NCBI GenBank assembly: GCA_041653995.1
Contig: JBAZEK010000001.1
Location: 1,184,747 to 1,248,746, forward strand
Length of the DNA stretch: 64,000 nt
Direction of reading: 5' to 3'
Source: Dehalococcoidia bacterium
Lineage (GTDB): Bacteria > Chloroflexota > Dehalococcoidia > GIF9 > UBA5629
Shown here: positions 1 to 64,000 of the stretch, piece after piece
Position numbering within the stretch: position 1 is the stretch's first letter
Layout: every line of letters starts with the position of its first letter
Notes under the pieces: generated by a model
The model's database searches: none
What the model saw: only the letters and a program-made list of their open reading frames with translations
Told to the model about the DNA's origin: nothing
Position numbers and translations under genes: made by a program

Positions 1-3000
1 CTTTCCTTTATCTTGAGGGCGTTCTTGACCGCCATCGAGCAGCAGATGCGGCTGCAGTAGGCCCTTTCCTCGTTGCGCGAGCCGGCGCACTGCACCATCA
101 CCACGTTCTTGCCCGCCCAGGTCGAATCATCCCGGCTCAAACGCTTCTCCAGCTCAAGCTGAGTGATCACCCTGCCGTCCTTCCCGTACAAATATTCCCG
201 GGCCGCGGCCGGCTCGGCGCCGGTGGCCACGATGATGGCGCCGCAGGAGACCTTGATGTCTTTGGCATCCTGGAAAATGGTCGCTTCGAACTGCCCAATA
301 AAGCCGGATACGCCGGTCACGTCGGCGTTCAGATGCATGACGATGTTGGGACTCTCCTCCACCTGCCTGACCAGGCCGGCGACAAATGGTTGAATGTCCT
401 CGTGCTCCAGCGTGTAATTCAAATCGAGCGCGTTGCCGCCCAGCCTGCCGGACTTCTCCACCAGGTGCACTTTGAAGCCCTGACCCGCCAGCGCCAGCGC
501 GGCGGTCATGCCGCTCACGCCGCCGCCCATTACCAGGCCCGTCTGGTCCACGGCAAAGGTGGTGCCGGTCAGCGGCGCCAGCAGCCTGGCCCGCGCCACC
601 GACATCTTCATAAGCTGTATGGCTTTATTTGTGGCCTGCTCCGGCTCGGCGGAGTGCACCCACGAGCACTGGTCCCTGATGTTGGCCAGCTCGAATAGAT
701 ACGGGTTGAGGCCGGCCTCCCTCAGCGTCTCGCGGAAAATGGGCTCGTGCGTGCGCGGCGTGCAGGACGCCACCACCACACGGTTGAGACGGTGCTTGTG
801 TATCATGTCATGTATGTTGTTGAGACTGGAATCGGCGCAGGTGTACATGGTGTGCGTGGCGAAGACCACGCCCGGCAATTGCGCTGCGGCCTGCGCTACC
901 TTCTCAACGTCCACCACCGAGGCGATGTTCTTGCCGCAGTGGCAGACGAACACGCCGATCCTGGGCTGCTCGTCGGTTACATCGTGCTCCTCCGGGTAGA
1001 CCGGTTTGCTGATCAATGAGTTGCGCGCCTCGGCCAGCAGCTCCATCGACAGCGAAGCCGCCGCGCTGGCCTGCGTCACGGTCTCGGGTATGTCCTTTGG
1101 CTCCTGGAAGGCCCCGGCCACGTACACACCGGGACGCGAGGTCTCAAGCGGCGATAGCCGGTCGGTGGAGCAGAACCCGTACTCGTTCAGATCGATGCCC
1201 AGGCGTAAGGCGGCCTCCCCGGCATCTTTGCCGGGCTGCATGCCCACCGAGAGCACGACCAGGTCGAACTCCTGCTCCTGCATTTCGCCATCGTCGGCAT
1301 AATATTGCAAACGCAGGTCGCCCGTGCCCGGAACCTGCAGGACGCGCGAAGGCATGCTCCTGATGTAATTTATATTTCCGCTGCTCCTGGCGCGCTCGTA
1401 ATACTGGTCGAAGTCCTTGCCGTGGGCGCGGATATCCATGTAGAAGATCGCGCACTGCAGCCCGGCCGCGTGGTCGGACGCCACCAGCGCCTGCTTGGTG
1501 GAGACCATGCAGCAGACCGAGGAGCAGTAGCCGCTGCCGCACTTCTCGTCGCGCGAACCCACGCACTGTATCCAGGCGATGCGATGCGCCTCTTTACCGT
1601 CGGAGCGCCGTACGACGCGACCCTCGAAGGGGCCGGAGGCCGACAGCATACGCTCGAACTGCACGCTGGTCAGGACGTTGGCATAGCGGCCGAAGCCGAA
1701 CTCGCCCTTCTTCTCCGCCGGAAACTCCTCGAAGCCCGGCGCCAGTATGACCGAGCCCACCTCCAGTTTGACCTCGCGCTGCCCCATGTAATGGTCTATG
1801 GCGTTCTGCTCGCAGGCGCCCACGCACTCACGGCACTCGGAGCACAATGCGCAGTTTAAACAGCGCTCGCTCTCGGCCAGCGCAGCATCTTCACTCAGTC
1901 CACCCTCGGTCTCATCAAAATTGCCGCTCCGCTGAGCGGCTGGCAAATATTCCGGCACGGCCCGCGCGACCTTCCGCTTCCCGGAGATATCCGGCAGCAG
2001 GTCCTCGGGCAGCGGTCTTACCGTATCCTCGAAACGGCCGCCGCGCAGATCCTGGCTCTTCAAATAGCGGTCGATGGACTCCGCGGCCTTCTTGCCCGCG
2101 CCCACCGCCTGTATGATGGAAGCGGGTCCCGACACACTGTCGCCGCCGGCGAATATACCCGCCGCCGAGGTCTCAAACGTCACGGGATCGATCTTGAAGC
2201 AGCCGCGCTCGATGTCCAGCCCGGCGGCGCCGATGAAGCCTTTGTCCAGCGCCTGCCCGATGGCGATGATGACATGGTCGGCCTGTATCGTCCTCAGCTC
2301 CTTTTCATCGTAGGCCGGGCAGAAGCGCCCCTCGTTATCAAATACGCTGGCGCAGCGTTTCAATTCGATGCCGGTTACTGATCCCTCACCAAGTATGCGG
2401 CGCGGTCCCCAGCCGTTGGTCACCGTGATGCCTTCCGCAAGCGTGTCGGCGACCTCCTCCGGCAGGGCCGGCATCTCGTCCCTCTGCTCCAGCGCTACCA
2501 TCTCCACGCTCTCCGCGCCCAGGCGCAACGCCGTGCGCGCCACATCCACGGCTACGTTGCCGCCGCCTATCACGACCGCCCTGCCGCTAACTTCAGGCGG
2601 ATTACTCACATCGGCCGCCCGCCTGAGAAACTCCACACCGTAATCTATGCCCGCCAGGTTCTCGCCTTCCAGGCCCAGCCTTCGGCTGACCTGCACGCCC
2701 ACGCCCACAAAGACCGCGTCATTGTCCTGCCTGATCTTGCCGAACTCGATTTCTTTGCCGATACGGCAACCGTATTTAAAGGCAACGCCTTTGCGGCGGA
2801 TAAGCTCCACTTCATAATCGAGAATATTCTTGGGCAGGCGGTACCCGGGTATGCCCCAGCGCAGCATGCCGCCCGCGGCGGAAGACGCCTCGTAAACGGT
2901 AACGGCATAACCTCGATCAGCCAGGTCGGCGGCTGCCGTCAATCCGGCCGGTCCGGCCCCGATCACGGCCACCTTCTTCGCGCCCGGCGGGGGCGTCTTC

Positions 3001-3747
3001 TCCTCGGGCAGGGCTATCTGCCCGGACTCCACCAGCTCCATCTCACGGTCGGAGGCGAACTTTTTAAGCAGTCGTATTGCGACCGGCTCGTCCAGGTTGC
3101 CGCGCGTGCAGACGGCCTCGCAGGGATGGTTGCAGGCGCGCCCGCAGATGGCGGAAAGCGGGTTCCGCTCCCGTATCAGGTTGACCGCCTTCACGTACTC
3201 CTTCTTCTTGATCAGCTGTATGTAGCCCTGCACATTGATATTGGCCGGGCAGGCTACCTTGCAGGGCGCGTGTCCGTTTTTCAGTATGCCGAAGATGTTG
3301 GGCGTGGCCTGGGCGTAATGCTTGGCGATGGCCTTGCGCGTGCCCATCTCGCGATCAAAGTGGTTGGGCACGTCGACCGGACAGACATCGGTGCACTGCT
3401 CGCAGGCTGTGCACTTAGACTCGTCGACGTAGCGGGGATAGCGCCTGACCGTGGCGGTGAAGCTGCCCGGCTCGCCCTGCAGGTCGGCCAGCTCAGACAG
3501 GGTCAGTATCTCCACGTTGGGGTTGCGCGCGCATTCCACCAGCTTGGGCGACACTATGCAGGTGGCGCAGTCGCCGGTGGGGAATGTCTTGTCCAGGTGC
3601 GACATCATGCCGCCGATGGCGGCCAACCGCTCCACCAGGTAGACCTTGAAGCCCGACCCGGCCAGGTCCAGCGCCGCCTGTATGCCGGCGATGCCTCCGC
3701 CCTGCACCAGCACCGCGCCCGTCTTTTTCTTTATATCTTCACCCATA
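1..3747 (-). CDS. hdrA: Giant HdrA-like FAD/Fe-S flavoprotein, 3'-partial (runs off the window start). It has two HdrA-type modules and an embedded GltD/NfnB-like NAD(P)H-binding domain.
   Basis: Manual minus-strand translation from ATG 3747: MGEDIKKKTGAVLVQGGGIAGIQAALDLAGSGFKV (HdrA FAD fingerprint). VAVIGAGPAGLTAAADLADRGYAVTVYEA (GltD-like Rossmann domain, verified at 2941-2973). WIQCVGSRDEKCGSGYCSSVCC (HdrA Cys cluster, verified near 1521-1570). A second VMGGGVSGMTAALALAGQGFKV and VMVQCAGSRNEERAYCSRICCS follow. The frame is continuous to position 1. The plus-strand ORFs here are antisense shadows. Confidence 0.8.
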
Positions 3748-3760
3748 TCACAGTTACCTT

Positions 3761-4633
3761 TTACGTTCCTTTTGAGCCCAGGGCCTGAAGCACCGCATCC
3801 GGCGGCGCCATCAACCTGTTCAATCCCAGCTCCCCGGGACCTATACCCAGGCATAACCCCAGTAATTGTGTTATGTAAACTATGGGCAGGCGGCCTTTTC
3901 CCGCACCGCCCTTCATCTCGTTCTGCCTGAGGTCGAGGCTGGCCTGGCACATGGGGCAGGCCACGGCGATGCAGTCGGCGCCTGAGGCCCTGCCCATATC
4001 TATAATAGAGTTCGACAGCCGCACCACCACATCGGTGCGCGTCAGGTTCAGTCCTCCCCCACAGCAGTCCACCTTGCAGGACCAGTCCACTCCTTCTCCA
4101 CCCATGGCCTCCACCAGACGATCGAGCGACGTCGGGTTCTCCGCGTCGTCGAAGCCGGTGATGTCGTGGGGACGCACCAGCAGGCACCCGTAGTAGCTGG
4201 CGACCTTCAGGCCGTTGAGCGAGCGAGCCAGCCTTTTCTTCAGATTCGGAATGCCGACATCCTCCAGCAGCACCTCGATCAAATGCCGTACGGCCACCGA
4301 CCCGTCGTAGGGTCTTCCCACAGCTGCGGCTACCTTGTTACGCATGTCCGGCGAGGACGACACCTCATGGTTGGCGGCTTTCATGCGGCTGTAACAGGCC
4401 GCGCAGGTCACCACCGTATCCAATCCCATCTCCTTCGCCAGCAGCAGGTTGGCGGCGGGCAGTGACGCGGCCAGCACGCGGTCGGTCTGGTGGGCGGCGG
4501 TCGCCCCGCAGCAGGACCAGCCGTCTATCTCGACCAGCTCGATGCCCAGCGCGCGCGCCACGGCCGTGGCCGATTCGTGCATGTCGCGCGCCGTGGAATG
4601 CGAGGAGCATCCCGGATAATATGCGTACTTCAT
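3761..4633 (-). CDS. hdrB: Heterodisulfide reductase subunit B (two CCG domains)
   Basis: N-terminal MKYAYYPGCS is typical of HdrB. Cys-rich CCG motifs (CCGG, CPMC). Located immediately upstream of the HdrA-like gene. Confidence 0.85.
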   Translation of the reverse strand: MKYAYYPGCSSHSTARDMHESATAVARALGIELVEIDGWSCCGATAAHQTDRVLAASLPAANLLLAKEMGLDTVVTCAACYSRMKAANHEVSSSPDMRNKVAAAVGRPYDGSVAVRHLIEVLLEDVGIPNLKKRLARSLNGLKVASYYGCLLVRPHDITGFDDAENPTSLDRLVEAMGGEGVDWSCKVDCCGGGLNLTRTDVVVRLSNSIIDMGRASGADCIAVACPMCQASLDLRQNEMKGGAGKGRLPIVYITQLLGLCLGIGPGELGLNRLMAPPDAVLQALGSKGT

Positions 4634-5139
4634 TTCGTCTTACTCTTTACCCCGGCGGTATTTTCGAAGATGCGCCGCACGGTTTTTTTATCGGCGCCCG
4701 AGGGAGGAAGAATAGCCATCTTGCCCTTTCCCAGCATAGCGGGGAATTTCTCCGCATCGTCCATGATCTTGCCGCTGCCCAGCTTGTATCCCATAATCAT
4801 GGACAGGTCGTAGGAGCGGCCGAAGATCTTCACATTCTGCAGGAACATGCGGTTGAAGAGAGGCATGTCTCCCTTCGGCGCCTTAATGCCTTTTGCGATG
4901 GAAAGGCTGCGCAGGGTGTCGATAACGGCGGGGAAGTTGATCTGCATGGGACAGCGGCCGTAGCAGGTCTCGCAGGACAGGCACATCCATACCAGCCCGC
5001 TTTGCAGCAGCTCGTCGCCGGCCCCCAAATGGAGGCGCCTGATAATCTCGGAGGGCGCCGATCCGGCCGGCCCCGCCACCGGACAGCCTGCAGAACACTT
5101 CCTGCACTGGTAGCAGGTGTCCAGTTTTACGCCGGACAT
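4630..5139 (-). CDS. hdrC: Heterodisulfide reductase subunit C (2x[4Fe-4S] ferredoxin). The ORF extends to 5199, but an internal ATG at 5139 has a better SD (AGGTGG-N5-ATG).
   Basis: CxxCxxCxxxCP motifs (CYQCRKCSAGCP, CLSCETCYGRCP). Located upstream of hdrB, with a 4-nt overlap. Confidence 0.8.
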   Translation of the reverse strand: MSGVKLDTCYQCRKCSAGCPVAGPAGSAPSEIIRRLHLGAGDELLQSGLVWMCLSCETCYGRCPMQINFPAVIDTLRSLSIAKGIKAPKGDMPLFNRMFLQNVKIFGRSYDLSMIMGYKLGSGKIMDDAEKFPAMLGKGKMAILPPSGADKKTVRRIFENTAGVKSKTK

Positions 5140-5221
5140 CTCTTCCACCTGCGGCCTGATTCCGGCTGTTCGTCTCTTTTTGCTTATCACAATCGTCATA
5201 TCAGTACACCATTACCCGTTA

Positions 5222-7879
5222 CTATTCTCCGGTCGACACGGTCAGCAGTTCCGTCTCGGTGAGCGCCGCAGAATCCGACTTCTTGCCCAGTGCGGCGACC
5301 CTGACCGGGGCCACCTTGCGGTAGACCTCCGAGGGTTTGAGCAGCCGGCCGTCCACCGTCAGCAGGTCTTCGACCCTGATGCCGAAAAGCCGCTCGTTCT
5401 CCTGCAGGTACGGCAGGATCAGCTGCCAGTCTTCGTCCGTCATGCGGTAGAACCCGCAGCCGTTCAACTGCTGCCAGACGACCTGCTGGCGCGGATCGCG
5501 GATATAGATGGCGCCGCCCGAGGCCAGCGAAAAGAGGTTGCTTCCGGGATACGGCTCTTTAAGCGCCTGCAGGCGTCCCTCATCGTCGAAGGCCACGCCG
5601 TTGAGTATGACGAAGCCGCCGCCGTTAAATACGTCACCGGCCATGAATGACTCCCCCAGGAAATCGAGGCAGGTGCCGTTGATGACGACCCTGGGCCTGC
5701 CCACCGAATTGATGAGGGGCCTGCCGGCGGCGTTGCCCATGACGTAGACCGATCCACCCTTGGCGCCGTACATGAAAGTCTGGCCCACGTCGCCGTGAAT
5801 GACCAGTACGCCGCTCTTGATGATCTGCCCCACCTGGTCCTGGGCATTGCCGTGCACGTTGATGGTCAGGCCGTCGATACCTGAGGCCAGGTAATCGCCG
5901 GAGCTGCCGTATACGTCGATGGTCGCATCGTCCGAGACGGGTCCCAGCCCGCAGCCGATGAAGCGCTGCCCGCTGCAGTTGTAGCTGATAAAGCGCCGCC
6001 ATCCTATGTTGTAGGCGTCCATTAACAGGCTGGCATCGCTTCCCAGTCCTTCCGCATCGAATCCCCGCGCGTTGATCACCAGGACGGCCTCGCCGTTGCG
6101 GGGTGGCCGCAGCAGGCCGTGCGTATTATGGTCGATCAGGCGATACCCGCCGTTCCCGTCCTTATCACCATCAAGCCCGGGAAGGCCGTCGAAGACCTGA
6201 CGCAGCGCACCGCGCACCAGATGGATGACATGGTTGCGCTTTTTGGCGCCGGCAGGATACCTGCGGTCGTTGAGCAGCGTGAGCACTTCAATGGTCGGCG
6301 CGGTGTACCTGCGGTCGGCGGCAATCTCGACAATTGCAGACAGCGCGGAACGCGTGTCGTCGAATGACCACTGCCCCATGCCGCCGGACAGGTGTGCGAA
6401 AACGGCCGCAGCGTCACCCTTCTCAAATAGCTGCGTCAGCCTGTCCCTGACATGGCCGTTGGATGACCTGACTGAAGCGGAGAAATCGCAGGATTCCGTT
6501 GCCGACGGCAGGGGCACAGGTGCGCCGAACTTGTCCGTGCAGGAGATGCGCAGGCGTCCGCCGCTGTCCGGCTTGAGGTCGAAAATGAAGGCGCCGCCGT
6601 CCGTATGGCTGCCGCCCCTGGCGTTCCAGTAGCGGTCGGCAACCGGGCAGATGCGGCTGTCATCCGCATGCAGGCTCTGCAGCGTGGCGTCGATGGCCTG
6701 CTTCTCGGAGGCTATCAAACCCACCTGCACATCGCCGTCGCAGAAGGCGAAGACCTGCGGCCGCAGCATGGCGGTGTCCGTGATGCCCATCAACTGAAAG
6801 GCCCGGCTCTCCGGCAGCGAGCGCGCGATGATGAAGAACCAGGGCCCGTCGGGCGAGCCGTGGATATGTGCGGTCTGGATGGCGCGGTATATAGATTGCC
6901 TGTCCTGCGGAAGCCGATCGAAATCAAGCTCGGAGGTGGGCGCCAGAGCCTCGATAATATATTCCAGCGGGTATCCGTAGGTCCGCTGCAGCAGGTCGAA
7001 CATCAAGATGGAAGCCTCGGTATCGGTGAGGAACTGCGGATGTATATGCCGCTCGGCCAGGTATTCGCACACCGAATGGTAGTTGGCGAAGTCGCCGTTA
7101 TGCACCAGGGCGGCATTGATACCGCCGAAGGGATGGGCGCCGCCGGGATGCCAGACACGGCCCTTGGTGGGGAAGCGCTGGTGCGCTATCCACACGTGGG
7201 CGCGCAGCTCCTCGATCTTATAGTACTTCACGATGGCCTCGGCATAGCCGACCACCTTGAGTATCATGATGTTCCTGCCCTCGGACATAACAAAAGCCTT
7301 CTGCTCGCCCAGCGACGCGTAATATTCCTGGTTGAGCCGCACGCTGTTCTGGTTGATAAACTCCGCCTCCGCCGCTTCCCGCGGCAGGCTATTAAGTTTG
7401 TTCTTCTCAATGAAGGCATCCAGCGCGTCCGCCCTGGCGCGCACAAAATAGCGGTAGACGTCGGGAGGCCTGGCCTCTAAGCCCTCGACCGCCGTCCAGT
7501 CGTCCACGGTATCAAGCCTCTGCCTCGCCCTGACCTCAAAATAAGGCGTGATGTATTTGCCTTCAAGCTCATTCAGTATCCCCGCATCGAGGAAGGCCAC
7601 GTGCAGCATATAGCAATCTTCCAGCACCTCGCGGCTGACCCCGAGTTGCTCGGGCACAAAGCCGAGCGCGGCGATGCCGCCGCCCTTGCCGTTGCCGCGG
7701 TTGTGCATCTGTCTGGACGGCTCGTAGATATGCCTGGCCGCCGCCGGATGCGAGCAGCAGAAGCCTACTACGCCGCAGCCACCCTCCTCCTCGATCTTCC
7801 TGTCGGGCGTGGCAGGTTGCAGCTCGCGCGCCAGCCCGGCGCGTGAGTCCAGCAGACGCTCGATCAACTCTCGTTTCAT
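5222..7879 (-). CDS. Glutamate synthase-like protein: a class-II glutamine amidotransferase domain fused to a GltS C-terminal GXGXG (beta-helix) domain
   Basis: Ntn-type GGCGVVGF catalytic Cys region lies about 35 aa from the annotated Met. C-terminal GXGXG-repeat region (GSSGDYLASG...GNAQDQVG...GDVGQTF...GNAAGRP) matches GltB domain 3. Confidence 0.75.
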   Translation of the reverse strand: MKRELIERLLDSRAGLARELQPATPDRKIEEEGGCGVVGFCCSHPAAARHIYEPSRQMHNRGNGKGGGIAALGFVPEQLGVSREVLEDCYMLHVAFLDAGILNELEGKYITPYFEVRARQRLDTVDDWTAVEGLEARPPDVYRYFVRARADALDAFIEKNKLNSLPREAAEAEFINQNSVRLNQEYYASLGEQKAFVMSEGRNIMILKVVGYAEAIVKYYKIEELRAHVWIAHQRFPTKGRVWHPGGAHPFGGINAALVHNGDFANYHSVCEYLAERHIHPQFLTDTEASILMFDLLQRTYGYPLEYIIEALAPTSELDFDRLPQDRQSIYRAIQTAHIHGSPDGPWFFIIARSLPESRAFQLMGITDTAMLRPQVFAFCDGDVQVGLIASEKQAIDATLQSLHADDSRICPVADRYWNARGGSHTDGGAFIFDLKPDSGGRLRISCTDKFGAPVPLPSATESCDFSASVRSSNGHVRDRLTQLFEKGDAAAVFAHLSGGMGQWSFDDTRSALSAIVEIAADRRYTAPTIEVLTLLNDRRYPAGAKKRNHVIHLVRGALRQVFDGLPGLDGDKDGNGGYRLIDHNTHGLLRPPRNGEAVLVINARGFDAEGLGSDASLLMDAYNIGWRRFISYNCSGQRFIGCGLGPVSDDATIDVYGSSGDYLASGIDGLTINVHGNAQDQVGQIIKSGVLVIHGDVGQTFMYGAKGGSVYVMGNAAGRPLINSVGRPRVVINGTCLDFLGESFMAGDVFNGGGFVILNGVAFDDEGRLQALKEPYPGSNLFSLASGGAIYIRDPRQQVVWQQLNGCGFYRMTDEDWQLILPYLQENERLFGIRVEDLLTVDGRLLKPSEVYRKVAPVRVAALGKKSDSAALTETELLTVSTGE

Positions 7880-9429
7880 CCGGTTTGCCCCGCATCGTTA
7901 CTGTAGTCGAGGTGCTCGAGCAGATCGGTGCGGCCCCTCAGCTCGCTGACGCTGCGCAGGCCCAGCCTGCGCAGTATGTCGACCAGCTCGATACGCCAGG
8001 CGTTGTAGAGGTTGATCACACGCTGCGAGCCCCATTCCACGTTGAACTGGCCCTGCAGGCCCGGGTCCGTGGTGGCTATGCCGCGCGGACAACCGCGCCC
8101 GCTCTCGCAGCGCGCGCAGCGGACGCAGCCCAGCGCGACCAGCTCCCCCGTCCCTACTACCACACCATCCGCGCCCAGGGCGATGGCCTTGGCGATATCG
8201 TGCGCGTTGCGCAAACCGCCGCTGGCCATCAGAGTTATTTTGTCACGCACGCCCTCACGTGTGAGGAAATCGTGGACCTTGACGATGGCATATTCGATAG
8301 GCATGGCGATATTCTTCTTGGCGATGTCGGGGGCGGCGCCGGTGCCCCCGTATCCGCCGTCCATATGAACGATATGCGCCCCGGCCGAATAGCTCCCCAC
8401 CGCAACCATGTCCACATCGGCGGGGGTGGACACCTTGGCCGAGACCAGCGCATGGCGATTGATATGTTTGATCCAGTCCATGTGTTTCTTATGGTCTTCG
8501 ATGGAATATACGCTGTGGAACGGAAAAGGCGAGAAGAGCGAGATGCCCGTCACCGTTTCGCGCATTTTTGCCACGGCGGGGGTGACCTTATCGGCCAGCA
8601 GGTGGCCGCCCAGACCCGGCTTGGCGCCCTGGGCATATTTGAACTCAACGATGCGCACGCGTTGAATCGTCTCCTCGCGCACGCCGAACAGCCCGGTGGC
8701 GACCTGTGTAATGGTGTGCTCGTCATAGGGCCTCAGCCTCTCCATGTAGCCGCCCTCGCCCGTGCAGGTGAAGGTATTGAAGGCCACGGCGGCCTGCGCC
8801 TTGGAAAGCTGTGTCACGTTGCTGACCGACCCGAAGGACATGCCGCCGCCGTACCAGGGAACATCGATCTTGATCTGCGGCCTCCCGTCTCCCCGCCTGT
8901 TCAGCTCAAGGCTGGTGTCGATCTGGTCCGGCGCTAGGTCGATCGGCGGCACGGCGGGGAATTTGAAGCGCAGGCGGTCGAACCCGCCGCCCGAGTCGCC
9001 GCACTCGTATTGATATCCGTACCCGGGAGCGGGAGGCGCGCCGGTCTCCGCCATCTTCCAGGTGGCAAGTATCAGGTCGGAGGTCCAGCGATGATCGCCC
9101 AGCACCTTCATCATGGGATTTTCCACCATCTTCAACGCGCCGTTGGGGCAGAGGTCCACGCAGTAATGTCCGGTGTCCTTGCACGAGGGCCCGATGCATA
9201 CGTTGTGTCGCGGGTTGGCGAAATACTTGTAGCCGCCCTTGAGCACGTGAACGCCCTGAGGGCACGCCTCGGCGCATTTGCCGCACAGTTTGCAGGCATC
9301 GCTGCGGCGAATAATATATTTGGCGATCTCGTTGCGATAACGCGGCGGCGCCGGCTTGATTACGCGCCGGACCTCGACCTGTGGCACCAGCGTCTCGATA
9401 GTGCTTTGCGGCAGGTCCTGTTCAGCCAT
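7876..9429 (-). CDS. Glutamate synthase FMN-binding (domain 2) protein with N-terminal ferredoxin-like Cys motifs
   Basis: GltS FMN-domain motifs: GGMSFGSVS, KYAQGAKPGLGGHL, ISLFSPFPFHSVYSIED, DGGYGGTGAAP, SGGLRNAHDIAKAIALGADGV, CVRCARCESGRGCP. The start was set to the in-frame ATG at 9429 (MAEQDL), which overlaps the upstream gene's stop. Confidence 0.8.
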   Translation of the reverse strand: MAEQDLPQSTIETLVPQVEVRRVIKPAPPRYRNEIAKYIIRRSDACKLCGKCAEACPQGVHVLKGGYKYFANPRHNVCIGPSCKDTGHYCVDLCPNGALKMVENPMMKVLGDHRWTSDLILATWKMAETGAPPAPGYGYQYECGDSGGGFDRLRFKFPAVPPIDLAPDQIDTSLELNRRGDGRPQIKIDVPWYGGGMSFGSVSNVTQLSKAQAAVAFNTFTCTGEGGYMERLRPYDEHTITQVATGLFGVREETIQRVRIVEFKYAQGAKPGLGGHLLADKVTPAVAKMRETVTGISLFSPFPFHSVYSIEDHKKHMDWIKHINRHALVSAKVSTPADVDMVAVGSYSAGAHIVHMDGGYGGTGAAPDIAKKNIAMPIEYAIVKVHDFLTREGVRDKITLMASGGLRNAHDIAKAIALGADGVVVGTGELVALGCVRCARCESGRGCPRGIATTDPGLQGQFNVEWGSQRVINLYNAWRIELVDILRRLGLRSVSELRGRTDLLEHLDYSNDAGQTG

Positions 9430-10831
9430 TTCTTCTTGTACCAAAGAGTTTGCCAAAGGTTGCCTCCTCGAGTTCCTCAAAGAAAAGCGCCCTGCCCGCC
9501 TCGCCGCGCAGGCGGCGCACATCGCGTATACCCATTGCGCCCATGACCTCTATCAACTGGTCGTGCCATGCGGCGATCAGGTTGGTCATGCGGCCCACGC
9601 CGTAATCCGTATCAATCTCCCTGATGCCGGCCCGGCAGGCCAGGCCGTCGTTGCACTGCCTGCACAGGGTGCACTCCAGGGCTATTAACAAAGGCAGGTT
9701 AACGGAAACCAGGTCCGCGCCGCAGATGATCTGCTTGGCCATGTGCTCGGCCAGCGCGACGCCCCCGCCGGATATCAGCGTGACCTCGTTCCTGATGCCG
9801 CGCTGAACCAGCGACGTATGTATTTGCCGAAACATGTCCTTTATGAACCGCGGGCTGCCGGCGTTAAGCTCGTTGCCGTTGACGTCGGCCACCAGGTGCA
9901 GGGCCTCGATATACGGTTCCCCCGCCAGCTCAATGCTGCGCTCCACGCCTTGCGCATCCAGGTCGATCCTGACCGCCACCACGATAGCGGGATTAACGGC
10001 CTTGAGCTCCGCAATGCGCTGTTCCAGGCCGGCGCCGTCCCCGATCTCCACCAATCTCATTTTCCGCAGCAGTGCGGCAGCAGGCAGAGCCGATGAGGGG
10101 CCGATGTAGGCGGCCAGGCCGGGCAGATACTGCTCCAGGTCGTTGCCCAGCAGGTCCCAGTCGTTGAAATCGACGATGGCGATGGTCCCCGTCTGAGCCG
10201 CAACCACTTTGAAGATGGGCGGCAGATTGGGCAGCCGGTAGCCCTGCGGCATCATATCGATGACCATGGGGATGGGTATGTCCACCAGCGGCGGCAGACG
10301 TCCTTCAAGCGTATTGGTCCCAAATTGCAGCAGGGAGGGTTTCCTGCCGATATCCACGGCCGTGCTGATATACTCGCGGCCGTGTATGCCGTCGCGTGTG
10401 GGACGGACTATCTCCGACATATCGGTCCACATCGAATCGAATCCGGGCCCTGAGAAGGGGCCGCGGTACCCGGCGCCCGAGACAGGGATCCTGGCGGTCT
10501 CCGCCTGCGTCCAGGTCGTCTCTATCATCTGGGGCGTCCAGTAGCCGTTGCCCAATCGCTCATAAACGGGATTCAGCGCGAGCGAAAGCAGGCCCTTGGT
10601 GCACTGCTGCACGCAGGAGAAGCAGCCCATGCACTGGAAAAAGAGGGCGTCCATCTCGCGCAAATCGCGTATATAAGCAGCTTCCTCGCGGTAGCGATCG
10701 AACACGCAGGCACGCTTGACGCAGTTGTGGCAACCGGCGCAGTCCTCGCGCCAGTCGACCACGCCGCACCTGCCTATGCGCGGCCGCCGCGGCGGCACCG
10801 GTCTGGTTTTGATGTGATACTTGTCAGGCAT
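9422..10831 (-). CDS. Divergent paralog of the glutamate synthase FMN-domain protein (N-terminal ferredoxin domain; several FMN motifs are degenerate)
   Basis: N-terminal Cys clusters (CAGCHNCVKRAC, CMGCFSCVQQC). C-terminal ISGGGVALAEHMAKQIICGADLVSV...CTLCRQCNDGLACRAG parallels the downstream gene. The GAKPG/GGTGAAP motifs are not conserved. Confidence 0.6.
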   Translation of the reverse strand: MPDKYHIKTRPVPPRRPRIGRCGVVDWREDCAGCHNCVKRACVFDRYREEAAYIRDLREMDALFFQCMGCFSCVQQCTKGLLSLALNPVYERLGNGYWTPQMIETTWTQAETARIPVSGAGYRGPFSGPGFDSMWTDMSEIVRPTRDGIHGREYISTAVDIGRKPSLLQFGTNTLEGRLPPLVDIPIPMVIDMMPQGYRLPNLPPIFKVVAAQTGTIAIVDFNDWDLLGNDLEQYLPGLAAYIGPSSALPAAALLRKMRLVEIGDGAGLEQRIAELKAVNPAIVVAVRIDLDAQGVERSIELAGEPYIEALHLVADVNGNELNAGSPRFIKDMFRQIHTSLVQRGIRNEVTLISGGGVALAEHMAKQIICGADLVSVNLPLLIALECTLCRQCNDGLACRAGIREIDTDYGVGRMTNLIAAWHDQLIEVMGAMGIRDVRRLRGEAGRALFFEELEEATFGKLFGTRRNG

Positions 10832-10846
10832 ATCTTCTTTCCCCGC

Positions 10847-11749
10847 TTAAAGGGCCATGGATATCAGCGCGGGCACGGCCGATTCGTTGCCCCCGGAAAA
10901 GATGTGTATACCGCGCAGCCCCGGCAGGGCCTTGAGCCTGCCGATCATCTCGGCGCAGATGGCCAGCCCCTCTTTTCGCTGGGCTTCTTCGCCGCCGGCC
11001 GACTCCAGGCGTGTGATCACATCATCCGGAATATTGAAATCCGTGAATGTATCCTTCATCCTCTTCGCTTCAGCCGCGCTGCCGAGCGGCAGTACGCCGG
11101 CCAGGATGGCGGTCTTTTGAGCAATTGCTTCGCCTCTGAGGGTATCGAGCCACAGTTTGAAGTCTTCGATATCGAAGACGGCCTGTGTCTGCAAGAACCC
11201 GGCCCCCGCCCTGATCTTCTTTTTGATGCGCATAACATTGAGTTCGAGCGGCCTGAGCGCCGGATTGGCGGCGGCGCCCGCCAGCATGGAGAAGGGACCT
11301 TCGATCTTGCGCCCGTCCATCAGCAACCCCTCTTCAGCCATAGCATTTACCGCGGCGATGAGCTGGATCGAATCGATGTCGAAGACGCCCGCCGAATCGG
11401 GGCACGCGATGAGGGTCTGATGGTACCCGCTGAGACAGAGAACGTTCTTGATGCCCAGTGAAACTGCGCCGAGCAGGTCGGATTGCAGGGCGATGCGGTT
11501 CCTGTCCCTGGTCACGACCTGATAAACAGGTTCGATACCGGCACGGAGCAGGGTGATGGACGCGGCAAGGCTGGACATGGCCACGCCGTAATGGTTGTCG
11601 GCGACGTTTACGGCAACGGGGCCGTCCCTCAAAGCGGCGGCGCACTCTTCCACAACGCGTGTGCCCGCCCCGGGACGGGGCAGATACTCCGCCGTCAGTA
11701 TGAAATCCGTACCCGCGATTTTCGCGGCCAGTCTGCTGTCAGGTTTCAT
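10847..11749 (-). CDS. metF: 5,10-methylenetetrahydrofolate reductase
   Basis: MTHFR-family sequence over its whole length (FILTAEYLPRPGAG..., QTQAVFDIEDFKLWLD...). About 300 aa. Confidence 0.8.
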   Translation of the reverse strand: MKPDSRLAAKIAGTDFILTAEYLPRPGAGTRVVEECAAALRDGPVAVNVADNHYGVAMSSLAASITLLRAGIEPVYQVVTRDRNRIALQSDLLGAVSLGIKNVLCLSGYHQTLIACPDSAGVFDIDSIQLIAAVNAMAEEGLLMDGRKIEGPFSMLAGAAANPALRPLELNVMRIKKKIRAGAGFLQTQAVFDIEDFKLWLDTLRGEAIAQKTAILAGVLPLGSAAEAKRMKDTFTDFNIPDDVITRLESAGGEEAQRKEGLAICAEMIGRLKALPGLRGIHIFSGGNESAVPALISMAL

Positions 11750-11759
11750 GAGATTACTT

Positions 11760-12200
11760 CTACTCCTTATCGAGCTCCAGCTCGTCGCCCGCGTATGCGC
11801 TGCGCGGCGATGTTTCGATCCTGTTACGGAAGGCTTCCAGCTCTTTTCTGACCTGCTCCACGCCGCCTTCGCCCGGCTGGATCATGACCATGCGCCCGCG
11901 GCCCAGGCCTATCTCCTCCAGCAGGGCATCCACCGCCTCCACCCGTTTTTGAGCGCGCAGGTTCCCCTCGATATAACGGCAATCACCTTTATTACATGTG
12001 ACCACGGCCACTCCGTCCGCGCCGGTCTCGAAGGACTTGGTCAGGTAGAGGATATCGACCTTACCGGAACACGGCAACGGGATCAGCCTGACCTCAATCC
12101 CCTGCATGCTATCTCCTCCCGACAGCTCGGACGGATCCAGGCTGCTTGAGCAGCAGAAGAGATCGATCTTGACCCTGGCCTTATTTGCTACGTACATTTC
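11760..12200 (-). CDS. mvhD: MvhD/FlpD-like (methyl-viologen-reducing hydrogenase delta subunit family) Fe-S protein. The start was chosen at an internal ATG with an AGGTGG SD.
   Basis: MvhD pattern: KIDLFCCSSS...PCSGKVD...GADGVAVVTCNKGDCRY. Compare MvhD CNWCSY...MCSGRVD...GADGVLVSGCHPGDCHY. Confidence 0.75.
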   Translation of the reverse strand, partial: EMYVANKARVKIDLFCCSSSLDPSELSGGDSMQGIEVRLIPLPCSGKVDILYLTKSFETGADGVAVVTCNKGDCRYIEGNLRAQKRVEAVDALLEEIGLGRGRMVMIQPGEGGVEQVRKELEAFRNRIETSPRSAYAGDELELDKE

Positions 12201-12307
12201 ATGCCACCTATACGGCTTATGGAAGCCTGTTGCCGTATTATAGCAGCACAATATGGGGCTGTCAAAATCTTTTGTCACAAATTTGCCGCAAGGCAAGCTG
12301 AAAATGG

Positions 12308-12332
12308 AAACGGCCCGGTTAAGGGCCGTTTC
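12308..12332 (-). terminator. GC-rich hairpin (AAACGGCCC-GGTTAA-GGGCCGTTT) downstream of the RRM gene, followed on the minus strand by CCAUUUUCAG
   Basis: Perfect 9-bp inverted repeat read directly from the sequence. It lies between the rbp stop (12363) and the mvhD start. Confidence 0.5.
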
Positions 12333-12362
12333 ATAATAGTCTATGGTTTTAGATATCTTTGA

Positions 12363-12719
12363 TTAATACCTTCTCGAGCCGCCTCTGCCGCCGCCGTAGC
12401 CTCCGCGCTGGCCGAAGGAGGACTTGCCTCCACGACCACCGCCGCCGCCGCTGCGTCCGCCGCCACCGCCGCCCTCTCCTCTCGGTCGGGCGCCGTTGAC
12501 GGTGATGGCACGTTCCTTTAGCTTCTTGCCGTTCAGTCCGGCGATGGCCGCCTGGCCTTCCTGCAATTTGGGCATCTCCACAAATCCGAAGCCTTTGGAT
12601 TGCCCGCTGTAGTTGTCCTTGATAATGGCAACAGACGAGACCTCGCCGAAGGCTTCGAACTCAGTCCTGATGTCGCTCTCGGTTACCTCGTAAGCCAGGT
12701 TCCCCACGTATATATTCAT
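12363..12719 (-). CDS. Glycine-rich RNA-binding protein (single RRM domain with a Gly/Arg-rich tail)
   Basis: RNP-1/RNP-2 motifs (IYVGNL, KGFGFVEM) followed by a GGGGGGRSGGGGGRGG tail. Confidence 0.85.
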   Translation of the reverse strand: MNIYVGNLAYEVTESDIRTEFEAFGEVSSVAIIKDNYSGQSKGFGFVEMPKLQEGQAAIAGLNGKKLKERAITVNGARPRGEGGGGGGRSGGGGGRGGKSSFGQRGGYGGGRGGSRRY

Positions 12720-12794
12720 GGTACGATTATTTCCTCCTTAATTTAAAAGGCGCGGGGATAGAATCTCTCCTTGCGCCCGCAGTGCCTGCCGCGA

Positions 12795-13091
12795 TTACCT
12801 TCTGGGATTTATGGTGCTATAGCAATCGCTGCAGTAAACCGGTTTGTCCTGTCGCGGCTCGAAGGGGACCTCGGTCTCTTTGCCGCACTGTGCGCACTGC
12901 GCGGGGTACATCTTGCGCTGGTAGCCTGACCTGCCGCCGTCGCGGCTTGATTTCCTGGCCTGCCTGCAATCGGGGCAGCGTTTGGGCTCATTGGCGAACC
13001 CCTTGGATGCGTAGAACTCCTGCTCCGTCGCGGTGAAGGTGAAATCCTTGCTGCAATCCGCGCAGTTGATAGTTTTGTCGGTGAAACCCAT
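12795..13091 (-). CDS. Small zinc-ribbon protein (two CxxC pairs, then a second CxxC...CxxC)
   Basis: CADC...CPDC and CAQCG...CSDC. A complete ORF with a strong AGGAGG SD. Located upstream of the RRM gene. Confidence 0.55.
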   Translation of the reverse strand: MGFTDKTINCADCSKDFTFTATEQEFYASKGFANEPKRCPDCRQARKSSRDGGRSGYQRKMYPAQCAQCGKETEVPFEPRQDKPVYCSDCYSTINPRR

Positions 13092-13321
13092 GTGATGACC
13101 TCCTGATTTAATTTTAATGGCTTTTGGTTGCGGTCATCCAACATGAGAAGATATTAGAGGAAGATCGAGAGTTAATCTACCGAAGCTGGCAATAACCTTT
13201 ACAGAAACCACTATGTATACTTTACAATAAAATACTACATAATGCAATTGGTCGATAATACGCTGTCACTATTTAACACCGGGCTTCCGCATCTGTTATA
13301 CTTCTCTTTCCCAAATTTAAT

Positions 13322-14473
13322 ATGAATGATCTGAGTTTCTTCAGACGTTACACCGCACCCTGTCTGGTCGCTTTCCTGGGGTCGACTTTCCTGTGGGCCA
13401 TCCTGACCTATATCACGATCTACTGGGTGGACATGGGCTACAGCCACCTGCAGGTGGGGATACTGATTGCCGTTTTCCCGCTGGTGTCCCTGGCCCTGAT
13501 GATACCTTTCGGTGTTTTCGTCGACCGCATCTCGCCAAAAAAGCTGATCCTGGCCAGCCAGTTTATCTTCGCCCTTAGCATCTCGGGGCTGATGATGACG
13601 CAGGATTTCTGGCTGACCATGCTGTTGCTGGCGGTGGGCGGCGCAGGCAACGCGCTTTTCAATAACGCACTTCCCGCGCTCTTCTACAAGACCCTGGGCA
13701 GCAGCATACGCGGCCTCAAGCTGGGTTTTTTTACGGCAGGCATACTGGTAGGGTACGGGCTGGGCTCCCTGCTGGGTGGTTACATATACACGGACTTCGA
13801 TATGAACGCCATCTTCCTGTTCGCACTGATCGGTACGGTCCCCATGTTGCTGCTGAGCCTGCTGCTGGCGGACGTCCCCGGCACCAGAATCAAGCTCAGC
13901 GATTACCGGGCCGACCTTTCCAGTAAGTCGGTGCTTGTCTTCGTCATACTTGTTTTCGCATTCTCCCTGCACGCCGGGGCAGAGCAGTCCAGCTTCAGCC
14001 TCTTCCTCAACAAGGACATCGGGATGGACAAGGAAGCGGTGGGCTGGCTGTACTTCATCCATGCCAACGTTATGGCCGTGCTTTCGATCGTCAGCGGGTA
14101 CTATGCCGATCGCGTCAACTCGCGGGGAAAGGGGCTGGCCGCACTTTATTACGCCGGTATAGCCCTGTCGGGCCTGACCAATATACTGCTGATGTTCACC
14201 ACTAACTTCGGCAATGTCCTGGCCACGCGCCTGACCCATGCCGTGGGCGACAGCCTGACGCTGGTGACCCGCAGCCTGATAGTATCCAACCTCTTCATCA
14301 CCACTCGCATGGGCGGCAACCTGGCCACCGTCCAGACCACCGTGACGCTGGGTACCCTCTGCGGCGCCATCATCAGCGGGGCATTCACGGGATATGCGAC
14401 TGGATTCGCCATCGCCGGCGCCGCGGCCGTCCTGGCGGTGATTTATGCGTTAATCGTCAAGCCTGAATTCTGA
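13322..14473 (+). CDS. MFS transporter
   Basis: 12-TM-like hydrophobic profile, with an MFS-type loop motif after TM2 (GVFVDRISPKK). Confidence 0.7.
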   Translation: MNDLSFFRRYTAPCLVAFLGSTFLWAILTYITIYWVDMGYSHLQVGILIAVFPLVSLALMIPFGVFVDRISPKKLILASQFIFALSISGLMMTQDFWLTMLLLAVGGAGNALFNNALPALFYKTLGSSIRGLKLGFFTAGILVGYGLGSLLGGYIYTDFDMNAIFLFALIGTVPMLLLSLLLADVPGTRIKLSDYRADLSSKSVLVFVILVFAFSLHAGAEQSSFSLFLNKDIGMDKEAVGWLYFIHANVMAVLSIVSGYYADRVNSRGKGLAALYYAGIALSGLTNILLMFTTNFGNVLATRLTHAVGDSLTLVTRSLIVSNLFITTRMGGNLATVQTTVTLGTLCGAIISGAFTGYATGFAIAGAAAVLAVIYALIVKPEF

Positions 14474-14523
14474 CCGTGTTTTGAGTTAGAATATAGACAG
14501 TATGGCTTCCCGGGTGATGCAGT

Positions 14524-15501
14524 ATGCCGGCTAACCTGACGCCGCAGTATTTTGAAGCGGAGCGACGCTTCAAGAGCGCAACCACGCCGGAGGAGAAGAT
14601 CCAGGCGCTGGAGGCCATGCTGGCTGTGATGCCCAAACATAAGGGCACCGACCATCTGCAGGCCGACCTGCGGCGCAAGATCGCCAAAATCAGCGAAGAG
14701 GCCGAGAGAAAATACGCCACCAGCCGGAAAAACTTCAATGTGCGCAGGGAGGGGGCGGGACAGGTGGGGCTGATCGGACCACCCAACACAGGCAAGTCGC
14801 TGCTGCTGTCCTCACTGACCAGCGTAAAGCCTGAGGTTGCCGCTTATCCCTTTACCACCAAGTCGCCCAACGTGGGCATGATGCCCTTCGAGAACATCCA
14901 GATACAACTGGTGGACATGCCCGCCATCAACATGGAGGAGTCGCGCGTCTGGGCCAACACGGTGCTGCGCAATGCCGACCTGCTGGCCATCGTGGTGGAC
15001 CTCACCAGCGATCCCGTACGACAGGTGGAAGAAACGCTGCAGGGGCTGGAGGATATTTCGGTCGTGCCTTTTAAGCCCGGTGCAGACAACAGAGGCACCG
15101 GCCTGAGGGAACGGCGCGCCTTTATCATAGCCAACGTGGGAGACCTGGATATAGACGATGAAGGAATTAACGCCCTTAATGCCAGGTTCGGTGGGTGGCT
15201 GGACGCAGTCAGAGTATCGGCAGCGGAAAAACAGAACCTGGAGGAGCTCAAACGTCAGATCTTTACGCGCCTCAAGATCATGCGCGTGCATACCAAGTCG
15301 CCCGGCGCCAGGGTGGACCTGACCGATCCGGTGATACTGCCGGCAGGCGCGACTATCAAAGACGCAGCCGAGGCTGTGCACAAGGATTTTAAGTCCGGGC
15401 TGCGCTATGCCGTGATCTGGGGCTCAGGCAAGTTCGACGGACAGCGCGTCGGCCCCGAGCACGTGCTGCGCGATAACGATATCATCGAACTGCACGTATA
15501 G
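14524..15501 (+). CDS. Obg/DRG-family GTPase with a C-terminal TGS domain
   Basis: G1 motif GLIGPPNTGKSLL. C-terminal TGS-like end (GQRV...IIELHV). Confidence 0.7.
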   Translation: MPANLTPQYFEAERRFKSATTPEEKIQALEAMLAVMPKHKGTDHLQADLRRKIAKISEEAERKYATSRKNFNVRREGAGQVGLIGPPNTGKSLLLSSLTSVKPEVAAYPFTTKSPNVGMMPFENIQIQLVDMPAINMEESRVWANTVLRNADLLAIVVDLTSDPVRQVEETLQGLEDISVVPFKPGADNRGTGLRERRAFIIANVGDLDIDDEGINALNARFGGWLDAVRVSAAEKQNLEELKRQIFTRLKIMRVHTKSPGARVDLTDPVILPAGATIKDAAEAVHKDFKSGLRYAVIWGSGKFDGQRVGPEHVLRDNDIIELHV

Positions 15502-15535
15502 GCCTCAGACTGGTTTAAGGTATAATTCCATATAA

Positions 15536-16423
15536 ATGATCGTCGCTATCAGGAAAAGTATCAGCTCCCTGAAAAAGGATAGGGAGCACGGGGCCGGATG
15601 GCTCACCCTGCGTTCGCTCGAGATACTGCGCGAGGCTGCCTCTCTGGACCCGGCCGAGAGCCCGCAAAAACTCCTGTCATCGCTCACCGGCGTCGCCGGC
15701 GCGCTGATCAGCGCGCGCCCGGCCATGGTGTCCATCGCCAACTATGTTCTCTATTATCAGGAAGAGCTCCAGTCAGCCGCTGCGACCTCCAGGTCGCCCC
15801 AACGGCTTAAAAAAGCAGCCTTCAGTATGGCCGACCGCCTGATCAGGCGGCAGGGTAAATCCGCCGCTGCCGCTGCGCGCAACGCGGCTGCGCTGATTGG
15901 CAGGCGCAGTATCGTTATGCTCTGCAGCTACAGCTCAGCTGTCTGCAGCGCACTGGAGCTGGCACGGCGCGGGGGTAAGGACTTCAAAGTACTGGCCGTA
16001 CAGTCTCGCCATAAAAAAATATCCTACGGCGAGATGGCGCTGCGCCGCCTGCAGGAGTCGGGCATCAGCGGCAGTATAGTGCCCGATAATCAAATAGCCT
16101 GGCAGCTCGCGCGTGCGGACCTGGTGCTGTGCGGCGCCGACGGTGTCTCGCTTCACGGATGGCTGATAAACGGGACACCCTCTTTGGAGCTGGCGCAGAC
16201 GGCTCTGCGCAAGAAACGCCCTTTGTATGCCGTATGCGAGACAAGTAAGATCGACGCCCGCGGACTGACCGCCGGCCTGCCTGAGCCCGAGCCGGGCTTC
16301 GACATGGTTCCACTCGAGATGCTCTCGGGGCTGGTCACGGAAAAAGGGATGATGACGCCGGAGGAGATATATAAATTCACCTTAGATGACCTGACGGGGA
16401 GCATGAGTGACCGGCCTCATTGA
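15536..16423 (+). CDS. eIF-2B alpha/beta/delta family protein (initiation factor 2B-related / sugar-phosphate isomerase family)
   Basis: Sequence resembles the IF-2B family (Rossmann-like region VLAVQSRHK...LVLCGADGVSLHG). Confidence 0.55.
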   Translation: MIVAIRKSISSLKKDREHGAGWLTLRSLEILREAASLDPAESPQKLLSSLTGVAGALISARPAMVSIANYVLYYQEELQSAAATSRSPQRLKKAAFSMADRLIRRQGKSAAAAARNAAALIGRRSIVMLCSYSSAVCSALELARRGGKDFKVLAVQSRHKKISYGEMALRRLQESGISGSIVPDNQIAWQLARADLVLCGADGVSLHGWLINGTPSLELAQTALRKKRPLYAVCETSKIDARGLTAGLPEPEPGFDMVPLEMLSGLVTEKGMMTPEEIYKFTLDDLTGSMSDRPH

Positions 16424-17177
16424 TGCGCACGCCCATCTCGATGAGATGGAGGACCTCGCTGCAGCCGTCGGGAGAGCCAGGCTGGCGGGTGTGGCCGCCA
16501 TCATCTCCATGGGGCAGGATTTGAGCTCCAACGCCCGGAACCTGGAGATGTCGGCCAGTTATCCCGGATACATTTACCCTGCGCTCGGCCTGCATCCCTG
16601 GGCCATCGGCAGGCTGGACGATGCGCAAATCGAGCAAAATATCGGTTTCATATCGGACAACCTGCACAGGGCCGTCGCGCTGGGCGAGGTCGGCCTGGAT
16701 TATGACAAACGGGTGCTTAAAACGGCGGGCAAGGATATGCAGAAGGAGGTGCTGCGGCGGCTGCTGGCGCTGGCCCTGCGCCATGATAAGCCGGTCTCGC
16801 TGCACAGCCGCTACGCCTGGAAGGATGCTCTGCAGGAGGTCGTAGCCGCCGGGATAAGGAAGCTGGTCTTCCACTGGTATACGGGATTCTCCAGCACGCT
16901 GGCCGAGCTGATCGAAGCCGGATATTACATCTCGGCCACGCCGGCTGCAGAGTACCACGATGAACATCGCCGCGCTATCAGGGAAGTCCCGCTCAATAGT
17001 CTGCTGCTGGAGACGGATTGCCCCGTTTATTACGGCAGGGAGCAGCGCTACCGCTCGCAGCCGTCCGACGTCATGCGCAGCCTCAAGGCGGCGGCTTTAA
17101 TCAAAGATACTCCTCAGGAAGAAGCGGCAACCGTCACCACGGCCAATGCCTGCCGGCTTTTCGGCCTGCCCCTGTAA
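16407..17177 (+). CDS. tatD: TatD-family metal-dependent hydrolase
   Basis: IDAHAHLD N-terminal motif, GEVGLDY, and HWYTG...ETDCP. Confidence 0.8.
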   Translation: MTGLIDAHAHLDEMEDLAAAVGRARLAGVAAIISMGQDLSSNARNLEMSASYPGYIYPALGLHPWAIGRLDDAQIEQNIGFISDNLHRAVALGEVGLDYDKRVLKTAGKDMQKEVLRRLLALALRHDKPVSLHSRYAWKDALQEVVAAGIRKLVFHWYTGFSSTLAELIEAGYYISATPAAEYHDEHRRAIREVPLNSLLLETDCPVYYGREQRYRSQPSDVMRSLKAAALIKDTPQEEAATVTTANACRLFGLPL

Positions 17178-17273
17178 ATTCGAGTATTACCACAAGCTTC
17201 GAACTTGCATTCATCACCCCCGCGTATTTGCCCACCGAAATCAAACGGATTAAAATTAGTCAACTATCCTGAT

Positions 17274-18302
17274 ATGAAGGCTATTATTCTTGTCGGCGGC
17301 GAGGGCACCAGGCTGCGTCCCTTGACCTATTCATTAGTTAAACCGATGGTCCCTGTTGCCAACAGGCCCTTTATAGAGCATGTTATCCGCAAGCTGGCAC
17401 GGCACGGGATCGACGAGATTGTGCTGGCCATGGGTTACAAGCCCGACTCGATCTACGCATATTTCAAGAACGGCAGCGGCCTGGGAGTCAGGCTGACCTA
17501 CAGCCTGGAAGAGAAGCCGCTGGGCACCGCCGGCGCCGTTAAGAACGCCGGCAGCTATGTCAAAGAAGCCTTCTTCGTCCTCAACGGCGACTGCTTCTCC
17601 GATCTCGATTATTCCGATATGTACAGGCAGCACGTACACAATAAAGCGAAAACGACTATTGCGCTCACACATGTGGAGGATCCCACCAGGTTCGGCGTGG
17701 TCGAAACGGATGAGTCGGGACGTGTTCTGCGTTTTATAGAGAAGCCGAAATGGGAGGACGTGACCAGCCACTGGATAAATGCGGGAGTATATATACTTGA
17801 GCCCGAGGTGCTGGATTATATCCCGGACAACCTGTTCTACATGTTCGAGAACGGTGTATTCCCCCGCTTACTGGAAAACGGAGAGCCCTTTTACGCCTAT
17901 CACAACCGGGCGTACTGGATCGACATGGGCACACCCGAACAGTACCATCTTGTCAACAGCGATTTACTGCTGGGCAATTGTTCCTCTCCTTTGCACGTAG
18001 CCCGCGACCTGATCATCGGCGATGGATGCGAGATAAATCCTTCCGCCCGTCTGACCGGACCGGTTATGCTGGCGGAGGGATGCAGTGTGGGCGCAGAGGC
18101 GCGGATTACGGGTCCCGCCGTCCTGGGGCGCGGCTGCCGCATAGCCGGTGGCGCGGTTATTGAGAATTCCCTGCTGTGGGACGAGATAACTGTGGCTGAG
18201 GGCGCGATCATTATTAACAGCATTATTGCCAGCGGTGCTAAGATAAATAAGGGACAACGCCTGCAAGGGCAAACAATCAACCAGAGGGCGCCAACTACAT
18301 AA
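17274..18302 (+). CDS. NDP-sugar pyrophosphorylase (nucleotidyltransferase domain plus a C-terminal left-handed beta-helix)
   Basis: MKAIILVGGEGTRLRPLT (G-X-G-T-R sugar-nucleotidyltransferase motif). C-terminal hexapeptide repeats. Confidence 0.8.
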   Translation: MKAIILVGGEGTRLRPLTYSLVKPMVPVANRPFIEHVIRKLARHGIDEIVLAMGYKPDSIYAYFKNGSGLGVRLTYSLEEKPLGTAGAVKNAGSYVKEAFFVLNGDCFSDLDYSDMYRQHVHNKAKTTIALTHVEDPTRFGVVETDESGRVLRFIEKPKWEDVTSHWINAGVYILEPEVLDYIPDNLFYMFENGVFPRLLENGEPFYAYHNRAYWIDMGTPEQYHLVNSDLLLGNCSSPLHVARDLIIGDGCEINPSARLTGPVMLAEGCSVGAEARITGPAVLGRGCRIAGGAVIENSLLWDEITVAEGAIIINSIIASGAKINKGQRLQGQTINQRAPTT

Positions 18303-18325
18303 TAATCAACTATTTTGGAGGCGAG

Positions 18326-18655
18326 ATGGCTGACAATGTAAAAACCGTTAGTGAAAAGGAATTCAAGGCAAACGTGCTGGATGCGGCGCGGCCGGTGCTG
18401 GTGGATTTCTGGGCGGTTTGGTGCGGGCCCTGCAAAATGATCGCTCCGCTCGTGGACGAACTGGCCGGCGAATATAAGGACAGGATAGAATTCGCCAAGG
18501 TCAACGTGGACGAGGCGCCCAAGGTAGCCTCCAGCTACAACGTGATGAGCATTCCCACACTTATCATATTTAAGGGAGGTAAACCCTTCGAGCAACTGGT
18601 GGGCTACCGCCCCAAGAAAGACATTCAGAAACTACTGGATAAGGCCTTAGCGTAA
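18326..18655 (+). CDS. trxA: Thioredoxin
   Basis: WCGPC active site. 109 aa. Classic thioredoxin fold sequence. Confidence 0.9.
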   Translation: MADNVKTVSEKEFKANVLDAARPVLVDFWAVWCGPCKMIAPLVDELAGEYKDRIEFAKVNVDEAPKVASSYNVMSIPTLIIFKGGKPFEQLVGYRPKKDIQKLLDKALA

Positions 18656-18657
18656 TA

Positions 18658-19362
18658 GTGAACCCGATAAGCGACGTCACCTACTGGACAGCTTTCATAG
18701 CGGGTTTGCTGTCTTTTTTTTCACCCTGTGTGCTCCCTCTGGTCCCAGCCTACCTGGCCAACCTGGCGGGAACATCGGCTATAGATACGGGCGCCAGCCG
18801 CAGGGTATGGCCCACGCTGCTGCACAGCGTGGCCTTCGTGCTGGGATTTTCCATCCTCTTCATCCTTATGGGGGCATCGGCCGGCCTGATCGGATCGTCC
18901 ATCATCGCATACTCCGATACCCTTCGTATCATCTCCGGCATAGTCGTTATAATCTTCGGTGTCTTCCTCATAGCCGCCTATAAGATCCCCTGGCTCAACT
19001 ACGAGAAAAGGCTGCATATGCAGGGGGCGCGCAACCCCGGCTATATCAGGTCGCTGCTGATCGGGGCGGCCTTTGCCGTGGGATGGACGCCCTGCATAGG
19101 GCCCATCCTCGGCTCGATTCTCTTTATCGCATCTTACACCGGCGAGACGGCCAAAGGCGCCACTCTGCTGGCTGTCTATTCCATGGGCATGGGGATACCC
19201 TTCCTGCTGATCGGGCTGGCCTGGAGCTATGTAGTGCCTTTCTGGAAAAACATCACCCGTTACCTGGGCCTCATTTCTATTTTAAGCGGCGTGCTGCTTA
19301 TAATAGTCGGTATATTGATGCTGACCGGCCAGCTTACCTGGCTGAGCCGTTTTGCAACCTGA
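18658..19362 (+). CDS. ccdA: Cytochrome c-type biogenesis / disulfide-transfer membrane protein CcdA (DsbD transmembrane-domain family)
   Basis: About 6 TM segments, with conserved Cys in TM1 (FFSPCVLPLVP) and TM4 (WTPCIGPILG). GTG start directly after trxA. Confidence 0.8.
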   Translation: MNPISDVTYWTAFIAGLLSFFSPCVLPLVPAYLANLAGTSAIDTGASRRVWPTLLHSVAFVLGFSILFILMGASAGLIGSSIIAYSDTLRIISGIVVIIFGVFLIAAYKIPWLNYEKRLHMQGARNPGYIRSLLIGAAFAVGWTPCIGPILGSILFIASYTGETAKGATLLAVYSMGMGIPFLLIGLAWSYVVPFWKNITRYLGLISILSGVLLIIVGILMLTGQLTWLSRFAT

Positions 19363-19389
19363 ATGCGTTATAACAGGAGAGAGACGTCC

Positions 19390-19902
19390 ATGAAAATTGC
19401 ATTACCTATCATTCTTACAGTGCTCTTCTGCGCCGTCCTGCTGTCCGGCTGCGGGGCTCCTGCTGTGTCATGCCCCAAAATCGGCGACAAAGCTCCAGAC
19501 TTCACCCTCCCCGGTATCGATGGGATAAACCATAGTCTGAGCGATTATGCCGGCAAACCGGTCGTAATCAACACCTGGTCGACCAGTTGTATCGAATGCA
19601 AGAAAGAGATGCCGTACTTTAAGGAAGTAGCCGAGCAATACGCGCCAAAGGGACTGGTCCTCCTTTCCATAAATACACAGGACAGCATCAATACAACCAG
19701 GAATTACCTGAACCAGAACGGATATAGCTTTACAACACTGATCGATTTAAAAACAGTCATTTATCAGAAATTCTGCTGCCCCAAAAACGCGGACCCCAAC
19801 ACGTTCTTTATCGGAACAGACGGCAATATCAAATCCATAAAGATAGGCAGCTTTGCCACCCAGGAGGAACTGGTCAGCGAAGTACAAAAAATTATGCCCT
19901 GA
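19390..19902 (+). CDS. TlpA/ResA-like thiol-disulfide oxidoreductase lipoprotein
   Basis: Signal peptide with lipobox (LLSGCG). CIEC active site in a thioredoxin-fold context (NTWSTSCIECKKE). Confidence 0.75.
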   Translation: MKIALPIILTVLFCAVLLSGCGAPAVSCPKIGDKAPDFTLPGIDGINHSLSDYAGKPVVINTWSTSCIECKKEMPYFKEVAEQYAPKGLVLLSINTQDSINTTRNYLNQNGYSFTTLIDLKTVIYQKFCCPKNADPNTFFIGTDGNIKSIKIGSFATQEELVSEVQKIMP

Positions 19903-20035
19903 CGCATGAAGAGAATGACCGCCGATTCGCCTCACAAGCTCCAGCGATATTTAAAAAGGGACTGAGACGTTGATCATATTATTATTCTCTCAAAGGAGAT
20001 ATTCTTCAGGATCATCGCGGTGAGCGGGAAATATT

Positions 20036-20620
20036 ATGGATTTTTCAAAGACGAACAAACTACTGTATATAGTCCTGGCTGCAATTATCATACTTATTGC
20101 AGCGGTTGCTGTTGCAGACAGAGCAATACATGCCAATTCCGCGATAGCGGTCCCCGGGTCAGCAGCTGAACCTGCAGCGCAAACAGCGGTTAAAACAGGA
20201 ACAAAGATCGGCTTTGCCGCGCCCGATTTCACACTACCCACCACGGACGATAAGGAATTCAAGCTCAGCGATTACCGCGGTAAAAATGTGATACTTAACT
20301 TCTGGGCATCCTGGTGCGGCCCCTGCCGCCTTGAAATACCCGCGTTTAAAGAAATACATAGTAAATACAACGACGGCAGCATTGTGATTGTCGCCGTCAG
20401 TTCCCAGGACAACCCAGACAACACGGCTTATTTCGCCGCGGTCAACGGCATGGATTTCGTTATACCCCTCGACCCGCGCGGCGTTGTATCCAACCTCTAC
20501 AACATCAGGGGAATGCCCACCACTTATTTTATCAACGAAAAGGGCATCATTACATCCATTAAAATCGGCCCCTTTATCAACATTGAGGAGATAGAGGAAC
20601 GCCTGGACTCATTCAAATAA
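20036..20620 (+). CDS. TlpA/ResA-like thiol-disulfide oxidoreductase (N-terminal membrane anchor)
   Basis: FWASWCGPCRLEIP active site. N-terminal TM helix. Confidence 0.8.
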   Translation: MDFSKTNKLLYIVLAAIIILIAAVAVADRAIHANSAIAVPGSAAEPAAQTAVKTGTKIGFAAPDFTLPTTDDKEFKLSDYRGKNVILNFWASWCGPCRLEIPAFKEIHSKYNDGSIVIVAVSSQDNPDNTAYFAAVNGMDFVIPLDPRGVVSNLYNIRGMPTTYFINEKGIITSIKIGPFINIEEIEERLDSFK

Positions 20621-20673
20621 AGCTGACCTGACGCTAAAATTCAGTTATAATATGTCAAATACGGTGTTTTTAC

Positions 20674-22464
20674 ATGAGTAATAGTGACGACATACTCAAG
20701 AAAGTTGAGCTGGACAAATGCCGCGAGGACCTGGTCCTGCTGCAAAGCCGTTTCAAAGTCGGAGAGATCGGAAGCGACGTATTTGATTCCGAGAGCAAGA
20801 TACTGCTCAATAAAATAAGTCTGCTGGAAAAAGAAGTAAATAAAATACCCCTCTCCGCGGGCGATAAATTTAAAAAGCACCGGGCGCTCATCGTGATTAT
20901 AGCCGCTGTGGCGCTTGGCCTGCTTCTTTGCGCAACGGTGATACTGCTGGTGCCGAGGTCGGGCACAGACGTAGGCAATATAGCCCCCGACTTCGTAATG
21001 CAGCTCACCGACGACAACACCACGGCGCTCAGCTCTTTCCGCGGTAAAAATGTCGTGCTGGTTTTCTGGGACAGGGATTTCTGGGACGATAACTTCTTCA
21101 GCGTAAACGGCGTGGTGCGCAGGCTTTACACGCCGGATAAGCTCAACGAGCTCTTAAAAAAGTATCCTGAGGGCGATCTGACTATTATCGCCATCGCCTC
21201 GGGCGCCGGCAGCAGCGAGATAGATGACCTGATAAAGAAGTACGATATAGCATTCCCGGTCATCAGCGACACTTCAGGCAAGCTTCGTTCAAGCTACAAC
21301 ATATCGTATGAGCCCACCTGTGTTTTTCTGGATAAGAACGGTATCATCAGGGCCAGGGTGGAAGGCCCCATCACAACCATATCCGATTATGAACAGATCA
21401 TCCACGCTGCCGGCAGCGGCCGCAGCATTAATAATTCGCAAGCACCCATAATGAACGTGCTTGTCCAGTCCAACAACGAGAAAAGCGCCATGGTGACCTG
21501 GAGTACCTTGCTCCCGGCCACCACACAGGTCGATATTGACGGCAAGAATATACAAACAGTTATAACGCCCGCTCCGGTCACCCTCCACTCGCTCAGTATT
21601 AATGACCTGTCCCCAAATACCTCCTACCATATCAGGATTTTATACAACGTGAATTACATCAACGTTTCGGAACACTCCTATGACGCGCTGGCCGATACGA
21701 TAGTCTCGAAACGCTATCTGGCCACGACTTCGGGAACGGATTCGAGCTATCCGGAGATATCAGGAGCCGGGACCAGTTCGATTACGGATTCATCTATACT
21801 GGTAACATGGAAAACCGACGAGCCCGCCGGCGGTGAAGTCGATTTCAGCATCGGCAGCGATATTCTGGGCACAGAATCCCAGGGAGACCGTCCGACAATC
21901 TGGCATACGGTCAAGCTCGATAGCCTTATGCCGGATACGGAGTATCGTTTAAAGATCAGATCAAAGGACACCAGCGGCAAGGAGTCTACTCAGGACCTGC
22001 CGTCGGTCAAGACGCTGAGCATGGTTGAGACGGCTCCCCAGGTGGGCAAACGGGCGCCTGACTTTATCCTGAAATCTTTAGACGGCACGGAGTATTCCGT
22101 GAGCCAGTTCCAGGGCCGCAACGTCATGCTGAATTTCTGGCTGGAAGGCTGCCGCGCCTGCGAGCTCGAGATGCCAATTATTCAGACAGCTTACAATAAA
22201 TACGGCCGCGACGAGCTTGCCGTTTTGGCAGTCAACGTGCGTGGAGACGCCGACAAGGTCAAATACTTCGTCGCCAATGAGAGATTATCGTTCCCCGTGC
22301 TGATGGACAGCGACGGCCAGGCGGATGCCCTCTACAAGGGGCCAGCCTTCCCCACCACATTCTTTATCGACTCCACCGGCATTATCCGGGAGATCAAGAC
22401 CGAACGTTTCCAGACCCTCAGCGAGATCGATGACTCATTGTCCAAATTAGACTGCTGCAAATAG
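20674..22464 (+). CDS. Large membrane-anchored double-redoxin: N-terminal cytoplasmic coiled coil, one TM helix, a degenerate TlpA-like domain (no CxxC), two FN3-like beta-sandwich domains, and a C-terminal TlpA-like domain with a CRAC active site
   Basis: First thioredoxin-fold region VVLVFWDRDFWDD lacks Cys. Repeats ...MVTWSTLLPATTQVDIDG... and ...ILVTWKTDEPAGGEVDFSIGSD... are FN3-like. C-terminal NVMLNFWLEGCRACELE. Confidence 0.65.
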   Translation: MSNSDDILKKVELDKCREDLVLLQSRFKVGEIGSDVFDSESKILLNKISLLEKEVNKIPLSAGDKFKKHRALIVIIAAVALGLLLCATVILLVPRSGTDVGNIAPDFVMQLTDDNTTALSSFRGKNVVLVFWDRDFWDDNFFSVNGVVRRLYTPDKLNELLKKYPEGDLTIIAIASGAGSSEIDDLIKKYDIAFPVISDTSGKLRSSYNISYEPTCVFLDKNGIIRARVEGPITTISDYEQIIHAAGSGRSINNSQAPIMNVLVQSNNEKSAMVTWSTLLPATTQVDIDGKNIQTVITPAPVTLHSLSINDLSPNTSYHIRILYNVNYINVSEHSYDALADTIVSKRYLATTSGTDSSYPEISGAGTSSITDSSILVTWKTDEPAGGEVDFSIGSDILGTESQGDRPTIWHTVKLDSLMPDTEYRLKIRSKDTSGKESTQDLPSVKTLSMVETAPQVGKRAPDFILKSLDGTEYSVSQFQGRNVMLNFWLEGCRACELEMPIIQTAYNKYGRDELAVLAVNVRGDADKVKYFVANERLSFPVLMDSDGQADALYKGPAFPTTFFIDSTGIIREIKTERFQTLSEIDDSLSKLDCCK

Positions 22465-22494
22465 CCCTGTTTACCGGGTTGAGGGGCCAATCAT

Positions 22495-23520
22495 ATGGGT
22501 AACAGACATCATTACATCACGTGGCTGACAGTACTTATTGTCCTCTTCACATCAGGCACGATCGGCTACATGCTCATCGAGGGCTGGAACTTCTTCGATT
22601 CCTTGTACATGACGGTCCTCACCATCGCCACGCTGGGCGGTGAGGTGCACCCGCTCTCCACTGCCGGCCGCGTTTATACCATCGTTCTAACGCTGTTCGG
22701 AGTAGGTACTGTAATCTATATCCTTACCAGCATTGTGCAGGCAACACTGGAAACTGAGTTCGGATCGTTCAGGAGGTCCCGCATGGAAGCCAGAATCAGG
22801 AAACTTGCAAACCACTTCGTGCTGTGCGGCTACGGCCGCGTCGGCGAGGCTATAGCCGGCACGTTAAAACAACAGAAATCCAACTTTGTGGTTATCGACC
22901 ACAGCATCAACAGCTACAACCGGGCCGTCCAGGACGGCTGCCTGGCCATTATGGACGACGCCACAAAACACGATGTCCTCAAGCAAGCCGGCATTGAAAA
23001 GGCCAGGGGCCTGATCACCGCCTTCGGCGACGATGCCTATAATACCTATGCGGTGCTGACCGCACGCGAGATCAACCCCATGCTCACCATCATCGGACGA
23101 GCCAATAACAACGATGCCGTTCGCAGGCTCAAACAGGCCGGCGCCACCCATATCATCCTGCCCGAAGTGATAGGCGGCCAGCAGATGGCCCGCCTGGCCT
23201 TGAGGCCAACCACTGTGCAGTTCATCGAGACAGTCCTGGCCGACCACGAGGGCGAATATCTGGTGGAAGAAGTAACCATCAACGAGAACTCAACTCTCAT
23301 CGACAAAACCATTAAGGACATCGGGGAGAGGTTCGCAGGTGTACGTATCATGGCCATCAGGGAAAAGGACGGCGATATAATCATTAATCCCAGCCTGAAC
23401 ACCACCGTCGAGATAGGGGGTAGCCTGACTGCTTTCGGCACCATGCAACAACTGCAGGAGATCGAAGGCTGTTGTTCAATTACACGCGACAGTAAGGGTC
23501 AGATAGTGCCCGACCTGTAA
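22495..23520 (+). CDS. Two-TM cation channel with a cytoplasmic RCK (TrkA-N/TrkA-C) domain. The selectivity filter is non-canonical.
   Basis: TM1, pore helix, filter TIATLGGEV and TM2, then a Rossmann RCK domain (HFVLCGYGRVGEAIAG) and a TrkA-C-like C-terminus. Confidence 0.75.
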   Translation: MGNRHHYITWLTVLIVLFTSGTIGYMLIEGWNFFDSLYMTVLTIATLGGEVHPLSTAGRVYTIVLTLFGVGTVIYILTSIVQATLETEFGSFRRSRMEARIRKLANHFVLCGYGRVGEAIAGTLKQQKSNFVVIDHSINSYNRAVQDGCLAIMDDATKHDVLKQAGIEKARGLITAFGDDAYNTYAVLTAREINPMLTIIGRANNNDAVRRLKQAGATHIILPEVIGGQQMARLALRPTTVQFIETVLADHEGEYLVEEVTINENSTLIDKTIKDIGERFAGVRIMAIREKDGDIIINPSLNTTVEIGGSLTAFGTMQQLQEIEGCCSITRDSKGQIVPDL

Positions 23521-23655
23521 GCGCCTCGATGCCGCAATCCGGCATCGGATAAGCAGGGAAAATGTGCTCCGGGTTTACGGATTTTCTGGCAACCTCCGGA
23601 GTTATACTGTAAGATTTATCAGGCCGTAACCCGGTTTATTTTTCTTCATAAGGAC

Positions 23656-24582
23656 TTGCCAATGAGTTTACGCGTCAAAAAAACACTGCTCTTCATTCTG
23701 CTTACATTCTTCATCGACTGGTCGATTGTCTTCCTCTATATCGCGCTGGGGGGCAAGGTCGACAGCCTCGGCATTGTGCTGCTGGCCGCGGTGTATATGT
23801 TTATCCCCATGATAGTCACAATTATCGTACAGAAGACTATTTACAAACAGCCGCTGGCCGGGCCGATGGGCATCTCATTCAAGTTCAACCCCTGGTTCTT
23901 CGCGGCATGGTTCCTGCCTCCCATAATCGCCTTTGCCGTCATGGGAGTCAGCCTGCTCATGCCCGGGATAACATTTACGCCCGATATGTCAGGCTTTCTT
24001 GCCCAGATGGCCTCCGCCCTCAGCCCGGAGCAGATGGAGCAGGCTAAAGAGCAGCTGGCCTCCATGCCGGTACATCCCGTATGGCTGATACTGGTGCTGG
24101 CTCTCATCTCTGGAACAACCATCAACGCTGTTCTGGGATTCGGCGAGGAGCTGGGCTGGCGCGGTTTCCTTCAAAAGGAACTCTCCGTCATGGGTTTCTG
24201 GAAATCCTCCGCGCTGATCGGATTCATATGGGGTATCTGGCACGCTCCCCTGGTCCTGCTGGGCCTTAACTATCCGCAGAATCCACAGATGGGCGTGCTG
24301 TTGATGACGGGCTGGACGATACTCCTGGCGCCTCTTTTCAGCTACATCCGCCTCAAATCGCGCTCGGTCATCGCCGCCTCAATCTTCCACGGCACCATCA
24401 ACGCCGTACCCGGCCTGGCTGTTATACTTATATCCGGAGGAAATGAGCTGACCGTCGGCCTGACCGGGCTGGCCGGATTCATCGTTTTTGCGCTGGCCGA
24501 TGTATTGATCTTCATCTATGACCGGTTTATAACCAGGGAAAAAGTTGATACTATTTTGAGACAGATGTCTACGGAGCCCTGA
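23656..24582 (+). CDS. CPBP-family intramembrane metalloprotease (CAAX protease / Abi family)
   Basis: EELGWRGF, FIWGIWHAP and FHGTINA motifs. Polytopic membrane protein. Confidence 0.8.
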   Translation: MPMSLRVKKTLLFILLTFFIDWSIVFLYIALGGKVDSLGIVLLAAVYMFIPMIVTIIVQKTIYKQPLAGPMGISFKFNPWFFAAWFLPPIIAFAVMGVSLLMPGITFTPDMSGFLAQMASALSPEQMEQAKEQLASMPVHPVWLILVLALISGTTINAVLGFGEELGWRGFLQKELSVMGFWKSSALIGFIWGIWHAPLVLLGLNYPQNPQMGVLLMTGWTILLAPLFSYIRLKSRSVIAASIFHGTINAVPGLAVILISGGNELTVGLTGLAGFIVFALADVLIFIYDRFITREKVDTILRQMSTEP

Positions 24583-25818
24583 ATGCAGCGCGGAGGATTG
24601 ATCGAGCGTCTACCTCCACCACTTCTCAAGCTGGCCCTGACCGCCGGCAGGCTTGCCGGTAGATCCGGTGTAAAAGTATACCTGGTGGGCGGCATCGTGC
24701 GTGACCTGATCCTGGGCCGGTCGTGCGTGGATATCGATCTGGCTGTTGAGGGCGATGCCGTCAGCCTGTCACAGCAGATGGCGGAGAAAATGGACGCCCG
24801 GCTGACTCTTCACAGGTCCTTCGGCACCGCATCATTGAAAATCGATGGCTTCAACGTGGACCTGGCAACCTGCCGCAGCGAGATCTACCGCCACCCGGGC
24901 GCGTTGCCGGTAGTCAAACCAGGCAGTTTACGGGACGACCTCAAACGCAGGGATTTCACCATAAACGCCATGGCCGTCTGCGTCAATACCCCCGACCGGG
25001 ATGTCCTGACAGACCTTTTCGATGGACGTCGGGACCTTTGCCAGGGACTGGTGCGCGTTCTGCACGATAAAAGCTTCCAGGATGATGCTACACGCATGAT
25101 GCGGGCGGTACGCTACGAACAGCGGCTGGGCTTCAAGCTTGAGCGCAGCACGGTCAGGCTGTTAAGGCGCAGCCTGGATATGCTGGATACGATCAGCGGA
25201 GATCGTTTGAAAAACGAATTGATGCTCTGGCTTAATGAAGACCATTGTTATAATATCCTGCGCCGGGCCTCACAACTCGGTATTACCGGCAAGCTGCATC
25301 CCGCCCTCAAATGGAATCAAGCCATGAGTGCGGCTTTCAGGCGGGCGGCTGCGCCGGATATCGTTAAAACATCGCCGCTGTATTTCTGCCTGCTCGTGTA
25401 CAACCTGAACGAGGATGAGCTTTATGAACTGCTGGGGCGACTCAACCTTGACGGCAGCCGTCTGGACCTGCTGAGCAGCCAGTCTCTGAAACTCAGGAGC
25501 ATGTGCAAAACGCTCGTTAAACCGGCTATCAAGAGATCAAAAATATATTCAACGCTGCATGAATTCGATCCGGTTGCCATACAGACTGTCGGTTGTTACG
25601 CTGTGATTCCCGGCCTGCGACGCAATCTCAAACTGTATCTGGACACGCTCCGTTACGTTAAAACTTCGCTGGGCGGCAACGAACTGTTGAAACTGGGTCT
25701 GTGCGAAGGACCGAGGGTGGGAGCAATCCTCAATAAACTCCTGGCCGCCAGGCTGGATGGAGCGATACGATCCAAATCAGACGAGACCAAACTGGCGCGC
25801 CGGCTGGCCGGCTTTTAA
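24583..25818 (+). CDS. cca: CCA-adding tRNA nucleotidyltransferase / poly(A) polymerase family enzyme
   Basis: VYLVGGIVRDLILGR...DIDLA head-domain motif (class II nucleotidyltransferase) and RRDFTINA. Confidence 0.8.
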   Translation: MQRGGLIERLPPPLLKLALTAGRLAGRSGVKVYLVGGIVRDLILGRSCVDIDLAVEGDAVSLSQQMAEKMDARLTLHRSFGTASLKIDGFNVDLATCRSEIYRHPGALPVVKPGSLRDDLKRRDFTINAMAVCVNTPDRDVLTDLFDGRRDLCQGLVRVLHDKSFQDDATRMMRAVRYEQRLGFKLERSTVRLLRRSLDMLDTISGDRLKNELMLWLNEDHCYNILRRASQLGITGKLHPALKWNQAMSAAFRRAAAPDIVKTSPLYFCLLVYNLNEDELYELLGRLNLDGSRLDLLSSQSLKLRSMCKTLVKPAIKRSKIYSTLHEFDPVAIQTVGCYAVIPGLRRNLKLYLDTLRYVKTSLGGNELLKLGLCEGPRVGAILNKLLAARLDGAIRSKSDETKLARRLAGF

Positions 25819-26414
25819 AACCGCCAGCCGTTCAACAGCACCGGCAACTGGTGCCCGATACTGCAAAGGATAATCGCCCGCGGCACCTTGCCGCACCAGG
25901 CGGCCAGCATAAATTTCCACCACTTTATCTTGAGCGCCCCGGCGGCCAGTCCCATCAGGTCGAAGGGCACAATGGGCACGAGGGCCCCACCGAAGACGGC
26001 CCATACACCATAGCGCTGCATCCAGCCGACCGCTTTTTGATAGGCAGGCAACTTCTCATCGACCACTATCCTTTCGCCCGCATATCCCACCCAGTACGAT
26101 GTCATTTCACCGATGGCATCTCCCGTGCCGGCGGCTAATCCTACCGGCAAGGGGTTCCAAATGATAGCAGCGGCAAGCATTAAGGCTGCGCCGGGCGTGG
26201 GAACGAAAATAGTACAACTGCTGATCAGGCTGACTATAAATACAACCAGATAGGCCAGCCACTCATAACTCTGCAAAGAAATGCTGAAGATGTCACGAAA
26301 CTGAAAGAGCAGGAAGGCGATGGCGACGGACACAGCCAACATGCCCAGCAGAAGCAGCCCCTCCTTGAGCCACTTCACCCACCAGCCGGTAGGCCTGGCA
26401 CCCCCGTCAGCCAA
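25815..26414 (-). CDS. DedA / TVP38-TMEM64 family membrane protein
   Basis: Polytopic membrane protein with a DedA-like core (VPTPGAALMLAAAIIW). Confidence 0.65.
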   Translation of the reverse strand: MADGGARPTGWWVKWLKEGLLLLGMLAVSVAIAFLLFQFRDIFSISLQSYEWLAYLVVFIVSLISSCTIFVPTPGAALMLAAAIIWNPLPVGLAAGTGDAIGEMTSYWVGYAGERIVVDEKLPAYQKAVGWMQRYGVWAVFGGALVPIVPFDLMGLAAGALKIKWWKFMLAAWCGKVPRAIILCSIGHQLPVLLNGWRF

Positions 26415-27270
26415 TCTCTTGCCTTTTTACTGACGTCACTATGTACGACTCCATATGACGAGACAGGAGATAGGCCTGGATATCGGATGCCTGCTTGCTG
26501 CTATCCAGCATGGTGAAAAGCACGGGCCCCGATCCGGCCAGATGTACCTCAGATACCCCCGTCCGGTGCAACTCCTCTAAATACCTGTCCAGACCCGGGA
26601 ACGCCGCGAGCATCACTCTCTCAAAAACATTGAAGAGCGACAGCGGCCTTCTTTCAGCCCCGCTTTCGAATTGCCTTCGAACGGTTGTGGAGAAGGCGCC
26701 GTCGGAATAATGGGCCTGTTTGAGCAGGCTGTAAAGAGCGGCTGTCTTACACGACGATACCGGCACTTCAGGCCGGAGTAAAACAAACCAGGTCTGTTGC
26801 AGGTCGGCCAGGGGGGTAATCCGTTCACCCCTCCCCTCGGCCAGGCAGGTGCCCCCGTAAATAAAAAACGGTACATCCGAACCGAGCCCGGCCCCGATTG
26901 CCGCCAGTTTCTCTGACGTTAATCCGAGCCGCCAGAGGATGTTGAGGCCACGCAGCACGGCTGCGGCGTCGCTGCTTCCACCACCCAAACCGGACCCCAT
27001 CGGTATATGCTTCTCCAGGCCGATAACAACGCCCCGCTTGCAGCCGGCAGCCTCGCCCAGCGTTCGAGCCGCCCGCAAAGCAAGATTGTCCCGGTCATCG
27101 ACACCCGGCAGGCTGTATTTCAGTCCAATACGGTCGGAGGGCTCCAGGGTCAATACATCATGCAGGCTGACGGTCTGCATAATGCTGGATATATCGTGAT
27201 AGCCGTCGCTTCGCCGGCCCAGCACTTCGAGCACGAGGTTAAGCTTGGCAAATGCCTTCAGAGTCAGCAC
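26407..27270 (-). CDS. ispE: 4-diphosphocytidyl-2-C-methyl-D-erythritol kinase. The start was moved to the GTG at 27270, preceded by GGAGGAG.
   Basis: GHMP-kinase motif PMGSGLGGGSSDAAA. N-terminal KAFAKLNL matches IspE. A strong SD (GGAGGAGAAAAGTG) precedes the GTG codon for VLTLKAF. Confidence 0.8.
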   Translation of the reverse strand: MLTLKAFAKLNLVLEVLGRRSDGYHDISSIMQTVSLHDVLTLEPSDRIGLKYSLPGVDDRDNLALRAARTLGEAAGCKRGVVIGLEKHIPMGSGLGGGSSDAAAVLRGLNILWRLGLTSEKLAAIGAGLGSDVPFFIYGGTCLAEGRGERITPLADLQQTWFVLLRPEVPVSSCKTAALYSLLKQAHYSDGAFSTTVRRQFESGAERRPLSLFNVFERVMLAAFPGLDRYLEELHRTGVSEVHLAGSGPVLFTMLDSSKQASDIQAYLLSRHMESYIVTSVKRQEIG

Positions 27271-28115
27271 TTTTCTCCTCCTGCCGCAAGGTAAAGGGCC
27301 GACCATTCCTCAAGCGAGAGCGATCCGGGGCGCCTCCCGGGATCTATACCCGATCTGCGCAGCATACTCTCCGCCTGCGCTGTTTCGATCTTCAGGCCGA
27401 TGGCCAGCGAATTGCGGAGCTGTTTGCGCGGCGACGAGAATCCGCAATGAACCAGTTCGAAAAACCCGTCGATGTCGGCGATCTTCAAAGCCGGCACCGG
27501 GAGCATGTTGAATTTAACAACGGCCGAATCCACTTTAGGCACGGGATAGAACGAGGCCGCAGGCACTCTGAGTATGATCTCCGGATTGCTGAAAAGCCGC
27601 ATACTGACCGCCAGGAAACCCATTTTCCCTTCCGGCGCAGTTACCTCCCTGGCCACTTCCTCCTGCATCATGATAATCATCAACTCCGGCCTTTTACCGG
27701 CTCGCGTGAAATAACGCAGGATGGGAGAGGTGATGTAATACGGGATATTGGCCACGACTTTGTAGGAGGAATCCTCTACCAGGCTATGCAAATCCTGTTT
27801 GAGGATATCCGCATGAACTATAGTTACGTTGTGATGAACGGCCAGCTTCTTCCTGAGCCTGGACACCAGCCCGTCGTCGAGCTCGACGGCGATAACGCGG
27901 CCGGCGCCGGCCGCGAGCATCTCCGTGAGCGCTCCCAGGCCGGGGCCCACCTCCAGCACGGTATCGTCCGCCGTAAGGGCGGCAGCTTCTATAATAGCCT
28001 CCCCGACGGAATCGACCACGAGGAAGTTCTGCCCGAGGCTTTTGCGTGCCCTGAGCCCCCGGCTTTTCAGCCGTCTCTGAAAACTGTTTCCGGTCTCTCT
28101 ATACTTGTATGGCAA
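27264..28115 (-). CDS. rsmA: 16S rRNA (adenine1518/1519-N6)-dimethyltransferase
   Basis: KSLGQNFL N-terminal motif and SAM-binding VLEVGPGLGALT. KsgA family over its full length. Confidence 0.85.
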   Translation of the reverse strand: MPYKYRETGNSFQRRLKSRGLRARKSLGQNFLVVDSVGEAIIEAAALTADDTVLEVGPGLGALTEMLAAGAGRVIAVELDDGLVSRLRKKLAVHHNVTIVHADILKQDLHSLVEDSSYKVVANIPYYITSPILRYFTRAGKRPELMIIMMQEEVAREVTAPEGKMGFLAVSMRLFSNPEIILRVPAASFYPVPKVDSAVVKFNMLPVPALKIADIDGFFELVHCGFSSPRKQLRNSLAIGLKIETAQAESMLRRSGIDPGRRPGSLSLEEWSALYLAAGGEKC

Positions 28116-28142
28116 CAGCCCGCTGCCTGTATGAAAAATAAA

Positions 28143-28410
28143 GGGCCGTGCACCGGCCTTCGATAGTGTCCTTCAGCTTGCTTCCGCCAGCCGGCTCCGG
28201 CCAGGTGACCCTGCGTCACCCGGAGTTCACTATTTACCGCTGCTTCCTTCCGGACCTGACGGGATTCATAGCCCTCCGCCGCGCAAGACCCAACCTTCAA
28301 CACCGCTTAACAGTTGTAGTTCTGAAAAACAAAACCTCGAGCCGGGATTCAGCCCCGCTATAGCGGATCTCGGGTACAGGGCACCGCTGGTTCCCCGCCT
28401 AGCACGGCCC
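28143..28410 (-). ncRNA. ffs: Signal recognition particle RNA, large (Bacillus-type, about 268 nt) form
   Basis: Minus-strand sequence contains GUCAGGUCCGGAAGGAAGCAGC, the SRP RNA domain IV consensus (identical to the E. coli 4.5S core). The 5' GGGCCGUGC and 3' GCACGGCCC termini pair as a closing helix. Lies in a 330-nt intergenic gap. Confidence 0.8.
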
Positions 28411-28448
28411 AACTCAAATACTACAATTAAAGAGCCTTCTTTTCAAGA

Positions 28449-29180
28449 TTAAACGCCCCTGGCTATTCTGGCTATCAGGAATTCGGGCAGGCCCTCTTTT
28501 TCCATCTTGGCCTGCGTGGACTCGATATCGTAGGCTACTCTATAGTGGTAGATGGCGCTTTCTTCGGAATCATATATGGCGTAGCTGGCCCGAGGGTCCC
28601 GGTCGCGCGGCTGTCCCACCCCGCCTGGATTGACGATCAACCTGCTGCCGCCGAGCTTGAGGATATCTCCGTTTCCCATATATCCCTCATTGACCGATAT
28701 CCCTTCCTGCTCAAATACGAAAGGGACATGTGTATGCCCCACCAGGCAATACCTGGTATCGAAGCATTCGAAATTGTCGGAGGCCGTGAAGGCGTGCGCG
28801 ATATATTCCCACAGCGGCAGCCTGGGACTGCCGTGTACCAGGGTGAATTCATCACGCACCAGCACATCCGGAAGGTCGAGCAGGAAATCGCGATCATCAT
28901 CGCTCAGCTGTCCGGATGTCCAGCGGTTGGCGCCTGCGGCCTCCGAGTTGAAATCACCTATATCGATTTTACCCACCGCCGCCAGGTCGTGGTTTCCGCA
29001 CACGCAGGCCGGGTCAAGCGTCCTCAGCAGGCCGATGCAGGCCGAAGGATCGGGACCGTAGCCGACCACATCGCCCAGGCACCAGACATGGCCGAAACCC
29101 CCGTGGTTACAGGCGTCCTCAAGCACCGCCTGGAAGGCCTCGAGGTTGGCGTGTATATCTGCGATGACGAGGTATTTCAT
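28449..29180 (-). CDS. Metallophosphoesterase (calcineurin-like phosphodiesterase; YfcE/MJ0936 family)
   Basis: DIHAN, GDVVGYGP, GNHD and GHTH metal-binding motifs. Confidence 0.8.
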   Translation of the reverse strand: MKYLVIADIHANLEAFQAVLEDACNHGGFGHVWCLGDVVGYGPDPSACIGLLRTLDPACVCGNHDLAAVGKIDIGDFNSEAAGANRWTSGQLSDDDRDFLLDLPDVLVRDEFTLVHGSPRLPLWEYIAHAFTASDNFECFDTRYCLVGHTHVPFVFEQEGISVNEGYMGNGDILKLGGSRLIVNPGGVGQPRDRDPRASYAIYDSEESAIYHYRVAYDIESTQAKMEKEGLPEFLIARIARGV

Positions 29181-29254
29181 GAAAAACTGATTATATCATA
29201 CACATGGCGGCCGGCCGGTTGTGCCGGAATATGCATGCAGTGTATATTAACAGC

Positions 29255-29662
29255 ATGGCTATGTACTATTTCGCCTATGCCTCCAATATGAGCCGCAAAC
29301 AGATGTTGGAACGCTGCCCCGACGCCAGAGCTGTTGCTTTAGCCACTCTGCCCAATTTCAAGCTGATATTCAGTGGCTACTCCCGTTTGCGCAAAGGCGC
29401 GGTGGCTACAATCAGAGGTTCGCAGGGCGACAGGGTCATCGGCGCAGTCTATGAGATAAGCGAAGCCGGGCTGCGCAAGCTGGACAAATACGAAAACTAT
29501 CCGGTCGAATATAAGCACATGGAGGTGCGCGTTTATACCGACGGCGGCGATATGTACGATGCTATAACGTTCATTAAAGCCAGGCAGGAGGAGGAGGGAA
29601 AGCCTTCGCCCGAATACCTGGCCGTGATACAGCAGGGCTTCCGTGACTGGGGCATCATCTGA
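29255..29662 (+). CDS. Gamma-glutamyl cyclotransferase-like (AIG2/GGCT family) protein
   Basis: YFAYASNM N-terminal motif (the YGSNL-type motif of the GGCT fold). About 135 aa. Confidence 0.6.
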   Translation: MAMYYFAYASNMSRKQMLERCPDARAVALATLPNFKLIFSGYSRLRKGAVATIRGSQGDRVIGAVYEISEAGLRKLDKYENYPVEYKHMEVRVYTDGGDMYDAITFIKARQEEEGKPSPEYLAVIQQGFRDWGII

Positions 29663-29671
29663 AACGCCGGA

Positions 29672-30316
29672 TCAATTGCTCTCGGTGATCACCACTTCGA
29701 TCATCTTGTCGCCGTTCACCAGATTTTTCAACACATCCATGCCCTGCGTAAGCTGCCCGAAAACGGTGTGCTTGCCGTTCAGGTGTGGTTGCGGCGTATA
29801 GCAGATGAAAAACTGGCTGCCGTTGGTATTCGGGCCGGAATTGGCCATCGATAATGAGCCGGCCTGGTGTGTTCTGGAACTGAACTCGTCCTGGAATTTA
29901 TATCCCGGCCCGCCTGTGCCGTTGCCGCTGGGATCTCCGCCCTGCGCCATGAAATCGGGTATCACGCGGTGAAAGGTCAGCCCGTTGTAAAAACCCTTTC
30001 GCGCCAGCGTGACGAAGCTATTGACGGTGACCGGGGCGTCCTGGGGATACAGCTCCAGCGCCAGGTCTCCTTTGGCTGTCTTGATGAGGGCGGTATATTT
30101 CTTGTTAACATCGATCGTCATGGGAACCGGTGAATTATAGCTTTTAGGCTGTTGTGCGGGCATTTTAATCACTCCTGTTATAAACAACGTTAGAAATACT
30201 GCTATCAGCACCACCGCCGTGACCAGCGGTATCATGACGGACTTATTTTTGTACCAGGCCTTTTTTACAACTTTGGTTTTCTTGTTCCGTTTTTTTGACA
30301 TAGCAGGTATCGCCAT
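29672..30316 (-). CDS. ppiB: Cyclophilin-type peptidyl-prolyl cis-trans isomerase with an N-terminal membrane anchor
   Basis: FHRVIPDFMAQGGDP...GSQFFI cyclophilin signature. N-terminal Lys-rich segment plus a TM helix. Confidence 0.85.
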   Translation of the reverse strand: MAIPAMSKKRNKKTKVVKKAWYKNKSVMIPLVTAVVLIAVFLTLFITGVIKMPAQQPKSYNSPVPMTIDVNKKYTALIKTAKGDLALELYPQDAPVTVNSFVTLARKGFYNGLTFHRVIPDFMAQGGDPSGNGTGGPGYKFQDEFSSRTHQAGSLSMANSGPNTNGSQFFICYTPQPHLNGKHTVFGQLTQGMDVLKNLVNGDKMIEVVITESN

Positions 30317-30402
30317 CCTTCACATTCAGTATTTACCCCTGTTATAAACAGGGTGCTGCCGTGCAGCAGCACCCCGGGTGATACATTACACAGATTAATA
30401 TT

Positions 30403-30771
30403 CTACCAGCTTCCGAACACCGAAGTGTAGCCCAGCGCCAGCCTCACCAGCATATACACCAGGAAGATGACGCCCGAGACAAAGATCCACAGGCATAGCA
30501 TACGCCAGAAAAGACCCCAGGCCAGGCCCCAGGTAGGTTTGACATCGAGTTGCCGGTGATAATGTGCGTCGGGGGCTACTGTTGGCGTCACCGGCTGCTG
30601 GGGCATCGACATGCCTGTGATCATAGGGGCAGGGGTAGCTATGCCGGTTACGATGGGCATATGGGGAATTTGGCGCTGGTTATTCCCCAGGTGCGATCCG
30701 CATGATACACAGAACTGCTGGTTGGCGGCATTCTGTGCGCCGCAATTCTGGCATGTTACCATCTGCTGCAT
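30403..30771 (-). CDS. Hypothetical membrane protein with an N-terminal zinc ribbon (CxxC-x15-CxxC) and a C-terminal TM helix
   Basis: CQNCG...CVSCG, followed by a Pro/Thr-rich linker and a hydrophobic C-terminus. A complete ORF between two hairpins. Confidence 0.45.
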   Translation of the reverse strand: MQQMVTCQNCGAQNAANQQFCVSCGSHLGNNQRQIPHMPIVTGIATPAPMITGMSMPQQPVTPTVAPDAHYHRQLDVKPTWGLAWGLFWRMLCLWIFVSGVIFLVYMLVRLALGYTSVFGSW

Positions 30772-30872
30772 ATTTCACCGCCTGAGCTTTACTTTCCTGC
30801 ATTATATACGTGGTGCAACACTATAGCAAGACCCGCCGCCTACCTGGCACAGGCCTGTGCTATAATCACAGC

Positions 30873-31880
30873 ATGCGCATAGCGGAAATAGGCGAATTCG
30901 GGCTTATCTCAAAAATAGCGGCTCTTATCGATGAAAAAAGCGACGGGCAGTCGCCGGCCCGCAGGGATTTACTGTTAGGCATCGGCGATGACGCGGCTGC
31001 CTGGAAAAGCCCCGGCGGTATCGAGCTTATCACCACGGATATCCTTGTGGAAGAGGTGCACTTCGATTTCGCTTATACAGACTGGAAAAATTTAGGCTGG
31101 AAAGCCATGGCTATTAATATCAGTGATATAAACTCTATGGGCGGCAGGCCGCGCTATGCCCTGGTTTCACTGGCGTTGCCCGGTCGCGGCGAGGCCGCGG
31201 ATGTACTTGATCTCTACCGCGGGATACTGGAGATATCCAATACCTACGGTATAGCTGTGGCCGGCGGAAATATCTCTGCTTCAGATAAAGTCGTTATCAA
31301 TATCACTTTAACAGGGCTCGCAGATGGGAATATAATGACTCGTTCCTCGGCCCAACCCGGTGACCTGGTAGCCGTTTTCGGTTTCCCGGGCCTCTCTTCA
31401 GCCGGGCGTAAGACGCTCTCGCAGTTTATTGATCTGGATGCCGATGCGCTGCAGCTATTTAAGAACGCCCATCTCCGTCCTTCACCGGATTTTAACAGCG
31501 GCCCCCTGCTGGCCGGCCTCGGTGTCAAAACGGCAATCGATATCAGCGATGGGCTGGCAGCAGATCTTACACATATCTGTATGGCCAGTGGAGTGGCGGC
31601 CACCCTGCACTTAAATAATCTGCCCATCCATCCTCTGCTGAAAAGATATTTCGGCCGCGACAGCCTTAAAATGTGCCTGGCCGGCGGGGAAGATTACCAA
31701 CTGCTTTTAACAGCTGCACCGGATGTACTGCAAGGAGTTAATGCCGCATTCGATCAGGCTCCTGTCGTTATAGGAGAGATAACGGAGGGGCAACCATACG
31801 CCGTATCTTTACTCGACGAAGGTGGAAATCCCGTTCACATCGATTTCAGCGGCTGGGATCATTACAAACATCCTAATTGA
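30873..31880 (+). CDS. thiL: Thiamine-monophosphate kinase (AIR synthase-related family)
   Basis: N-terminal EFGLISKIA, and GDDAA...PurM-like N- and C-domains. The start was placed at the in-frame MRIAEIGEFGLI. Confidence 0.7.
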   Translation: MRIAEIGEFGLISKIAALIDEKSDGQSPARRDLLLGIGDDAAAWKSPGGIELITTDILVEEVHFDFAYTDWKNLGWKAMAINISDINSMGGRPRYALVSLALPGRGEAADVLDLYRGILEISNTYGIAVAGGNISASDKVVINITLTGLADGNIMTRSSAQPGDLVAVFGFPGLSSAGRKTLSQFIDLDADALQLFKNAHLRPSPDFNSGPLLAGLGVKTAIDISDGLAADLTHICMASGVAATLHLNNLPIHPLLKRYFGRDSLKMCLAGGEDYQLLLTAAPDVLQGVNAAFDQAPVVIGEITEGQPYAVSLLDEGGNPVHIDFSGWDHYKHPN

Positions 31881-32389
31881 CCATTGATATGCCAGGTTTT
31901 ACAGTTACCACGCAAAGCCCGGAACAAACCCGCAGACTCGGCCAGGTCATCGGCGGACTGGCGCGGGGCAACGACCTTTACCTGTTGAAAGGAAACCTCG
32001 GGACAGGTAAAACCCACCTGGTTCAGGGCATCGCCTTCGGATTGGGCATCAAGGAGTACGCCTGCAGCCCTTCTTTCATGATAGCCCGTGAGTATCACGG
32101 CCGGCTTCCTCTCTACCATCTCGACCTTTACAGGCTGGACCTTATCGAGGAGATAGCCGGCCTCGGGCTGGACGAATATTTCCGTGATGACTCCGTCTGC
32201 GCCATAGAATGGGCCGAAAAAGGAGCGCCCGTTTTGCCCGGGGACAACCTGACCATCAGACTGAAGCACCTGCCGGGCGAAAGGCGGGGTATATCCTTCA
32301 TCCCCCATGGCAAAAGATACGATGAACTGGTCGACCGTTTGAAAATCGCTCTGCGGAACGACGGGGAAGCTACATGGAACTTGCAGTAG
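31877..32389 (+). CDS. tsaE: tRNA threonylcarbamoyladenosine biosynthesis ATPase TsaE
   Basis: LKGNLGTGKTHLVQGIA (Walker A). YjeE-family length. Overlaps thiL by 4 nt. Confidence 0.8.
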   Translation: MTIDMPGFTVTTQSPEQTRRLGQVIGGLARGNDLYLLKGNLGTGKTHLVQGIAFGLGIKEYACSPSFMIAREYHGRLPLYHLDLYRLDLIEEIAGLGLDEYFRDDSVCAIEWAEKGAPVLPGDNLTIRLKHLPGERRGISFIPHGKRYDELVDRLKIALRNDGEATWNLQ

Positions 32390-33054
32390 ACACTTCGACC
32401 TCCTGGGGAGGACTGGCGATCTCACTCGAGGGCAGCCCGGTTGCAGAGCTGACCTGGAAACCGGGCCAGAACCATACATCCGAGCTTCTACCCAACATCG
32501 GAAGATTGCTGCAAACAGTGAAATCGGACTTCAGGTCGCTGTCCGCGGTGTTCGTTGCCATCGGCCCGGGCAGCTTCAACGGGCTGCGCGCCGGCATCAG
32601 TGCGGCCAAAGGCCTGGCCTTCTCTCTTAACCTGCCGCTGGTCGGCGTCAGCACACTGGAGGCTGAGGCTGTTATGTTTGCTTTTACCGGCCTGCCGCTG
32701 TGCCCCGTGCATGATGCGGGCAGGGGAGAAATCGCCACCGCGCTTTACCGTTATGCCGATGGCTGGCAGCAGCTGAAAGAGGAGCATCTCACCACAGTTG
32801 AAGCGCTGTGCGAAAAAATCGGTCAAAAGACTCTGTTTTGCGGCGAGATTCCCCCCGCTGCAATTGAAAATATCCGTGCGTCGCTGGGAGATAATGCTTT
32901 GATTCCTGAATGGGAGCAGCGCCTCAGGAGGCCGGGAAGTATCTCTTACCTGGGTTGGCGTCGGCTGAAATCAGGGCAATCCAACAGCCCTGCTGCGCTT
33001 CAGCCCCTTTATTTGAGACAGCCTCCCATAACACAGCGCAAAAAGAAATACTGA
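32374..33054 (+). CDS. tsaB: tRNA threonylcarbamoyladenosine biosynthesis protein TsaB (inactive Kae1 paralog)
   Basis: MELAVDTST...LAISLEG N-terminus and GPGSFNGLRAGIS motif. Follows tsaE. Confidence 0.8.
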   Translation: MELAVDTSTSWGGLAISLEGSPVAELTWKPGQNHTSELLPNIGRLLQTVKSDFRSLSAVFVAIGPGSFNGLRAGISAAKGLAFSLNLPLVGVSTLEAEAVMFAFTGLPLCPVHDAGRGEIATALYRYADGWQQLKEEHLTTVEALCEKIGQKTLFCGEIPPAAIENIRASLGDNALIPEWEQRLRRPGSISYLGWRRLKSGQSNSPAALQPLYLRQPPITQRKKKY

Positions 33055-33067
33055 CTGCCGGCGCCCG

Positions 33068-33574
33068 TCAATATGTCCCTGTCATATGCATCAAATACAG
33101 GATACCCGAACCTGATATCGATACCAGCCAGTCTAAAATGCTCGAGGCTGCAAGCAGATCGTTCAACCAGCCGAGCACCGGATAAATTCCCAGCAGCAAC
33201 ACCATCAACACCAGTCCAAGTGCCGCGTTGATCACGCTGAAGATACCGCCCAGCGCACTCCAGAAAAATCCACCGCTCCATATCTTGTCCAGTAAGTGGC
33301 GCGGCAACAGCAGGGCCAGGTGCATGATGATCATTATTATGCCCATGGTAATCAGGAATGTTAACAACGACCGCCATAAATGATCCGAGGCAAAACTCAT
33401 CCAGACAAAGACATAATTTGCAAAAGCGCCCGTAATAGACAGCGCGACGATAAAAGCCAGCAGCCCGCATAATTCCCTGGGCGCTCCCTGTTTCAAACCG
33501 CCAAGAAAACTGAAGACCAGTACCAGGGCCACTATGATGTCGATGATGACAGCCGCGTAAACAGGCACTTCCAT
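33068..33574 (-). CDS. CvpA-family membrane protein (start taken at the internal Met MEVPVYAAVIID)
   Basis: Four TM helices with a CvpA-like N-terminus. The longer ORF start, at 33646, cannot be excluded. Confidence 0.5.
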   Translation of the reverse strand: MEVPVYAAVIIDIIVALVLVFSFLGGLKQGAPRELCGLLAFIVALSITGAFANYVFVWMSFASDHLWRSLLTFLITMGIIMIIMHLALLLPRHLLDKIWSGGFFWSALGGIFSVINAALGLVLMVLLLGIYPVLGWLNDLLAASSILDWLVSISGSGILYLMHMTGTY

Positions 33575-33710
33575 ACCGATAATCCCTATTTTTCTCGCGT
33601 AATAGTCTATATGATTGAGGCGCGGACAACAATCTGAGAATAGCAAAATAACTGCATTAAAGATAAAATAAGTATCCGCTTACGGGCAATAAATGAAGCT
33701 TGGAGAAGAA

Positions 33711-34160
33711 ATGGAAAAAACACTGGTATTGGTCAAGCCTGACGGAGTACAACGGTGCCTGGCCGGAGAGATATTATCCAGACTCGAAAGACGCGGCCTG
33801 AAAATAGTCGCATTGAAGATGCTGCGCATGGACAGGGCGCTGGCCGAGAGGCATTATACCGTTCACAAAGAGAAGCCTTTTTTCAAAGACCTGGTAAATT
33901 TCATCACATCCGGCCCGATCATAGCAGCCGTGCTGGAGGGGGAGAAGGCGATCGAGTCGACCAGGCAGACCATGGGAGCCACAGACCCCAAGAAAGCGGC
34001 GCCCGGCACCATCCGGGCGGACCTGGGTATAAATATGGAGCATAACCTGATCCACGGTTCCGATTCAGCGGAGAACGCAGAAAAAGAAATAGTCCTCTTC
34101 TTCAAGCCGGATGAGATACTGGGTTATACCAGGGATATAGACAGGTGGCTCACTGGATAG
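33711..34160 (+). CDS. ndk: Nucleoside diphosphate kinase
   Basis: TLVLVKPDGVQR...NLIHGSD (catalytic His). Start at MEKTLVLVKPDG. Confidence 0.9.
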   Translation: MEKTLVLVKPDGVQRCLAGEILSRLERRGLKIVALKMLRMDRALAERHYTVHKEKPFFKDLVNFITSGPIIAAVLEGEKAIESTRQTMGATDPKKAAPGTIRADLGINMEHNLIHGSDSAENAEKEIVLFFKPDEILGYTRDIDRWLTG

Positions 34161-34458
34161 TCAGCAGCCGCACGGCCTTGCCGTAAACGTTTTCCAGATC
34201 ATAGAAATGGCGCATCTCTTTTGAGAAAATATGTATCACTGCGCCCAGATAATCGAGCAGTATCCAGCCTGAGTCGGAATCCCCTTCACTGCGATAGGGC
34301 GAAGCTGATTCTTTCTTGAGCGAATTCAATATCTCGCGGTGGATGGCGTCCACCTGGCGATCGCTGTCGCCGCTGCAGATAACAATATAATCCGTGAAGG
34401 AGCAGGCCTGCCTCATATCCAGCAACACCACATCCTCGGCCTGCTTATCCGAGGCCAA
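34150..34458 (-). CDS. rsfS: Ribosome silencing factor RsfS (Iojap family)
   Basis: DVVLLDMR...DYIVICSG...WILLDYGAVIHIF matches the RsfS pattern. About 100 aa. Confidence 0.8.
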   Translation of the reverse strand: MASDKQAEDVVLLDMRQACSFTDYIVICSGDSDRQVDAIHREILNSLKKESASPYRSEGDSDSGWILLDYLGAVIHIFSKEMRHFYDLENVYGKAVRLLTIQ

Positions 34459-34796
34459 CTCGACTGCCCTTCGGGCTATTTTCAGTGGCTCCAGATTTAT
34501 CTCCTCTTTAGTACTATAGTACCGGTTCTATATCTCTATATCTGATTATAGCACAGGGAAGGCGTCCCCGGCAGCAGGGCAACTCATATCCGGGCCATAG
34601 CGTCGTAGTGATGACCACATACGTTTGGGAATGCAAGAAGGTCGGGTTTGACTTTTTCACAATAATTGTCATAATTAACTCAGGCTTATGGCCTTGATCA
34701 ATCAGATGCTGTGCCAATATCAGTGCAAGCGCAAAATATGTTGGCTCTCGATAGTAAAAATTAGGATAGAAAACATCAACGGAGGTTGATTTAATA

Positions 34797-35270
34797 ATGG
34801 TACAGCAGATTAAAGCGGACAAGGATTATACTCTTGTCACGCAGATTATGCAGGTAGCCGACATATTCGTGAAAGTACGGGAGAGGGAATTACTCCCCCA
34901 GAACCTGTCGGCAACCTCGGCCGCCATCCTTTTTCTCGTAGACGCTATGGGGAAAGATGTCACCCCCGCCAGGATTTCCCGCATGCTGCTGCGCGAGCCT
35001 CACTCCATATCCGGCATCCTCATGCGCATGGAAAAGCAGGGCTTGATCAAACGAACCAAGAACATGGAGCGTAAAAACTTGATCCGCATCACCCTGACAG
35101 CAAAGGGAGAAAATGCCCTGAAACAGGCCATGAAAAAAGAGGGGACCAAGCGCGTCCTGTACAAATTGAGTGCAGAACAGCAGAGGCAGCTCAAGGCGAC
35201 TCTGACCATGCTTAAAGAGGCGGGCATGAAGGAGTTACACCTCAGTCCCAAAGCTCTGCCCTGGCCTTAA
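34797..35270 (+). CDS. MarR-family transcriptional regulator
   Basis: Winged-HTH MarR-like core (ISRMLLREPHSISGILMRMEKQGLIKR). Confidence 0.7.
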   Translation: MVQQIKADKDYTLVTQIMQVADIFVKVRERELLPQNLSATSAAILFLVDAMGKDVTPARISRMLLREPHSISGILMRMEKQGLIKRTKNMERKNLIRITLTAKGENALKQAMKKEGTKRVLYKLSAEQQRQLKATLTMLKEAGMKELHLSPKALPWP

Positions 35271-35407
35271 CTTTGATTATACGATACAGCAGGCGCCCGC
35301 GCAGTATTAATTACGGCCGGGTGCTTTGCTGTAACGGCAAACATGTTGATAAAGGATGATCCCTATACCGTTCTTATACGATTTTTCCTTTATCATCCCT
35401 GTATCAT

Positions 35408-35434
35408 TTGATATAATTAGCGTACTGTCTAAAA
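35408..35434 (+). promoter_or_regulatory. Candidate sigma70-type promoter (TTGATA-N15-TAAAAT) about 12 nt upstream of the ftsH ATG. This would give a near-leaderless transcript.
   Basis: Hexamers read directly from the sequence. Spacing is acceptable. The prediction is speculative. Confidence 0.25.
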
Positions 35435-35445
35435 TTAGGTAATAT

Positions 35446-37290
35446 ATGAAAGCAAGATGGTGGCAAGGTAGCCTTCTCTACCTACTGATCCTGGTGGCGC
35501 TGCTCGCACTGGCATTCAGCTTCTTCCCCATCAACAAAGGACCAAAAGAAGTTGATTTCTATACTTTCATCGACAATGCCAATAAAGGCCAGATCAATAC
35601 CATCCAGCAGGACGGAAACTCAATCATAGGGCTCAAGGACGACAAGCCGGTGGTTAAAGCTGCCTATGTGGGCAGCACCAAGGAGTTGATGGACAGCCTG
35701 AAGGATGCGGGCGTCAAGCTGGGGGACGACGGTATTAAGTTCGATGTGAAAACCGGCGGCTTTGACTGGGGCAGCATCATGCTGAGCTTCTTACCCCTGG
35801 TGCTTTTCGGCGCACTGCTGTTCTTCCTCTTCCGCTCAGCGCGCGGCGCCAATACTCAGGCCTTCAATTTCGGTAAAAGCCGGGCCCGTCTGGCTTCGGG
35901 CGACAAGCCGACCGTCACATTCGCCGACGTGGCCGGCATAGATGAATCAAAGGGTGAGCTCCAGGAAGTGGTGGAGTTCCTCAAATCGCCGCAGAAATTC
36001 CTGGCCCTGGGCGCCCGCATACCGCGTGGCCTGCTGCTGGTCGGCCCGCCGGGCTGTGGAAAAACGCTGGTCGCCAAGGCCACTGCGGGCGAGGCAGGGG
36101 TGCCCTTCTTCTCCATCAGCGGCAGCGAGTTCGTCGAGATGTTTGTCGGCGTGGGCGCCTCGCGTGTGCGAGACCTTTTCGACCAGGCCAAACGAAATTC
36201 ACCCTGTATCGTCTTTGTGGACGAGATCGATGCCGTGGGCCGTCACAGGGGAGCAGGCCTGGGCGGCGGCCACGACGAACGCGAGCAGACGCTGAACCAG
36301 ATACTGGTGGAGATGGATGGTTTCGACAGCAACACCGGCGTCATCGTGCTGGCAGCCACCAACCGGCCGGACATACTCGACCCCGCCCTGCTGAGGCCGG
36401 GCAGGTTCGACCGCCATATCGTTATCGACCAGCCGGACATAAACGGCCGCAGCGCCATACTGGCAGTCCACGCCAAGGGCAAGCCGCTGGCCAAGGAAGC
36501 CAAACTTGAGGTGATCGCCCGGCAAACCCCTGGATTCAGCGGCGCCGACCTGGCCAACCTGATCAACGAGGCGGCTATTTTAGCCGCCAGGCGAGACCGC
36601 AAGGATATCGGGCAAAAAGAGCTGGAGGATTCCATTGATCGCGTCATCGCCGGGCCTGAGAAAAAAGGACGCGTTATAACCAGGAGTGAGAGGGAATTGA
36701 TCGCCTATCACGAGACCGGCCATGCTCTGGCGGCCAAAATGCTGCCCAACGCTGATCCGGTGCACAAAATATCCATCGTGGCCAGGGGCATGATGGGCGG
36801 CTGGACCAGGTTCCTGCCAAGCGAGGAGCGCCATCTTGAAACCTACGAGCGCTTCAAGGACATGATGATCATCAGCCTGGCCGGCAGGGCGGCTGAACAG
36901 GTCTCACTGGGCGAATTGACCACGGGCGCGCAGAACGACCTGGAGAAGGTCACTCTGATTGCCCGCCGCATGATTACAGAGTTCGGCATGAGCCAGAAAT
37001 TGGGGCCGCGCACTTTCGGCAAAAGGGAGGAGATGATCTTCCTGGGCAAGGAGATACACGAGCAGCAGAATTACAGCGACAAGATAGCACAGGAGATAGA
37101 CGAGGAGGTGGAGTCCCTGGTCAAGGAAGCCTACACTAAAGCGCTGGAGATCATGACGGAAAATAAGCCCAGGCTAAAATACATAGCCGATTACCTGATT
37201 GAAAAAGAGACTATAGACGATCTAACCTTCGAAAAGCTGCTGAAGGACCCCCTCCCGGCGCCCGGCCTCGAGGCTGCGCCGGCTTCATGA
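35446..37290 (+). CDS. ftsH: ATP-dependent zinc metalloprotease FtsH
   Basis: Two N-terminal TM helices, AAA Walker [12 protein letters not shown] region, HEXXH (HETGHAL). Confidence 0.95.
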
Positions 37291-37296
37291 CGCCGC

Positions 37297-38259
37297 CTAC
37301 TTATTTCTCTCGATAACGAAGGCTACTAGAGCTTTGAGCGACCGCCGCGCATCACAATCCGGCAGATTATTAAGTGAAAGGCTGGCCTTTTGTGAAAATC
37401 CCTGGGCGATGGACCTGCATTCATCTATGACCCCGGATTCGCGCACCTTTTCCACTGCGCCCGGCACAAGGTCTTTGCGGTGGTCCACGATAATGGCCTG
37501 GATCAGACTATTGTTTGGATGCTTCTCCGCATACAGGATGGACGGCAGGGTAGCGGCGCCCTCACTCAGGTCCGAACCAACAGGTTTCCCCAGCGATGAA
37601 GGATCTCCCACGAAATCAAGTATGTCATCGATGATCTGGAAGGCCAGCCCGAAATTGAGCGCATATTCTTTGAGGGCCTTCACCTGTTCCTCGGGACAGC
37701 CGCTCAGAACCGATCCGCACTCTGCAGCCATAACAAACAGGCAGGCTGTCTTGTCGCTGATCCATTTATAGTAGTTGTCCCTGGCGACGGCCATGTCGAA
37801 GGTATGACTGCCCTCCCTGAGCTCGCCCCCGGAGATAGTCATCAGTGTCTCGCTGAAACGCCTGATAACCCTGAGGTTCTCCGTGGTGGAGGCCAGGCTG
37901 CCCGCCCTGGAGAATAAATAATCCCCCAGCAACAGGGCGCTGTTCTGTCCCCAGGTGCGGTAAATAGCCGGCTTGCCGTGGCGCATATCGGCATTATCGA
38001 TGATATCATCGTGTACCAGTGTGCCTATATGAAGCACCTCCGCGGCTGCGGCCATGGGGATAAGTGTCTCGAGGTCGTAATGGTAAAACTTGCCGCTGAG
38101 CAGTGTAAGAGCAGGTCTGACCCTTTTGCCGACTTTCAGAAGGGCATACTGGAGCAATTGCGCCAGCAGGGGTATCTCATTACCGGAGATCTCCTCCAGC
38201 TTCAATTCCACCAGATCGAGGCCGGGCCTGACCGGGGCATATATCTGATCGAGGTTCAT
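37297..38259 (-). CDS. Polyprenyl diphosphate synthase (trans-isoprenyl diphosphate synthase)
   Basis: First DDxxD (LVHDDIIDNAD) and second (FQIIDDILDF) Asp-rich motifs. Confidence 0.85.
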   Translation of the reverse strand: MNLDQIYAPVRPGLDLVELKLEEISGNEIPLLAQLLQYALLKVGKRVRPALTLLSGKFYHYDLETLIPMAAAAEVLHIGTLVHDDIIDNADMRHGKPAIYRTWGQNSALLLGDYLFSRAGSLASTTENLRVIRRFSETLMTISGGELREGSHTFDMAVARDNYYKWISDKTACLFVMAAECGSVLSGCPEEQVKALKEYALNFGLAFQIIDDILDFVGDPSSLGKPVGSDLSEGAATLPSILYAEKHPNNSLIQAIIVDHRKDLVPGAVEKVRESGVIDECRSIAQGFSQKASLSLNNLPDCDARRSLKALVAFVIERNK

Positions 38260-39929
38260 GCCGTTTCGCCGCTCCCCAGCCTGGCCATCTCCTCCTCCAC
38301 CAGGCTATCATCCAATTTGGTGAACAGCGCCTGGGGTTGAGGCAGAGCGCGGCCGGGTTGAGGAATCTGAAAGTCCCAACCTGCATCGCGTATATCCCCC
38401 TCGAAGCCCAAATAGGAGTGCAGCTTCTGCGATGTGAAAGGCAGGAAGGGATAAAGCATGGTTTTCAACGCCGATATGACGGCGATGGCTGTATATACCG
38501 ATCTCCCGGCAGCCTGGCGGTCCTGTTTGATCATCTTCCATGGCGCGGCATCATCCAGGAAGCGGTTGACATCCTGCGCCAGGGCCATGGCGATTTTGAG
38601 ACCCTCCTTGAAATGGCAGCGGTCAAGCTGGCTGCCGACCTGTTCCAGTGTGTTGCGGGCTTTCTGAAGCAGTGCCTTGCCGGCCTCATCCATATCACCC
38701 GGCTCAGGCACGGAGGCATTGAAATTGCGATGGTTGAAGGAAAGCACACGGTGCACCAGGTTGCCGTAGGTTGCCACCAGCTCGTCGTTGTTCTTGCGCA
38801 GGAACTCGTGCCATGAGAAATCCATGTCGCCCGTCTCAGGCATATTGATAGACAGGTAATAACGCAGAGGATCAGGATCGTAGCGCGATAGGAAATCGGG
38901 CACCCACACAGCCCAGTTGCGGCTGGTGGACAGCTTCTTGCCCTCGATTGTGAGGAACTCGTTGGCCGGTACATCGTAGGGCAGGTTCAGACCGCCATAG
39001 CCCATCAGCATGGCCGGCCAGATAATGGTATGGAAGGGGATATTATCCTTGCCTATAAAATAGTAGGCCCTGTTCTGCCCCGTCCAGAAACGTTTCCAGG
39101 CGTCGTTATCTTTCTGAGATGAGGCCCACTCACGGCTGGCCGACAGATACCCGATGACCGCCTCAAACCAGACGTAAATACGTTTTTTTTCAAATCCCGG
39201 CTGCGGCACCGTGACGCCCCACTCGATATCGCGTGTGATGGCCCTGTCCTTGAGACCTCCCTCCAGGAATCCCAGCGTAAATTTCTGTACGTTCTGGCGC
39301 CAGAAATCCTTATCTCCCACCCACTTCCTGAGCTGCTCCTCAAATACGCTCAGCTTGAAGAAAAAATGCTCCGAGTTCTCAAACCTGGGCGTGGATGAGC
39401 ACGTGCGGCAGCGCACATCTATCAGGTCGCTGGGATTCAGTGTGTGGCCACAGTTGTCGCACTGGTCGCCCCTGGCAGCATTGAAATTGCAGTGGGGGCA
39501 GGTGCCCTCGACGTAACGGTCGGGAAGCGAGCGCTTACAACTGGGGCAATACGCCTGAGGCATTGAGCCTTTATAGATGTAGCCTTTCTCCAGCAATTTG
39601 AGGAAGATGTCGTGCGCAACCGATGCATGGTTGGCCGTATCCGTGGTGGTGAAAAGATCAAACGAGATGCCCAGTTGCTGCCAGCTCTCCAGAAATTCTT
39701 TGTGATATCTGGTGGCCAGCTCTGAAGGTGGAATGCCCTCCTGCTCGGCGCGCAGGGTTATAGGTGTCCCGTGCTCATCGCTTCCGGATACCATCAACAC
39801 ATTATTGCCGCGCAGGCGATGATAACGGGCGAAGATATCGGCGGGTAAATAGGCCCCGGCGACATGACCGAGGTGGAGCGGGCCGTTGGCATATGGCCAG
39901 GCTACAGCAACAAGGATGTTCTCAGGCAA
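38256..39929 (-). CDS. metG: Methionine--tRNA ligase
   Basis: HLGHVAG (HIGH motif), Zn knuckles CPHC...CDNCG, and a KMSKS-like KLSTSRN. Confidence 0.9.
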   Translation of the reverse strand: MPENILVAVAWPYANGPLHLGHVAGAYLPADIFARYHRLRGNNVLMVSGSDEHGTPITLRAEQEGIPPSELATRYHKEFLESWQQLGISFDLFTTTDTANHASVAHDIFLKLLEKGYIYKGSMPQAYCPSCKRSLPDRYVEGTCPHCNFNAARGDQCDNCGHTLNPSDLIDVRCRTCSSTPRFENSEHFFFKLSVFEEQLRKWVGDKDFWRQNVQKFTLGFLEGGLKDRAITRDIEWGVTVPQPGFEKKRIYVWFEAVIGYLSASREWASSQKDNDAWKRFWTGQNRAYYFIGKDNIPFHTIIWPAMLMGYGGLNLPYDVPANEFLTIEGKKLSTSRNWAVWVPDFLSRYDPDPLRYYLSINMPETGDMDFSWHEFLRKNNDELVATYGNLVHRVLSFNHRNFNASVPEPGDMDEAGKALLQKARNTLEQVGSQLDRCHFKEGLKIAMALAQDVNRFLDDAAPWKMIKQDRQAAGRSVYTAIAVISALKTMLYPFLPFTSQKLHSYLGFEGDIRDAGWDFQIPQPGRALPQPQALFTKLDDSLVEEEMARLGSGETA

Positions 39930-39955
39930 GTAAATATCTCCTGTTTCGTATTGTA

Positions 39956-40393
39956 TTATTTAAGCGTTTTCGATGGGAAAAAGGTGAAAACCTTGTCCCC
40001 CTTCTCCTTCTTTTCCATGCCGGCCTTTCGCTTCTCGCAGCAGGCCTGGCAGAAACGCAGCTCTTGAGATTCCTGAGGCGATTTCCTATATTCGGTTACG
40101 CAGCCGTAATTCTTTTTCCTGTATGCTTCGCCGCCCTTTTTCTTATAGCAGGCCGGACAATAGCACTTCTCGCTATCGCCATCAATGACGAAGAGGTATT
40201 CGTCACCGCTTTCTATCCTTTTGTCGCATTCCGAGCAATCCAGATCGTCGATATAAATCACCTCTTCCTTCAGTTTATCCGAAGGCTTCTCGTCGATAGC
40301 CAGATATACATCACCGTGATGTATGGTGCTGTCGCAGCCATTGCACCTGGCCGGTCCAATGGAAATTGCACCCCTGCGAAATCTTTCCTGCAT
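39956..40393 (-). CDS. Hypothetical Cys-rich protein with multiple zinc-ribbon-like CxxC pairs
   Basis: CNGC, CSEC, CPAC, and C...CQACC. Lys-rich C-terminus. A complete ORF between metG and rsmI. Confidence 0.45.
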   Translation of the reverse strand: MQERFRRGAISIGPARCNGCDSTIHHGDVYLAIDEKPSDKLKEEVIYIDDLDCSECDKRIESGDEYLFVIDGDSEKCYCPACYKKKGGEAYRKKNYGCVTEYRKSPQESQELRFCQACCEKRKAGMEKKEKGDKVFTFFPSKTLK

Positions 40394-40395
40394 GA

Positions 40396-41181
40396 CTAAA
40401 CTCCCATTTTAGATTTGTCCCTTGCCTTACACAAGGACTTTTTTACCTTACCGATGCCCTGTATAACGATCGTGAATTCACCGCGCGGCCTGTTGAAATG
40501 CCTGACTGCCGCGCTCAGCGGTCCGCGAAATATCTCCTCGTGCAGCTTGCTCATCTCCCTGCACACTGCTACGTTGCGGTCACCCATCATCTCCAGCATG
40601 GCCGACAGTGAATCGACCACCCTGTAAGGCGACTCGAAACAGATCATCGTCCTCGGCTCCAAGCTGACCGATCCCAGCAACCGCCTTTTCTCCCCCTTCT
40701 TGCGCGGTAAAAAGCCCAGGTAAAGGAACTGGTCCGACGGCAGGCCTGAAGCAGCCAGGGCAGTGATCACCGCCGAAGGCCCCGGCAATACCTCGACTTT
40801 AAATCCTTTCTCAATAGCGCCCTTGATCAGCTCGTAGCCCGGATCGCTGATGCCGGGAGTACCGGCTTCCGAGATAAGGGCGATGTCCTGTTCCTCCAGC
40901 ATTTTCAGCAGGGCAGGCATCTTGCTTTTTTTATTGTGCTCGTAATAACTGGCCAATCCGGTCTTAATATTATACCTGCTGAGCAGCTTGCGTGAGGTGC
41001 GCGTATCTTCTGCTGCTATCAACTGCACTTCACCCAACACCCGCAGGGCTCTCAGCGTGATATCCTCAAGGTTACCGATGGGTGTGGCTACAACATACAG
41101 AACAGGCACAATAACGCAGTAATTATATCCCAGTTTACGCTTGGCGGTAAACTTTATGTCGTACTCGAGCGCAAATGGCAT
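40396..41181 (-). CDS. rsmI: 16S rRNA (cytidine1402-2'-O)-methyltransferase RsmI. Only the C-terminal 261 codons of the 665-aa track ORF are taken.
   Basis: LYVVATPIGNLEDITLRALRVL...LIAAEDTR tetrapyrrole-methylase-fold signature. ATG at 41181, preceded by GGAGGA. Confidence 0.8.
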   Translation of the reverse strand: MPFALEYDIKFTAKRKLGYNYCVIVPVLYVVATPIGNLEDITLRALRVLGEVQLIAAEDTRTSRKLLSRYNIKTGLASYYEHNKKSKMPALLKMLEEQDIALISEAGTPGISDPGYELIKGAIEKGFKVEVLPGPSAVITALAASGLPSDQFLYLGFLPRKKGEKRRLLGSVSLEPRTMICFESPYRVVDSLSAMLEMMGDRNVAVCREMSKLHEEIFRGPLSAAVRHFNRPRGEFTIVIQGIGKVKKSLCKARDKSKMGV

Positions 41182-41259
41182 ATATCGATATTCCTCCAGG
41201 CTTGACTTGAAACACTCCGTTTTGATATAGTTTCCGCTAATCACCCCCCGAGGCTTGAC

Positions 41260-42405
41260 ATGCCAATACCTAAATTCAAAGAGCTCGAACGAGCATATGG
41301 TTTCGATGAAGTGGCAATCGTGCCAGGGGACGTCACGGTCAATCCCGACCAGACCAACATCGAATTTAAAATCCGCGATATCACTTTCGCCATCCCGATA
41401 GTAGCCGCCGCCATGGACGCCGTGGTGGACCCCGATTTCGCCATAATATTCAACAAGGCGGGAGGATTGCCCATCATCAATATGGACGGAATTCAGGTCA
41501 GATATGACAATCCCCGCGCTGTACTGGATGAGATAATCAACGCGCCTCAGGGAGAGGTCACTGCCCTGATGCAGAAGATCTACAGCCAGCCCATCAAGGA
41601 TTCGCTTATCGCACAACGCATTCAGAAGATTAAGAAGGCCGGCGCTGTCTGCGCCGTATCCATGATACCCGCCACGACCAAAAAGCTGGCCCCCGTAGCA
41701 GAGGAGGCCGGCGCCGACATAATTGTGGTGCAGACCACGGTAACCACAGCACGGCATATCTCCAAGAGCTATCGCGGCCTGAGCTTCTCGGACATGTGCA
41801 AACAGCTCCGCATCCCGGTGGTGGTGGGCAACGCCGTAACTTACAGTGCAGCCCTCGAGCTGATGCGGACGGGTATCGACGGCCTGCTGGTAGGTATCGG
41901 CCCGGGCGCCGCCTGCACGACACGCGAGGTGCTGGGCGTGGGAGTACCGCAGGTTACGGCCACCATCGATTGCGCCGCTGCGCGCAACGTTTATTTCAAG
42001 GAAACCGGCCGCTATGTCTCGATCATAACCGATGGCGGCATCCGCATCGGCAGCGATATGTGCAAAGCCTTTGTCTCGGGCGCCGACGCCGTGGTATTCG
42101 GCTCCATCCTTACCCGCGCCGGGGAAGCGCCGGGCAAGGGATATCACTGGGGTATGTCCCAGCCATCCGCCACGCTTCCGCGCGGCACGCGTATCAAGAC
42201 CGGCGTCAAGGGTTCGCTTGAGAAGCTGCTCTTCGGGCCCAGCCACGTTACCGACGGGACGGAAAACTACGTGGGCGCTCTGCGCAACGCCATGGGCGTA
42301 TGCGGGGCGCTGAGCATTAAAGAGTTCCAAAAGGTCAAACTGGTGATCGCTCCCTCCATAAAGACAGAGGGTAAATACTTCCAGTCCACTCAACAGAGCT
42401 GCTGA
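41260..42405 (+). CDS. IMP dehydrogenase/GMP reductase-family protein lacking a CBS pair (GuaB-related)
   Basis: TIM-barrel IMPDH-like motifs: [11 protein letters not shown] (catalytic Cys loop) and [12 protein letters not shown]. About 380 aa. Confidence 0.7.
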
Positions 42406-42452
42406 CAGCGAATAACGCCCGCGGCCGGCGATCCACTACAACTGCAGAATTA

Positions 42453-43694
42453 TCATATTTTACGGGCAATAAAGATCGTGACGATAGACGTGGCCAGGCT
42501 GATGACACCTACGATGAGAAAGACACTGGAGATGCCGGCCATATCCATGAACACACCATATACGGGCTGCAGCAGGCTCTGCCCCTGCTGCCCAATACCA
42601 AAATAGATACCGAAAACTATCCCGTGCATACGCAGCGGTGTTCTCTCCATCAGATATGTCTGGACTGCAGTTTCCCTCATTGTCCACACGATCCCGATGA
42701 CAATCATTAACACGGCCAGGGCGGGAAAATAGTTAACTGTGGTGAAGAGCAGTATGGCCGGACCTATGGCTATCAATGTCAGCAGGACGGTCTGTCTGTT
42801 ACCCCACCTGTCCGAAAGCCATCCACCCAGCAGACTCCCCAGAACTCCTGACGCTCTCAGTACGCTGGTCCAGACTGCAGCCATGGTTGCGGTAAGGCTG
42901 TAATGGTCGACAAGATAAAGCGGTATGAAAGGCAGCAGGGAGCCGGAGGTAAATGTGACCACGACCACCAGGATAATGACTGTAGATACCTTCTTCAGCA
43001 CCTGCCAGAGCGACGGCGAATCGGCGCCGGCCTGTTTCCCCCTGCCTTCCGTAATTTCAGCACGGGGTATATCGGGTTCAATTTTACGCAGCCAGAAGGC
43101 AACGCTGAACCCTGCAACCAGGGCGGGTATAGAAAGCAGAAGAAAGGCCATGTGCCAGTTGATAGTTGCAGCGATAGCCGTGCCGATAAACGGGCCGACG
43201 CCGAAGCCTAATGCGCCTCCGATCATATGCAGCCCTATGGCCTTTCCGCGCCTGTCCTCGAACAGGCTGCTGATGGCGGGCACGGCCGCAGGATGGTAAG
43301 CGCCGGCAAAGATGCCCATAGATACCATGGCTACCAGCAATGATTCATAGGTCGGCATCAGGCCTGCGGCAATGCCGCTGATGCCTACTCCGGTCAAACC
43401 CATTGTTATCGATATCCACCTGTGCTTGATGCGGTCACCGACCCATCCACCCAATATCTGCGAAAATCCCGAGGTGACGCTGTACGCAGAGACCAGCAAC
43501 CCCGCCTGAAAGTAATTAAGCATCATATCCTGCCGGATAAACGGCAGCATCGTGATAAGCAGGCCGGTCATCAAATCCTGGCTGAAGTGTGTAAAGCAGA
43601 AGAAGAGGCTTACACCACCTCCCCATTGATTGAGATGCTTTTTAAGCGTGTCGAACAATTTAAATATCCGCTTATATAAAGACCGATGCCCCAT
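42453..43694 (-). CDS. MFS transporter
   Basis: 12 predicted TM segments and an MFS-like GWVGDRI loop. Confidence 0.7.
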   Translation of the reverse strand: MGHRSLYKRIFKLFDTLKKHLNQWGGGVSLFFCFTHFSQDLMTGLLITMLPFIRQDMMLNYFQAGLLVSAYSVTSGFSQILGGWVGDRIKHRWISITMGLTGVGISGIAAGLMPTYESLLVAMVSMGIFAGAYHPAAVPAISSLFEDRRGKAIGLHMIGGALGFGVGPFIGTAIAATINWHMAFLLLSIPALVAGFSVAFWLRKIEPDIPRAEITEGRGKQAGADSPSLWQVLKKVSTVIILVVVVTFTSGSLLPFIPLYLVDHYSLTATMAAVWTSVLRASGVLGSLLGGWLSDRWGNRQTVLLTLIAIGPAILLFTTVNYFPALAVLMIVIGIVWTMRETAVQTYLMERTPLRMHGIVFGIYFGIGQQGQSLLQPVYGVFMDMAGISSVFLIVGVISLATSIVTIFIARKI

Positions 43695-44286
43695 ACCAGA
43701 TGCCGAAACCTATCAACACCAGCGCGCAGATACTGAATACAATTTTCTGCACTTTCGGCGTCCATAGGTGTCTTGTACGGAATACGGTCATCGAAACGAT
43801 CTGGTCCCAGGTGATGTCACAGGCAAGATGGACGACCGTAAAAAGCGCCAGGCCCATAATACCGAAGGTGACGGCGCCTGTTATCAATGCCACGCCTATG
43901 GTAGCCCACCAGAGATAGATATATGGATTACCGCCGGTCATCACCATGCCCGTCACAAGGGGACTGTACGGCATAACGGCCCCTCCCTCAACCGGTTTCT
44001 TGAAGGTAAAGAAGATAAGCAGCCCCATTATTATTAGCAGCGCTCCTCCGGCCAATCCGGTGACCGTTTTCACGACTGGATCGTTGAGATAGGAAGCAAA
44101 ACCGAAATAAATGAGGGCGATTATAGGTATCTCAATGATCCCGTGTCCGATACCGATCATAGCCCCGGCGTTCCTGTCTTCATACCCTTTGGCGATGGTG
44201 GCGGCCGTCAGCGGTCCGGGCAACATAACACCTGAGAGTGATATACCGGCCGCGGAAAGCAAAAAGATCCACAGATTCTGGGTCAT
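43672..44286 (-). CDS. LysE/RhtB-type small membrane exporter-like protein
   Basis: About 6 TM helices across 200 aa. Weak family assignment. Confidence 0.4.
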   Translation of the reverse strand: MTQNLWIFLLSAAGISLSGVMLPGPLTAATIAKGYEDRNAGAMIGIGHGIIEIPIIALIYFGFASYLNDPVVKTVTGLAGGALLIIMGLLIFFTFKKPVEGGAVMPYSPLVTGMVMTGGNPYIYLWWATIGVALITGAVTFGIMGLALFTVVHLACDITWDQIVSMTVFRTRHLWTPKVQKIVFSICALVLIGFGIWYGASVFI

Positions 44287-44331
44287 ATTAATTGAACCTT
44301 ATACGGGCACTAACGCAGAAAAAAGCTTTAA

Positions 44332-45129
44332 TCAGTCATCATTATCGCCATCATCGTCTCCGCCGTCACCTTCGTCCTTTTTGGGCGCCGGTGACAGCCC
44401 CATCCTGGGTACGATAGCGATGCCCCTTTTGTCCTTCTTTTTTTCGGGCCTGGGCAGGGCGTGGATATCATCGATAAGCGAGCCTATCTCTGCCGCGCTT
44501 GAACCTGCAGGCAACACCAGACATTTGACCCCGGCCTCGCGCAAAGCCGTCAGTTCGGCCATTGTAAGTCCGGCGCCTGTCAGGGCTATAACGGGCTGGC
44601 CCGAGAAATCAGCCGCCCGCCGGCATTGCATCAGAGCTTCCACGGTAAGGGCAGGCACACGAAGGTCCACCATGACAGCCTCTATGGCAGGATGGAGGCC
44701 GTTCACCGCCCGCATCAGACCGGCCTCGATCGACATATCCAGCCTCAATACCCTGCCGACCGATTCCGGCTCATTTCCCGCCAGCGATTTGACCGGCAGG
44801 TTAGCATCGAACACCACGAAGTCGATATCGCTGCCTTCCGGCTTGGCCCCCGTGCCGGTTTTACCGCCGCTCAATACCAGGCCCACCGGTATATCAACCT
44901 TTGTTTTAAGGTATTTTACGATGGCAGCGCCTGTCAGGCCGGCAGGATCGAGTATGCCTGCACAGGCGCCTGTGGTGGCAACTTCCTTCAACTCATCCTC
45001 CGGTTTTCCGGCCAGTTCAACAGCAACCAGCATCGATACAGACCTGTCACCGCCGCTTCCGGCATGAAAGCCCATAGCAGGGGCCGCAGCCTTATTCAGA
45101 TTATCTAATTTATCGATGAATTTACTCAT
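44332..45129 (-). CDS. Hypothetical protein with an acidic C-terminal tail
   Basis: Complete 265-aa ORF. No recognisable family motif. Tail EGDGGDDDGDNDD. Confidence 0.4.
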   Translation of the reverse strand: MSKFIDKLDNLNKAAAPAMGFHAGSGGDRSVSMLVAVELAGKPEDELKEVATTGACAGILDPAGLTGAAIVKYLKTKVDIPVGLVLSGGKTGTGAKPEGSDIDFVVFDANLPVKSLAGNEPESVGRVLRLDMSIEAGLMRAVNGLHPAIEAVMVDLRVPALTVEALMQCRRAADFSGQPVIALTGAGLTMAELTALREAGVKCLVLPAGSSAAEIGSLIDDIHALPRPEKKKDKRGIAIVPRMGLSPAPKKDEGDGGDDDGDNDD

Positions 45130-45210
45130 GCGTCACCGCTCCCTTGGATATAAGATAAACATATTATCTCACGGAAAGGTCTAAATAATCTCTGCGGGAG
45201 ACCGGCCCGG

Positions 45211-46131
45211 TTACCAGTATGGCGGGATATCTATGGACACCACCCTGCCCATGCTGGGCCAGCGCTGCATCTGGCCGGGCTGCGGGAAAATAGCAACCGG
45301 TTCGTATTCCTGGCCGACTTCTACATTGACCTGTTTGTCGGCGTAATAGCCCTGCGAAGAGGACGTCGTATCTATATATACCAGTCCCCTGTCCGTCGTC
45401 TGAAAAGCGTCTAAAGAATGGTTGGTGTAGCCTTCAACCATACCTGGTGGCAGTAGCTTGACGGCAACGATGGCCGCCCGTATACCGGCAGCCTCGGCGT
45501 TGTTATGCAGCAACTCGGAAAAGTCGCCGCAGGTGAACAGGCCGCTCATATAAGCACGGCGGTCGGTCTGGTCGGTTTGCAGGAAAGCCTTCAGCTCTTC
45601 CCAGCTCGGATTGCGGGCGGCCGCATTATTGCGCAGCACGATGTAATGACTGTCAGCCCCCACCATGATGGCTCCCTGAAAAAAAACGTAGGATTCGTTT
45701 TCCTTCAGAGCCGGCAACATATCGGCAGGGATATTCGACGGGATACCGTTCGAATCAACGGCCGGGCTGGAGGGAAGGCTGGCTGTTTTAACCACCGGCA
45801 CGACATTGACAATGACGGAACTTACAACGGCGCCACCCTGGCTGACAGCCGTCAGATTATAGGCCGTTATCTGTGACGGCGTGACGCTAACCTCACCGCT
45901 TGCCTCGACCTGCCCGATCCCATGGTCGATGACGATGCTGTCGGCGCCATCGACGTTCCAGCGCAGCGTTGCAGCCGTGCCGCTATCTATCCTGGAATTG
46001 TCCGCCCTGAAAAAGAGAACCTGGGGTGGTTCAGCGGGAGCAGCAGCAGGCATGGACAGCAGCGAACCGGAGCATGCGCTCAGACCGAGGACAATAACGG
46101 CGGCCAAGCCGGCCATGAGCCTGATATTCAT
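45211..46131 (-). CDS. Hypothetical secreted lipoprotein
   Basis: Signal peptide plus lipobox (VLGLSAC). 306 aa, with no recognised catalytic motif. Confidence 0.45.
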   Translation of the reverse strand: MNIRLMAGLAAVIVLGLSACSGSLLSMPAAAPAEPPQVLFFRADNSRIDSGTAATLRWNVDGADSIVIDHGIGQVEASGEVSVTPSQITAYNLTAVSQGGAVVSSVIVNVVPVVKTASLPSSPAVDSNGIPSNIPADMLPALKENESYVFFQGAIMVGADSHYIVLRNNAAARNPSWEELKAFLQTDQTDRRAYMSGLFTCGDFSELLHNNAEAAGIRAAIVAVKLLPPGMVEGYTNHSLDAFQTTDRGLVYIDTTSSSQGYYADKQVNVEVGQEYEPVAIFPQPGQMQRWPSMGRVVSIDIPPYW

Positions 46132-46256
46132 TTTCCCTGCTGTTACCTGCCTTGCCTTAAAAGTATAGCTTCAGGTGGTTTTGCAGGCAATTTATTTCGA
46201 TTATAATTACTTTTACCTGCTATTAAAAAATGGCATGTGTCAGGAGGATAGTCGGT

Positions 46257-47948
46257 ATGGCGAAGCAGTTGAAAATCGTGATTATCGGCGGCGGAGCCTG
46301 CGGTCCCAAGACCGCCGCCCGCGCGCGCAGGCTGGATGCATCGGCGCAGATCACTATGGTGCAGGATGAGGAACTGATATCCTACGCCGGCTGCGGATTG
46401 CCGTACTATATCTCCGATGTGGTCAAATCCCGCAACGCCCTCCTGGTACGCGATGCCGCCGCCTTTAAAAAGATCAGCAATGTGGATGTACTGACAGCCA
46501 CCCGTGTGGACCGCATCGACCGGTCCGCACACAGGATAGACGTAACTGCACTGGCCGAGAATCGGCAATATTCCATCGACTATGACAAGCTGGTGATAGC
46601 CACAGGTGCAAATCCGGTGGTTCCACCTATAAAAGGCATCGACTTCAAAGGTGTGCACGTGTTGAAACGCGTCCCTGACGCGGATGAGATAAAGGTCCTC
46701 ATAAATGAGTCGGCCTCTAAAAAGGCCGTTGTTGTAGGCGCCGGACTGATCGGAATTGAGATGGTCGAGGCGCTATCGGCACGCGGATTGAAGGTCAGCG
46801 TGGTCGAGGCGCTGGATAAAGTGCTGCCGGGCATACTGGACGAGGAGATCTCGGACCTGCTGGCCGACCATGTTAGAAGCAAGGGAGTGACTCTCAAGCT
46901 GGGGCAAAAAGTGGTGGAATTCAAGGGTGGTAACAATAGAGTAAGCCATGTCATCACGGACAAGGAGACGCTTGAGGCAGACGTGGTCATCTTCGCCATA
47001 GGCGTGCGCCCGAATTCAAAGCTGGCAAAGGAAGCAGGCCTGGAGATCGGTCCATTCGGCGATGTCGTTGTCAACGAGTATTTGCAGACAAGCGATCCCG
47101 ACATCTATGCCGGCGGCGACTGCGTGGCCAATATCAGCATTGTCACCGGCAAGAAGGCATTCGTGCCCCTGGGCTCCACAGCCAACAAGCACGGGCACGT
47201 GATAGCGGCCAACATCACCGGCGGCAGCGAAAAATTCGCGGGCATCGTAAGCACCGCCTGTGTGAAGGTATTCGACTTCAACACCGGGCGTGTGGGACTG
47301 GGAGAGCAACAGGCGCGTGAAGCAGGTTTCGATGTGGTCACTGCCCTCATACCCAATCCGGATAAGCCGATGTATTACCCCGGCAGCAAGGAGGTCATCA
47401 TCAAGCTCATCGTGGACAGGAAAACCCGACGTATACTGGGCGGGCAGGGCACCGGACCCGGCGATGTCATCAAGCGCATCGATGTGCTGGCCACGGCCAT
47501 CACAGCAGGTATGATAGTAGATACGCTGGCCGACCTGGACCTGGCCTACGCTCCCCCCTACAACACGGCGCTGGATGTCCTCCACCACGCGGCCAACCTT
47601 GTGCGAAATAAGCTGGAGGGAAGGACGACGGGCATCAGATACGCCGAGGTAAAAAAAAAGATAGACGCGGGGCATGATTTCGTACTTCTCGATGTGCGAA
47701 GCAAGTACGAGAGCGATAATACCTGGTTGGAGACACCCCAGGTACATTTATTACCGCAAGCGAGACTGTACGACGAAATGGATAAACTTGACAAGAAAAT
47801 CGAGACAGTGGTCTTCTGCCTGCGGGGCGGACGCGCCTACCAGGCCTGCTGCACACTCAAAGGCGCCGGCTTCAAGGATGTTAAATTCGTTGAGGGAAGC
47901 CTGACCTGCTGGTGCGCCGATGATATTTGCGGCGAGCCCGTGCTCTAA
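46257..47948 (+). CDS. CoA-disulfide reductase / NADH oxidase-family flavoprotein with a C-terminal rhodanese domain
   Basis: KIVIIGGGACGPKTAAR (FAD motif), redox Cys in the N-terminal region (YAGCGLPY), a second Rossmann domain (VVGAGLIGIEM), and a C-terminal rhodanese with the CLRGGRA active-site loop. Confidence 0.8.
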   Translation: MAKQLKIVIIGGGACGPKTAARARRLDASAQITMVQDEELISYAGCGLPYYISDVVKSRNALLVRDAAAFKKISNVDVLTATRVDRIDRSAHRIDVTALAENRQYSIDYDKLVIATGANPVVPPIKGIDFKGVHVLKRVPDADEIKVLINESASKKAVVVGAGLIGIEMVEALSARGLKVSVVEALDKVLPGILDEEISDLLADHVRSKGVTLKLGQKVVEFKGGNNRVSHVITDKETLEADVVIFAIGVRPNSKLAKEAGLEIGPFGDVVVNEYLQTSDPDIYAGGDCVANISIVTGKKAFVPLGSTANKHGHVIAANITGGSEKFAGIVSTACVKVFDFNTGRVGLGEQQAREAGFDVVTALIPNPDKPMYYPGSKEVIIKLIVDRKTRRILGGQGTGPGDVIKRIDVLATAITAGMIVDTLADLDLAYAPPYNTALDVLHHAANLVRNKLEGRTTGIRYAEVKKKIDAGHDFVLLDVRSKYESDNTWLETPQVHLLPQARLYDEMDKLDKKIETVVFCLRGGRAYQACCTLKGAGFKDVKFVEGSLTCWCADDICGEPVL

Positions 47949-47991
47949 ACGTGTATAATAGCTGTTAAACGGGCACGAAACTCATATCCTC

Positions 47992-50253
47992 ATGGCAGCT
48001 GACAGTTCACATATACGACGGCAAGCTGCGCGCAGCGGATTCACTCTGTGCGAGGCTATAATACGGTCGTTCTCCCGGCTATCGATCAAAGAGGGCGCGC
48101 CCTGGCGCACACTGCTGGCCGTTTCGGCCAACTCTCAGGCCGTGGTTGAGGCGGCCCTGCTTGCGGCCAGGCAGGCGGAATGCCCCATATTTTTCGCAGC
48201 TACGCTCAACCAGGTCGACATCGATGGGGGCTATACTGGTTGGGATCATGCGAGCTTCGCTACCCTGGTACGGCGCACTGCCGGAAAAACGGATTTCAAA
48301 GGCCCCATTCTGCTCGGGGTAGACCATGCCGGACCCTGGCTGCGCGACAGGCACACCAGTGAAAAATGGCCTTACAGCCGTACAATGAAAGCGGTCGAAA
48401 TATCTCTGGAATCGGCTATTGCAGCAGGATTCGACCTGCTTCATATCGATCCCACCGTTGACCGGGGCCTTCATCCCGGCGGAACACTGCAACTTAACAC
48501 GATCATTGACAGGACCGTCCAGCTGATCAAGCACTGCGAGTCCTTCCGCATCAAACACAGACTGCCCCCGGTGGCATACGAGGTAGGCACCGAGGAGGTC
48601 AAGGGCGGGCTGGCAGATGAAAACATGTTCAGCAATTTCCTGTCTGGCCTGCGTATAAGGATGACGCAGGAAGGACTGAGCCGGGCATGGCCGTGCTTTA
48701 TCGTGGGTAAAGTTGGAACGGACCTGGACACGACCCTGTTCAGCCCGCAGATGGCGCAGGAGCTTTATGATATCGCACGCCACTATAACCTGGTGCTGAA
48801 GGGACATTACACCGACAACGTGGAAAATCCGGTCGCCTACCCGGCCAGCAGAATGGGGGGCGCCAACGTCGGACCCGAATTTACCGAAGTCGAATGCGAT
48901 GCCCTTTTCGAGCTTGAATCGAGGGAAAAGTCTGCCCATGTCAGGAACGCTGCAGAGCCTTCGATATTTAAAGAATCTCTCGCACAGGCTGTGATCCGGT
49001 CCGGCAGATGGCGTAAATGGCTTCACCCGGAGGAGGCCGGCAAGCCGTTCGACGCGCTACCCGCCGAAAGGCAAAACTGGCTGCTCAAGACAGGCGCGCG
49101 CTACATCTGGACGGACAGGAAGGTAAGGGAAGCGCGCAAACGCCTGTATGCAAATCTGGTAAAAGACGGTTTCGATCCCCACCGGTATGTGGTCGAGCGC
49201 ATCTCGCAGCAGATATTGAAATACTTCCGCGCCTTCAACCTGTATGGCTCAATCCCCGTGCTTGAAAAGGAATTCGAGCGGCGCAGAAGGCTCCCGTTCT
49301 GGGACGAAGGGCAGGTGCTGGCCGCGGGAGAATTGATCGTAGAGATCATGCGCCCGTCGGTGGACATGCCTCTGGATACAACCGGACGATTCGTGGGGCC
49401 ATTCCCCAGCGGCGCACCCGCCATCTTCGCGGATGCCTCCGCGCGTATAGGGAAACGGACAGGCTTTGTGGGTTCGCTGGGACAGGACGGCTTCGGCCGT
49501 CTGCTACTGAGTAGGTTCACGAATGACGGCATTGACCACAAACTCATAGCTTCAATCAAGGGCCGGCCCACGGGCTGCGCCTTTGTGGCCTATGACAGGG
49601 ATGGCGGGCGTAACTTTATCTTTCACATCGCGGGCACCGCCTCCGACCGCCTGCCTTCTATCTCACGGGCCGTGAAATATGCAAGGTCTTTCCGCCACCT
49701 GCACCTTATGGGCTGCTCGCTCTCCATAAGCAGCGCCATAAGAGAAGCCTGTATGGCGATGGCGGAGGCTATCAAAGAGTCTGGCGGCAGCGTCAGCCTC
49801 GATCCCAATTTACGGCCGGAATTGCTCTCAGCCGGGGAGTGCAGAAACATACTGTTGCCCGTTGTTCGCCTGGCAGATATCGTTCTTCCCAGCGGGAACG
49901 AGGCCGGCCTGCTGGTGCATGAACCCGATATCGATACTGCCTGCCTCCGCCTGATCGAGTTGGGAGTGAAGATCGTGGTGCTTAAAAAAGGCGACAGCGG
50001 CTGCCGCGTGTTCACCCGCGAATCCACCTTCGACGTCCCAGGTTTCAAAGTAAATGCCGTCGACCCCACCGGCGCGGGCGACTGCTTCGATGCCGGTTTC
50101 ATCAGCGGCTACCTCGATAATCTGCCGCTTTACGAGACAGCCAGACTGGCCAATGCCATGGGCGCTCTGGCCGCATCCAGACTGGGACCGATGGAGGGCG
50201 CCTTCAGCCTCAACGAGGTTATGAACTTTATAAAAAAACAGCGGCGGGATTAA
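47992..50253 (+). CDS. Fusion protein: an N-terminal GatZ/KbaZ-family domain (tagatose-bisphosphate aldolase non-catalytic subunit / AgaZ) and a C-terminal PfkB-family carbohydrate kinase
   Basis: N-terminus aligns with E. coli GatZ (ATLNQVDIDGGYTGW, GVDHAGPW, GFDLLHIDPT, YEVGTEEV). C-terminus has the PfkB signature DPTGAGDCF and a GG dipeptide region. Confidence 0.7.
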   Translation: MAADSSHIRRQAARSGFTLCEAIIRSFSRLSIKEGAPWRTLLAVSANSQAVVEAALLAARQAECPIFFAATLNQVDIDGGYTGWDHASFATLVRRTAGKTDFKGPILLGVDHAGPWLRDRHTSEKWPYSRTMKAVEISLESAIAAGFDLLHIDPTVDRGLHPGGTLQLNTIIDRTVQLIKHCESFRIKHRLPPVAYEVGTEEVKGGLADENMFSNFLSGLRIRMTQEGLSRAWPCFIVGKVGTDLDTTLFSPQMAQELYDIARHYNLVLKGHYTDNVENPVAYPASRMGGANVGPEFTEVECDALFELESREKSAHVRNAAEPSIFKESLAQAVIRSGRWRKWLHPEEAGKPFDALPAERQNWLLKTGARYIWTDRKVREARKRLYANLVKDGFDPHRYVVERISQQILKYFRAFNLYGSIPVLEKEFERRRRLPFWDEGQVLAAGELIVEIMRPSVDMPLDTTGRFVGPFPSGAPAIFADASARIGKRTGFVGSLGQDGFGRLLLSRFTNDGIDHKLIASIKGRPTGCAFVAYDRDGGRNFIFHIAGTASDRLPSISRAVKYARSFRHLHLMGCSLSISSAIREACMAMAEAIKESGGSVSLDPNLRPELLSAGECRNILLPVVRLADIVLPSGNEAGLLVHEPDIDTACLRLIELGVKIVVLKKGDSGCRVFTRESTFDVPGFKVNAVDPTGAGDCFDAGFISGYLDNLPLYETARLANAMGALAASRLGPMEGAFSLNEVMNFIKKQRRD

Positions 50254-50279
50254 TAATCCCGCCGCCGTCCCTTCGGCGT

Positions 50280-51968
50280 TTATTTGCCCTTTGCCCGGTC
50301 CTCCTCCTGCAGCACGCGCCGCAGCACCTTGCCCACCATAGTCTTGGGCAGAGCATCGCGGAACTCCACATGCTTGGGCACCTTGTAGGCAGTCAGCTTC
50401 TCACGGCAGAAGACCTGTATCTCCTCGACCGTGCATGATTGGTCTGTTCTCAATACCACCCATGCTTTCACGGCTTCGCCCTGCGCGGCATCTGGCACGC
50501 CGGCCACACCCACCTCGAGCACGGCGGGATGCTGAGCGATGATCTCCTCGATCTCCACCGGGAAGACCTGATGGCCGCTGGGCTTGATCAGGTCCTTCTT
50601 GCGGGATGTTATAAAGAGATATCCGTCCTCATCCAGGTAACCTATATCGCCGGTATACAGCCAGCCATCGCGCAGCATCTCTGCAGTAGCTTCAGGACGG
50701 TTCCAGTAACCCTGCATGATGTGTGGCCCCCTGGCTATGATCTCGCCGGCGTCACCGGCCTGGAGTTCAGTTTTTCCCGTATCTATATCGACTATCTTGA
50801 TGACGGTATCAGGGGTGGGCATGCCAACCGCCCCCTCCTTCCATTTGCCCAGGAACGGACCCATAGCGAGCACGCCCGATTCCGTAAGGCCGTAAGCTTC
50901 CACAATCTTGCCGCCCGTGACCACCTCCCACTGCCGCTTGGTCTCAGGCAGAAGGGGAGCCGCAGCAGCCACCGACGACTTCATGGTCTTGAAATCGATC
51001 TTGCCCGACTTGACCTCGGGCCTGTTCATAAGCCCGATGAAGATGGCCGAGATGGCGGGGAAGAAGGCCGGTTTGACCTTTTTAATCGTGGCCAGAACAT
51101 CCTTTACCTCGCGAGGATTGGGGATAAGAGCCGTGGGATAACGGCCTGCGATGGCTGTAGACAGCAAAATTACATTGCCGTAAACATGGAAGAAAGGCAT
51201 TAGCAACACGAGCACATCCGTCCAATCCGTTGCCAGCGGCTTGGACCAGGAATGTATCTGCCGGCCGTTCATGAATATGGCCTCATGGCTCAGCATCACG
51301 GCTTTGGGCGTGCCCGTCGTGCCGCCACTGAACAGCAGCAGGCCGGTATCTTTACCGCTCACCTTGACGTCAGGTTTCTTATCGCCGGCATGTTTCTTCA
51401 TCAGGTCCTGCAGCCAGATGTCGTTTCCCTGCACCTTTTCCAGATATTGTCCCTGTTTTTTCTCCATCAGCAGAGTGAACATCAGTTTAATAAAAGGCGA
51501 CAGGTATTCTTTGACGCTGGTAACGATAAGCAGTCGCAGCTTGGTGCGTCCCTGGATTTTCTTCACCAGGTCGTAGAATGCAGTCAGCACAATTGCAACT
51601 TCGGCGCCGCATTCCTTGAGCGCAAATTCGAGCTCCGCCTCGCTGTAGAGCGGGTTAACCGGCACGGCGATAGCTCCGGCTTTCCAGATGGCAAGCTGGC
51701 TAATGACTATATTGGGTGAGTTGGGCATCAGCATGACAACGCGGTCGCCCTTCTTAACCCCCTGAGCCGCAAGGCCGGCAGCCAGTATATCGCTCAGGTG
51801 GTCGACTTCCTTGTAGGTCATCCACCTGCCCTTGAACCAGATCATTTTATGCGCGGGCCTCTCCCGGGCAACATCCGCGACGTCTTCGAAAAGCTTCTTA
51901 TCGGGATAGGGTTGTAAAGTTTTGGGTACACCCTTGTCGTAATGCTTGAACCATGGATAGTCTGCCAT
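50280..51968 (-). CDS. Long-chain-fatty-acid--CoA ligase (FadD-like AMP-dependent synthetase), paralog 1 of 7
   Basis: YPWFKHYDKGVP N-terminus, LFSGGTTGTPKAV (AMP motif), YGLTE, TGDIGYLDEDGY, and a C-terminal YKVPKHVEFRDALPKTMVGKVLRRVL matching E. coli FadD. Start at the ATG with a GGAGGAG SD. Confidence 0.85.
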   Translation of the reverse strand: MADYPWFKHYDKGVPKTLQPYPDKKLFEDVADVARERPAHKMIWFKGRWMTYKEVDHLSDILAAGLAAQGVKKGDRVVMLMPNSPNIVISQLAIWKAGAIAVPVNPLYSEAELEFALKECGAEVAIVLTAFYDLVKKIQGRTKLRLLIVTSVKEYLSPFIKLMFTLLMEKKQGQYLEKVQGNDIWLQDLMKKHAGDKKPDVKVSGKDTGLLLFSGGTTGTPKAVMLSHEAIFMNGRQIHSWSKPLATDWTDVLVLLMPFFHVYGNVILLSTAIAGRYPTALIPNPREVKDVLATIKKVKPAFFPAISAIFIGLMNRPEVKSGKIDFKTMKSSVAAAAPLLPETKRQWEVVTGGKIVEAYGLTESGVLAMGPFLGKWKEGAVGMPTPDTVIKIVDIDTGKTELQAGDAGEIIARGPHIMQGYWNRPEATAEMLRDGWLYTGDIGYLDEDGYLFITSRKKDLIKPSGHQVFPVEIEEIIAQHPAVLEVGVAGVPDAAQGEAVKAWVVLRTDQSCTVEEIQVFCREKLTAYKVPKHVEFRDALPKTMVGKVLRRVLQEEDRAKGK

Positions 51969-52013
51969 TAAGATCTCCTCCATTATTTATGTTTATTATT
52001 TATAAGTGTGCTG

Positions 52014-53675
52014 CTACGATGGTTTTTTAGCCTTTTCCTCCTCCTGCAACACCCTCCTCAGTATTTTACCAACGAGTGTCTTGGGCAATGCGTCGCGGAA
52101 CTCGATAAACTTGGGCACCTTGTAGGCTGTTAATTTGTCCTTGCAGAAAGATTGAAGCTCTTCTGCAGAGACATTCTGTCCCGGACGCAGGATCACCCAT
52201 GCCTTAACAGCCTCAACCTGTTTCGGATCCGGTATCCCCGCCACGCAGGCCTCTGCTACAGCGGGATGAGTGGTGAGTATCTCCTCCACTTCCTTCGGCC
52301 AGACCTGGTGGCCGCTGGGCTTGATGAGATCTTTCTTGCGCGAGGTCAGGTAGAGGTAACCGTCCTTGTCCATATAGCCGATGTCACCCGTATACAGCCA
52401 GCCGTCCCTGATCATCTCCGCTGTGCCTTTGGGATTGTTCCAGTAGCCCTGCATGATCTGCGGGCCTTTGCCGACTACCTCGCCTTCCTCGCCGTAAGGT
52501 AACTCCTTATCAGGATCCGCGACATCTACGAATTTAATTATGACATCGGGCAGGGGCAGGCCGACCGCGCCTTCCTTCCATTGACCCTTGAGCGGGCCGA
52601 CAGTAAACACAACTGTGGATTCTGTAAGGCCATAGGCCTCGAGAATGGGGGCGCCCGTCATAGCTTCCCAGCGCTGCTTGGTTTCGACCATCAGCGGTAT
52701 GGCCCCTGAGAGGCAATATTTCAGGCAGGTGAAGTCCACCTTCCCCGCCGCGACTTCAGGGTGCGCCATCAAGCCGATGAACAACGTAGGCACACCGGGC
52801 ATAGAGCCGGGCCGAACCTTCCTGATGGTGTCGATCACGTCATCGAGGTCACGCGGATTGGCCACAACTGCCAGCGGGCTGCGAACACAGAGGGAACTGG
52901 CGATAACCCCGTTAAAGCCATAGGCATGGAACAGGGGCATGAGCGCCATCGTGTAGTCGTCGTGAGTTATCAGGCCCTGTTTGTTCCAACTATTGGTCTG
53001 AAGGCCGACCGCCGCCATGTTCCTGAAGGAAAGCATAGCGCCCTTGGGAGCACCGGTTGTTCCGCCGCTGAACAAAATGATAGCGGTATCATCCATCCTG
53101 GGTTTTACAACAGGAGCGGGATCCTTGGCGTGTTTGTCCATGAACTCGTCCATCCACACATCGCCCTTCTCAAGCTGCACGGTATGCGGCTTCTTTGCTT
53201 CCGGAAGCATGTAGTCTTCGAGCGAGGTGGCGATAACCTTTTTCAGCTTGGTGCGCGACTGTACCTTCTTGATATTTGCATACAGCAGGTCCCAGACAAT
53301 GATTATCTCCGCATCTACAGTGGTCAGCGCATGTACCAGTTCATCCTCGTTATACAAAGGATTAAGCGGAACAAAAATGGCGCCGGCCTTCATAGTGCCG
53401 AAGGCGGCTATAAGCTGCTGAGGTGTATTGAGTAACATGGTGGCCACGCGGTCTCCCTGCTTCACGCCGTTGGCGATCAGCGCCGAAGCCATTATCTCGA
53501 AAAGCCTGCTTGCCTCCTTGTAAGAGAAATACCTTCCCTTGAAATACATGAATGTGTGATCCGGCATCTCGCGGGTTGTGTCCGCTATGACATCAAGTAA
53601 AGTGATTTCCGGATATGGCGCCAGGGAATGGGGCACCCCTGCATCGTAAGATTTGTACCATGGATAATCCGCCAC
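52014..53675 (-). CDS. FadD-like acyl-CoA synthetase, paralog 2
   Basis: Same motif set (LFSGGTTGAPKG, YGLTE, TGDIGYMDKDGY, GKILRRVL). GTG start preceded by GAGGAGG. Confidence 0.8.
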   Translation of the reverse strand: MADYPWYKSYDAGVPHSLAPYPEITLLDVIADTTREMPDHTFMYFKGRYFSYKEASRLFEIMASALIANGVKQGDRVATMLLNTPQQLIAAFGTMKAGAIFVPLNPLYNEDELVHALTTVDAEIIIVWDLLYANIKKVQSRTKLKKVIATSLEDYMLPEAKKPHTVQLEKGDVWMDEFMDKHAKDPAPVVKPRMDDTAIILFSGGTTGAPKGAMLSFRNMAAVGLQTNSWNKQGLITHDDYTMALMPLFHAYGFNGVIASSLCVRSPLAVVANPRDLDDVIDTIRKVRPGSMPGVPTLFIGLMAHPEVAAGKVDFTCLKYCLSGAIPLMVETKQRWEAMTGAPILEAYGLTESTVVFTVGPLKGQWKEGAVGLPLPDVIIKFVDVADPDKELPYGEEGEVVGKGPQIMQGYWNNPKGTAEMIRDGWLYTGDIGYMDKDGYLYLTSRKKDLIKPSGHQVWPKEVEEILTTHPAVAEACVAGIPDPKQVEAVKAWVILRPGQNVSAEELQSFCKDKLTAYKVPKFIEFRDALPKTLVGKILRRVLQEEEKAKKPS

Positions 53676-53763
53676 TTTAAACCTCCTCAAACAATATTTA
53701 CGGCATATTTTAAACGCGCTGCTAATTATACTAAATTAACCGGGCGCTCTATATCCCCGACTT

Positions 53764-55407
53764 TTACTTGCTTTTCTCCTCATCCTGTAGAATTCTACGC
53801 AGTACCTTACCCACGAATGTTTTGGGCAGCTCTTTACGGAACTCGAAGTGCTTGGGAACTTTGTAGCCGGTGAGTTTCTCCCTGCAATATTTCTGCAATT
53901 CCTCTGCAGTCACGCTTTTCCCCTCTTTCAGCACGACCCAGGCCTTGACGGCTTCCATCTGTCTGGGATCAGGTATCCCGCCCACACATACTTCAGCCAC
54001 GGCCGGATGCTCCTGGAGAATCTCTTCCACCTCACGCGGCCAGACCTGGAAGCCACCGCATTTTATCAGGTCCTTCTTGCGAGACGTCAGAAAGATATAG
54101 CCATCCTCATCCATGTAGCCGATATCGCCGGTGTAAAGCCAGCCGTCCCGCAGAATCTCTTTGGTCTCTTCCGGCCGTTTCCAATAGCCCTGCATGAGCT
54201 GCGGCGCCTTGATAATAATCTCTCCCGGCTGCCCGACAGGCATACCTGAAGACCCGCTGTCTATATCAACGATACGTACAATGGTATCCGGCAGGGGCAG
54301 GCCTATGGAGCCCTCCTTCCATTTACCCTTGGCAGGAGTGGTAAGCATGGCCATGCCGCTCTCAGTGAGTGCGTAACCCTCGGTCAACCGGCCGCTGATA
54401 TGCTTCTCGAACTGCTCCTTGGTCTCACGCATCAGCGGCGCTGCGCCCGATGTAGCCATGCGAATGGTTTTGAGATCACCCATTTTGAGATCCGGATATT
54501 CCAGCATGGAGATGAACATGGTGGGAGCGGCCCCCATATTAGTAATACCTTGATTCTTAATAGTTTCAATCATGCCCTTGATATCACGCGGATTGGCGAT
54601 GAGCACCGAGATATTATGCTGAACCAGCGCCATCCCGAAGCTGGCATAGATGCCGAAAGCATGGAAGAGCGGCAGAGGCACAAGGAATTTTTCGTCCCAC
54701 CAGAGTGAAATCTCGCGGAACCAGGCCTCCACCTGCATACCTGTGATCACCAGGGACTTATGGCTCTCCATAACACCCTTGGGAGTGCCCGTGGTGCCTC
54801 CCGAGAACAGGATCAAGGCTGTATCGTCCGGCGCCACTTTTACGCCGGGGACCGGTTTTCCTGCATATTTCCTGCTAAGGTCGAGCCACCAGTCGTCGCC
54901 TGGCTCAATAGCGGTCGCCGCCTTCTCTTTATTCGGCACGGTGTAATCATCGAATTCAGCCAGGATAACGTTGCGTACGCTGGTTTTCTTCTGCAGCCTT
55001 TTGACCATGGGATACCACAGGTTTAGCACCACCGCTGTTTCAGCATCGATATCATTTAACCTCGCTTCCAGTTCGAACTCGGTGTAGAGTGGATTGAGCG
55101 GCACCACAATAGCGCCCAGCTTCCAGGCCGCGAAGAAAATAATATACTCCTGGGGGCAGTTAAGGAAGAGCACGGCTATGCGGTCACCCTTCTTCACACC
55201 CATGGAAGCCAGCGCCGCAGCCATAGCATCGCTCTCACTGACGATCTCTTTATAGCTGAGCTTCCTGTCCTGGAAGATGATCATGGGATAATCAGGACGC
55301 TCGTTTTTAGCTTCCAGCAAGACATCCATAATGGTCTTACGGGGGTATGGCTCAAGAGAGCGGGGTACGCCGGGATCATAGCTTTTGTACCATAGATGTT
55401 CGGTCAA
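53764..55407 (-). CDS. FadD-like acyl-CoA synthetase, paralog 3
   Basis: LFSGGTTGTPKGV, YALTE, TGDIGYMDEDGY, GKVLRRIL. TTG start with a GAAGGA SD. Confidence 0.8.
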   Translation of the reverse strand: MTEHLWYKSYDPGVPRSLEPYPRKTIMDVLLEAKNERPDYPMIIFQDRKLSYKEIVSESDAMAAALASMGVKKGDRIAVLFLNCPQEYIIFFAAWKLGAIVVPLNPLYTEFELEARLNDIDAETAVVLNLWYPMVKRLQKKTSVRNVILAEFDDYTVPNKEKAATAIEPGDDWWLDLSRKYAGKPVPGVKVAPDDTALILFSGGTTGTPKGVMESHKSLVITGMQVEAWFREISLWWDEKFLVPLPLFHAFGIYASFGMALVQHNISVLIANPRDIKGMIETIKNQGITNMGAAPTMFISMLEYPDLKMGDLKTIRMATSGAAPLMRETKEQFEKHISGRLTEGYALTESGMAMLTTPAKGKWKEGSIGLPLPDTIVRIVDIDSGSSGMPVGQPGEIIIKAPQLMQGYWKRPEETKEILRDGWLYTGDIGYMDEDGYIFLTSRKKDLIKCGGFQVWPREVEEILQEHPAVAEVCVGGIPDPRQMEAVKAWVVLKEGKSVTAEELQKYCREKLTGYKVPKHFEFRKELPKTFVGKVLRRILQDEEKSK

Positions 55408-55421
55408 CTCAGCATCCTTCA

Positions 55422-55451
55422 GACCGGTCCCGGCAGCCGCCGGGACCGGTC
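55422..55451. terminator. Perfect 13-bp GC-rich stem-loop (GACCGGTCCCGGC...GCCGGGACCGGTC) between paralogs 4 and 3, flanked by an A/T-rich tract
   Basis: Read directly. On the plus strand it is followed by TTCATTATTTTT. On the minus strand it follows the paralog-4 stop. Confidence 0.45.
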
Positions 55452-55482
55452 TTCATTATTTTTAAAATTTAAAAATAACCTG

Positions 55483-57171
55483 CTATTTTGCTTTGGCTTT
55501 CTCCTCCTCCACCAGTACCCTTCTCAGCACCTTGCCCACCATAGTTTTGGGCAACTCGGTTCGGAACTCGACAAATTTAGGTATCTTGTAGGCCACCAGC
55601 TTCTCCTTGCACCAGGCCTGTATCTCCTCCGCTGTAGCGGTCTTGCCCGCCTCCATCACCACCCAGGCCTTAACCGCCTCACCCTGCTTGGCATCAGGTA
55701 TGCCGGCCACGCAGGCTTCGGCCACATCAGGATGTGCAGCTATGACTTCCTCGACCTCCCGCGGCCATACCTGGAAACCGCTGGGCTTGATCAGGTCCTT
55801 TTTACGCGAGGTGATGAAAAGATAACCATCCTCATCCAGATACCCGATATCGCCGGTGTAGAGCCAGCCATCCCGCAGCATCTCCTTGGTCTCCTCAGGC
55901 CTGTTCCAGTATCCCACCATGAGCTGCGGCGCCTTAATAACTATTTCGCCTTCCTGTCCGGCGGGTAAATCGCCCTCACCCGTCTCCAAATCGCCGATCC
56001 TGGCAATCACATCGGGCAGCGGCATGCCGGTGGAACCCTCCTTCCATTTGCCCAGGTAAGGTGTAACGCAGGAGGCCATGGTAGCCTCGGTCATGGCATA
56101 GCCTTCGACTATCCGGCCGCCCGTCAATTCCTCAAAGCGTCTCTTGGTATCGGCCAGCAGCGGAGCGGCGCCGGACACACAGAACTTCATCGATTTGAAA
56201 TCGACTTTCCCGGCTTTGACCTTGGGATGCTCCAGCAGAGCAATATAAAGGGCGGGAACTGCCGGGAAGAAAGTCGGTTTATCATGTTGAATAGTAGCTA
56301 TCAAATCTTCGCGGTCGCGAGGATTGGGAACGAGGGACAATGTCACATGGCATACTATGGCGGTGCTCATAACACCATAGGTCGCGTATACATGGAAAAG
56401 CGGCAGGCAGGCCATGATGACATCCTTGTAGCTCTCGATCATGCCACCGAACCACGCAGCATACTGCAGGGCTGTTATCACCATGGAATGATGCGTGCCT
56501 ACCACGCCCTTGGGGGTGCCCGTGGTGCCGCCGCTGAACAGTATGAGTGCAGGATCCTGCGGTGCAACCTTCACATCCGGCCGCCCGGCGCCGGCATACT
56601 GCTTGATCAGGTCCGTCATCCACAAATCTCCCTGCTCCAGTTCTACATAGTGACCTTCCTTTTTCTCCTTGACCAGCGTGAACAACACCTTAAGCACCGG
56701 CGGGAGGTAATCCTTGATGCTGGTAGCTATGACCAGCTTTACGCTGGTGCGCGGCTGTATCTTCTTAAACTGCTTGTAGAACATGGTCAGAACGACTACA
56801 GTCCCAGCCCCGCAATCTTTGAGGGCGTGCTCCAGCTCGCTTTCCGTATACATGGGATTTAAATGCACCAGTATGGCGCCGACCTTCCAGGCCCCCCAGC
56901 GGCAGATAAGCGCCTGCGGGCAGTTGGGCATGAGAAGCGCGACCCTGTCGCCTTTCTTGACGCCTTTGGCAGCCAGGGCAGCCGCGAATTCATCGCTCAG
57001 CTTCTGAAACTCAGCATAGGATATCTTCCTCTTCTTGAAAAGCATCATGGGATAGTCGGGTTTCTCTTTGACTGCCTCATCCACGTAATCTATGAGGGTT
57101 TTCTGGGGATATGGTTCCAGTGTGTGGGGTACACCGGGATCGTAATTCTTTAACCAGCGATATTCTGCCAT
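55483..57171 (-). CDS. FadD-like acyl-CoA synthetase, paralog 4
   Basis: MAEYRWLKNYDPGVP..., LFSGGTTGTPKGV, YAMTE, TGDIGYLDEDGY, GKVLRRVL. ATG with a GGAGG SD at -8. Confidence 0.85.
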   Translation of the reverse strand: MAEYRWLKNYDPGVPHTLEPYPQKTLIDYVDEAVKEKPDYPMMLFKKRKISYAEFQKLSDEFAAALAAKGVKKGDRVALLMPNCPQALICRWGAWKVGAILVHLNPMYTESELEHALKDCGAGTVVVLTMFYKQFKKIQPRTSVKLVIATSIKDYLPPVLKVLFTLVKEKKEGHYVELEQGDLWMTDLIKQYAGAGRPDVKVAPQDPALILFSGGTTGTPKGVVGTHHSMVITALQYAAWFGGMIESYKDVIMACLPLFHVYATYGVMSTAIVCHVTLSLVPNPRDREDLIATIQHDKPTFFPAVPALYIALLEHPKVKAGKVDFKSMKFCVSGAAPLLADTKRRFEELTGGRIVEGYAMTEATMASCVTPYLGKWKEGSTGMPLPDVIARIGDLETGEGDLPAGQEGEIVIKAPQLMVGYWNRPEETKEMLRDGWLYTGDIGYLDEDGYLFITSRKKDLIKPSGFQVWPREVEEVIAAHPDVAEACVAGIPDAKQGEAVKAWVVMEAGKTATAEEIQAWCKEKLVAYKIPKFVEFRTELPKTMVGKVLRRVLVEEEKAKAK

Positions 57172-57221
57172 GCAATCAACCTCCAAATCAATATATTCTA
57201 ATGCCGTGACTATATGTTTAA

Positions 57222-57251
57222 GCAGTCCCCGGCTGTGCAGCCGGGGACTGC
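57222..57251 (-). terminator. Perfect 13-bp stem-loop (GCAGTCCCCGGCT-GTGC-AGCCGGGGACTGC) just downstream of the paralog-5 stop
   Basis: Read directly. Followed on the minus strand by UUAAACAUAUAG. Confidence 0.45.
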
Positions 57252-57264
57252 CTCGTTCACAGAC

Positions 57265-58956
57265 TTACTTCTTGCTTTTTGACGCCTCTTCCTCCTGCAG
57301 AACCCTTCTCAGCACCTTGCCGACCATTGTCTTGGGCAGGTCGCTGCGGAACTCCACGAACTTGGGTATCTTGTAGGCGACCAGCTTCTCCTTGCACCAG
57401 GCCTGTATCTCCTCCGCCGTAGCCGTCTTACCGGCCTCCAGCACTACCCAGGCTTTCACAGCTTCACCCTGCTTGGCATCGGGAATACCGGCCACGCTGA
57501 CTTCCGCCACCGCTGGATGGCTGCTGATTACCTCCTCGACTTCCCTCGGCCATACCTGGAAGCCGCTGGGCTTGATCAGGTCCTTTTTACGCGATGTGAT
57601 GAAAACGTAACCGTCATCATCCATATAACCTACATCGCCCGTATAGAGACAGCCGTCACGCAGCATCTCTTTAGTCTCCTCAGGCCGGTTCCAGTACCCC
57701 TTCATCAGCTGCGGGGCCTGGAAAACGATCTCCCCCTCCTTGCCGGCTGGCATATCGCCTTCGCCGGTCTCAATGTCGCCGATCCTGATTATGACGTCCG
57801 GGAGCGGCATCCCCACAGACCCCTGCTTCCAGGTTCCGCGATAAGGCGTGCAGCAGCAGGCCATGGTAGACTCGGTCAACCCGTAGCCCTCAACGATACG
57901 GCCGCCGGTGAGGTCTTCGAAACGCTTCTTTGTCTCGTACAGCAACGGGGCTGCGCCGGAGTTGCAGCATTTCATTGAGCTGAAATCCACCTTACCTGTT
58001 TTGACTGCCGGATGCTCCAGCAACGCTATGAACATGGCAGGCACGGCGGGGAAGAACGAGGGCTTATCATGATTGATGGTAGCGACCACATCGTCGCGGT
58101 CGCGGGGATTGGGTACCAGAGACATCGCCGCATGCCCGACGATGGCCGTGCTCATGACCGCATACGTGGCGAACGAGTGGAAAAGCGGCAGCACCAGCAT
58201 CATCACATCTTTGTAAGGTTCGACTATCTCACCGAACCAGCTGCTGAATTGCAGACCTGTGATTACCTGCGAATGGTGCGTGCCCACTACACCCTTGGGT
58301 GTGCCTGTCGTCCCGCCGGAGAAAAGAATGAGGGCGTCGTCGCCCGGCAGCACTTTCACGTCGGGCCGTTTGGCTCCGGCCTGGGCTTTAATCAGGTCGG
58401 TCAGCCAGAAATCGCCGGGCTGCAACACGATGCGATGGCCTTCCTTTTTCTCTTTGACCAGTGTAAATAGAACCTTGAGTACGGGCGGAAGGTAATCCTT
58501 GATGCTGGTCGCTATAATCAGCTTCAGTTTGGTCCTCGACTGTAATTTCTTAACTGTATTGTAGAACAGGGTCAGCACCACTACAGTCTCTGCGCCGCAG
58601 TCCTTAAGGGCATGTTCGAGTTCGGACTCTGTATACATGGGGTTCATATGTACCAGGATAGCGCCCGCTTTCCAAGCGCCCCAACGGCAGATAATGGCTT
58701 GCGGGCAATTAGGCATGATCAGGGCTACGCGGTCTCCCTTTTTTACGCCTTTGGCTACCAGCGCAGCCGCAAATTCATCGCTGAGCTTCTGTATCTCAGC
58801 ATAGGACATCTTCCTCTTCTTAAAAAGAACCATGGGGTAATCGGGATGTTCTCTCACGGCATCATCCACATAATCTACAAGCGTCTTCTGGGGATAGGGT
58901 TCCAGCGTGGCCGGGACCCCTTTGTCATAGTTTTTTAACCATCTTTTGTCGGACAA
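57265..58956 (-). CDS. FadD-like acyl-CoA synthetase, paralog 5 (about 85% identical to paralog 4)
   Basis: MSDKRWLKNYDKGVP and the same motifs. TTG start with an AAGGAGG SD at -8. Confidence 0.85.
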   Translation of the reverse strand: MSDKRWLKNYDKGVPATLEPYPQKTLVDYVDDAVREHPDYPMVLFKKRKMSYAEIQKLSDEFAAALVAKGVKKGDRVALIMPNCPQAIICRWGAWKAGAILVHMNPMYTESELEHALKDCGAETVVVLTLFYNTVKKLQSRTKLKLIIATSIKDYLPPVLKVLFTLVKEKKEGHRIVLQPGDFWLTDLIKAQAGAKRPDVKVLPGDDALILFSGGTTGTPKGVVGTHHSQVITGLQFSSWFGEIVEPYKDVMMLVLPLFHSFATYAVMSTAIVGHAAMSLVPNPRDRDDVVATINHDKPSFFPAVPAMFIALLEHPAVKTGKVDFSSMKCCNSGAAPLLYETKKRFEDLTGGRIVEGYGLTESTMACCCTPYRGTWKQGSVGMPLPDVIIRIGDIETGEGDMPAGKEGEIVFQAPQLMKGYWNRPEETKEMLRDGCLYTGDVGYMDDDGYVFITSRKKDLIKPSGFQVWPREVEEVISSHPAVAEVSVAGIPDAKQGEAVKAWVVLEAGKTATAEEIQAWCKEKLVAYKIPKFVEFRSDLPKTMVGKVLRRVLQEEEASKSKK

Positions 58957-59019
58957 GATAAGAACCTCCTTAGATTTGTTATTATGATTAAGCTTTCAAC
59001 GCCTAATTACCTCGAAGTA

Positions 59020-60720
59020 CTACTTCGCCGCTTTTTGCCTTGCTATTTCCTCCTCAACCAGTACACGTTTCAGGATCTTGCCCACCAGTGTCTTGGGTAA
59101 CTCGGCCCTGAATTCCACGTGCTTGGGCACTTTATAGGCTGTTAGTTTCTCACGGCAATGCGCCTGTATCTCTTCAGCTGTCGCGGTCTCCCCCTGACGC
59201 AGCACGACCCAGGCCTTGACAGCCTCGACCTGGTAAGCGTCGGGGATACCCGCCACTCCTACTTCCGCTACCTTTGGATAGGTGCTGATACATTCCTCTA
59301 CCTCGCGCGGCCAGACCTGGAAGCCGCCGGGCTTGATCAATTCCTTCTTGCGCGACGTGATGAAGAGGCAACCTTCCTCGTTGAGATAGCCGATATCACC
59401 CGTGTACAGCCAACCATCGCGAATCATCTCCGCCGTGGCCTCCGGCCTGTTCCAGTAACCCACCATGATCTGCGGGCACCTGGCAACGATCTCACCCTCC
59501 GTCCCCAGCGGCATGTCTTTCTCACCGGTCTCAACGTCAACTATTCGCAGAATAACGTCCGGCAGGGGAATGCCGGCCGATCCGGGCGTCCACTTGCCCT
59601 CCACCGGGCCCAGGGTAATGGCCGCGGTCACCTCGGTCATGCCATAGCCCTCGATCAGCTTGCCGCCTGTCAATTCCTCAAAACGCCGCTTGGTCTCAGG
59701 CAGCAGCGGCGCCGCAGACGCCACGCAGAGCTTCATAGATTTAAAATCAACCTTGCCCGCCTTTACAAGCTTATGCTCCAGCAGTGCAATGAACATTGTA
59801 GGGACGGCAGGGAAGTATGCAGGTTTCACCTTGTTTATGGTCTTCACCACATCGTCACGATCTCGCGGGTTGGGGACAACTGCAAGTGTATTATGCCCCA
59901 TGATGGATGTGCCCATCACCCCGGCAAATCCATAAACATGGAAGAGCGGCATGATCATCATAACCACATCATCCCATTCCGTCAGAACACTATCGTTCCA
60001 GACCTTGAGCTGCCAGGCCTCTGCAACCAGGCATTTATGTGTGATGATTACACCCTTGGGAACGCCGGTAGTGCCTCCACTGAAAAGCAGCAGCGCAATA
60101 TCTTCGGATACAGGCTTGTGGTCAGGAATAGCATCACCGGCGTGCTTGCTCATGAGCTCGGCCATCCAGAGGTCGCCTGGCTGGAGAGTAATTCGGTGGC
60201 CTTCCTTCTTCTCCTTGAGCAGCGTAAACATAGTCGCAAGGAACGGCGGAAGATATTCCTTGATATTGGTGGCAATGACCAGCCTGAGATTTGTCTGCGG
60301 TTGTATCTTCTTGACCGTGGCATAAAAAGGTGTCAACACGATGGCAACCTCGGCCCCGCATTCCTTAATCGAGTGCTGTAATTCATGCTCGGTATACATC
60401 GGATTGAGCGGCACAGGTATAGCGCCGGCCTTCCAGGCTGCAAACGAGCTGATAAAGCCCTGCGGGCAGTTGGGCAGGAGTACGGCAACGCGGTCGCCTT
60501 TCTTAACTCCGTTAGCCTTGAGGGCAGCGGCAAACACCGAATAGAGCCTCACGAGCTCGCTGTAGCTGATGTTCCTGTCTTTGAAAATCATGAACCTGTG
60601 ATCGGGCCTCTTCTTGGCGGCCTCCTCAACCACGTCTAAAAAGGTGACCTGCGGGTATGGTTCCAGGCTGTGCGGCACCCCCGCATCATAGCTTTTAAAC
60701 CACTGATATGATTCTGTCAT
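59020..60720 (-). CDS. FadD-like acyl-CoA synthetase, paralog 6
   Basis: LFSGGTTGVPKGV, YGMTE, TGDIGYLNEEGC, GKILKRVL. ATG with a GGGAGG SD. Confidence 0.8.
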   Translation of the reverse strand: MTESYQWFKSYDAGVPHSLEPYPQVTFLDVVEEAAKKRPDHRFMIFKDRNISYSELVRLYSVFAAALKANGVKKGDRVAVLLPNCPQGFISSFAAWKAGAIPVPLNPMYTEHELQHSIKECGAEVAIVLTPFYATVKKIQPQTNLRLVIATNIKEYLPPFLATMFTLLKEKKEGHRITLQPGDLWMAELMSKHAGDAIPDHKPVSEDIALLLFSGGTTGVPKGVIITHKCLVAEAWQLKVWNDSVLTEWDDVVMMIMPLFHVYGFAGVMGTSIMGHNTLAVVPNPRDRDDVVKTINKVKPAYFPAVPTMFIALLEHKLVKAGKVDFKSMKLCVASAAPLLPETKRRFEELTGGKLIEGYGMTEVTAAITLGPVEGKWTPGSAGIPLPDVILRIVDVETGEKDMPLGTEGEIVARCPQIMVGYWNRPEATAEMIRDGWLYTGDIGYLNEEGCLFITSRKKELIKPGGFQVWPREVEECISTYPKVAEVGVAGIPDAYQVEAVKAWVVLRQGETATAEEIQAHCREKLTAYKVPKHVEFRAELPKTLVGKILKRVLVEEEIARQKAAK

Positions 60721-60756
60721 CAATTCAACCTCCCTGCATAATTATTACTGTGGCAG

Positions 60757-62463
60757 CTATGTGTGATTGGTTTCCCCTCCCTGTTTGCTTGTCTCTTCCT
60801 CGATCAATACCCTCCTCAGAATCTTGCCTATCTGGGTTTTAGGCAGATTAGTTTTAAACTCGATATATCGCGGCACCTTATAGGCCGACAGTTTGGATTT
60901 GCAGTGCTCCCTGAGCTCCTCCGCCGTACAGGTCATTCCTGCATTCAGCACCACCCACGCCTTCACTGCTTCGCCCTGGTACTGATCGGGCACTCCGGCC
61001 ACACTGGCCTCCATAACCGCCGGGTGCTCATGTAATATCTCCTCTACCTCGCGCGGCCAGACTTGAAAGCCGCTGGTCTTGATTATATCTTTCTTGCGGC
61101 TGTGCAAGAAGAGGTGACCATCGTTGTCCAGATAACCAATATCACCGGTATAAAGCCATCCATCCCTGAGCATATCGGCCGTTTCCTGCGGTCGCTTCCA
61201 GTAGCCCGCCATAAGATTCGGCGCCTTAAAACATATCTCGCCGAGCTCGCCGGCTTTCATATCGCCGCGGCCGGTCTCGGAATCCACTATCTTAATGACG
61301 ACATCGGGCAACGGCATGCCAACCGAGCCTTCCTTATTAACGCCCATAATAGGATTGAGCGTTGCGGCCTGCATGGTCTCCGTCATGGCATAGCCTTCCA
61401 GGAGCCGTCCGCCTGTCATATTCTCAAACTGTTTCTTCGTATCCGCCATAAGCGGGGCTGCACCCACAATGCATATCTTCATGCCCGACAGCTTTACCTT
61501 GCCCGATTTCACCAGAGGATGATTCATAATCGCGATATAAAACGTAGGAACGCCGGGCATGAAGGCCGGCTTATACTTTTGGATACTTTTAACCACATCG
61601 GTGACATCGCGTGGATTCGGGATAAGGATGCAGGAAGAACGGTTGATCATAGCCGTGCCCAGCGCGCCCGCACATCCAAAAACATGGAAGAGCGGCATAG
61701 TCAGGGCCACCCTGTCCTCCCATTTCTCCAGTACAGGACCGAGCCAGGCGTTAATCTGCATTGCAGTCATTATGAGGGCGCCGTGAGTACCCACGGCGCC
61801 CTTGGGAGTGCCGGTTGTACCACCGCTGAAAAGTATCACGGCCGCATCCTCCGGCCTGACTTCAATATCAGGCCTGGGATCGTTCTTATGTTGTCGCAGC
61901 AGCTCCTGAAACCACACATCCCCCTTTTGCAGGGAAATCCTGTAGCCCTCCTTCTTCTCCCTGGCCAGCGTGAAAAGCAGACCGAGATGCGCCGGCAGAT
62001 ATTCCTTGATACTGGTGGCGATAACGGTCCGGATAGTGGTATCGGCCTGAATATTCTTCACAGCCTGGTAAAAAGGATTAAGCACGATCACAGCAGAGGC
62101 GTCCACCTCGGTCAACGCATGCTTCAGCTCGTGTTCGGTATAAAGAGGATTGATAGGGACCGCTATTGCCCCTGCCTTCCAGATGCCCTGGAATGCCAGT
62201 ACCATCTGCGGTGAATTGGGAAGGAGCAGGGCTACACGCTCCCCCTTTTTTATTCCGAGAGCAACCAGGCCTGCGGCCAGGGCGTCGCTCTGCCGCACAA
62301 AGTCGTGATATAGAAGCCTGTGTCCTTTGAAATAGAACATGGCGCGGTAGGGTTTTGCTTTAGCCGACTCATCGACCACCTCGATCATGGTCGTTCCTGG
62401 ATAAGGCATAAGTGTGCGAGGCACACCTTCATCATAATTCTTAAACCAGGGGTAGTTATCCAT
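60757..62463 (-). CDS. FadD-like acyl-CoA synthetase, paralog 7 (first in the transcription direction)
   Basis: MDNYPWFKNYDEGVP, LFSGGTTGTPKGA, YAMTE, TGDIGYLDNDGH, GKILRRVL. Confidence 0.8.
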   Translation of the reverse strand: MDNYPWFKNYDEGVPRTLMPYPGTTMIEVVDESAKAKPYRAMFYFKGHRLLYHDFVRQSDALAAGLVALGIKKGERVALLLPNSPQMVLAFQGIWKAGAIAVPINPLYTEHELKHALTEVDASAVIVLNPFYQAVKNIQADTTIRTVIATSIKEYLPAHLGLLFTLAREKKEGYRISLQKGDVWFQELLRQHKNDPRPDIEVRPEDAAVILFSGGTTGTPKGAVGTHGALIMTAMQINAWLGPVLEKWEDRVALTMPLFHVFGCAGALGTAMINRSSCILIPNPRDVTDVVKSIQKYKPAFMPGVPTFYIAIMNHPLVKSGKVKLSGMKICIVGAAPLMADTKKQFENMTGGRLLEGYAMTETMQAATLNPIMGVNKEGSVGMPLPDVVIKIVDSETGRGDMKAGELGEICFKAPNLMAGYWKRPQETADMLRDGWLYTGDIGYLDNDGHLFLHSRKKDIIKTSGFQVWPREVEEILHEHPAVMEASVAGVPDQYQGEAVKAWVVLNAGMTCTAEELREHCKSKLSAYKVPRYIEFKTNLPKTQIGKILRRVLIEEETSKQGGETNHT

Positions 62464-62509
62464 TTCGACTCCGATCCGCATCATCAGCGGGCGAGGTGTT
62501 CCCGTTTAT

Positions 62510-62561
62510 GGTCAATCGTTAATTGACCGGTCAATTTTAACATAGTTACTCGTAAAGTCAA
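62510..62561 (-). promoter_or_regulatory. Candidate sigma70 promoter (minus strand: TTGACT-N16-TAAAAT). The predicted +1 falls inside a perfect 12-bp palindrome TTGACCGGTCAA (62523-62534), with further GTCAA half-sites nearby.
   Basis: Hexamers and palindrome read directly. Located about 60 nt upstream of the paralog-7 ATG, in the only sizable gap upstream of the ligase array. Confidence 0.5.
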
Positions 62562-62606
62562 ATTTGATAGCAGCATGGCAACGCGTTTGACAATCCGTAT
62601 GTCTAC

Positions 62607-63659
62607 TTATTTGGATACCGACTGCTGGCGCAATTGCCCGCAGGCCGCCTGTATGCCCGCGCCCTTTTGTTCCCGCTGTGTCACAGTTATACCGGATTGC
62701 TCAAGCACGCGGCGGAAAGACATGATGACAGACGCCTCGGGCTGCCTGTAATCGCTTCCCGGAACCTGGTTGAATGGAATGAGGTTTACATGGCAGTTCA
62801 GCCCTTTGAGCAGTGAGGACAGCGCGGCCGCCTCAGCAGGGCTGTCGTTAATCCCTTTGAGCAGGCAATACTCGAAGGTTACACGCCGGCCGGTATGGTT
62901 GCTGTAATGGTGGCAGGCTGCGATTATATCCTTCAGCAGGTAGCGCGACATACCCGGCACCAGCTTTCTGCGCAATCCGTCTGCGGCGGCATGCAGCGAG
63001 ACAGCCAGCGTAAGTTGCAGCCGCTCAGCGGCCAGACGGTATATGCCGGGAACATAACCGATCGTGCTCACTGTTATATTGCGCATCCCGACCTTGAGTT
63101 CATCGTTGATCAGGCGCACAGCAGCCAGTGTAGCATCGTAATTGAGCAGCGGCTCTCCCATTCCCATGAAGACAACGTGGCTGACCCTTCCGTCCGCAGC
63201 AAGTATCTTTTTACGTACGGCGGCCTCGCCCACGGTTAAAACCTGATCGACCATTTCACCCGCCGCAAGATTGCGTTTGAAACCTCCGGCGCCCGTGGCG
63301 CAGAATGCGCAACCGACCGGGCATCCGACCTGAGTGGATATACAGCAGGAGAATCGTTCCTCGTAAGACATGCCCACGGTCTCCACCAGCTCGCCGTAGT
63401 AAGGCGACAGCAGCAGCTTGTACGTGCCGTCCCTGCCTGTGCTGATCTCCTTGACAGAGGATCTCCCGACCGCCCACAACTGGTCCAGTTTTATCCTGAA
63501 CGGGACCGGGAGATCGGTCATGTCATTGACCTGCCGGCATCCGCGCCTGTAAATCCAATCGGCCACCTGTTTGCCGCGGAATTTCTTCTCCCCGAGTTCG
63601 GCCGCCAACTCTTTCAACTGGTCGCCATTAAGACCCAGTAACATTTTTTTCGACATCAT
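62607..63659 (-). CDS. rlmN: 23S rRNA/tRNA (adenine-C2)-methyltransferase RlmN (radical SAM)
   Basis: CAFCATG radical-SAM cluster motif. RlmN-like N-terminus (GKQVADWIYRRG) and C-terminal Cys (GIQAACGQL). Confidence 0.85.
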   Translation of the reverse strand: MMSKKMLLGLNGDQLKELAAELGEKKFRGKQVADWIYRRGCRQVNDMTDLPVPFRIKLDQLWAVGRSSVKEISTGRDGTYKLLLSPYYGELVETVGMSYEERFSCCISTQVGCPVGCAFCATGAGGFKRNLAAGEMVDQVLTVGEAAVRKKILAADGRVSHVVFMGMGEPLLNYDATLAAVRLINDELKVGMRNITVSTIGYVPGIYRLAAERLQLTLAVSLHAAADGLRRKLVPGMSRYLLKDIIAACHHYSNHTGRRVTFEYCLLKGINDSPAEAAALSSLLKGLNCHVNLIPFNQVPGSDYRQPEASVIMSFRRVLEQSGITVTQREQKGAGIQAACGQLRQQSVSK

Positions 63660-64000
63660 GTCTCTCCCTGACTACAACATTATGTAGCACCGTCAAGCAG
63701 GCTGCAAGCCGGGCTCAATACAGTTTGACCACCCCGCTTATTAGTAGTAGCATGAAATTGTGGGGCAGTCAGACAGAGTAGCCCCAAGGGAGGTCGGAAA
63801 TGGTCAAGAAACAGGCCATGTACGTAGAATGGCACTTTCCTCGAGAGTGCTCTCCCCTGCCGGAGGAGCAGAGATAGACTGCGGACGTGCAAAAGGGGAG
63901 AGCCAGTAAAACTCCTGAGCTCTCCGTTAAGTAGCAAAAAGGCTACGAAATATCAAGGATAAGGCACAGTATTGAGGCTTACCTCTGTGGGAGAGTAGGG

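Follow-up and report, generated by a model that had tools for sequence, protein, structure and literature searches.

Gene content and organization of the operon

The window analyzed here is a stretch of 64,000 nucleotides from a Dehalococcoidia genome. An operon occupies its positions 1-12265 on the minus strand, with the gene order mvhD, metF-like, GltS', GltS, GATase+GXGXG, hdrC, hdrB and HdrA. All eight genes were recovered from ORFs and Pfam matches in the strand and order given by a first-pass annotation, which had rightly described them as abutting or overlapping. The gaps are 10, 15, 22 and 14 nt, overlaps of 4 nt join GltS to the GATase gene and hdrC to hdrB, and GltS' and GltS overlap by 8 nt provided that GltS starts at Met32. 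A sigma-70 type promoter (12237..12265, minus strand; TTGACA, 17-nt spacer, TATAAT, extended -10 TG) matches the consensus at 12 of 12 positions and is the sole such site found by scanning positions 1-13400. It lies about 40 nt upstream of mvhD and is conserved in two relatives, L005 and L049. A terminator scan revealed no above-chance terminators within the operon. Judged by these features, this is one tightly packed operon, with all eight genes predicted to stand behind a single sigma-70 promoter.

Just 5' of the -35 element, an inverted repeat TTGCC-N4-GGCAA (12283..12296, minus strand) is kept in the three closest loci (the window, L005 and L049) and represents a candidate regulator site. 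A terminator-like hairpin, AAACGGCCC/GGGCCGTTT with a short T run (12301..12331, minus strand), was read by eye; its T run is too short for the rule of the scan, which missed it. The hairpin is conserved in L005 and L049, closes the upstream RRM gene and sets that gene apart from the operon. No NrpR operator was found at the operon promoter, nor was enrichment of sigma-54 promoters found upstream of the modules. The operon runs beyond the window edge, which falls within HdrA; relatives have another mvhD and metV after this gene.

The first gene, mvhD1 (11760..12196, minus strand), encodes a 145-aa MvhD/FlpD-type [2Fe-2S] electron-transfer subunit (Pfam FlpD, 90 bits; NCBIfam VhuD, 73 bits). 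A longer ORF annotated before, from 12296, contains the promoter, and the start was re-set to the ATG at 12196, downstream of it. The metF-like gene (10847..11749, minus strand) encodes a flavoprotein of 300 aa matching Pfam MTHFR over its full length (92 bits). In an alignment of 59 family members the equivalent of Glu28 is retained in this protein and that of Asp120 is Tyr, the residues being assigned provisionally by reference to E. coli MetF. Tyr, Phe, His or Arg replaces Asp120 in 45 of 46 Hdr-linked MetF proteins; at all 13 loci lacking Hdr, MetF has Asp at this position and retains the Glu28 equivalent too. Without a key residue of folate catalysis, the Hdr-linked MetF probably acts above all as a scaffold or electron-transfer flavoprotein, which weakens the earlier proposal of a module shared by MTHFR and GOGAT. 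A real folate reaction is still conceivable, because very few loci lack MetF/MetV and the Glu28 equivalent is retained in MetF.

Two FMN-domain genes follow. GltS' (9422..10831, minus strand; 469 aa) matches Pfam Glu_synthase only partially, together with Fer4. The family alignment shows that it retains the N-terminal Cys motifs and a C-terminal CxxCxxCx5CP and lacks the GEGG, substrate-loop and FMN-phosphate motifs; by these losses it is a putatively dead paralogue of the FMN subunit. The catalytic FMN subunit GltS (7876..9429, minus strand) has 517 aa from Met32, or 548 aa from an alternative ATG at 9522. It carries an N-terminal 2x[4Fe-4S] ferredoxin domain, matches Pfam Glu_synthase (304 bits) and Fer4, and has GltB structures as its PDB matches (E 1e-53). 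Gln969, Lys972, Arg992 and the cluster cysteines of Fd-GltS/NADPH-GltS all have conserved counterparts; with its 2-oxoglutarate-binding residues and Fe-S cysteines thus kept, the subunit looks functional.

The GATase+GXGXG fusion (5222..7879, minus strand; 885 aa; Pfam GXGXG, 52 bits, and GATase_6) consists of a GltB-type Ntn amidotransferase (residues ~35-455), a helical linker and a GXGXG beta-helix; NCBIfam glmS/purF matches were also found (E ~1e-7). Its invariant residues C35, R235, T238, N261-G262 and D286 are counterparts of GlmS C1, R73, T76, N98-G99 and D123, within the invariant motifs GGCGVVGF (holding C35), H-x-R-F-P-T-x-G, HNG and TDTE. An AF2 model (pLDDT 79) was used for Foldseek, and the top 7 matches are all GltS large-subunit structures (E 1.5e-12 to 2.9e-8; TM 0.54-0.60). 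Residues, those for glutamine binding included, and model alike predict that the GATase is intact and functional, and by analogy with GltB we assume that a 34-residue leader is cleaved off, freeing Cys35.

Of the Hdr subunits, hdrC (4630..5199, minus strand; 189 aa, 2x[4Fe-4S]) matches Pfam Fer4 families and TIGR03290 (64 bits), and hdrB (3761..4633, minus strand; 290 aa) matches two Pfam CCG domains and TIGR03288 (197 bits). Both CCG domains have complete Cys motifs, which suggests that HdrBC may act on a substrate of its own. HdrA-L (1..3746, minus strand, cut by the window edge) is seen over 1248 aa and reaches ~1480-1500 aa in relatives. It is composed of an HdrA N-terminal part, a GltD/NfnB-like insert, a first HdrA core and the beginning of another, an internal duplication that the full-length protein of L005 also shows (647-907 versus 1160-1406). 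The insert (residues ~154-665) with FAD/NAD(P)H and 2x[4Fe-4S] matches Pfam Fer4_20 and Pyr_redox_2 and NCBIfam PRK12814 (E 4e-117), in agreement with the GltD-like NAD(P)H domain noted earlier. This domain, the usual NAD(P)H entry module of GOGAT, is complete and is the sole one of its kind in the system.

Distribution and genomic neighbourhood

The marker protein was found in at least 582 species genomes. By this count the operon is nearly unchanged in hundreds of anaerobic bacterial species and is no local accident. The module occurs in Dehalococcoidia, Thermodesulfobacteriota, Planctomycetota, Verrucomicrobiota, Bacteroidota, Ignavibacteriae, Leptospirales, Armatimonadota and others. In about 10 phyla, 47 loci with full flanks were compared: 46-47 of them have MvhD, MetF, GltS' and MetV, 40 have HdrCBA, and the other seven lack Hdr. 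Some loci have a rotated gene order with the gene set still together. Since a second clade holds MvhD-MetVF-GltS'-GltS-GAT/GXGXG without Hdr, the constant core is, on this gene content, MetFV, MvhD and GltS, with Hdr as a facultative part. The first-pass description of the glutamate synthase genes as inserted between hdrC and metF is therefore misleading. Rather than standing alone at unrelated loci, the GltS-like genes adjoin MvhD/MetF(V) in essentially every locus of the synteny comparison, rotated orders included. This result strongly favours a real functional unit.

This pattern bears on a reading in which the operon co-transcribes a split GOGAT that depends on ferredoxin and, uncoupled from it, an independent Hdr-MetFV reductase. 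Mixed functions are frequent in operons, and split GOGATs with ferredoxin-like domains could draw on free ferredoxin. However, the adjacency outlasts both the rotation of gene order and the separation from Hdr across ~10 phyla, and the flanking genes are otherwise unconserved, so that 10 genes travel as a block. Each module moreover has two MvhD copies, and the only GltD-like module sits inside HdrA. Two uncoupled enzymes are thus rather improbable.

Genes that recur beside the module are Amt (9 loci), P-II (8), GlnA (7), Gln-dependent NAD synthase (6), GDH (5), NrpR (4) and GSIII (1); such a neighbour is present at 26 of 81 loci in total, and nitrogen genes lie near only 18-26 of the 81. C1 genes are absent among the annotated recurrent neighbour clusters, and no methyltransferase, corrinoid or Wood-Ljungdahl genes recur beside the module. 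The Hdr-less loci encode no other substrate-level electron donor. In giant bacterial proteins, GltS', GltS and GAT/GXGXG are fused in operon order to a GlcD-like FAD dehydrogenase; these fusions indicate that the trio is one enzyme and acts as an electron sink for its dehydrogenase partner.

Comparison with known systems

Mock et al. 2014 is reportedly the source study for the HdrABC-MvhD-MetFV complex of Moorella thermoacetica. This methylene-THF reductase of the '6S type' was proposed to be flavin-based bifurcating, with the partner reaction unidentified (PMC8515935, PMC5736913, PMC6085437). The module shares with it an HdrA with two fused HdrA cores, a two-CCG HdrB, HdrC, MvhD, MetF and MetV. 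It differs in the ~500-aa GltD/NfnB-like insert of HdrA, two MvhD genes, three GltS-derived genes integral to the module, Tyr/Phe/His at the Asp120-equivalent position of MetF, and nitrogen-assimilation neighbours instead of acs/Wood-Ljungdahl genes. The arrangement of the window operon is not among the five MTHFR classes that PMC8515935 lists.

The module could accordingly be read as a Moorella-type reductase, catabolic or anabolic, that makes no glutamate. Its GltS-derived proteins would then be additional subunits for electron transfer or structure, or would form the second acceptor site, with a substrate different from 2-oxoglutarate. In favour, all six 6S-type subunits are present, one GltS gene, GltS', is dead already, the Moorella enzyme still lacks a known second acceptor (PMC8515935, PMC5736913), and the Wood-Ljungdahl pathway is common in Dehalococcoidia and Desulfobacterales (PMC5736913, PMC2702500). 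We consider this quite unlikely: the nucleophile and the residues that bind glutamine and 2-oxoglutarate do not vary from phylum to phylum, as one would not expect of a mere scaffold, nitrogen rather than C1 genes adjoin the module, and the Asp120 equivalent is gone from the Hdr-linked clade. The module is also found in Verrucomicrobiota, Bacteroidota and Planctomycetota MAGs, where to our knowledge Wood-Ljungdahl catabolism is not expected.

The glutamate synthase part was compared with GltBD of Azospirillum brasilense (1EA0/2VDC/6S6S) and Bacillus (7MFM) and the ferredoxin-GltS of Synechocystis (1LLW/1OFD). It has in common with these the GltB-type Ntn amidotransferase fold and residues, the GXGXG beta-helix, the FMN barrel with its substrate-binding equivalents and the cluster cysteine triad and, with GltBD, a GltD-like FAD/NAD(P)H and 2x[4Fe-4S] module present somewhere in the system. 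Here, however, three genes encode the enzyme, one of them combining domains 1 and 3, the central domain is not recognisable and the dead FMN-domain paralogue stands in its stead, extra 2x[4Fe-4S] domains are present, and HdrA harbours the GltD-like module, which is thus no separate beta subunit. The fourth Cys of CxxCxxCx5CP is also specific to this system, and the motif may bind [4Fe-4S].

Split ('archaeal-type') GOGAT genes and F420-dependent GltS occur in archaea and anaerobes (PMC9012536). The earlier label 'archaeal-type split GOGAT' fits roughly, in that GltB domains are separate genes, the FMN subunit has an N-terminal ferredoxin-like domain and the donor is presumed to be non-pyridine-nucleotide. 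It does not fit in other respects: GATase and GXGXG form one protein, one FMN-domain gene is an obligatory dead paralogue, and the genes go together with MvhD/MetFV(/Hdr), where others stand alone or lie beside FrhB. HdrA proteins with a fused GltD-like NAD(P)H-binding module, and with mvhD as the next gene, are known as HdrL of Desulfobacterium autotrophicum (PMC2702500), ANME-1 HdrA9-11 (PMC9012536) and 'type III HdrA' (PMC12054007). In these three papers they are linked to dsr, fdh or unknown partners, without adjoining GltS large-subunit genes or MetF.

The N-methylglutamate synthase MgsABC of methylotrophs also has three GltB-derived pieces (GATase-like, GXGXG and FMN) and a link to C1/folate metabolism. 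MgsABC catalyzes no net redox reaction, lacks Fe-S electron-transfer partners and is located with gmaS/mgd genes, whereas the present module abounds in Fe-S domains and adjoins Amt, GlnA and P-II.

Proposed function and mechanism

Glutamate synthase is the main nitrogen-assimilation enzyme. The coupling of GOGAT to Hdr suggested by the first-pass annotation gains support from the GATase and FMN catalytic residues and from the recurrent nitrogen-assimilation neighbours. Our tentative reading, to which we give a little less than an even chance, is a glutamate synthase fed by the Hdr/MvhD/MetFV module, with NAD(P)H electrons bifurcated to GOGAT and ferredoxin. The operon would encode one multi-subunit iron-sulfur flavoenzyme converting glutamine, 2-oxoglutarate and 2 electrons to 2 glutamate. 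Its GOGAT unit would comprise the GATase+GXGXG fusion, GltS and the inactive GltS', the latter probably structural and an electron wire like the GltB central domain. In place of a GltD subunit or free ferredoxin, the Hdr-type module would provide the electrons. The GltD/NfnB-like domain in HdrA would oxidise NAD(P)H and the pair would be split at the HdrA flavin; high-potential electrons would reach the FMN of GltS by way of MvhD, MetV and the MetF-like flavoprotein and then the Fe-S domains of GltS'/GltS, and low-potential electrons would reduce ferredoxin. The GOGAT couple, which we estimate at E0' ~-50 mV, presumably gives a pull strong enough for bifurcation. What we infer from the genes is that all products assemble in one complex, which way the electrons flow, what HdrBC does and that ferredoxin is reduced by bifurcation. 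Against the reading speak the missing NrpR operator and sigma-54 enrichment, the small share of loci with nitrogen genes nearby and the intact CCG motifs of HdrB. The Hdr-less clade indicates that GOGAT, MetFV and MvhD can work without HdrA, so that a split of electrons at HdrA would explain the system only in part.

The same clade raises the possibility of a GOGAT coupled to methyl-THF. MetF would oxidise 5-methyl-THF (E0' ~-200 mV), with MetV, MvhD and GltS' relaying electrons to the FMN of GltS and GOGAT serving as high-potential acceptor for an otherwise difficult oxidation; with Hdr, HdrA could split these electrons between GOGAT and NAD(P)+. This conforms to the invariance of the core from MvhD to GAT/GXGXG in both clades, against the loss of Hdr from 7 of 47 loci, to both catalytic residues of the Hdr-less MetF, to the want of another donor there, and to the fusion of the GltS unit with GlcD-like 2-hydroxyacid dehydrogenases, donors of similar potential. 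However, nitrogen-assimilation flux is far below any catabolic methyl flux, so the stoichiometry holds only if the amounts are anabolic or if GDH and GS form a recycling loop. The Asp120 equivalent is missing from the window MetF and its Hdr-linked relatives, the neighbourhood is devoid of recurrent methyl-group genes, and ferredoxin could feed the 2x[4Fe-4S] domains directly. A methyl-THF-coupled enzyme is therefore unlikely in our view.

No paper describing a combination of GOGAT with Hdr/MetF was found in the literature. If the reading of an Hdr-fed, bifurcating glutamate synthase is true, nitrogen assimilation would be joined to an electron-splitting heterodisulfide-reductase/MetF module.

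Gene content and promoter of the operon

The minus strand between positions 1 and 12296 carries a series of ORFs without interruption, identified by ORF calling and by Pfam and NCBIfam matches. The encoded proteins are, in order, MvhD (Pfam FlpD, 90 bits), a MetF-family protein matched over its full length by Pfam MTHFR (92 bits), GltS' (469 aa), GltS (517/548 aa), a protein of 885 aa (GAT/GXGXG) that combines a weak match to class-II amidotransferases with a GXGXG domain, HdrC, HdrB with complete motifs in both of its CCG domains, and HdrA-L, which is longer than 1248 aa and continues past the window edge. GltS possesses a full Glu_synthase domain (304 bits, cut-off 20) after a 2x[4Fe-4S] domain. 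In GltS', the glutamate-synthase FMN domain is reduced to its C-terminal third, which is accompanied by ferredoxin-like Cys motifs. The cut-off of a curated NCBIfam family was reached by none of the ten module proteins. The genes are separated by 10-22 nt or overlap by 4 nt in two cases, and there is an 8-nt overlap too if GltS begins at Met32. The gene content and the close spacing described in the first-pass annotation were thus borne out, and its proposal of a single operon is well supported at the sequence level by the spacing, by the promoter, and by terminator-like sites within the operon being no more frequent than in shuffled sequence.

The promoter TTGACA-17-TATAAT, with an extended -10 TG, is located at 12265..12237 and is the sole 12/12 match in 13.4 kb. 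Since it sits within a longer mvhD ORF, the start of mvhD was assigned to the ATG at 12196. An inverted repeat, TTGCC-N4-GGCAA (12283-12296), lies directly upstream of the -35 box and is kept in two related loci, L005 and L049; it is a candidate operator. Matches to the NrpR operator GGAA-N6-TTCC were found twice in the window (0.9 expected) and none of them near the operon promoter. Sigma-54 promoters of the NtrC type gave two matches upstream of the modules against 0.68 expected, and thus no support. No riboswitch was detected near the operon by an Rfam scan of the window, in which the bacterial large SRP RNA (28146-28407, minus strand, 190 bits) is the sole match.

Upstream of the operon, a conserved terminator-like hairpin closes the preceding gene for a glycine-rich RRM RNA-binding protein (12363-12719, minus strand); a small CxxC zinc-ribbon ORF (about 12797-13092, minus strand) lies on its upstream side. 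The RRM gene is the upstream neighbor of the module also in the closest Dehalococcoidia loci (L005, L041 and L049). Elsewhere in the window, seven tandem AMP-binding (acyl-CoA synthetase-like) paralogues of 547-575 aa are arrayed on the minus strand at 50280-62484 with 48-81% mutual identity in pairwise comparison; two of the seven were annotated with Pfam. A local expansion of this size is unusual. The plus-strand gene at 46230-47948 encodes a protein resembling CoA-disulfide reductase, in which a pyridine-nucleotide-disulfide oxidoreductase is joined to a rhodanese domain; it adjoins a GatZ/KbaZ-PfkB fusion at 47992-50253.

Three proteins with the parts of a glutamate synthase

The predicted class-II (Ntn) amidotransferase domain of the 885-aa protein retains the Cys nucleophile and the glutamine-binding residues. 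Alignments of 11 and 83 family members reveal invariant C35 in GGCGVVGF, H233-x-R235-F-P-T238-x-G240, H260-N261-G262 and T285-D286-T287-E288. Among them, C35, R235, T238, N261-G262 and D286 align with GlmS Cys1, Arg73, Thr76, Asn98-Gly99 and Asp123, where we take Cys1 to be the nucleophile and Asn98-Gly99 the oxyanion hole in the GlmS sequence assumed here. The NCBIfam models glmS and purF match this stretch with E values of about 1e-7. An AlphaFold2 model of residues 30-470, built from the 83-sequence alignment, reached pLDDT 79 and pTM 0.85; a full-length model from the 11-sequence alignment (pLDDT 55, amidotransferase part below 50) was discarded. The top seven PDB matches in a Foldseek search with the partial model are all GltS large subunits (E values from 1.5e-12 to 2.9e-8), with TM scores of 0.54-0.60 over about 460 columns, and GlmS, GFAT and PurF score lower at 0.3-0.4. 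The fold, as modeled, is specifically GltB-like. Cys35 is preceded by a leader of 34 residues, the removal of which is needed for a free Cys35; GltB enzymes cleave off such a leader. The C-terminal GXGXG beta-helix is also present (Pfam GXGXG, 52 bits; cut-off 32.5), with PDB matches to FwdC and to the beta-helix of 1LLW. Neither for the complex nor for any close homologue was a PDB structure found, and only GltB, FwdC and classical MetF were matched.

Alignment to the Synechocystis Fd-GltS (1LLW) places Q298, K301 and R321 of GltS at Gln969, Lys972 and Arg992. These residues form the 2-oxoglutarate/2-iminoglutarate site, and GltS is predicted to contain the complete FMN (beta/alpha)8 domain. 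The Gln978 position is occupied by His. All three [3Fe-4S] cysteines of GltB are aligned in GltS, where a fourth Cys gives the motif CxxCxxCx5CP. Three elements are missing from GltS': the GEGG motif, the GGYGGTGAAP motif for the flavin phosphate, and the KYAQGAKPG...R substrate loop in its entirety. GltS' retains the Cys motifs and, in the family alignment, strongly conserved segments of its own; judged from these motifs, it is an inactive paralogue under selection.

The central domain of GltB, PF04898 (Glu_syn_central), gave no significant match at its expected position in the three GltS-type proteins, and the sole match (E value 1.2e-4, 22.0 bits against a gathering cut-off of 22.8) falls inside the FMN barrel of GltS. 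Compared with a GltB-type GOGAT unit, the module therefore possesses all defining parts except a recognizable central domain. When 1.84 billion representative proteins were searched exhaustively, 275 clusters matched at E<=1e-30, among them giant bacterial fusion proteins of 2200-3150 aa (P0270, P0280, P0308, P0343 and P0362), one of which comes from Ca. Brocadiia. In these proteins, GltS', GltS and GAT/GXGXG follow each other in the operon order after a GlcD-like FAD-dependent 2-hydroxyacid dehydrogenase and Fe-S domains. The fusions show that the three proteins constitute one enzyme, the dead paralogue included, and that GltS of this type serves as electron sink for a dehydrogenase partner. 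Together with the motif alignment, they also suggest that GltS' may take the place of the GltB central domain. The giant proteins themselves may be glutamate synthases driven by 2-hydroxyacids, e.g. D-2-hydroxyglutarate. N-methylglutamate synthase (MgsABC) was rejected as an identity due to the Fe-S domains on GltS and GltS' and the MvhD/Hdr partners, and no gmaS or mgd methylamine genes were found among the module neighbors of 81 loci.

Distribution, gene neighborhood and putative redox partners of the module

A Dehalococcoidia MAG encodes a protein with 100% identity to the 885-aa one. HdrA-L of the relatives has 1479-1500 aa, and downstream of its gene lie another mvhD and metV (PF12225), from which the complete module was deduced to comprise ten genes. 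A search with the 885-aa family alignment, one genome per species, found relatives in at least 582 genomes, and metagenomic proteins of the family number in the thousands, from bacteria of peat, sediment, aquifers and digesters. The hosts include Dehalococcoidia, Thermodesulfobacteriota (Smithella, Syntrophorhabdus, Desulfosudis, Desulfonema and Desulforapulum), Planctomycetota, Verrucomicrobiota, Bacteroidota, Ignavibacteriae, Leptospirales, Latescibacterota, Poribacteria and Armatimonadota. Module proteins were mapped by tblastn onto the best 80 loci and counted in the 47 with enough DNA on both sides. MvhD is present in all 47, MetF, GltS' and MetV in 46 each, GltS in 43, and HdrC, HdrB and HdrA-L in 40. 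The missing GltS genes are explained by loci of rotated order that stop too early.

Such a circularly permuted order, GAT/GXGXG-hdrCBA-mvhD2-metV-mvhD1-metF-GltS'-GltS with an unchanged gene set, is found in Desulfobacterales. A second clade (57-60% identity) has the order mvhD-(metV-metF)-GltS'-GltS-GAT/GXGXG, with Hdr genes not found nearby. Desulfosudis (Desulfococcus) oleivorans and Desulforapulum autotrophicum are likely cultured carriers of the Hdr-less type. The constant core therefore consists of MvhD, MetFV and the GltS trio, and Hdr is the variable addition. The first-pass annotation had regarded the glutamate-synthase genes as inserted into an HdrABC-MvhD-MetF operon; this does not hold, since the core persists without Hdr. 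The poorly conserved flanking genes indicate that the module block moves as a unit. The GC content is 0.62 in the operon and about 0.54 across the remaining window. Recent horizontal transfer was rejected as the cause of this step because a higher GC content is a trait of the family: at 59 of 65 loci the module is richer in GC than the flanking DNA, and the mean difference is 3.6 points.

About 500 flanking ORFs from 81 loci were clustered, and the recurrent clusters with members at four loci or more were annotated, along with part of the three-locus ones. The recurrent neighbors include the ammonium transporter Amt (9 loci), P-II (8), glutamine synthetase GlnA (7, plus one GSIII), glutamine-dependent NAD synthase (6), glutamate dehydrogenase, a GAF/sigma-54 activator and a class-I amidotransferase (5 each), and the nitrogen repressor NrpR (4, two of them in Dehalococcoidia). 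At least one core nitrogen gene occurs at 18 of the 81 loci and a wider nitrogen set at 26, in both clades and in several phyla. Folate, corrinoid or CODH/ACS genes are absent from the annotated recurrent clusters of these loci. The gene context thus points to nitrogen assimilation and not to the Wood-Ljungdahl pathway. The operon of the window is flanked by the genes for the RRM and zinc-ribbon proteins and by housekeeping genes. In some module-bearing genomes, an additional GltS-FMN gene of a more ordinary kind, with a ferredoxin domain and 26-28% identity, lies no more than a few kb away from the module (L016, 21298-22527; L019, about 21164-22591; L027, about 21233-22567; L009, 3805-5424). 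Downstream of the module in one Chloroflexi genome, a URO-D family gene (L004, 21950-22649), encoding an MtaA/MtbA-like methyltransferase or a uroporphyrinogen decarboxylase, was not recurrent.

The HdrA flavoprotein core with Fe-S domains, HdrBC and MvhD are all encoded, the gene complement of HdrA-type flavin-based electron-bifurcating complexes. HdrA-L possesses a complete GltD/NfnB-like insert at residues ~154-665 (Fer4_20 and Pyr_redox_2), which matches PRK12814, 'NADPH-dependent glutamate synthase small subunit', with an E value of 4e-117. The protein also matches NCBIfam HdrA2 with 776 bits, below the equivalog cut-off of 1100 owing to its rearrangement, and the HdrA core is duplicated internally in HdrA-L of the relatives. 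HdrA-GltD fusions are known as HdrL (PMC2702500), HdrA9-11 (PMC9012536) and type III HdrA (PMC12054007); unlike in the module, GltS large-subunit genes were not described beside them.

The Moorella 6S-type MTHFR unites hdrA, hdrB, hdrC, mvhD, metF and metV, as does the module; five of these six genes lie in the window, and metV is found in the related loci L003 and L004 and in 46 of the 47 fully flanked loci. This likeness is a ground for an MTHFR complex in which the GltS-derived proteins are accessory subunits. The 59 module MetF proteins were aligned with what we take to be the E. coli MetF sequence (Glu28 and Asp120). Asp120 matters for folate binding and catalysis in E. coli MetF. The Glu28 equivalent is kept in all 59 proteins. 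The Asp120 equivalent is replaced in 45 of 46 Hdr-linked proteins (Tyr in 34, Phe in 6, His in 4 and Arg in 1), with Tyr in the window MetF. Asp occupies the position throughout the 13 Hdr-less loci and in a single Hdr-linked locus, which branches deeply. The contrast of G-D and G-Y/F/H within the module MetF proteins holds independently of the E. coli sequence. We read it as a sign, not as proof, that the folate reaction may have been altered or lost after the complex acquired the HdrA that binds NAD(P)H. The MetF Asp and the Wood-Ljungdahl/acs gene context of the Moorella enzyme are thus both missing from the module, and a plain MTHFR complex with accessory GltS-derived subunits appears quite unlikely. 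Five MTHFR types have been distinguished, none of them with the arrangement of the module (PMC8515935).

Proposed electron flow and possible meaning for nitrogen assimilation

The best-supported reading, which we hold tentatively, is a GOGAT fed by the Hdr/MvhD/MetFV module, with the coupling probably bifurcating. Reductant for glutamate synthase would arrive through this module, and bifurcation would follow 2 NAD(P)H + Fd(ox) + Gln + 2-OG -> 2 NAD(P)+ + Fd(red) + 2 Glu, a reaction that would release some 25-30 kJ/mol. From the free energies of GDH (about -38 kJ/mol) and glutaminase (about -14 kJ/mol), we estimate the (Gln+2-OG)/2 Glu couple at about -50 mV. Heterodisulfide lies at -140 mV and methylene-THF at -200 mV, and thus the pull of the GOGAT couple would be at least as strong as that of either. 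The putative parts for bifurcation are encoded: a GltD-like domain for NAD(P)H entry, a double HdrA core, two MvhD connectors, the Fe-S-rich GltS' and GltS, and the GOGAT active sites.

A single GOGAT-Hdr bifurcation scheme leaves the intact HdrBC, with complete CCG motifs, without a role, and accounts neither for the constant retention of MetFV nor for the feeding of the Hdr-less form. The Hdr-less form could draw electrons either from methyl-THF through MetF or from ferredoxin through the 2x[4Fe-4S] domains, and the GlcD fusions make the logic of a dehydrogenase feeding GOGAT plausible with donors near -200 mV. A GOGAT driven by methyl-THF throughout would be consistent with the constant MetFV and with the Asp of Hdr-less MetF; the replaced Asp of the Hdr-linked proteins is at odds with it, and we consider it unlikely. 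Mere co-transcription of a GOGAT and an Hdr-MetFV reductase that are not coupled is regarded as improbable. Going beyond the tentatively preferred GOGAT fed by Hdr/MvhD/MetFV, it is conceivable, albeit doubtful, that the 10-subunit 'Hdr-GOGAT' represents an unrecognized class of flavin-based bifurcating enzyme from NAD(P)H to Fd(red), the Hdr-less form of which would pull the thermodynamically difficult oxidation of methyl-THF or 2-hydroxyacids.

No description of GltS large-subunit genes in an Hdr-MetFV cluster was found in the full-text literature outside subscription-only papers. Assembled from known parts, the module is a real enzyme system, widespread and to all appearance undescribed, and would be a new bifurcating class only if the coupling is shown. 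Annotations at present break it up into 'glutamate synthase', 'ferredoxin' and 'heterodisulfide reductase', and metabolic reconstructions therefore probably misassign both MTHFR and GOGAT of its carriers. Three questions would become testable with a GOGAT coupled in this way: the donor of split GOGAT in anaerobes, the partner reaction of MetFV-Hdr, and the function of the HdrA-GltD fusion ('HdrL', type III).

To our knowledge, all textbook glutamate synthases dissipate about 50 kJ/mol in the reduction of 2-iminoglutarate by NAD(P)H or ferredoxin. The coupling of a GOGAT to a bifurcating HdrA, if true, would be the first case of nitrogen assimilation used in energy conservation, with its strongly exergonic reduction step yielding reduced ferredoxin from NAD(P)H. 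The MetFV-Hdr scaffold of acetogens would then have a second, nitrogen-linked role, and energy-starved anaerobes of at least ten phyla would regain part of the ATP cost of GS-GOGAT.

Follow-up and report, generated by a model that had tools for sequence, protein, structure and literature searches.

The degenerate paralog of a glutamate synthase (GltS) synthase subunit described here, G2deg, is probably a conserved component of a split, glutamine-dependent glutamate synthase (GOGAT) of an anaerobe type. Judging from its sequence, it would be non-catalytic for glutamate synthesis and would serve as an Fe-S relay and scaffold, paired with the catalytic synthase subunit, G2cat. The window, a 64,000-nucleotide stretch of DNA from a Dehalococcoidia bacterium, carries G2deg at 9422..10831 (469 aa) and G2cat at 7876..9429 (517 aa), both on the minus strand, as are all features located below. 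In the G2deg open reading frame, a ferredoxin domain is followed by a family signature motif, a shrunken (beta/alpha)8 barrel and finally a 4-Cys cluster motif; G2cat has a ferredoxin domain of its own and an FMN barrel in which every GltS motif is present. We found no description of a degenerate-paralog glutamate synthase arrangement in the searchable literature, and the degenerate-partner enzyme is most likely an undescribed type of glutamate synthase common to many anaerobic bacteria.

The two proteins are full-length paralogs (BLASTP E 3e-27, 24% identity), and their family profiles align across 434 columns (hhalign E 2e-44), with a shared plan of two-cluster ferredoxin domain, GltS-type barrel and four-Cys cluster. 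This bears out the first-pass annotation, which had described adjacent ferredoxin- plus GltS-domain paralogs, the downstream one keeping the FMN and substrate motifs. G2cat matches the Pfam Glu_synthase profile at positions 58-368 of 369 (E 2.8e-90), aligns to residues 857-1171 of A. brasilense GltB (E 9e-54), and is 40% identical to E. coli GltB with all GltS synthase motifs present. These include KYAQGAKPGLGG (residues 264-275, nt 8605-8640) and DGGYGGTGAAP (residues 357-367, nt 8329-8361); G2cat also carries SPFPFHSVYSIEDH. Its cluster cysteines are C435/C438/C441/C447, in a CxxCxxCx5C motif, and its dN/dS is 0.05-0.07.

G2deg matches the same Pfam family (PF01645) only at profile positions 251-368 of 369 (E 4e-12; 46.4 bits, cut-off 20.4), and 70 of 70 G2deg homologs match it as well. 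Throughout the G2deg family, and in G2deg itself, the columns corresponding to GMSxG, GEGG, QVAxGRFG, KxxQGAKPGxGG, SPxxHxDIYSIED and GGTGAxP have been deleted or substituted. The long beta4-alpha4 substrate loop is likewise absent family-wide, and G2deg lacks six of about eight FMN-contact elements. Loss of KxxQGAKPG, GGTGAAP and other FMN/substrate motifs had been noticed at first pass, with conserved but shifted motifs as the alternative; three independent alignments contain no shifted copies of the synthase motifs in G2deg. The only synthase elements that survive are a basic residue in beta5 (R288 instead of Lys) and the Gly-rich loop of beta7. The SGGG..ADLVSV segment and C-terminal Cys cluster, previously picked out as retained, are indeed present as ISGGGVALAEHMAKQIICGADLVSV (353-377) and C387/C390/C393/C399.

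Twelve putative Fe-S cysteines of G2deg are invariant in 70 close homologs. Eight of them form the two motifs of the ferredoxin-like domain (10592..10750), C31-x2-C34-x2-C37-x4-C42, with a last spacer of 4 residues, and C67-x2-C70-x2-C73-x3-C77; all eight are also invariant in 102 fusion proteins. Fer4_9 and Fer4_10 are matched in 69-70 of 70 members below the Pfam cut-off, and G2deg itself scores under the gathering thresholds (22.5 bits vs 27 for Fer4_9; 19.4 vs 25.5 for Fer4_10). The barrel-associated motif after beta8, C387-x2-C390-x2-C393-x5-C399 (9635..9673), aligns to the GltS [3Fe-4S] ligand position, GCIMVRQCHSNTCP in A. brasilense GltB, and, in G2cat, to CxxCxxCx5C. Nine of the 12 Fe-S cysteines never vary across the fusion proteins, where conservation of the remaining three (C378/C381/C384) is at least 90%; some distant relatives, P0139 among them, have a changed barrel cluster motif. 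This pattern of retention and loss suggests that G2deg would carry clusters at these sites and lack flavin.

The G2deg barrel (residues 186-385, ~200 residues; 9677..10276) was delimited by an AF2 model, hhalign and profile alignment. The model contains eight strands at pLDDT 75-96, keeps the beta7 GGG loop and lacks the beta4-alpha4 substrate loop. The top Foldseek matches of G2deg are the GltS alpha chains 6s6s, 2vdc, 1ea0, 1llw and 1ofd, and its barrel profile-aligns to A. brasilense GltB residues 976-1163. G2deg is under purifying selection and is not decaying, since its dN/dS is ~0.12; within the protein, constraint is weakest in the barrel core (0.22-0.24) and strongest in the Fe-S N-terminal part (0.05-0.07).

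Conservation of the pair in related genomes, raised as a check in the first-pass annotation, is complete: G2deg precedes G2cat, colinear, in 80 of 80 related genome loci from five phyla. Thus, the pair is not a chance feature. The more than 7000 G2deg homologs keep a length of 466-471 aa. The G2cat frame is open over 7876-9522, and its conserved start, the ATG at 9429-9427, overlaps the G2deg stop as ATGGCTGA (8 nt). An 8-nt overlap was extrapolated in 60 of 73 evaluable related loci, 72 of which overlap by 4-11 nt, and G2deg appears always to be translationally coupled to G2cat. The two are also often joined in a natural G2deg::G2cat fusion, a single protein of ~990 aa that makes up a separate large family of more than 120 clusters. 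Having lost its catalytic residues while under purifying selection and tied to an active paralog, G2deg displays the sequence pattern of a pseudoenzyme. The earlier proposal of a pseudo-enzyme structural or electron-transfer partner is supported by every comparative test made: motif loss, a dN/dS of 0.12, retained cysteines, coupling and fusion, and links to electron donors.

These links become apparent in the conserved eight-gene operon, which comprises mvhD, metF, G2deg, G2cat, a glutaminase/GXGXG fusion, hdrC, hdrB, and hdrA with a GltD-like insert. The first two genes encode an MvhD-like [2Fe-2S] connector with a FlpD domain (11760..12296, start codon uncertain; Pfam FlpD E 1.5e-25, NCBIfam VhuD/HdrA2) and a MetF-like flavoprotein of the methylenetetrahydrofolate reductase family (10847..11749, 300 aa; Pfam MTHFR E 4e-26, NCBIfam, and distant PDB MTHFR matches). 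After G2cat, G1G3 (5222..7879, 885 aa; Pfam GATase_6 and GXGXG) joins a class-II (Ntn) glutamine amidotransferase, with a 34-residue propeptide followed by the nucleophile Cys35, to a GXGXG beta-helix that matches FwdC and Fd-GltS. Over 57 loci, its GGCGVVGF, HNGDFANY and TDTE motifs are invariant, residues 440-590 are poorly conserved, and no central-domain-like conserved region is present. An HdrC-like 2x[4Fe-4S] subunit (4630..5199) and an HdrB-like subunit with two CCG domains (3761..4633), both assigned by Pfam and NCBIfam, are followed by a giant HdrA-like flavoprotein into which a GltD/NfnB-like module (Fer4_20 and Pyr_redox_2) is inserted (1..3746, from the open frame and Pfam). The HdrA-like gene is cut by the window edge; it lies downstream of hdrB in 53 loci.

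Electron-donor modules are fused to or adjoin G2deg, not G2cat. The MetF-like gene lies directly upstream of G2deg in 76 loci, MetF is absent from some variants, MvhD-like genes adjoin G2deg-type genes in distant variants, and one or the other is directly upstream in every variant examined; the L082 version of G2deg carries a fused GlcD-like FAD dehydrogenase and an Fe-S domain. The three-gene module is very probably a GOGAT, because G2cat is fully conserved, the glutaminase Cys and motifs are invariant, and the GltS core of relatives lies inside amtB-glnK-glnA loci (ntrC-amtB-glnK-glnA...asnB-carAB).

Canonical GltS contains a possible counterpart of G2deg. The central domain of GltB is non-catalytic and alpha/beta-barrel-like, is thought to be a duplicate of the FMN barrel, and lines the ammonia tunnel (PMC8097209). 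A confident model of the fusion superposes 603 residues, two barrels' worth, on A. brasilense GltS alpha, and G2deg probably sits at the position of the truncated "central domain", an equivalence defined by the aligned length of a predicted model rather than by a residue map or an experimental structure. Both are (as proposed for G2deg) non-catalytic barrel-like modules adjoining the FMN barrel, and the order of degenerate barrel followed by FMN barrel is common to the two systems. However, G2deg is a separate polypeptide that retains all eight strands, with a Cys cluster at its C-terminus and a ferredoxin domain at its N-terminus. Sequence comparison places it with the FMN domain (E 4e-8) rather than with the central domain (E 0.12 in hhalign against residues 598-673 of E. 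coli GltB), and it scores 17.5 bits against the Pfam central-domain family PF04898 (cut-off 22.8), with weak matches in 29 of 70 members. Because of its own strands, Cys cluster and ferredoxin domain, together with the FMN-domain sequence match, G2deg appears to be an independent, or a much less eroded, duplication than the GltB central domain.

We propose that a ferredoxin-fused synthase subunit (G2cat) was duplicated to give G2deg, which would then have lost the FMN and 2-oxoglutarate machinery while retaining three Fe-S sites, of which the ferredoxin domain has two and the barrel one. G2deg and G2cat would assemble as a 1:1 pair, with the G2deg barrel in the central-domain place of canonical GltS alpha, between glutaminase and synthase barrel, where it may act as a scaffold or contribute to the tunnel. 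From partner redox modules (in the window, MvhD, the MetF-like protein and HdrABC with its GltD-like NAD(P)H module), electrons would pass along the G2deg clusters to G2cat, at whose FMN 2-iminoglutarate from glutaminase-derived ammonia would be reduced to glutamate.

G2deg could depart from this role in two ways. First, it could have acquired a new function, in which the barrel face or the SEIVRPTRDG...RE loops have their own cofactor or substrate, for instance a phosphorylated ligand or a flavin bound otherwise than in GltS, for a second chemical or regulatory step; we consider this unlikely. Since the most conserved element of G2deg is this non-Cys, family-specific motif outside the barrel, G2deg may be more than a passive wire. 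The signature segment (residues 116-165, including WTDMSEIVRPTRDGIHGRE; 10337..10486) is invariant in 70 homologs and in 102 fusion proteins, S139-G148, R152 and E153 are invariant even among relatives at 26-65% identity, and alignments to G2cat and GltB reveal no counterpart. Within an otherwise confident AF2 model it has low confidence, as do the ligand-binding loops of the catalytic half. Conservation of the GGG loop, R347, H363 and K366 is universal, and R288 stands in for the flavin-N1 lysine; retention of R288, the GGG loop and H363/K366 means that G2deg may bind a phosphate or flavin-like ligand. On the other hand, D192, E262, R288 and H312, on the catalytic face of the barrel, are not conserved in the wider family, constraint on the barrel core is lower than elsewhere in the protein, most FMN-contact elements and the substrate loop are gone, and no Pfam or NCBIfam family points to another activity.

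Second, G2deg could be a purely structural stand-in for the central domain, a scaffold or ammonia-tunnel wall, with its Fe-S clusters as relics off the electron path and the G2cat ferredoxin domain taking up the electrons. The two-barrel superposition on GltS alpha would fit such a role, as would the complete ferredoxin domain and 4-Cys cluster that G2cat has of its own, and G1G3 lacks a central-domain-like conserved region. Yet 12 cysteines are kept across phyla, selection is tightest on the Fe-S N-terminal part, and it is G2deg to which the donor modules are joined, making the purely structural role improbable.

Much less likely still, the module may not be a glutamate synthase at all but a GltS-like enzyme that carries out, for example, N-methylglutamate-synthase-like amine exchange or acts on another 2-oxoacid, with a C1 link via MetF. 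N-methylglutamate synthase is likewise built from GltS-type domains, and the MetF-like gene (MetV in relatives) is tightly linked. However, no GltS synthase motif is missing from G2cat, which is 40% identical to E. coli GltB; the nucleophile of the glutaminase never varies, relatives sit within amtB-glnK-glnA loci, and some variants lack MetF. That G2deg is a functionless decaying duplicate or an annotation artefact, as its lost catalytic motifs alone might imply, is refuted by its dN/dS of 0.12, its constant length in more than 7000 homologs, its colinear presence in all 80 loci and its in-frame fusion with G2cat in a large family.

The proposed relay-and-scaffold arrangement resembles archaeal-type split glutamate synthase, in which the amidotransferase, the ferredoxin-fused FMN protein and the GXGXG protein are separate: G2cat, too, combines ferredoxin and FMN domains and has a 4-Cys cluster, and neither the glutaminase nor the beta-helix domain shares a gene with the synthase domain. 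It differs in that glutaminase and GXGXG are fused, a second, degenerate synthase-like subunit is obligatory, and there are links to MvhD, MetF and Hdr. We know of no G2deg-like paralog in classical archaeal glutamate synthase operons. The likeness to GltD and the NfnB/DPD modules, Fe-S relays that pass electrons to the synthase subunit cluster and FMN (PMC8097209), would be functional, through the relay role proposed for G2deg. These modules have an unrelated fold and GltD is an FAD/NADPH protein, whereas G2deg lacks a nucleotide-binding domain, and the GltD-like module is here embedded in the giant HdrA-like protein.

The operon could, very tentatively, specify a glutamate synthase that is coupled to Hdr and performs flavin-based electron bifurcation (or confurcation), with G2deg as the dedicated Fe-S arm from MvhD/HdrA to the synthase. 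The strongly exergonic reduction of 2-oxoglutarate and glutamine would then be the high-potential branch that pays for an endergonic one, either of ferredoxin from NAD(P)H or of NAD(P)+ from methyl-tetrahydrofolate via the MetF-like subunit. As an evolutionary corollary, G2deg would be a little-eroded "living intermediate", and the GltS central domain would have been born by duplication of the FMN barrel. A related gene set encodes the MetFV-HdrABC-MvhD methylene-tetrahydrofolate reductase complex of Moorella thermoacetica, in which HdrA is the presumed bifurcating flavoprotein (PMC5736913; PMC6085437). In both cases mvhD, metF and hdrCBA are encoded together, but the window cluster is not of the MetFV type, as it holds no MetV gene (PF12225), which is present in the relatives L086, L087 and L089. 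Here, moreover, metF and hdrC are separated by three GltS-type genes, HdrA has a GltD-like insert, and relatives keep the GltS core without nearby hdr genes.

Glutamate synthase (GOGAT, GltS), an enzyme whose architecture is considered well understood, is the main point of nitrogen entry into biomass. In window 1-12296, the minus strand is a single tightly packed gene string comprising mvhD (11760-12296), a MetF-like gene (10847-11749), the degenerate synthase paralog G2deg (9422-10831), the catalytic synthase subunit G2cat (7876-9429), the glutaminase/GXGXG fusion G1G3 (5222-7879), hdrC (4630-5199), hdrB (3761-4633), and a giant HdrA-like gene that starts at 3746 and runs off the window at position 1. 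The HdrA-like protein has an embedded GltD/NfnB-like module (Fer4_20 plus Pyr_redox_2), so the operon that holds the GltS genes also has a homolog of the classical GltS beta subunit, built into HdrA. The ORF finder carries G2cat on to 9522, but its conserved ATG start lies at 9429 and overlaps the G2deg stop as ATGGCTGA. This 8-nt overlap is found in 60 of 73 related loci (extrapolated), and overlaps of 4-11 nt occur in all but one of the 73. In G1G3, the Ntn nucleophile is invariant (GGCGVVGF, Cys35 after the propeptide), as are the HNGDFANY and TDTE motifs. Judged by its sequence, the three-gene module is a predicted glutamate synthase.

The first-pass annotation held that G2deg and G2cat are adjacent paralogs of which the upstream one is degenerate, having kept the C-terminal Cys cluster and the Gly-rich/GAD...V segment but lost the FMN and substrate motifs. 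Each part of this description is borne out by the alignments. G2cat covers almost the entire Pfam Glu_synthase profile (E 2.8e-90), aligns with A. brasilense GltB 857-1171 (E 9e-54) with all synthase motifs present, and is 40% identical to the FMN domain of E. coli GltB. The Pfam match of G2deg is limited to the final third of that profile (E 4e-12), and G2deg matches GltB weakly (profile search, E 8e-6). The two proteins are homologous end to end (BLASTP E 3e-27, 24% identity), and their family profiles align over 434 columns (hhalign E 2e-44). In the profile alignment, G2deg has gaps or unrelated residues opposite KYAQGAKPGLGG, SPFPFHSVYSIEDH and DGGYGGTGAAP of G2cat, the beta4-alpha4 loop of about 45 residues is shrunk to a few, and R288 stands in for the beta5 Lys. 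G2deg keeps the beta7 loop and helix, ISGGGVALAEHMAK, the GAD...V strand, the cluster motif C387/C390/C393/C399 and eight ferredoxin-type Cys. The possibility that its FMN motifs are present but shifted is ruled out by three alignments, including the family hhalign and the GltB comparisons.

G2deg is nevertheless a maintained protein. More than 7000 homologs have a length of 466-471 aa, and a library of 1.84 billion representative proteins contains 246 representatives that match G2deg below E 1e-30. Its dN/dS against three orthologs is 0.12, with similar values for G1G3, MetF and HdrB; by region, residues 1-165 have a dN/dS of 0.05-0.07, the barrel core (166-320) one of 0.22-0.24 and the C-terminal part one of 0.10-0.14. 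Together with its conservation, these values rule out a decaying pseudogene. AF2 predicts that residues 186-385 form a full though compact barrel of eight strands (pLDDT 75-96), and the PDB folds that match the model best are GltS alpha chains, with FMN/IMPDH-type barrels next. This first model was built on a shallow alignment restricted to sequences of 65% identity or more, which gave a good barrel and an unusable N-terminal half; a model of the fusion family described below was much better. NCBIfam has no family or model for G2deg, and proteins of this type are named only "ferredoxin" or "glutamate synthase-related protein" in the source records.

The paralog pair is also conserved in related genomes: G2deg is directly followed by G2cat in all 80 loci retrieved. 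The hosts are Dehalococcoidia and other Chloroflexota, Smithella, Syntrophorhabdus and other Desulfobacterota, Pirellulales/Phycisphaerae/Sedimentisphaerales, Verrucomicrobiota, and Spirochaetota. Of the 80, 57 have all eight genes in colinear order, the remainder being interrupted by contig ends or frameshifts; at least 579 species-level genomes, from at least five phyla, carry the paired-synthase version. Another large family (more than 120 clusters among the matches listed) has the two as one polypeptide of about 990 aa, G2deg first. GC content is 0.61-0.63 in window 1-12000, the operon region, versus 0.50-0.58 in 12001-64000. Because of this higher GC, and because the operon is colinear across five phyla at 60-90% amino-acid identity, horizontal transfer of the whole module is suggested. 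Two minus-strand genes just upstream of the operon (12363-12719 and 12795-13091) encode a glycine-rich RRM RNA-binding protein and a small zinc-ribbon protein; they recur upstream in 6-7 related loci, including L004 and L005, most likely the closest Chloroflexota relatives. Three loci from Leptospirales and Spirochaetota (L049, L065 and L067) have another G2cat-like gene, more distant (35-37% identity), on the opposite strand upstream of the operon, at about 4.5-5.6 kb.

What, then, could a degenerate synthase copy contribute? In one related locus (L082:10001-17867), a GlcD-like FAD dehydrogenase with an Fe-S domain is fused N-terminally to the G2deg-type domain, with G2cat and G1G3 next in line. 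The arrangement looks as if a 2-hydroxyacid dehydrogenase fed a glutamate-synthase-like module directly; possible, if speculative, substrates of the dehydrogenase are D-2-hydroxyglutarate, lactate or glycolate. In other variants (L083, L084 and L091), MvhD is the immediate upstream neighbor of the G2deg-type gene, with no MetF, and in further variants the order is glnA-mvhD-metV-metF-G2deg. Taken together, these arrangements point to G2deg as the subunit that faces a variable donor module, and this position, combined with three conserved cluster sites, makes an Fe-S relay the simplest reading of its role. MetF is ruled out as an obligatory partner by the three loci lacking it, as is Hdr by the absence of hdr genes near L086/L087, L089 and L091; neither the MetF-like protein nor HdrBC is universal among the GOGAT variants. 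We consider it fairly probable, and the best explanation, that G2deg would serve as a non-catalytic, donor-facing Fe-S adaptor and scaffold subunit of GOGAT, at the position of the central domain. The earlier proposal of a non-catalytic structural or electron-transfer partner thus gains support from motif loss, purifying selection, constant pairing and links to donor modules, though from sequence comparison throughout. That the operon in the window encodes an Hdr-coupled, flavin-based electron-bifurcating (or confurcating) glutamate synthase is a much more tentative proposition.

The assignment to the central-domain position comes from structure prediction. A model of one G2deg::G2cat fusion (102 sequences) reached pLDDT 83.8 and pTM 0.88, and Foldseek aligned it with GltS alpha chains over about 960 columns (E 3e-26, query-normalized TM 0.50). 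Since the catalytic half explains about 400 aligned residues, the remainder should be the G2deg half, lying over the segment of GltS alpha ahead of the FMN domain, namely the central domain. Judged from the aligned length of a predicted model, the G2deg half would therefore overlie this domain. The canonical central domain is thought to derive from duplication of the FMN barrel (PMC8097209). In sequence, G2deg resembles the FMN domain (E 4e-8), with no significant match to the central domain (E 0.12), which rules out orthology with the latter at the sequence level. We therefore infer that G2deg is a positional and functional counterpart of the central domain, produced by a duplication that was either separate or much less eroded. 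If so, G2deg offers concrete, testable support for the old idea that the central domain came from a duplicated FMN barrel.

Alternatively, G2deg could be neo-functionalized, having acquired a new role rather than being an inert subunit. Its best-conserved motif, IPVSGAGYRGPFxGPGFDxxWTDMSEIVRPTRDGIHGRE (G2deg residues 115-153; ...WTDMSEIVRPTRDGIHGRE; window 10373-10489, minus strand), contains no Cys, is invariant even among relatives of 26-65% identity and has no counterpart in G2cat or GltB in our alignments. In the fusion model, AF2 confidence is low here, as it is at the ligand-binding loops of the catalytic half. The motif may be a partner interface, a tunnel interface or a ligand site, and on this account we retain neo-functionalization as an unlikely alternative.

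The genomic context of the module is one of nitrogen assimilation. Relatives lie within ntrC-amtB-glnK-amtB-glnK-glnA-...-asnB-nadE-carBA loci, and upstream genes for sigma54 activators, P-II, Amt and NrpR-like proteins are a recurring feature among the 80 loci. Two loci (L089:1-22955 and L091:1-22991) encode the fused G2deg::G2cat within ntrC-amtB-glnK-amtB-glnK-glnA-mvhD(-metV-metF)-fusion-G1G3, with asnB-nadE-carBA after G1G3 in L089 only; neither has hdr genes nearby, so the Hdr link is optional. Searchable full text, which leaves most subscription journals outside, contained no description of a GltS/MvhD/MetF/Hdr operon or of a degenerate synthase-like subunit. Glutamate synthases, and pseudoenzyme subunits that arise by duplication, are known kinds; what is added to the first-pass annotation is the proposed position at the central domain, the proposed role of a donor-facing Fe-S adaptor, and the operon and nitrogen-assimilation context. 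The module would represent a widespread glutamate synthase of anaerobes with two copies of the synthase subunit that stem from a duplication, one active and the other a degenerate Fe-S protein; this enzyme is linked to MvhD, MetF and heterodisulfide-reductase-type modules. Such links point to new routes by which energy-limited anaerobes could feed electrons into nitrogen assimilation, and one of these routes may be energy-conserving. They also offer a candidate partner reaction for MetF/Hdr-type complexes that lack an assigned second substrate.

Rfam and tRNA scans of the window yielded nothing of relevance; no tRNA gene was found in the 64 kb, and a bacterial large SRP RNA lies at 28146-28407 (minus strand, 190 bits). 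Seven tandem ORFs of 547-575 aa occupy 50280-62484 (minus strand) and look like an unusually long tandem paralog array, since all three that were scanned are AMP-binding (acyl-CoA synthetase-like) proteins. On the plus strand, 47992-50253 encodes a 753-aa fusion of a GatZ/KbaZ-like protein and a PfkB kinase, and 20674-22464 a 596-aa protein with two AhpC/TSA peroxiredoxin domains and an fn3 domain.

Follow-up and report, generated by a model that had tools for sequence, protein, structure and literature searches.

Introduction

The closest described counterpart of the gene studied here is an aldolase-free tagatose route. In S. meliloti and A. tumefaciens, a tagatose kinase acts first and a GatZ-family tagatose-6-phosphate (Tag-6-P, T6P) epimerase then yields fructose-6-phosphate (Fru-6-P, F6P) without an aldolase, as described in PMC9720028, which cites Kohlmeier 2019 and Wichelecki 2015. 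For E. coli GatZ and KbaZ, F6P/T6P 4-epimerase activity has been reported (PMC11907403), and the class II aldolase FbaA was found to epimerise F6P/T6P as well (PMC5434028). In GatZ, Asp87 was proposed as the base and His88, Glu171 and His257 as metal ligands; Glu44 and Lys279 were treated as family-defining (PMC11907403). [quoted passage not shown] 2020), with measured F6P to T6P conversion. A different fate of Tag-6-P is given for the tagatose kinase cluster of E. coli phylogroup B2 (ECOLIN_RS18675), where it is converted to the bisphosphate and passed to an aldolase (PMC9720028).

Here we describe a gene in which a GatZ/KbaZ-like domain and a PfkB kinase are fused. Like the rhizobial/Agrobacterium route (TagD/'TagK' and S. 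meliloti TagE, PF08013), the fusion combines the same two families for what would be consecutive steps, with no aldolase in the 64-kb window. There, two proteins are involved, whereas here both domains lie on one polypeptide and in reversed order, with the epimerase-like domain first. We take the A. tumefaciens Tag-6-P 4-epimerase to be Atu3167. "Window" refers to the whole 64-kb stretch of DNA that was analysed.

Results

The fusion is a single conserved gene

Pfam assigns a GatZ/KbaZ-like domain to the N-terminal part of the open reading frame and a PfkB kinase to its C-terminal part (Table 1). This architecture had been proposed in a first-pass annotation, together with the concern that the junction might be a frameshift artefact. 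An identical protein was found on contigs of two other assemblies (ENA ERZ27247358 and Logan SRR18595300). In addition, about 46 clusters of full-length homologues with 55-91% identity were recovered from Dehalococcoidia, other Chloroflexota and Sumerlaeota, and both alternative reading frames contain stop codons at the domain junction. The inter-domain linker is kept across phyla: R431, P435, F436 and G440 do not vary among 36 fusions, and the pattern LEKEF-RR--LPFW-EG is common to those of Dehalococcoidia and Sumerlaeota. Based on these observations, a sequencing or assembly frameshift joining two separate genes was rejected, as far as sequence data allow. No support for it was found, although one relative (L020, from a long-read Chloroflexia MAG) does look frameshifted, and we regard such an artefact as vanishingly improbable. 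Thus, the fusion is a real, conserved single gene.

In the Opitutaceae, where the two domains are split, the first gene ends and the second one starts at the linker point. The linker had a low pLDDT in the AlphaFold model (built from a 36-sequence alignment), and the inter-domain geometry was uninformative, with residues 434-550 below a pLDDT of 55. A literature search for such a fusion gave no paper with tagatose terms among the matches listed. The fused architecture is new here, as is the GatZ-like domain itself, which represents a deep clade.

Table 1. Features of the fusion gene and its surroundings, in window coordinates
Feature	Coordinates	Strand	Remark
Promoter-like site upstream of the CoADR-rhodanese/fusion unit	46180..46207	+	10/12 matches to TTGACA/TATAAT; consensus match only
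CoA-disulfide-reductase-like (CoADR) gene with C-terminal rhodanese domain	46230..47948	+	TIGR03385 443 bits, below cut-off 579; Pfam Pyr_redox_2, Rhodanese
Whole fusion gene	47992..50253	+	753 aa and stop codon; ATG start; one uninterrupted ORF
GatZ/KbaZ-like domain, residues 1-432	47992..49287	+	Class-II-aldolase-like TIM barrel; divergent PF08013 clade; proposed Tag-6-P/Fru-6-P 4-epimerase
Ala69, clade signature	48196..48198	+	GatZ Glu44 position; Ala in 75/78 clade members, rest Val or Thr
Asp111-His112	48322..48327	+	GatZ Asp87 (proposed base) and His88 (proposed Zn ligand); invariant in clade alignments
Glu201	48592..48594	+	GatZ Glu171 (proposed Zn ligand); invariant in clade
His272	48805..48807	+	GatZ His257 (proposed Zn ligand); invariant in clade
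Asn292, clade signature	48865..48867	+	GatZ Lys279 position; Asn in 78/78 clade members
Inter-domain linker, about residues 433-440 (RRLPFWDE)	49288..49311	+	Conserved among fusions
PfkB-family kinase domain, residues 441-753	49312..50250	+	Tagatose-kinase-like subfamily
Subfamily signature GELIVEIM...GPFPSGAPAIF, residues 446-479	49327..49428	+	Alignment with rhizobial TagK
DPTGAGD, residues 691-697	50062..50082	+	PfkB anion-hole and catalytic Asp motif; invariant in 36 fusions
Terminator-like hairpin, 10 bp past the fusion stop codon	50263..50278	+	Consensus match only
Seven tandem AMP-binding ligase genes	50280..62484	-	Ligase array downstream of the fusion

The kinase half resembles tagatose kinases

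The C-terminal domain matched PF00294 over residues 471-734 (E 1e-44) and carries the DPTGAGD motif, in agreement with the initial annotation as a PfkB kinase. This motif was present in every TagK-like kinase aligned. The kinase type originally suggested, a ketose-phosphate kinase, was not borne out. On the NCBIfam model NF049991 (TagKinase) the kinase half scored 293 bits, 151 bits ahead of the runner-up family (142 bits). The model for 1-PFK/LacC/PfkB, TIGR03168, gave only 49.6 bits over residues 644-732, against a cut-off of 216.4; a true member of that family (L024) reached 245 bits over its full length. A LacC/PfkB/FruK-type ketose-phosphate kinase was rejected on these scores.

R. etli TagK, which scores 544 bits on NF049991, is 40% identical to the kinase half, and both proteins are alike in the DPN motif, SGNE (NXXE-type Glu) and DPTGAGD. 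The best match to a solved structure was PDB 3iq0 (E 6e-62), which was also retrieved by Foldseek. Together with 3k9e, this 'ribokinase II' falls into the same PfkB subfamily and has the motif GE[IL]LVEIM...GP[FY]PSGAPAIF in common with the kinase half; 3iq0 is a candidate for the product of ECOLIN_RS18675. The signature GELIVEIM...GPFPSGAPAIF is likewise found in rhizobial TagK and in the neighbouring kinases of Atribacterota, Opitutaceae and Sumerlaeota, but neither the Bacteroidales operon PfkB nor the 1-PFK-type kinase has it. Judged by these profile and motif comparisons, the free-sugar tagatose kinases are by far the nearest family, and the kinase half most likely makes Tag-6-P rather than consuming it. 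Its substrate could differ from tagatose, because the score lies below the NF049991 equivalog cut-off of 420.

The GatZ-like half belongs to a divergent clade

PF08013 matched residues 41-392 of the fusion with 105.6 bits (E 3e-30; Pfam cut-off 26.7). The AlphaFold model of this domain had a pLDDT of mostly 85-95, and the top Foldseek matches were 2fiq (E. coli GatZ; E 2.7e-15, 434 columns, target TM 0.74) and 3txv (E 3e-14). The class II FBA 7nc7 was also matched (TM 0.78). An alignment with E. coli GatZ along the entire fold, as claimed at the outset, was thus recovered, at only about 23% identity. GatZ and TagE share 22-24% sequence identity with the domain, and standalone clade members share about 50%; a clade member from a Caldilinea MAG (L079) is 50% identical. 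With the C. aerophila F6P 4-epimerase, which was compared by description only, the fusion has the GatZ family and the phylum Chloroflexota in common.

The canonical GatZ/AgaZ/TagE model TIGR02810 gave 86.8 bits for the N-domain, below its equivalog cut-off of 568.8; E. coli GatZ scores 704 bits. R. etli TagE scores 588 bits, against 87 bits for the N-domain, at 22% identity. The proposed catalytic Asp-His, Glu and His of the GatZ family are all retained. Compared with E. coli GatZ/KbaZ (2fiq), the domain has the same Pfam family, the same fold and the same proposed Zn ligands and base, but is only 24% identical to GatZ and carries Ala69 for Glu44 and Asn292 for Lys279. These are the two positions treated as family-defining for the canonical group (PMC11907403): the Glu44 equivalent is kept as Glu in GatZ, TagE and two further fusion proteins (P0263 and P0283, see below), and the Lys279 equivalent is Lys in the canonical GatZ/TagE type. 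On the basis of these alignments, the N-domain is placed in a deep PF08013 clade set apart from canonical GatZ/TagE. No biochemically characterised member of this clade was found.

GatZ had been introduced in the first-pass annotation as a non-catalytic partner of the aldolase. This description is outdated: GatZ and KbaZ, like the related proteins of rhizobia and Agrobacterium, act as Tag-6-P/Fru-6-P 4-epimerases (PMC11907403, PMC9720028). The older picture of GatZ and KbaZ as aldolase 'chaperones' persists in database names, and would fit a GatZ-like half that serves as scaffold, sugar-phosphate-binding regulator or stabiliser next to a kinase that is the sole enzyme. We consider this very unlikely, as the proposed metal ligands and base are invariant throughout the clade and GatZ, KbaZ and TagE are now all reported to be catalytic.

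Relatives pair with a tagatose-type kinase or with an aldolase

Coupling of clade members to a tagatose-type kinase is recurrent: the two are fused in the window, their genes are neighbours in 8 more loci, and in one they abut or overlap. As a separate gene, the TagK-like kinase (293-322 bits) lies immediately upstream of the clade member in Caldatribacterium-type Atribacterota and Bathyarchaeia, and immediately downstream in Opitutaceae, where it abuts the clade member or overlaps it by at most 4 nt, depending on the choice of start codon. Altogether, 22 of the 80 loci examined were TagK-associated. Neither a class II aldolase nor an AgaS-type SIS gene lay within 6 kb in any of these 22. The SIS-type loci showed the opposite pattern, with an aldolase in 20 of 32 and a TagK-like kinase in none. 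TagK-type and SIS-type feeders would both yield Tag-6-P. Among the other loci with full flanks, 16 of 34 had an aldolase within 6 kb, compared with 0 of 22 TagK-associated loci (Fisher p = 0.0016, for loci that are not independent). Neither the window nor any fused or TagK-paired locus encodes a GatY/KbaY aldolase together with the Z-type domain. A class II aldolase is present in 21 other clade loci, mostly of Bacteroidales.

These Bacteroidales loci bear on the possibility that the PfkB domain converts Tag-6-P to tagatose-1,6-bisphosphate, and that the GatZ-like domain either helps a GatY/KbaY-type aldolase encoded elsewhere or is the aldolase itself. In their aga-like operons, clade members with about 48% identity have a class II aldolase and a PfkB kinase as neighbours. 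With the consensus threshold set at 90%, no residues were found that tell aldolase-associated from kinase-associated clade members. Moreover, the genome is visible over 64 kb only. The operon kinase, however, represents another type of PfkB, with 99 bits on the TagKinase model and 26% identity, while the fused kinase has just 50 bits on the 1-PFK/LacC/PfkB model, confined to its C-terminal third. With the aldolase missing from the window and from the surroundings of all TagK-associated loci, we judge a Tag-6-P kinase to be distinctly improbable.

Further fusions were found in the family. P0263 and P0283 have the reverse order, with a tagatose-kinase-like domain (379 and 415 bits on the TagKinase model) followed by a canonical GatZ/TagE-type domain (587 and 564 bits on TIGR02810) that keeps Glu44 and Lys279. 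Both are uncharacterised. They resemble the window fusion in carrying kinase and PF08013 domain on one polypeptide, but differ in domain order and in having a canonical instead of an Ala/Asn-clade PF08013 half; they represent an independent fusion event. The P0283 gene lies in an amino-sugar cluster that already holds a ROK kinase. A third protein, P0242, combines a HAD phosphatase, a cupin PGI-like domain and a clade member, and its domain composition ties the clade to Fru-6-P. The genomic context of P0242 consisted of transposases only and was uninformative.

Sugar-related genes accompany several relatives. LacI and GH42 beta-galactosidases were found in Sumerlaeota, a sugar ABC transporter and a FucI-like isomerase in Opitutaceae, and KDG/KDGal kinase, KDPG aldolase and polyol dehydrogenase in other Chloroflexota. 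The loci of the nearest relatives outside the Chloroflexota also encode a FucI-like isomerase, a cupin, a 'cyclase' and an E1/transketolase-like protein of unassigned role. Such companions would suit a pathway with the same logic, a kinase step and then C4 epimerisation, but for a different sugar (another ketohexose, a hexitol- or aldose-derived ketose, or an amino- or deoxy-ketose) and with a different sugar-phosphate product. The kinase score of 293 against an equivalog cut-off of 420 and the clade's own residues at two substrate-side positions, Ala69 and Asn292, point the same way. Against this, all informative contexts (AgaS-type operons, the PGI-like fusion and the GH42 galactosidases) indicate Tag-6-P or Fru-6-P, and the tagatose-kinase model is more than 150 bits above any other kinase model. 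A different sugar seems unlikely to us.

Neighbourhood of the fusion gene

The gene lies between the CoADR-rhodanese gene and the ligase array, as had been described (Table 1). The CoADR-rhodanese gene is immediately upstream in all nine Chloroflexota fusion loci in which upstream DNA is included. With a gap of 44 bp, both genes are probably co-transcribed, and no terminator-like site was found between them. It is the only stable neighbour of the fusion and looks unrelated in function.

The earlier statement that no GatY/KbaY aldolase is nearby was upheld across the whole window, where tblastn detected no class II aldolase (best E 7.5). An AgaS homologue was not found in the window either, and no sugar transporter (including ABC type), polyol dehydrogenase or glycosidase adjoins the fusion there. 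The partner genes of the Sumerlaeota and Opitutaceae loci (FucI-like, cyclase, E1/transketolase-like, cupin) occur neither in the window nor in any Dehalococcoidia locus. In E. coli, gatZ adjoins the GatY aldolase and PTS genes, in contrast to the gene in the window. On R. etli p42c, 4 bp separate the kinase gene from the GatZ-like gene, and polyol dehydrogenases and an ABC transporter are encoded with them, again without an aldolase.

Proposed function

On balance, the fusion is probably a bifunctional tagatose kinase and Tag-6-P/Fru-6-P 4-epimerase, catalysing two successive steps in the breakdown of ketohexoses. In the C-terminal PfkB domain, free D-tagatose or a closely similar ketohexose would be phosphorylated at C6 at the expense of ATP. 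The resulting Tag-6-P would then be inverted at C4 by the N-terminal metal-dependent, class-II-aldolase-type TIM barrel, through retro-aldol and aldol steps, giving Fru-6-P. This product could enter glycolysis, and a tagatose-bisphosphate aldolase would not be needed. Both the substrate and the 4-epimerase activity of the divergent clade are what we infer from relatedness and gene context. The fusion may offer an advantage such as direct passage of Tag-6-P between the domains.

The first-pass annotation had the GatZ-like domain acting with a ketose-phosphate kinase, perhaps in a novel pathway. Joint action on a tagatose-type ketose phosphate is in line with our analysis, but neither the kinase type nor the novelty of the pathway is. 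No novel pathway is needed, because a kinase and a GatZ-family epimerase without an aldolase correspond to the published S. meliloti/A. tumefaciens route. What is unusual is the fusion and the divergent N-domain clade, not the pathway.

In favour of the bifunctional enzyme, we count the tagatose-kinase score, the published pathway, the invariant residues, the Rosetta-stone pairing, the second fusion, the aldolase-free loci, P0242 and the sugar contexts. On the other side stand the search for a characterised clade member, which found none, the 22-24% identity, Ala69/Asn292 and a kinase score below cut-off. The Bacteroidales clade members in aldolase operons, with about 48% identity and no separating residue, also count against it. 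The same holds for the lack of adjoining sugar genes and for the aldolase search, which covers the 64-kb window of the genome. Finally, the ROK kinase already present in the P0283 cluster leaves the role of the kinase half of P0283 unclear.

Wider occurrence of the clade

Three settings are proposed for the clade: next to or fused with a tagatose kinase, alongside AgaS-type amino-sugar deaminases, and in fusions that include PGI-like and HAD phosphatase domains. We tentatively suggest, at somewhat less than even confidence, that the Ala/Asn clade is a large, deep PF08013 branch of stand-alone Tag-6-P/Fru-6-P 4-epimerases, modular in at least three settings and annotated as 'non-catalytic aldolase subunits'. 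If so, metabolism of tagatose and Tag-6-P would be far commoner than recognised in uncultured anaerobes (Dehalococcoidia, Atribacterota, Anaerolineae, Bacteroidales and Bathyarchaeia), and the fusion with PGI-like and HAD phosphatase domains would be a natural route from glucose-6-P to tagatose.

For uncultured Dehalococcoidia, the fusion suggests a plausible way for a galacto-configured ketohexose to enter glycolysis without an aldolase. Labels such as 'non-catalytic aldolase subunit' or plain 'PfkB kinase' are misleading for these proteins and can be corrected. Two independent Rosetta-stone fusions back the recent view that members of the GatZ family are themselves enzymes. The clade also provides a large pool of candidate F6P/T6P 4-epimerases. 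Such activity is sought for making tagatose enzymatically, and the pool includes two kinds of natural fusion, one of kinase and epimerase and one of phosphatase, isomerase and epimerase.

The fusion gene

The GatZ/KbaZ-like and PfkB domains are encoded in one open reading frame. The identical 753-aa protein was called in contigs of two further assemblies. A search of 5.8 billion proteins revealed about 46 clusters of full-length two-domain proteins (749-767 aa, 55-91% identity), which carry names of Dehalococcoidia or Chloroflexi MAGs. A genome scan added two more fusions, from Sumerlaeota and Chloroflexia. The junction is kept across 36 aligned fusions, with R431, P435, F436 and G440 invariant, and the linker LEKEF-RR--LPFW-EG is also present in the Sumerlaeota fusion. 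Based on these observations, the two-domain protein described in the first-pass annotation is a genuine fusion. The Chloroflexia homologue (L020:6001-8251, from a long-read MAG) is split over several frames and looks frameshifted. Its kinase half was found as two overlapping tblastn pieces and the ORF of its N-domain is cut short. The gene has either decayed to a pseudogene or been broken by homopolymer errors.

Position of the fusion, its domains and neighbouring genes in the window
Feature	Position	Strand	Remarks
Fusion ORF	47992..50253	+	single ORF, 753 aa
GatZ_KbaZ-like domain	residues 41-392		Pfam, E 3e-30
PfkB kinase domain	residues 471-734		Pfam, E 1e-44
DPTGAGD motif	residues 691-697		
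CoA-disulfide-reductase-like gene with rhodanese domain (CoADR-rhodanese)	46230..47948	+	upstream of fusion
Seven tandem paralogous AMP-binding (acyl/aryl-CoA ligase-like) genes	50280..62484	-	547-575 aa, convergent with fusion
Syntenic gene	44332-45129	-	265 aa, no Pfam match
Syntenic gene	45211-46131	-	306 aa, no Pfam match; N-terminus signal-peptide- or lipoprotein-like

The kinase half

The C-terminal half scored 293 bits on the NCBIfam model NF049991 (tagatose kinase), and the second-best family reached 142 bits. This falls short of the curated cut-off (420); the genuine tagatose kinase (TagK) of R. etli scores 544 and is 40% identical to the window kinase. Both proteins share the N-terminal motif GE[LI][LI]VEIM...GP[FY]PSGAPAIF, which is absent from the aligned Bacteroidales operon PfkB and from a true 1-PFK-type kinase. 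The top solved-structure match was E. coli "ribokinase II" (3iq0, E 6e-62). Taken together, model scores, TagK identity, shared motif and structure match place the window kinase, on sequence grounds, either within the free-tagatose kinases, as a divergent member, or as their sister. The first-pass annotation had instead suggested a ketose-phosphate kinase, for example one acting on Tag-6-P. This role is disfavoured, since TIGR03168, the model for ketose-phosphate kinases (1-PFK, LacC, PfkB), gave only 50 bits and matched just the ATP-binding third of the kinase.

The GatZ-like half

GatZ and KbaZ were long regarded as non-catalytic aldolase partners. Epimerisation of F6P to T6P has been reported for both (PMC11907403). 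In S. meliloti and A. tumefaciens, a tagatose kinase is followed by a Tag-6-P epimerase that yields Fru-6-P (PMC9720028), and the class II aldolase FbaA also carries out this 4-epimerisation (PMC5434028). On R. etli p42c, the kinase gene lies 4 bp from the GatZ-like gene, and the surrounding genes encode polyol dehydrogenases and an ABC transporter; this locus has no aldolase.

The predicted model of the N-domain is confident and superposes on GatZ (2fiq), the S. meliloti GatZ-like protein (3txv) and class II FBP aldolases. E. coli GatZ and the R. etli epimerase TagE are 44-45% identical to each other, but only 22-24% to the N-domain. TIGR02810, the model of this canonical type, gave 87 bits for the N-domain, compared with 588 for TagE and 704 for GatZ. 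The N-domain lies within a large separate clade (at least 581 matching stretches in the genome scan), whose members are about 50% identical among themselves. Hosts include Atribacterota, Bacteroidales, Anaerolineae, Caldilinea, Armatimonadota, Glassbacteria, Gemmatimonadales and Bathyarchaeia, among others. For GatZ, Asp87 was proposed as catalytic base and His88, Glu171 and His257 as Zn ligands, and Glu44 and Lys279 were treated as family hallmarks (PMC11907403). The proposed catalytic residues are invariant in the clade (Asp111, His112, Glu201 and His272 in window numbering). In contrast, the Glu44 position is Ala69 in the window protein (Ala in 75 of 78 clade members), and Lys279 is replaced by Asn292 (Asn in 78/78).

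From sequence, we moderately favour a bifunctional protein. The kinase domain would phosphorylate a ketohexose, most likely D-tagatose, to Tag-6-P, and the GatZ-like domain would act as a 4-epimerase converting Tag-6-P to Fru-6-P, with no need for an aldolase. Substrate identity is the main uncertainty, because both halves stay under the equivalog cut-offs and no biochemically characterised member of the N-domain clade was found. The pathway and both protein families are already known, but the literature searched does not describe the fused architecture, the reversed domain order or the divergent PF08013 clade.

Clade loci and the aldolase question

We compared 80 clade loci, scoring a kinase as TagK-like at 40% identity or more. 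Such a kinase occurs at 22. It is fused to the clade domain in Dehalococcoidia, other Chloroflexota and Sumerlaeota. In an Opitutaceae MAG, a separate kinase gene lies directly downstream, in the order of the fusion. Depending on which start codon is chosen, it abuts the GatZ-like gene or overlaps it by as much as 4 nt. Caldatribacterium-type Atribacterota and one Bathyarchaeia MAG carry the kinase directly upstream. The tagatose-kinase model gives these unfused kinases 296-322 bits. In a neighbour-joining tree, a single subclade holds the fusions together with the Opitutaceae pair; the remaining pairings fall on different branches. In Caldatribacterium (L005/L006), the gene pair is divergent to a bacterial microcompartment locus (1963-8856 adjoining 9050-11299) with BMC and EutN shell proteins, aldehyde dehydrogenase, PTAC, DeoC aldolase, RpiB and an RnfC-like protein.

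Neither an AgaS-type SIS gene nor a class II aldolase lies within 6 kb at any of the 22 TagK-associated loci. The 64-kb window likewise encodes no AgaS-type isomerase, and a class II aldolase is absent throughout, in agreement with the first-pass report that no GatY/KbaY-type aldolase is nearby. A Tag-6-P kinase working with an aldolase partner is thus disfavoured, both by this consistent absence and by the kinase subfamily.

At 32 of the 80 loci, mostly from Bacteroidales (L036, L046, L052, L073, L075, L077, L078, L086-L088 and others), the layout is aga-like, with DeoR, AgaS, the GatZ-like protein and a generic PfkB that the TagKinase model scores at 99 bits. A TagK-like kinase is found at none of these 32. 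Twenty also have a class II aldolase and several an amidohydrolase; one further aldolase-bearing clade locus has no detectable SIS gene. The Bacteroidales operon also includes an Amidohydro_2 protein and a melibiase-like glycosidase, and its PfkB is ribokinase-like, neither LacC-type nor TagK-type. Tag-6-P is the product of tagatose kinase and of AgaS alike, which makes it the shared input of the clade. No alignment column was found that tells kinase-associated from aldolase-associated members, so a single chemistry across the whole clade is likely from the alignment.

Gene neighbourhood

The flanking genes are as first described, with CoADR-rhodanese upstream and the seven-ligase array downstream on the opposite strand. 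CoADR-rhodanese and fusion genes are separated by 44 bp with no terminator-like site between them, and such a site directly follows the fusion. Upstream DNA is available at nine Chloroflexota fusion loci (L009-L012, L015-L017, L020, L032), and at each of them CoADR-rhodanese directly precedes the fusion, even where downstream genes differ. A two-gene operon is possible. No metabolic connection between the two proteins is known to us, and the adjacency may be lineage synteny only.

Close Dehalococcoidia relatives retain the window's gene order, including the ligase array and the two genes of 265 and 306 aa. The window's G+C falls from 61-63% at positions 1-12000 to about 50-58% in the rest, with a clear step near 12 kb.

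Other Chloroflexota have a KDG/KDGal kinase and KDPG aldolase in place of the ligases, and on the opposite strand a LarA-type epimerase, a lactonase-like hydrolase and a Zn-dependent polyol/sugar dehydrogenase. In Sumerlaeota, a LacI regulator and GH42 beta-galactosidases precede the fusion; in Opitutaceae, a sugar ABC transporter and a FucI-like isomerase precede the gene pair. These are carbohydrate contexts; no such genes lie beside the fusion in the window. Opitutaceae (L029:735-10902) and Sumerlaeota (L003/L004/L019) share a gene cluster at 51-75% protein identity, comprising the GatZ-like/TagK unit, the FucI-like isomerase, a ureidoglycolate-lyase-like cupin, a PF04199 "cyclase" and a fused PDH-E1 alpha/beta (transketolase-like) protein. 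The Sumerlaeota version adds a lipoyl carrier.

Other fusions with PF08013 domains

Further fusions were sought by scoring 1.84 billion representatives. P0263 (739 aa) and P0283 (763 aa; L091:8001-10292) begin with the kinase, for which the TagKinase model gives 379 and 415 bits, respectively. Their second domain is of the canonical GatZ/TagE type; it reaches 587 and 564 bits on TIGR02810 and keeps Glu44 and Lys279. The P0283 cluster has seven members from separate assemblies. Because of this reverse order and canonical-type domain, a TagK-like kinase has been fused to PF08013 domains at least twice, with different PF08013 clades and in opposite orders. The gene for P0283 is the last of an amino-sugar cluster that comprises DeoR, a ROK kinase, an ABC transporter, a NagA-like deacetylase and a NagB-like deaminase; no aldolase is seen at this locus. 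As this cluster has its own ROK kinase and NagB-like deaminase, context does not make clear in every lineage what the kinase half does.

P0242 (827 aa; L092:254-2737) joins a HAD phosphatase, a cupin PGI-like domain and a clade GatZ-like domain, the latter 45% identical to the window N-domain with catalytic residues kept. It is known from one sediment-metagenome contig of uninformative context. Its domains link the clade to Fru-6-P and would, on paper, allow a route from G6P via F6P and Tag-6-P to tagatose, the same phosphorylate-epimerise-dephosphorylate scheme as in engineered tagatose production. Clade GatZ-like domains also occur with a B12-binding radical SAM domain (P0310, 961 aa), in a 3159-aa multidomain protein (P0362), and with an IspD-like cytidylyltransferase and LicD (P0346, 927 aa), the last suggesting surface-polymer biosynthesis.
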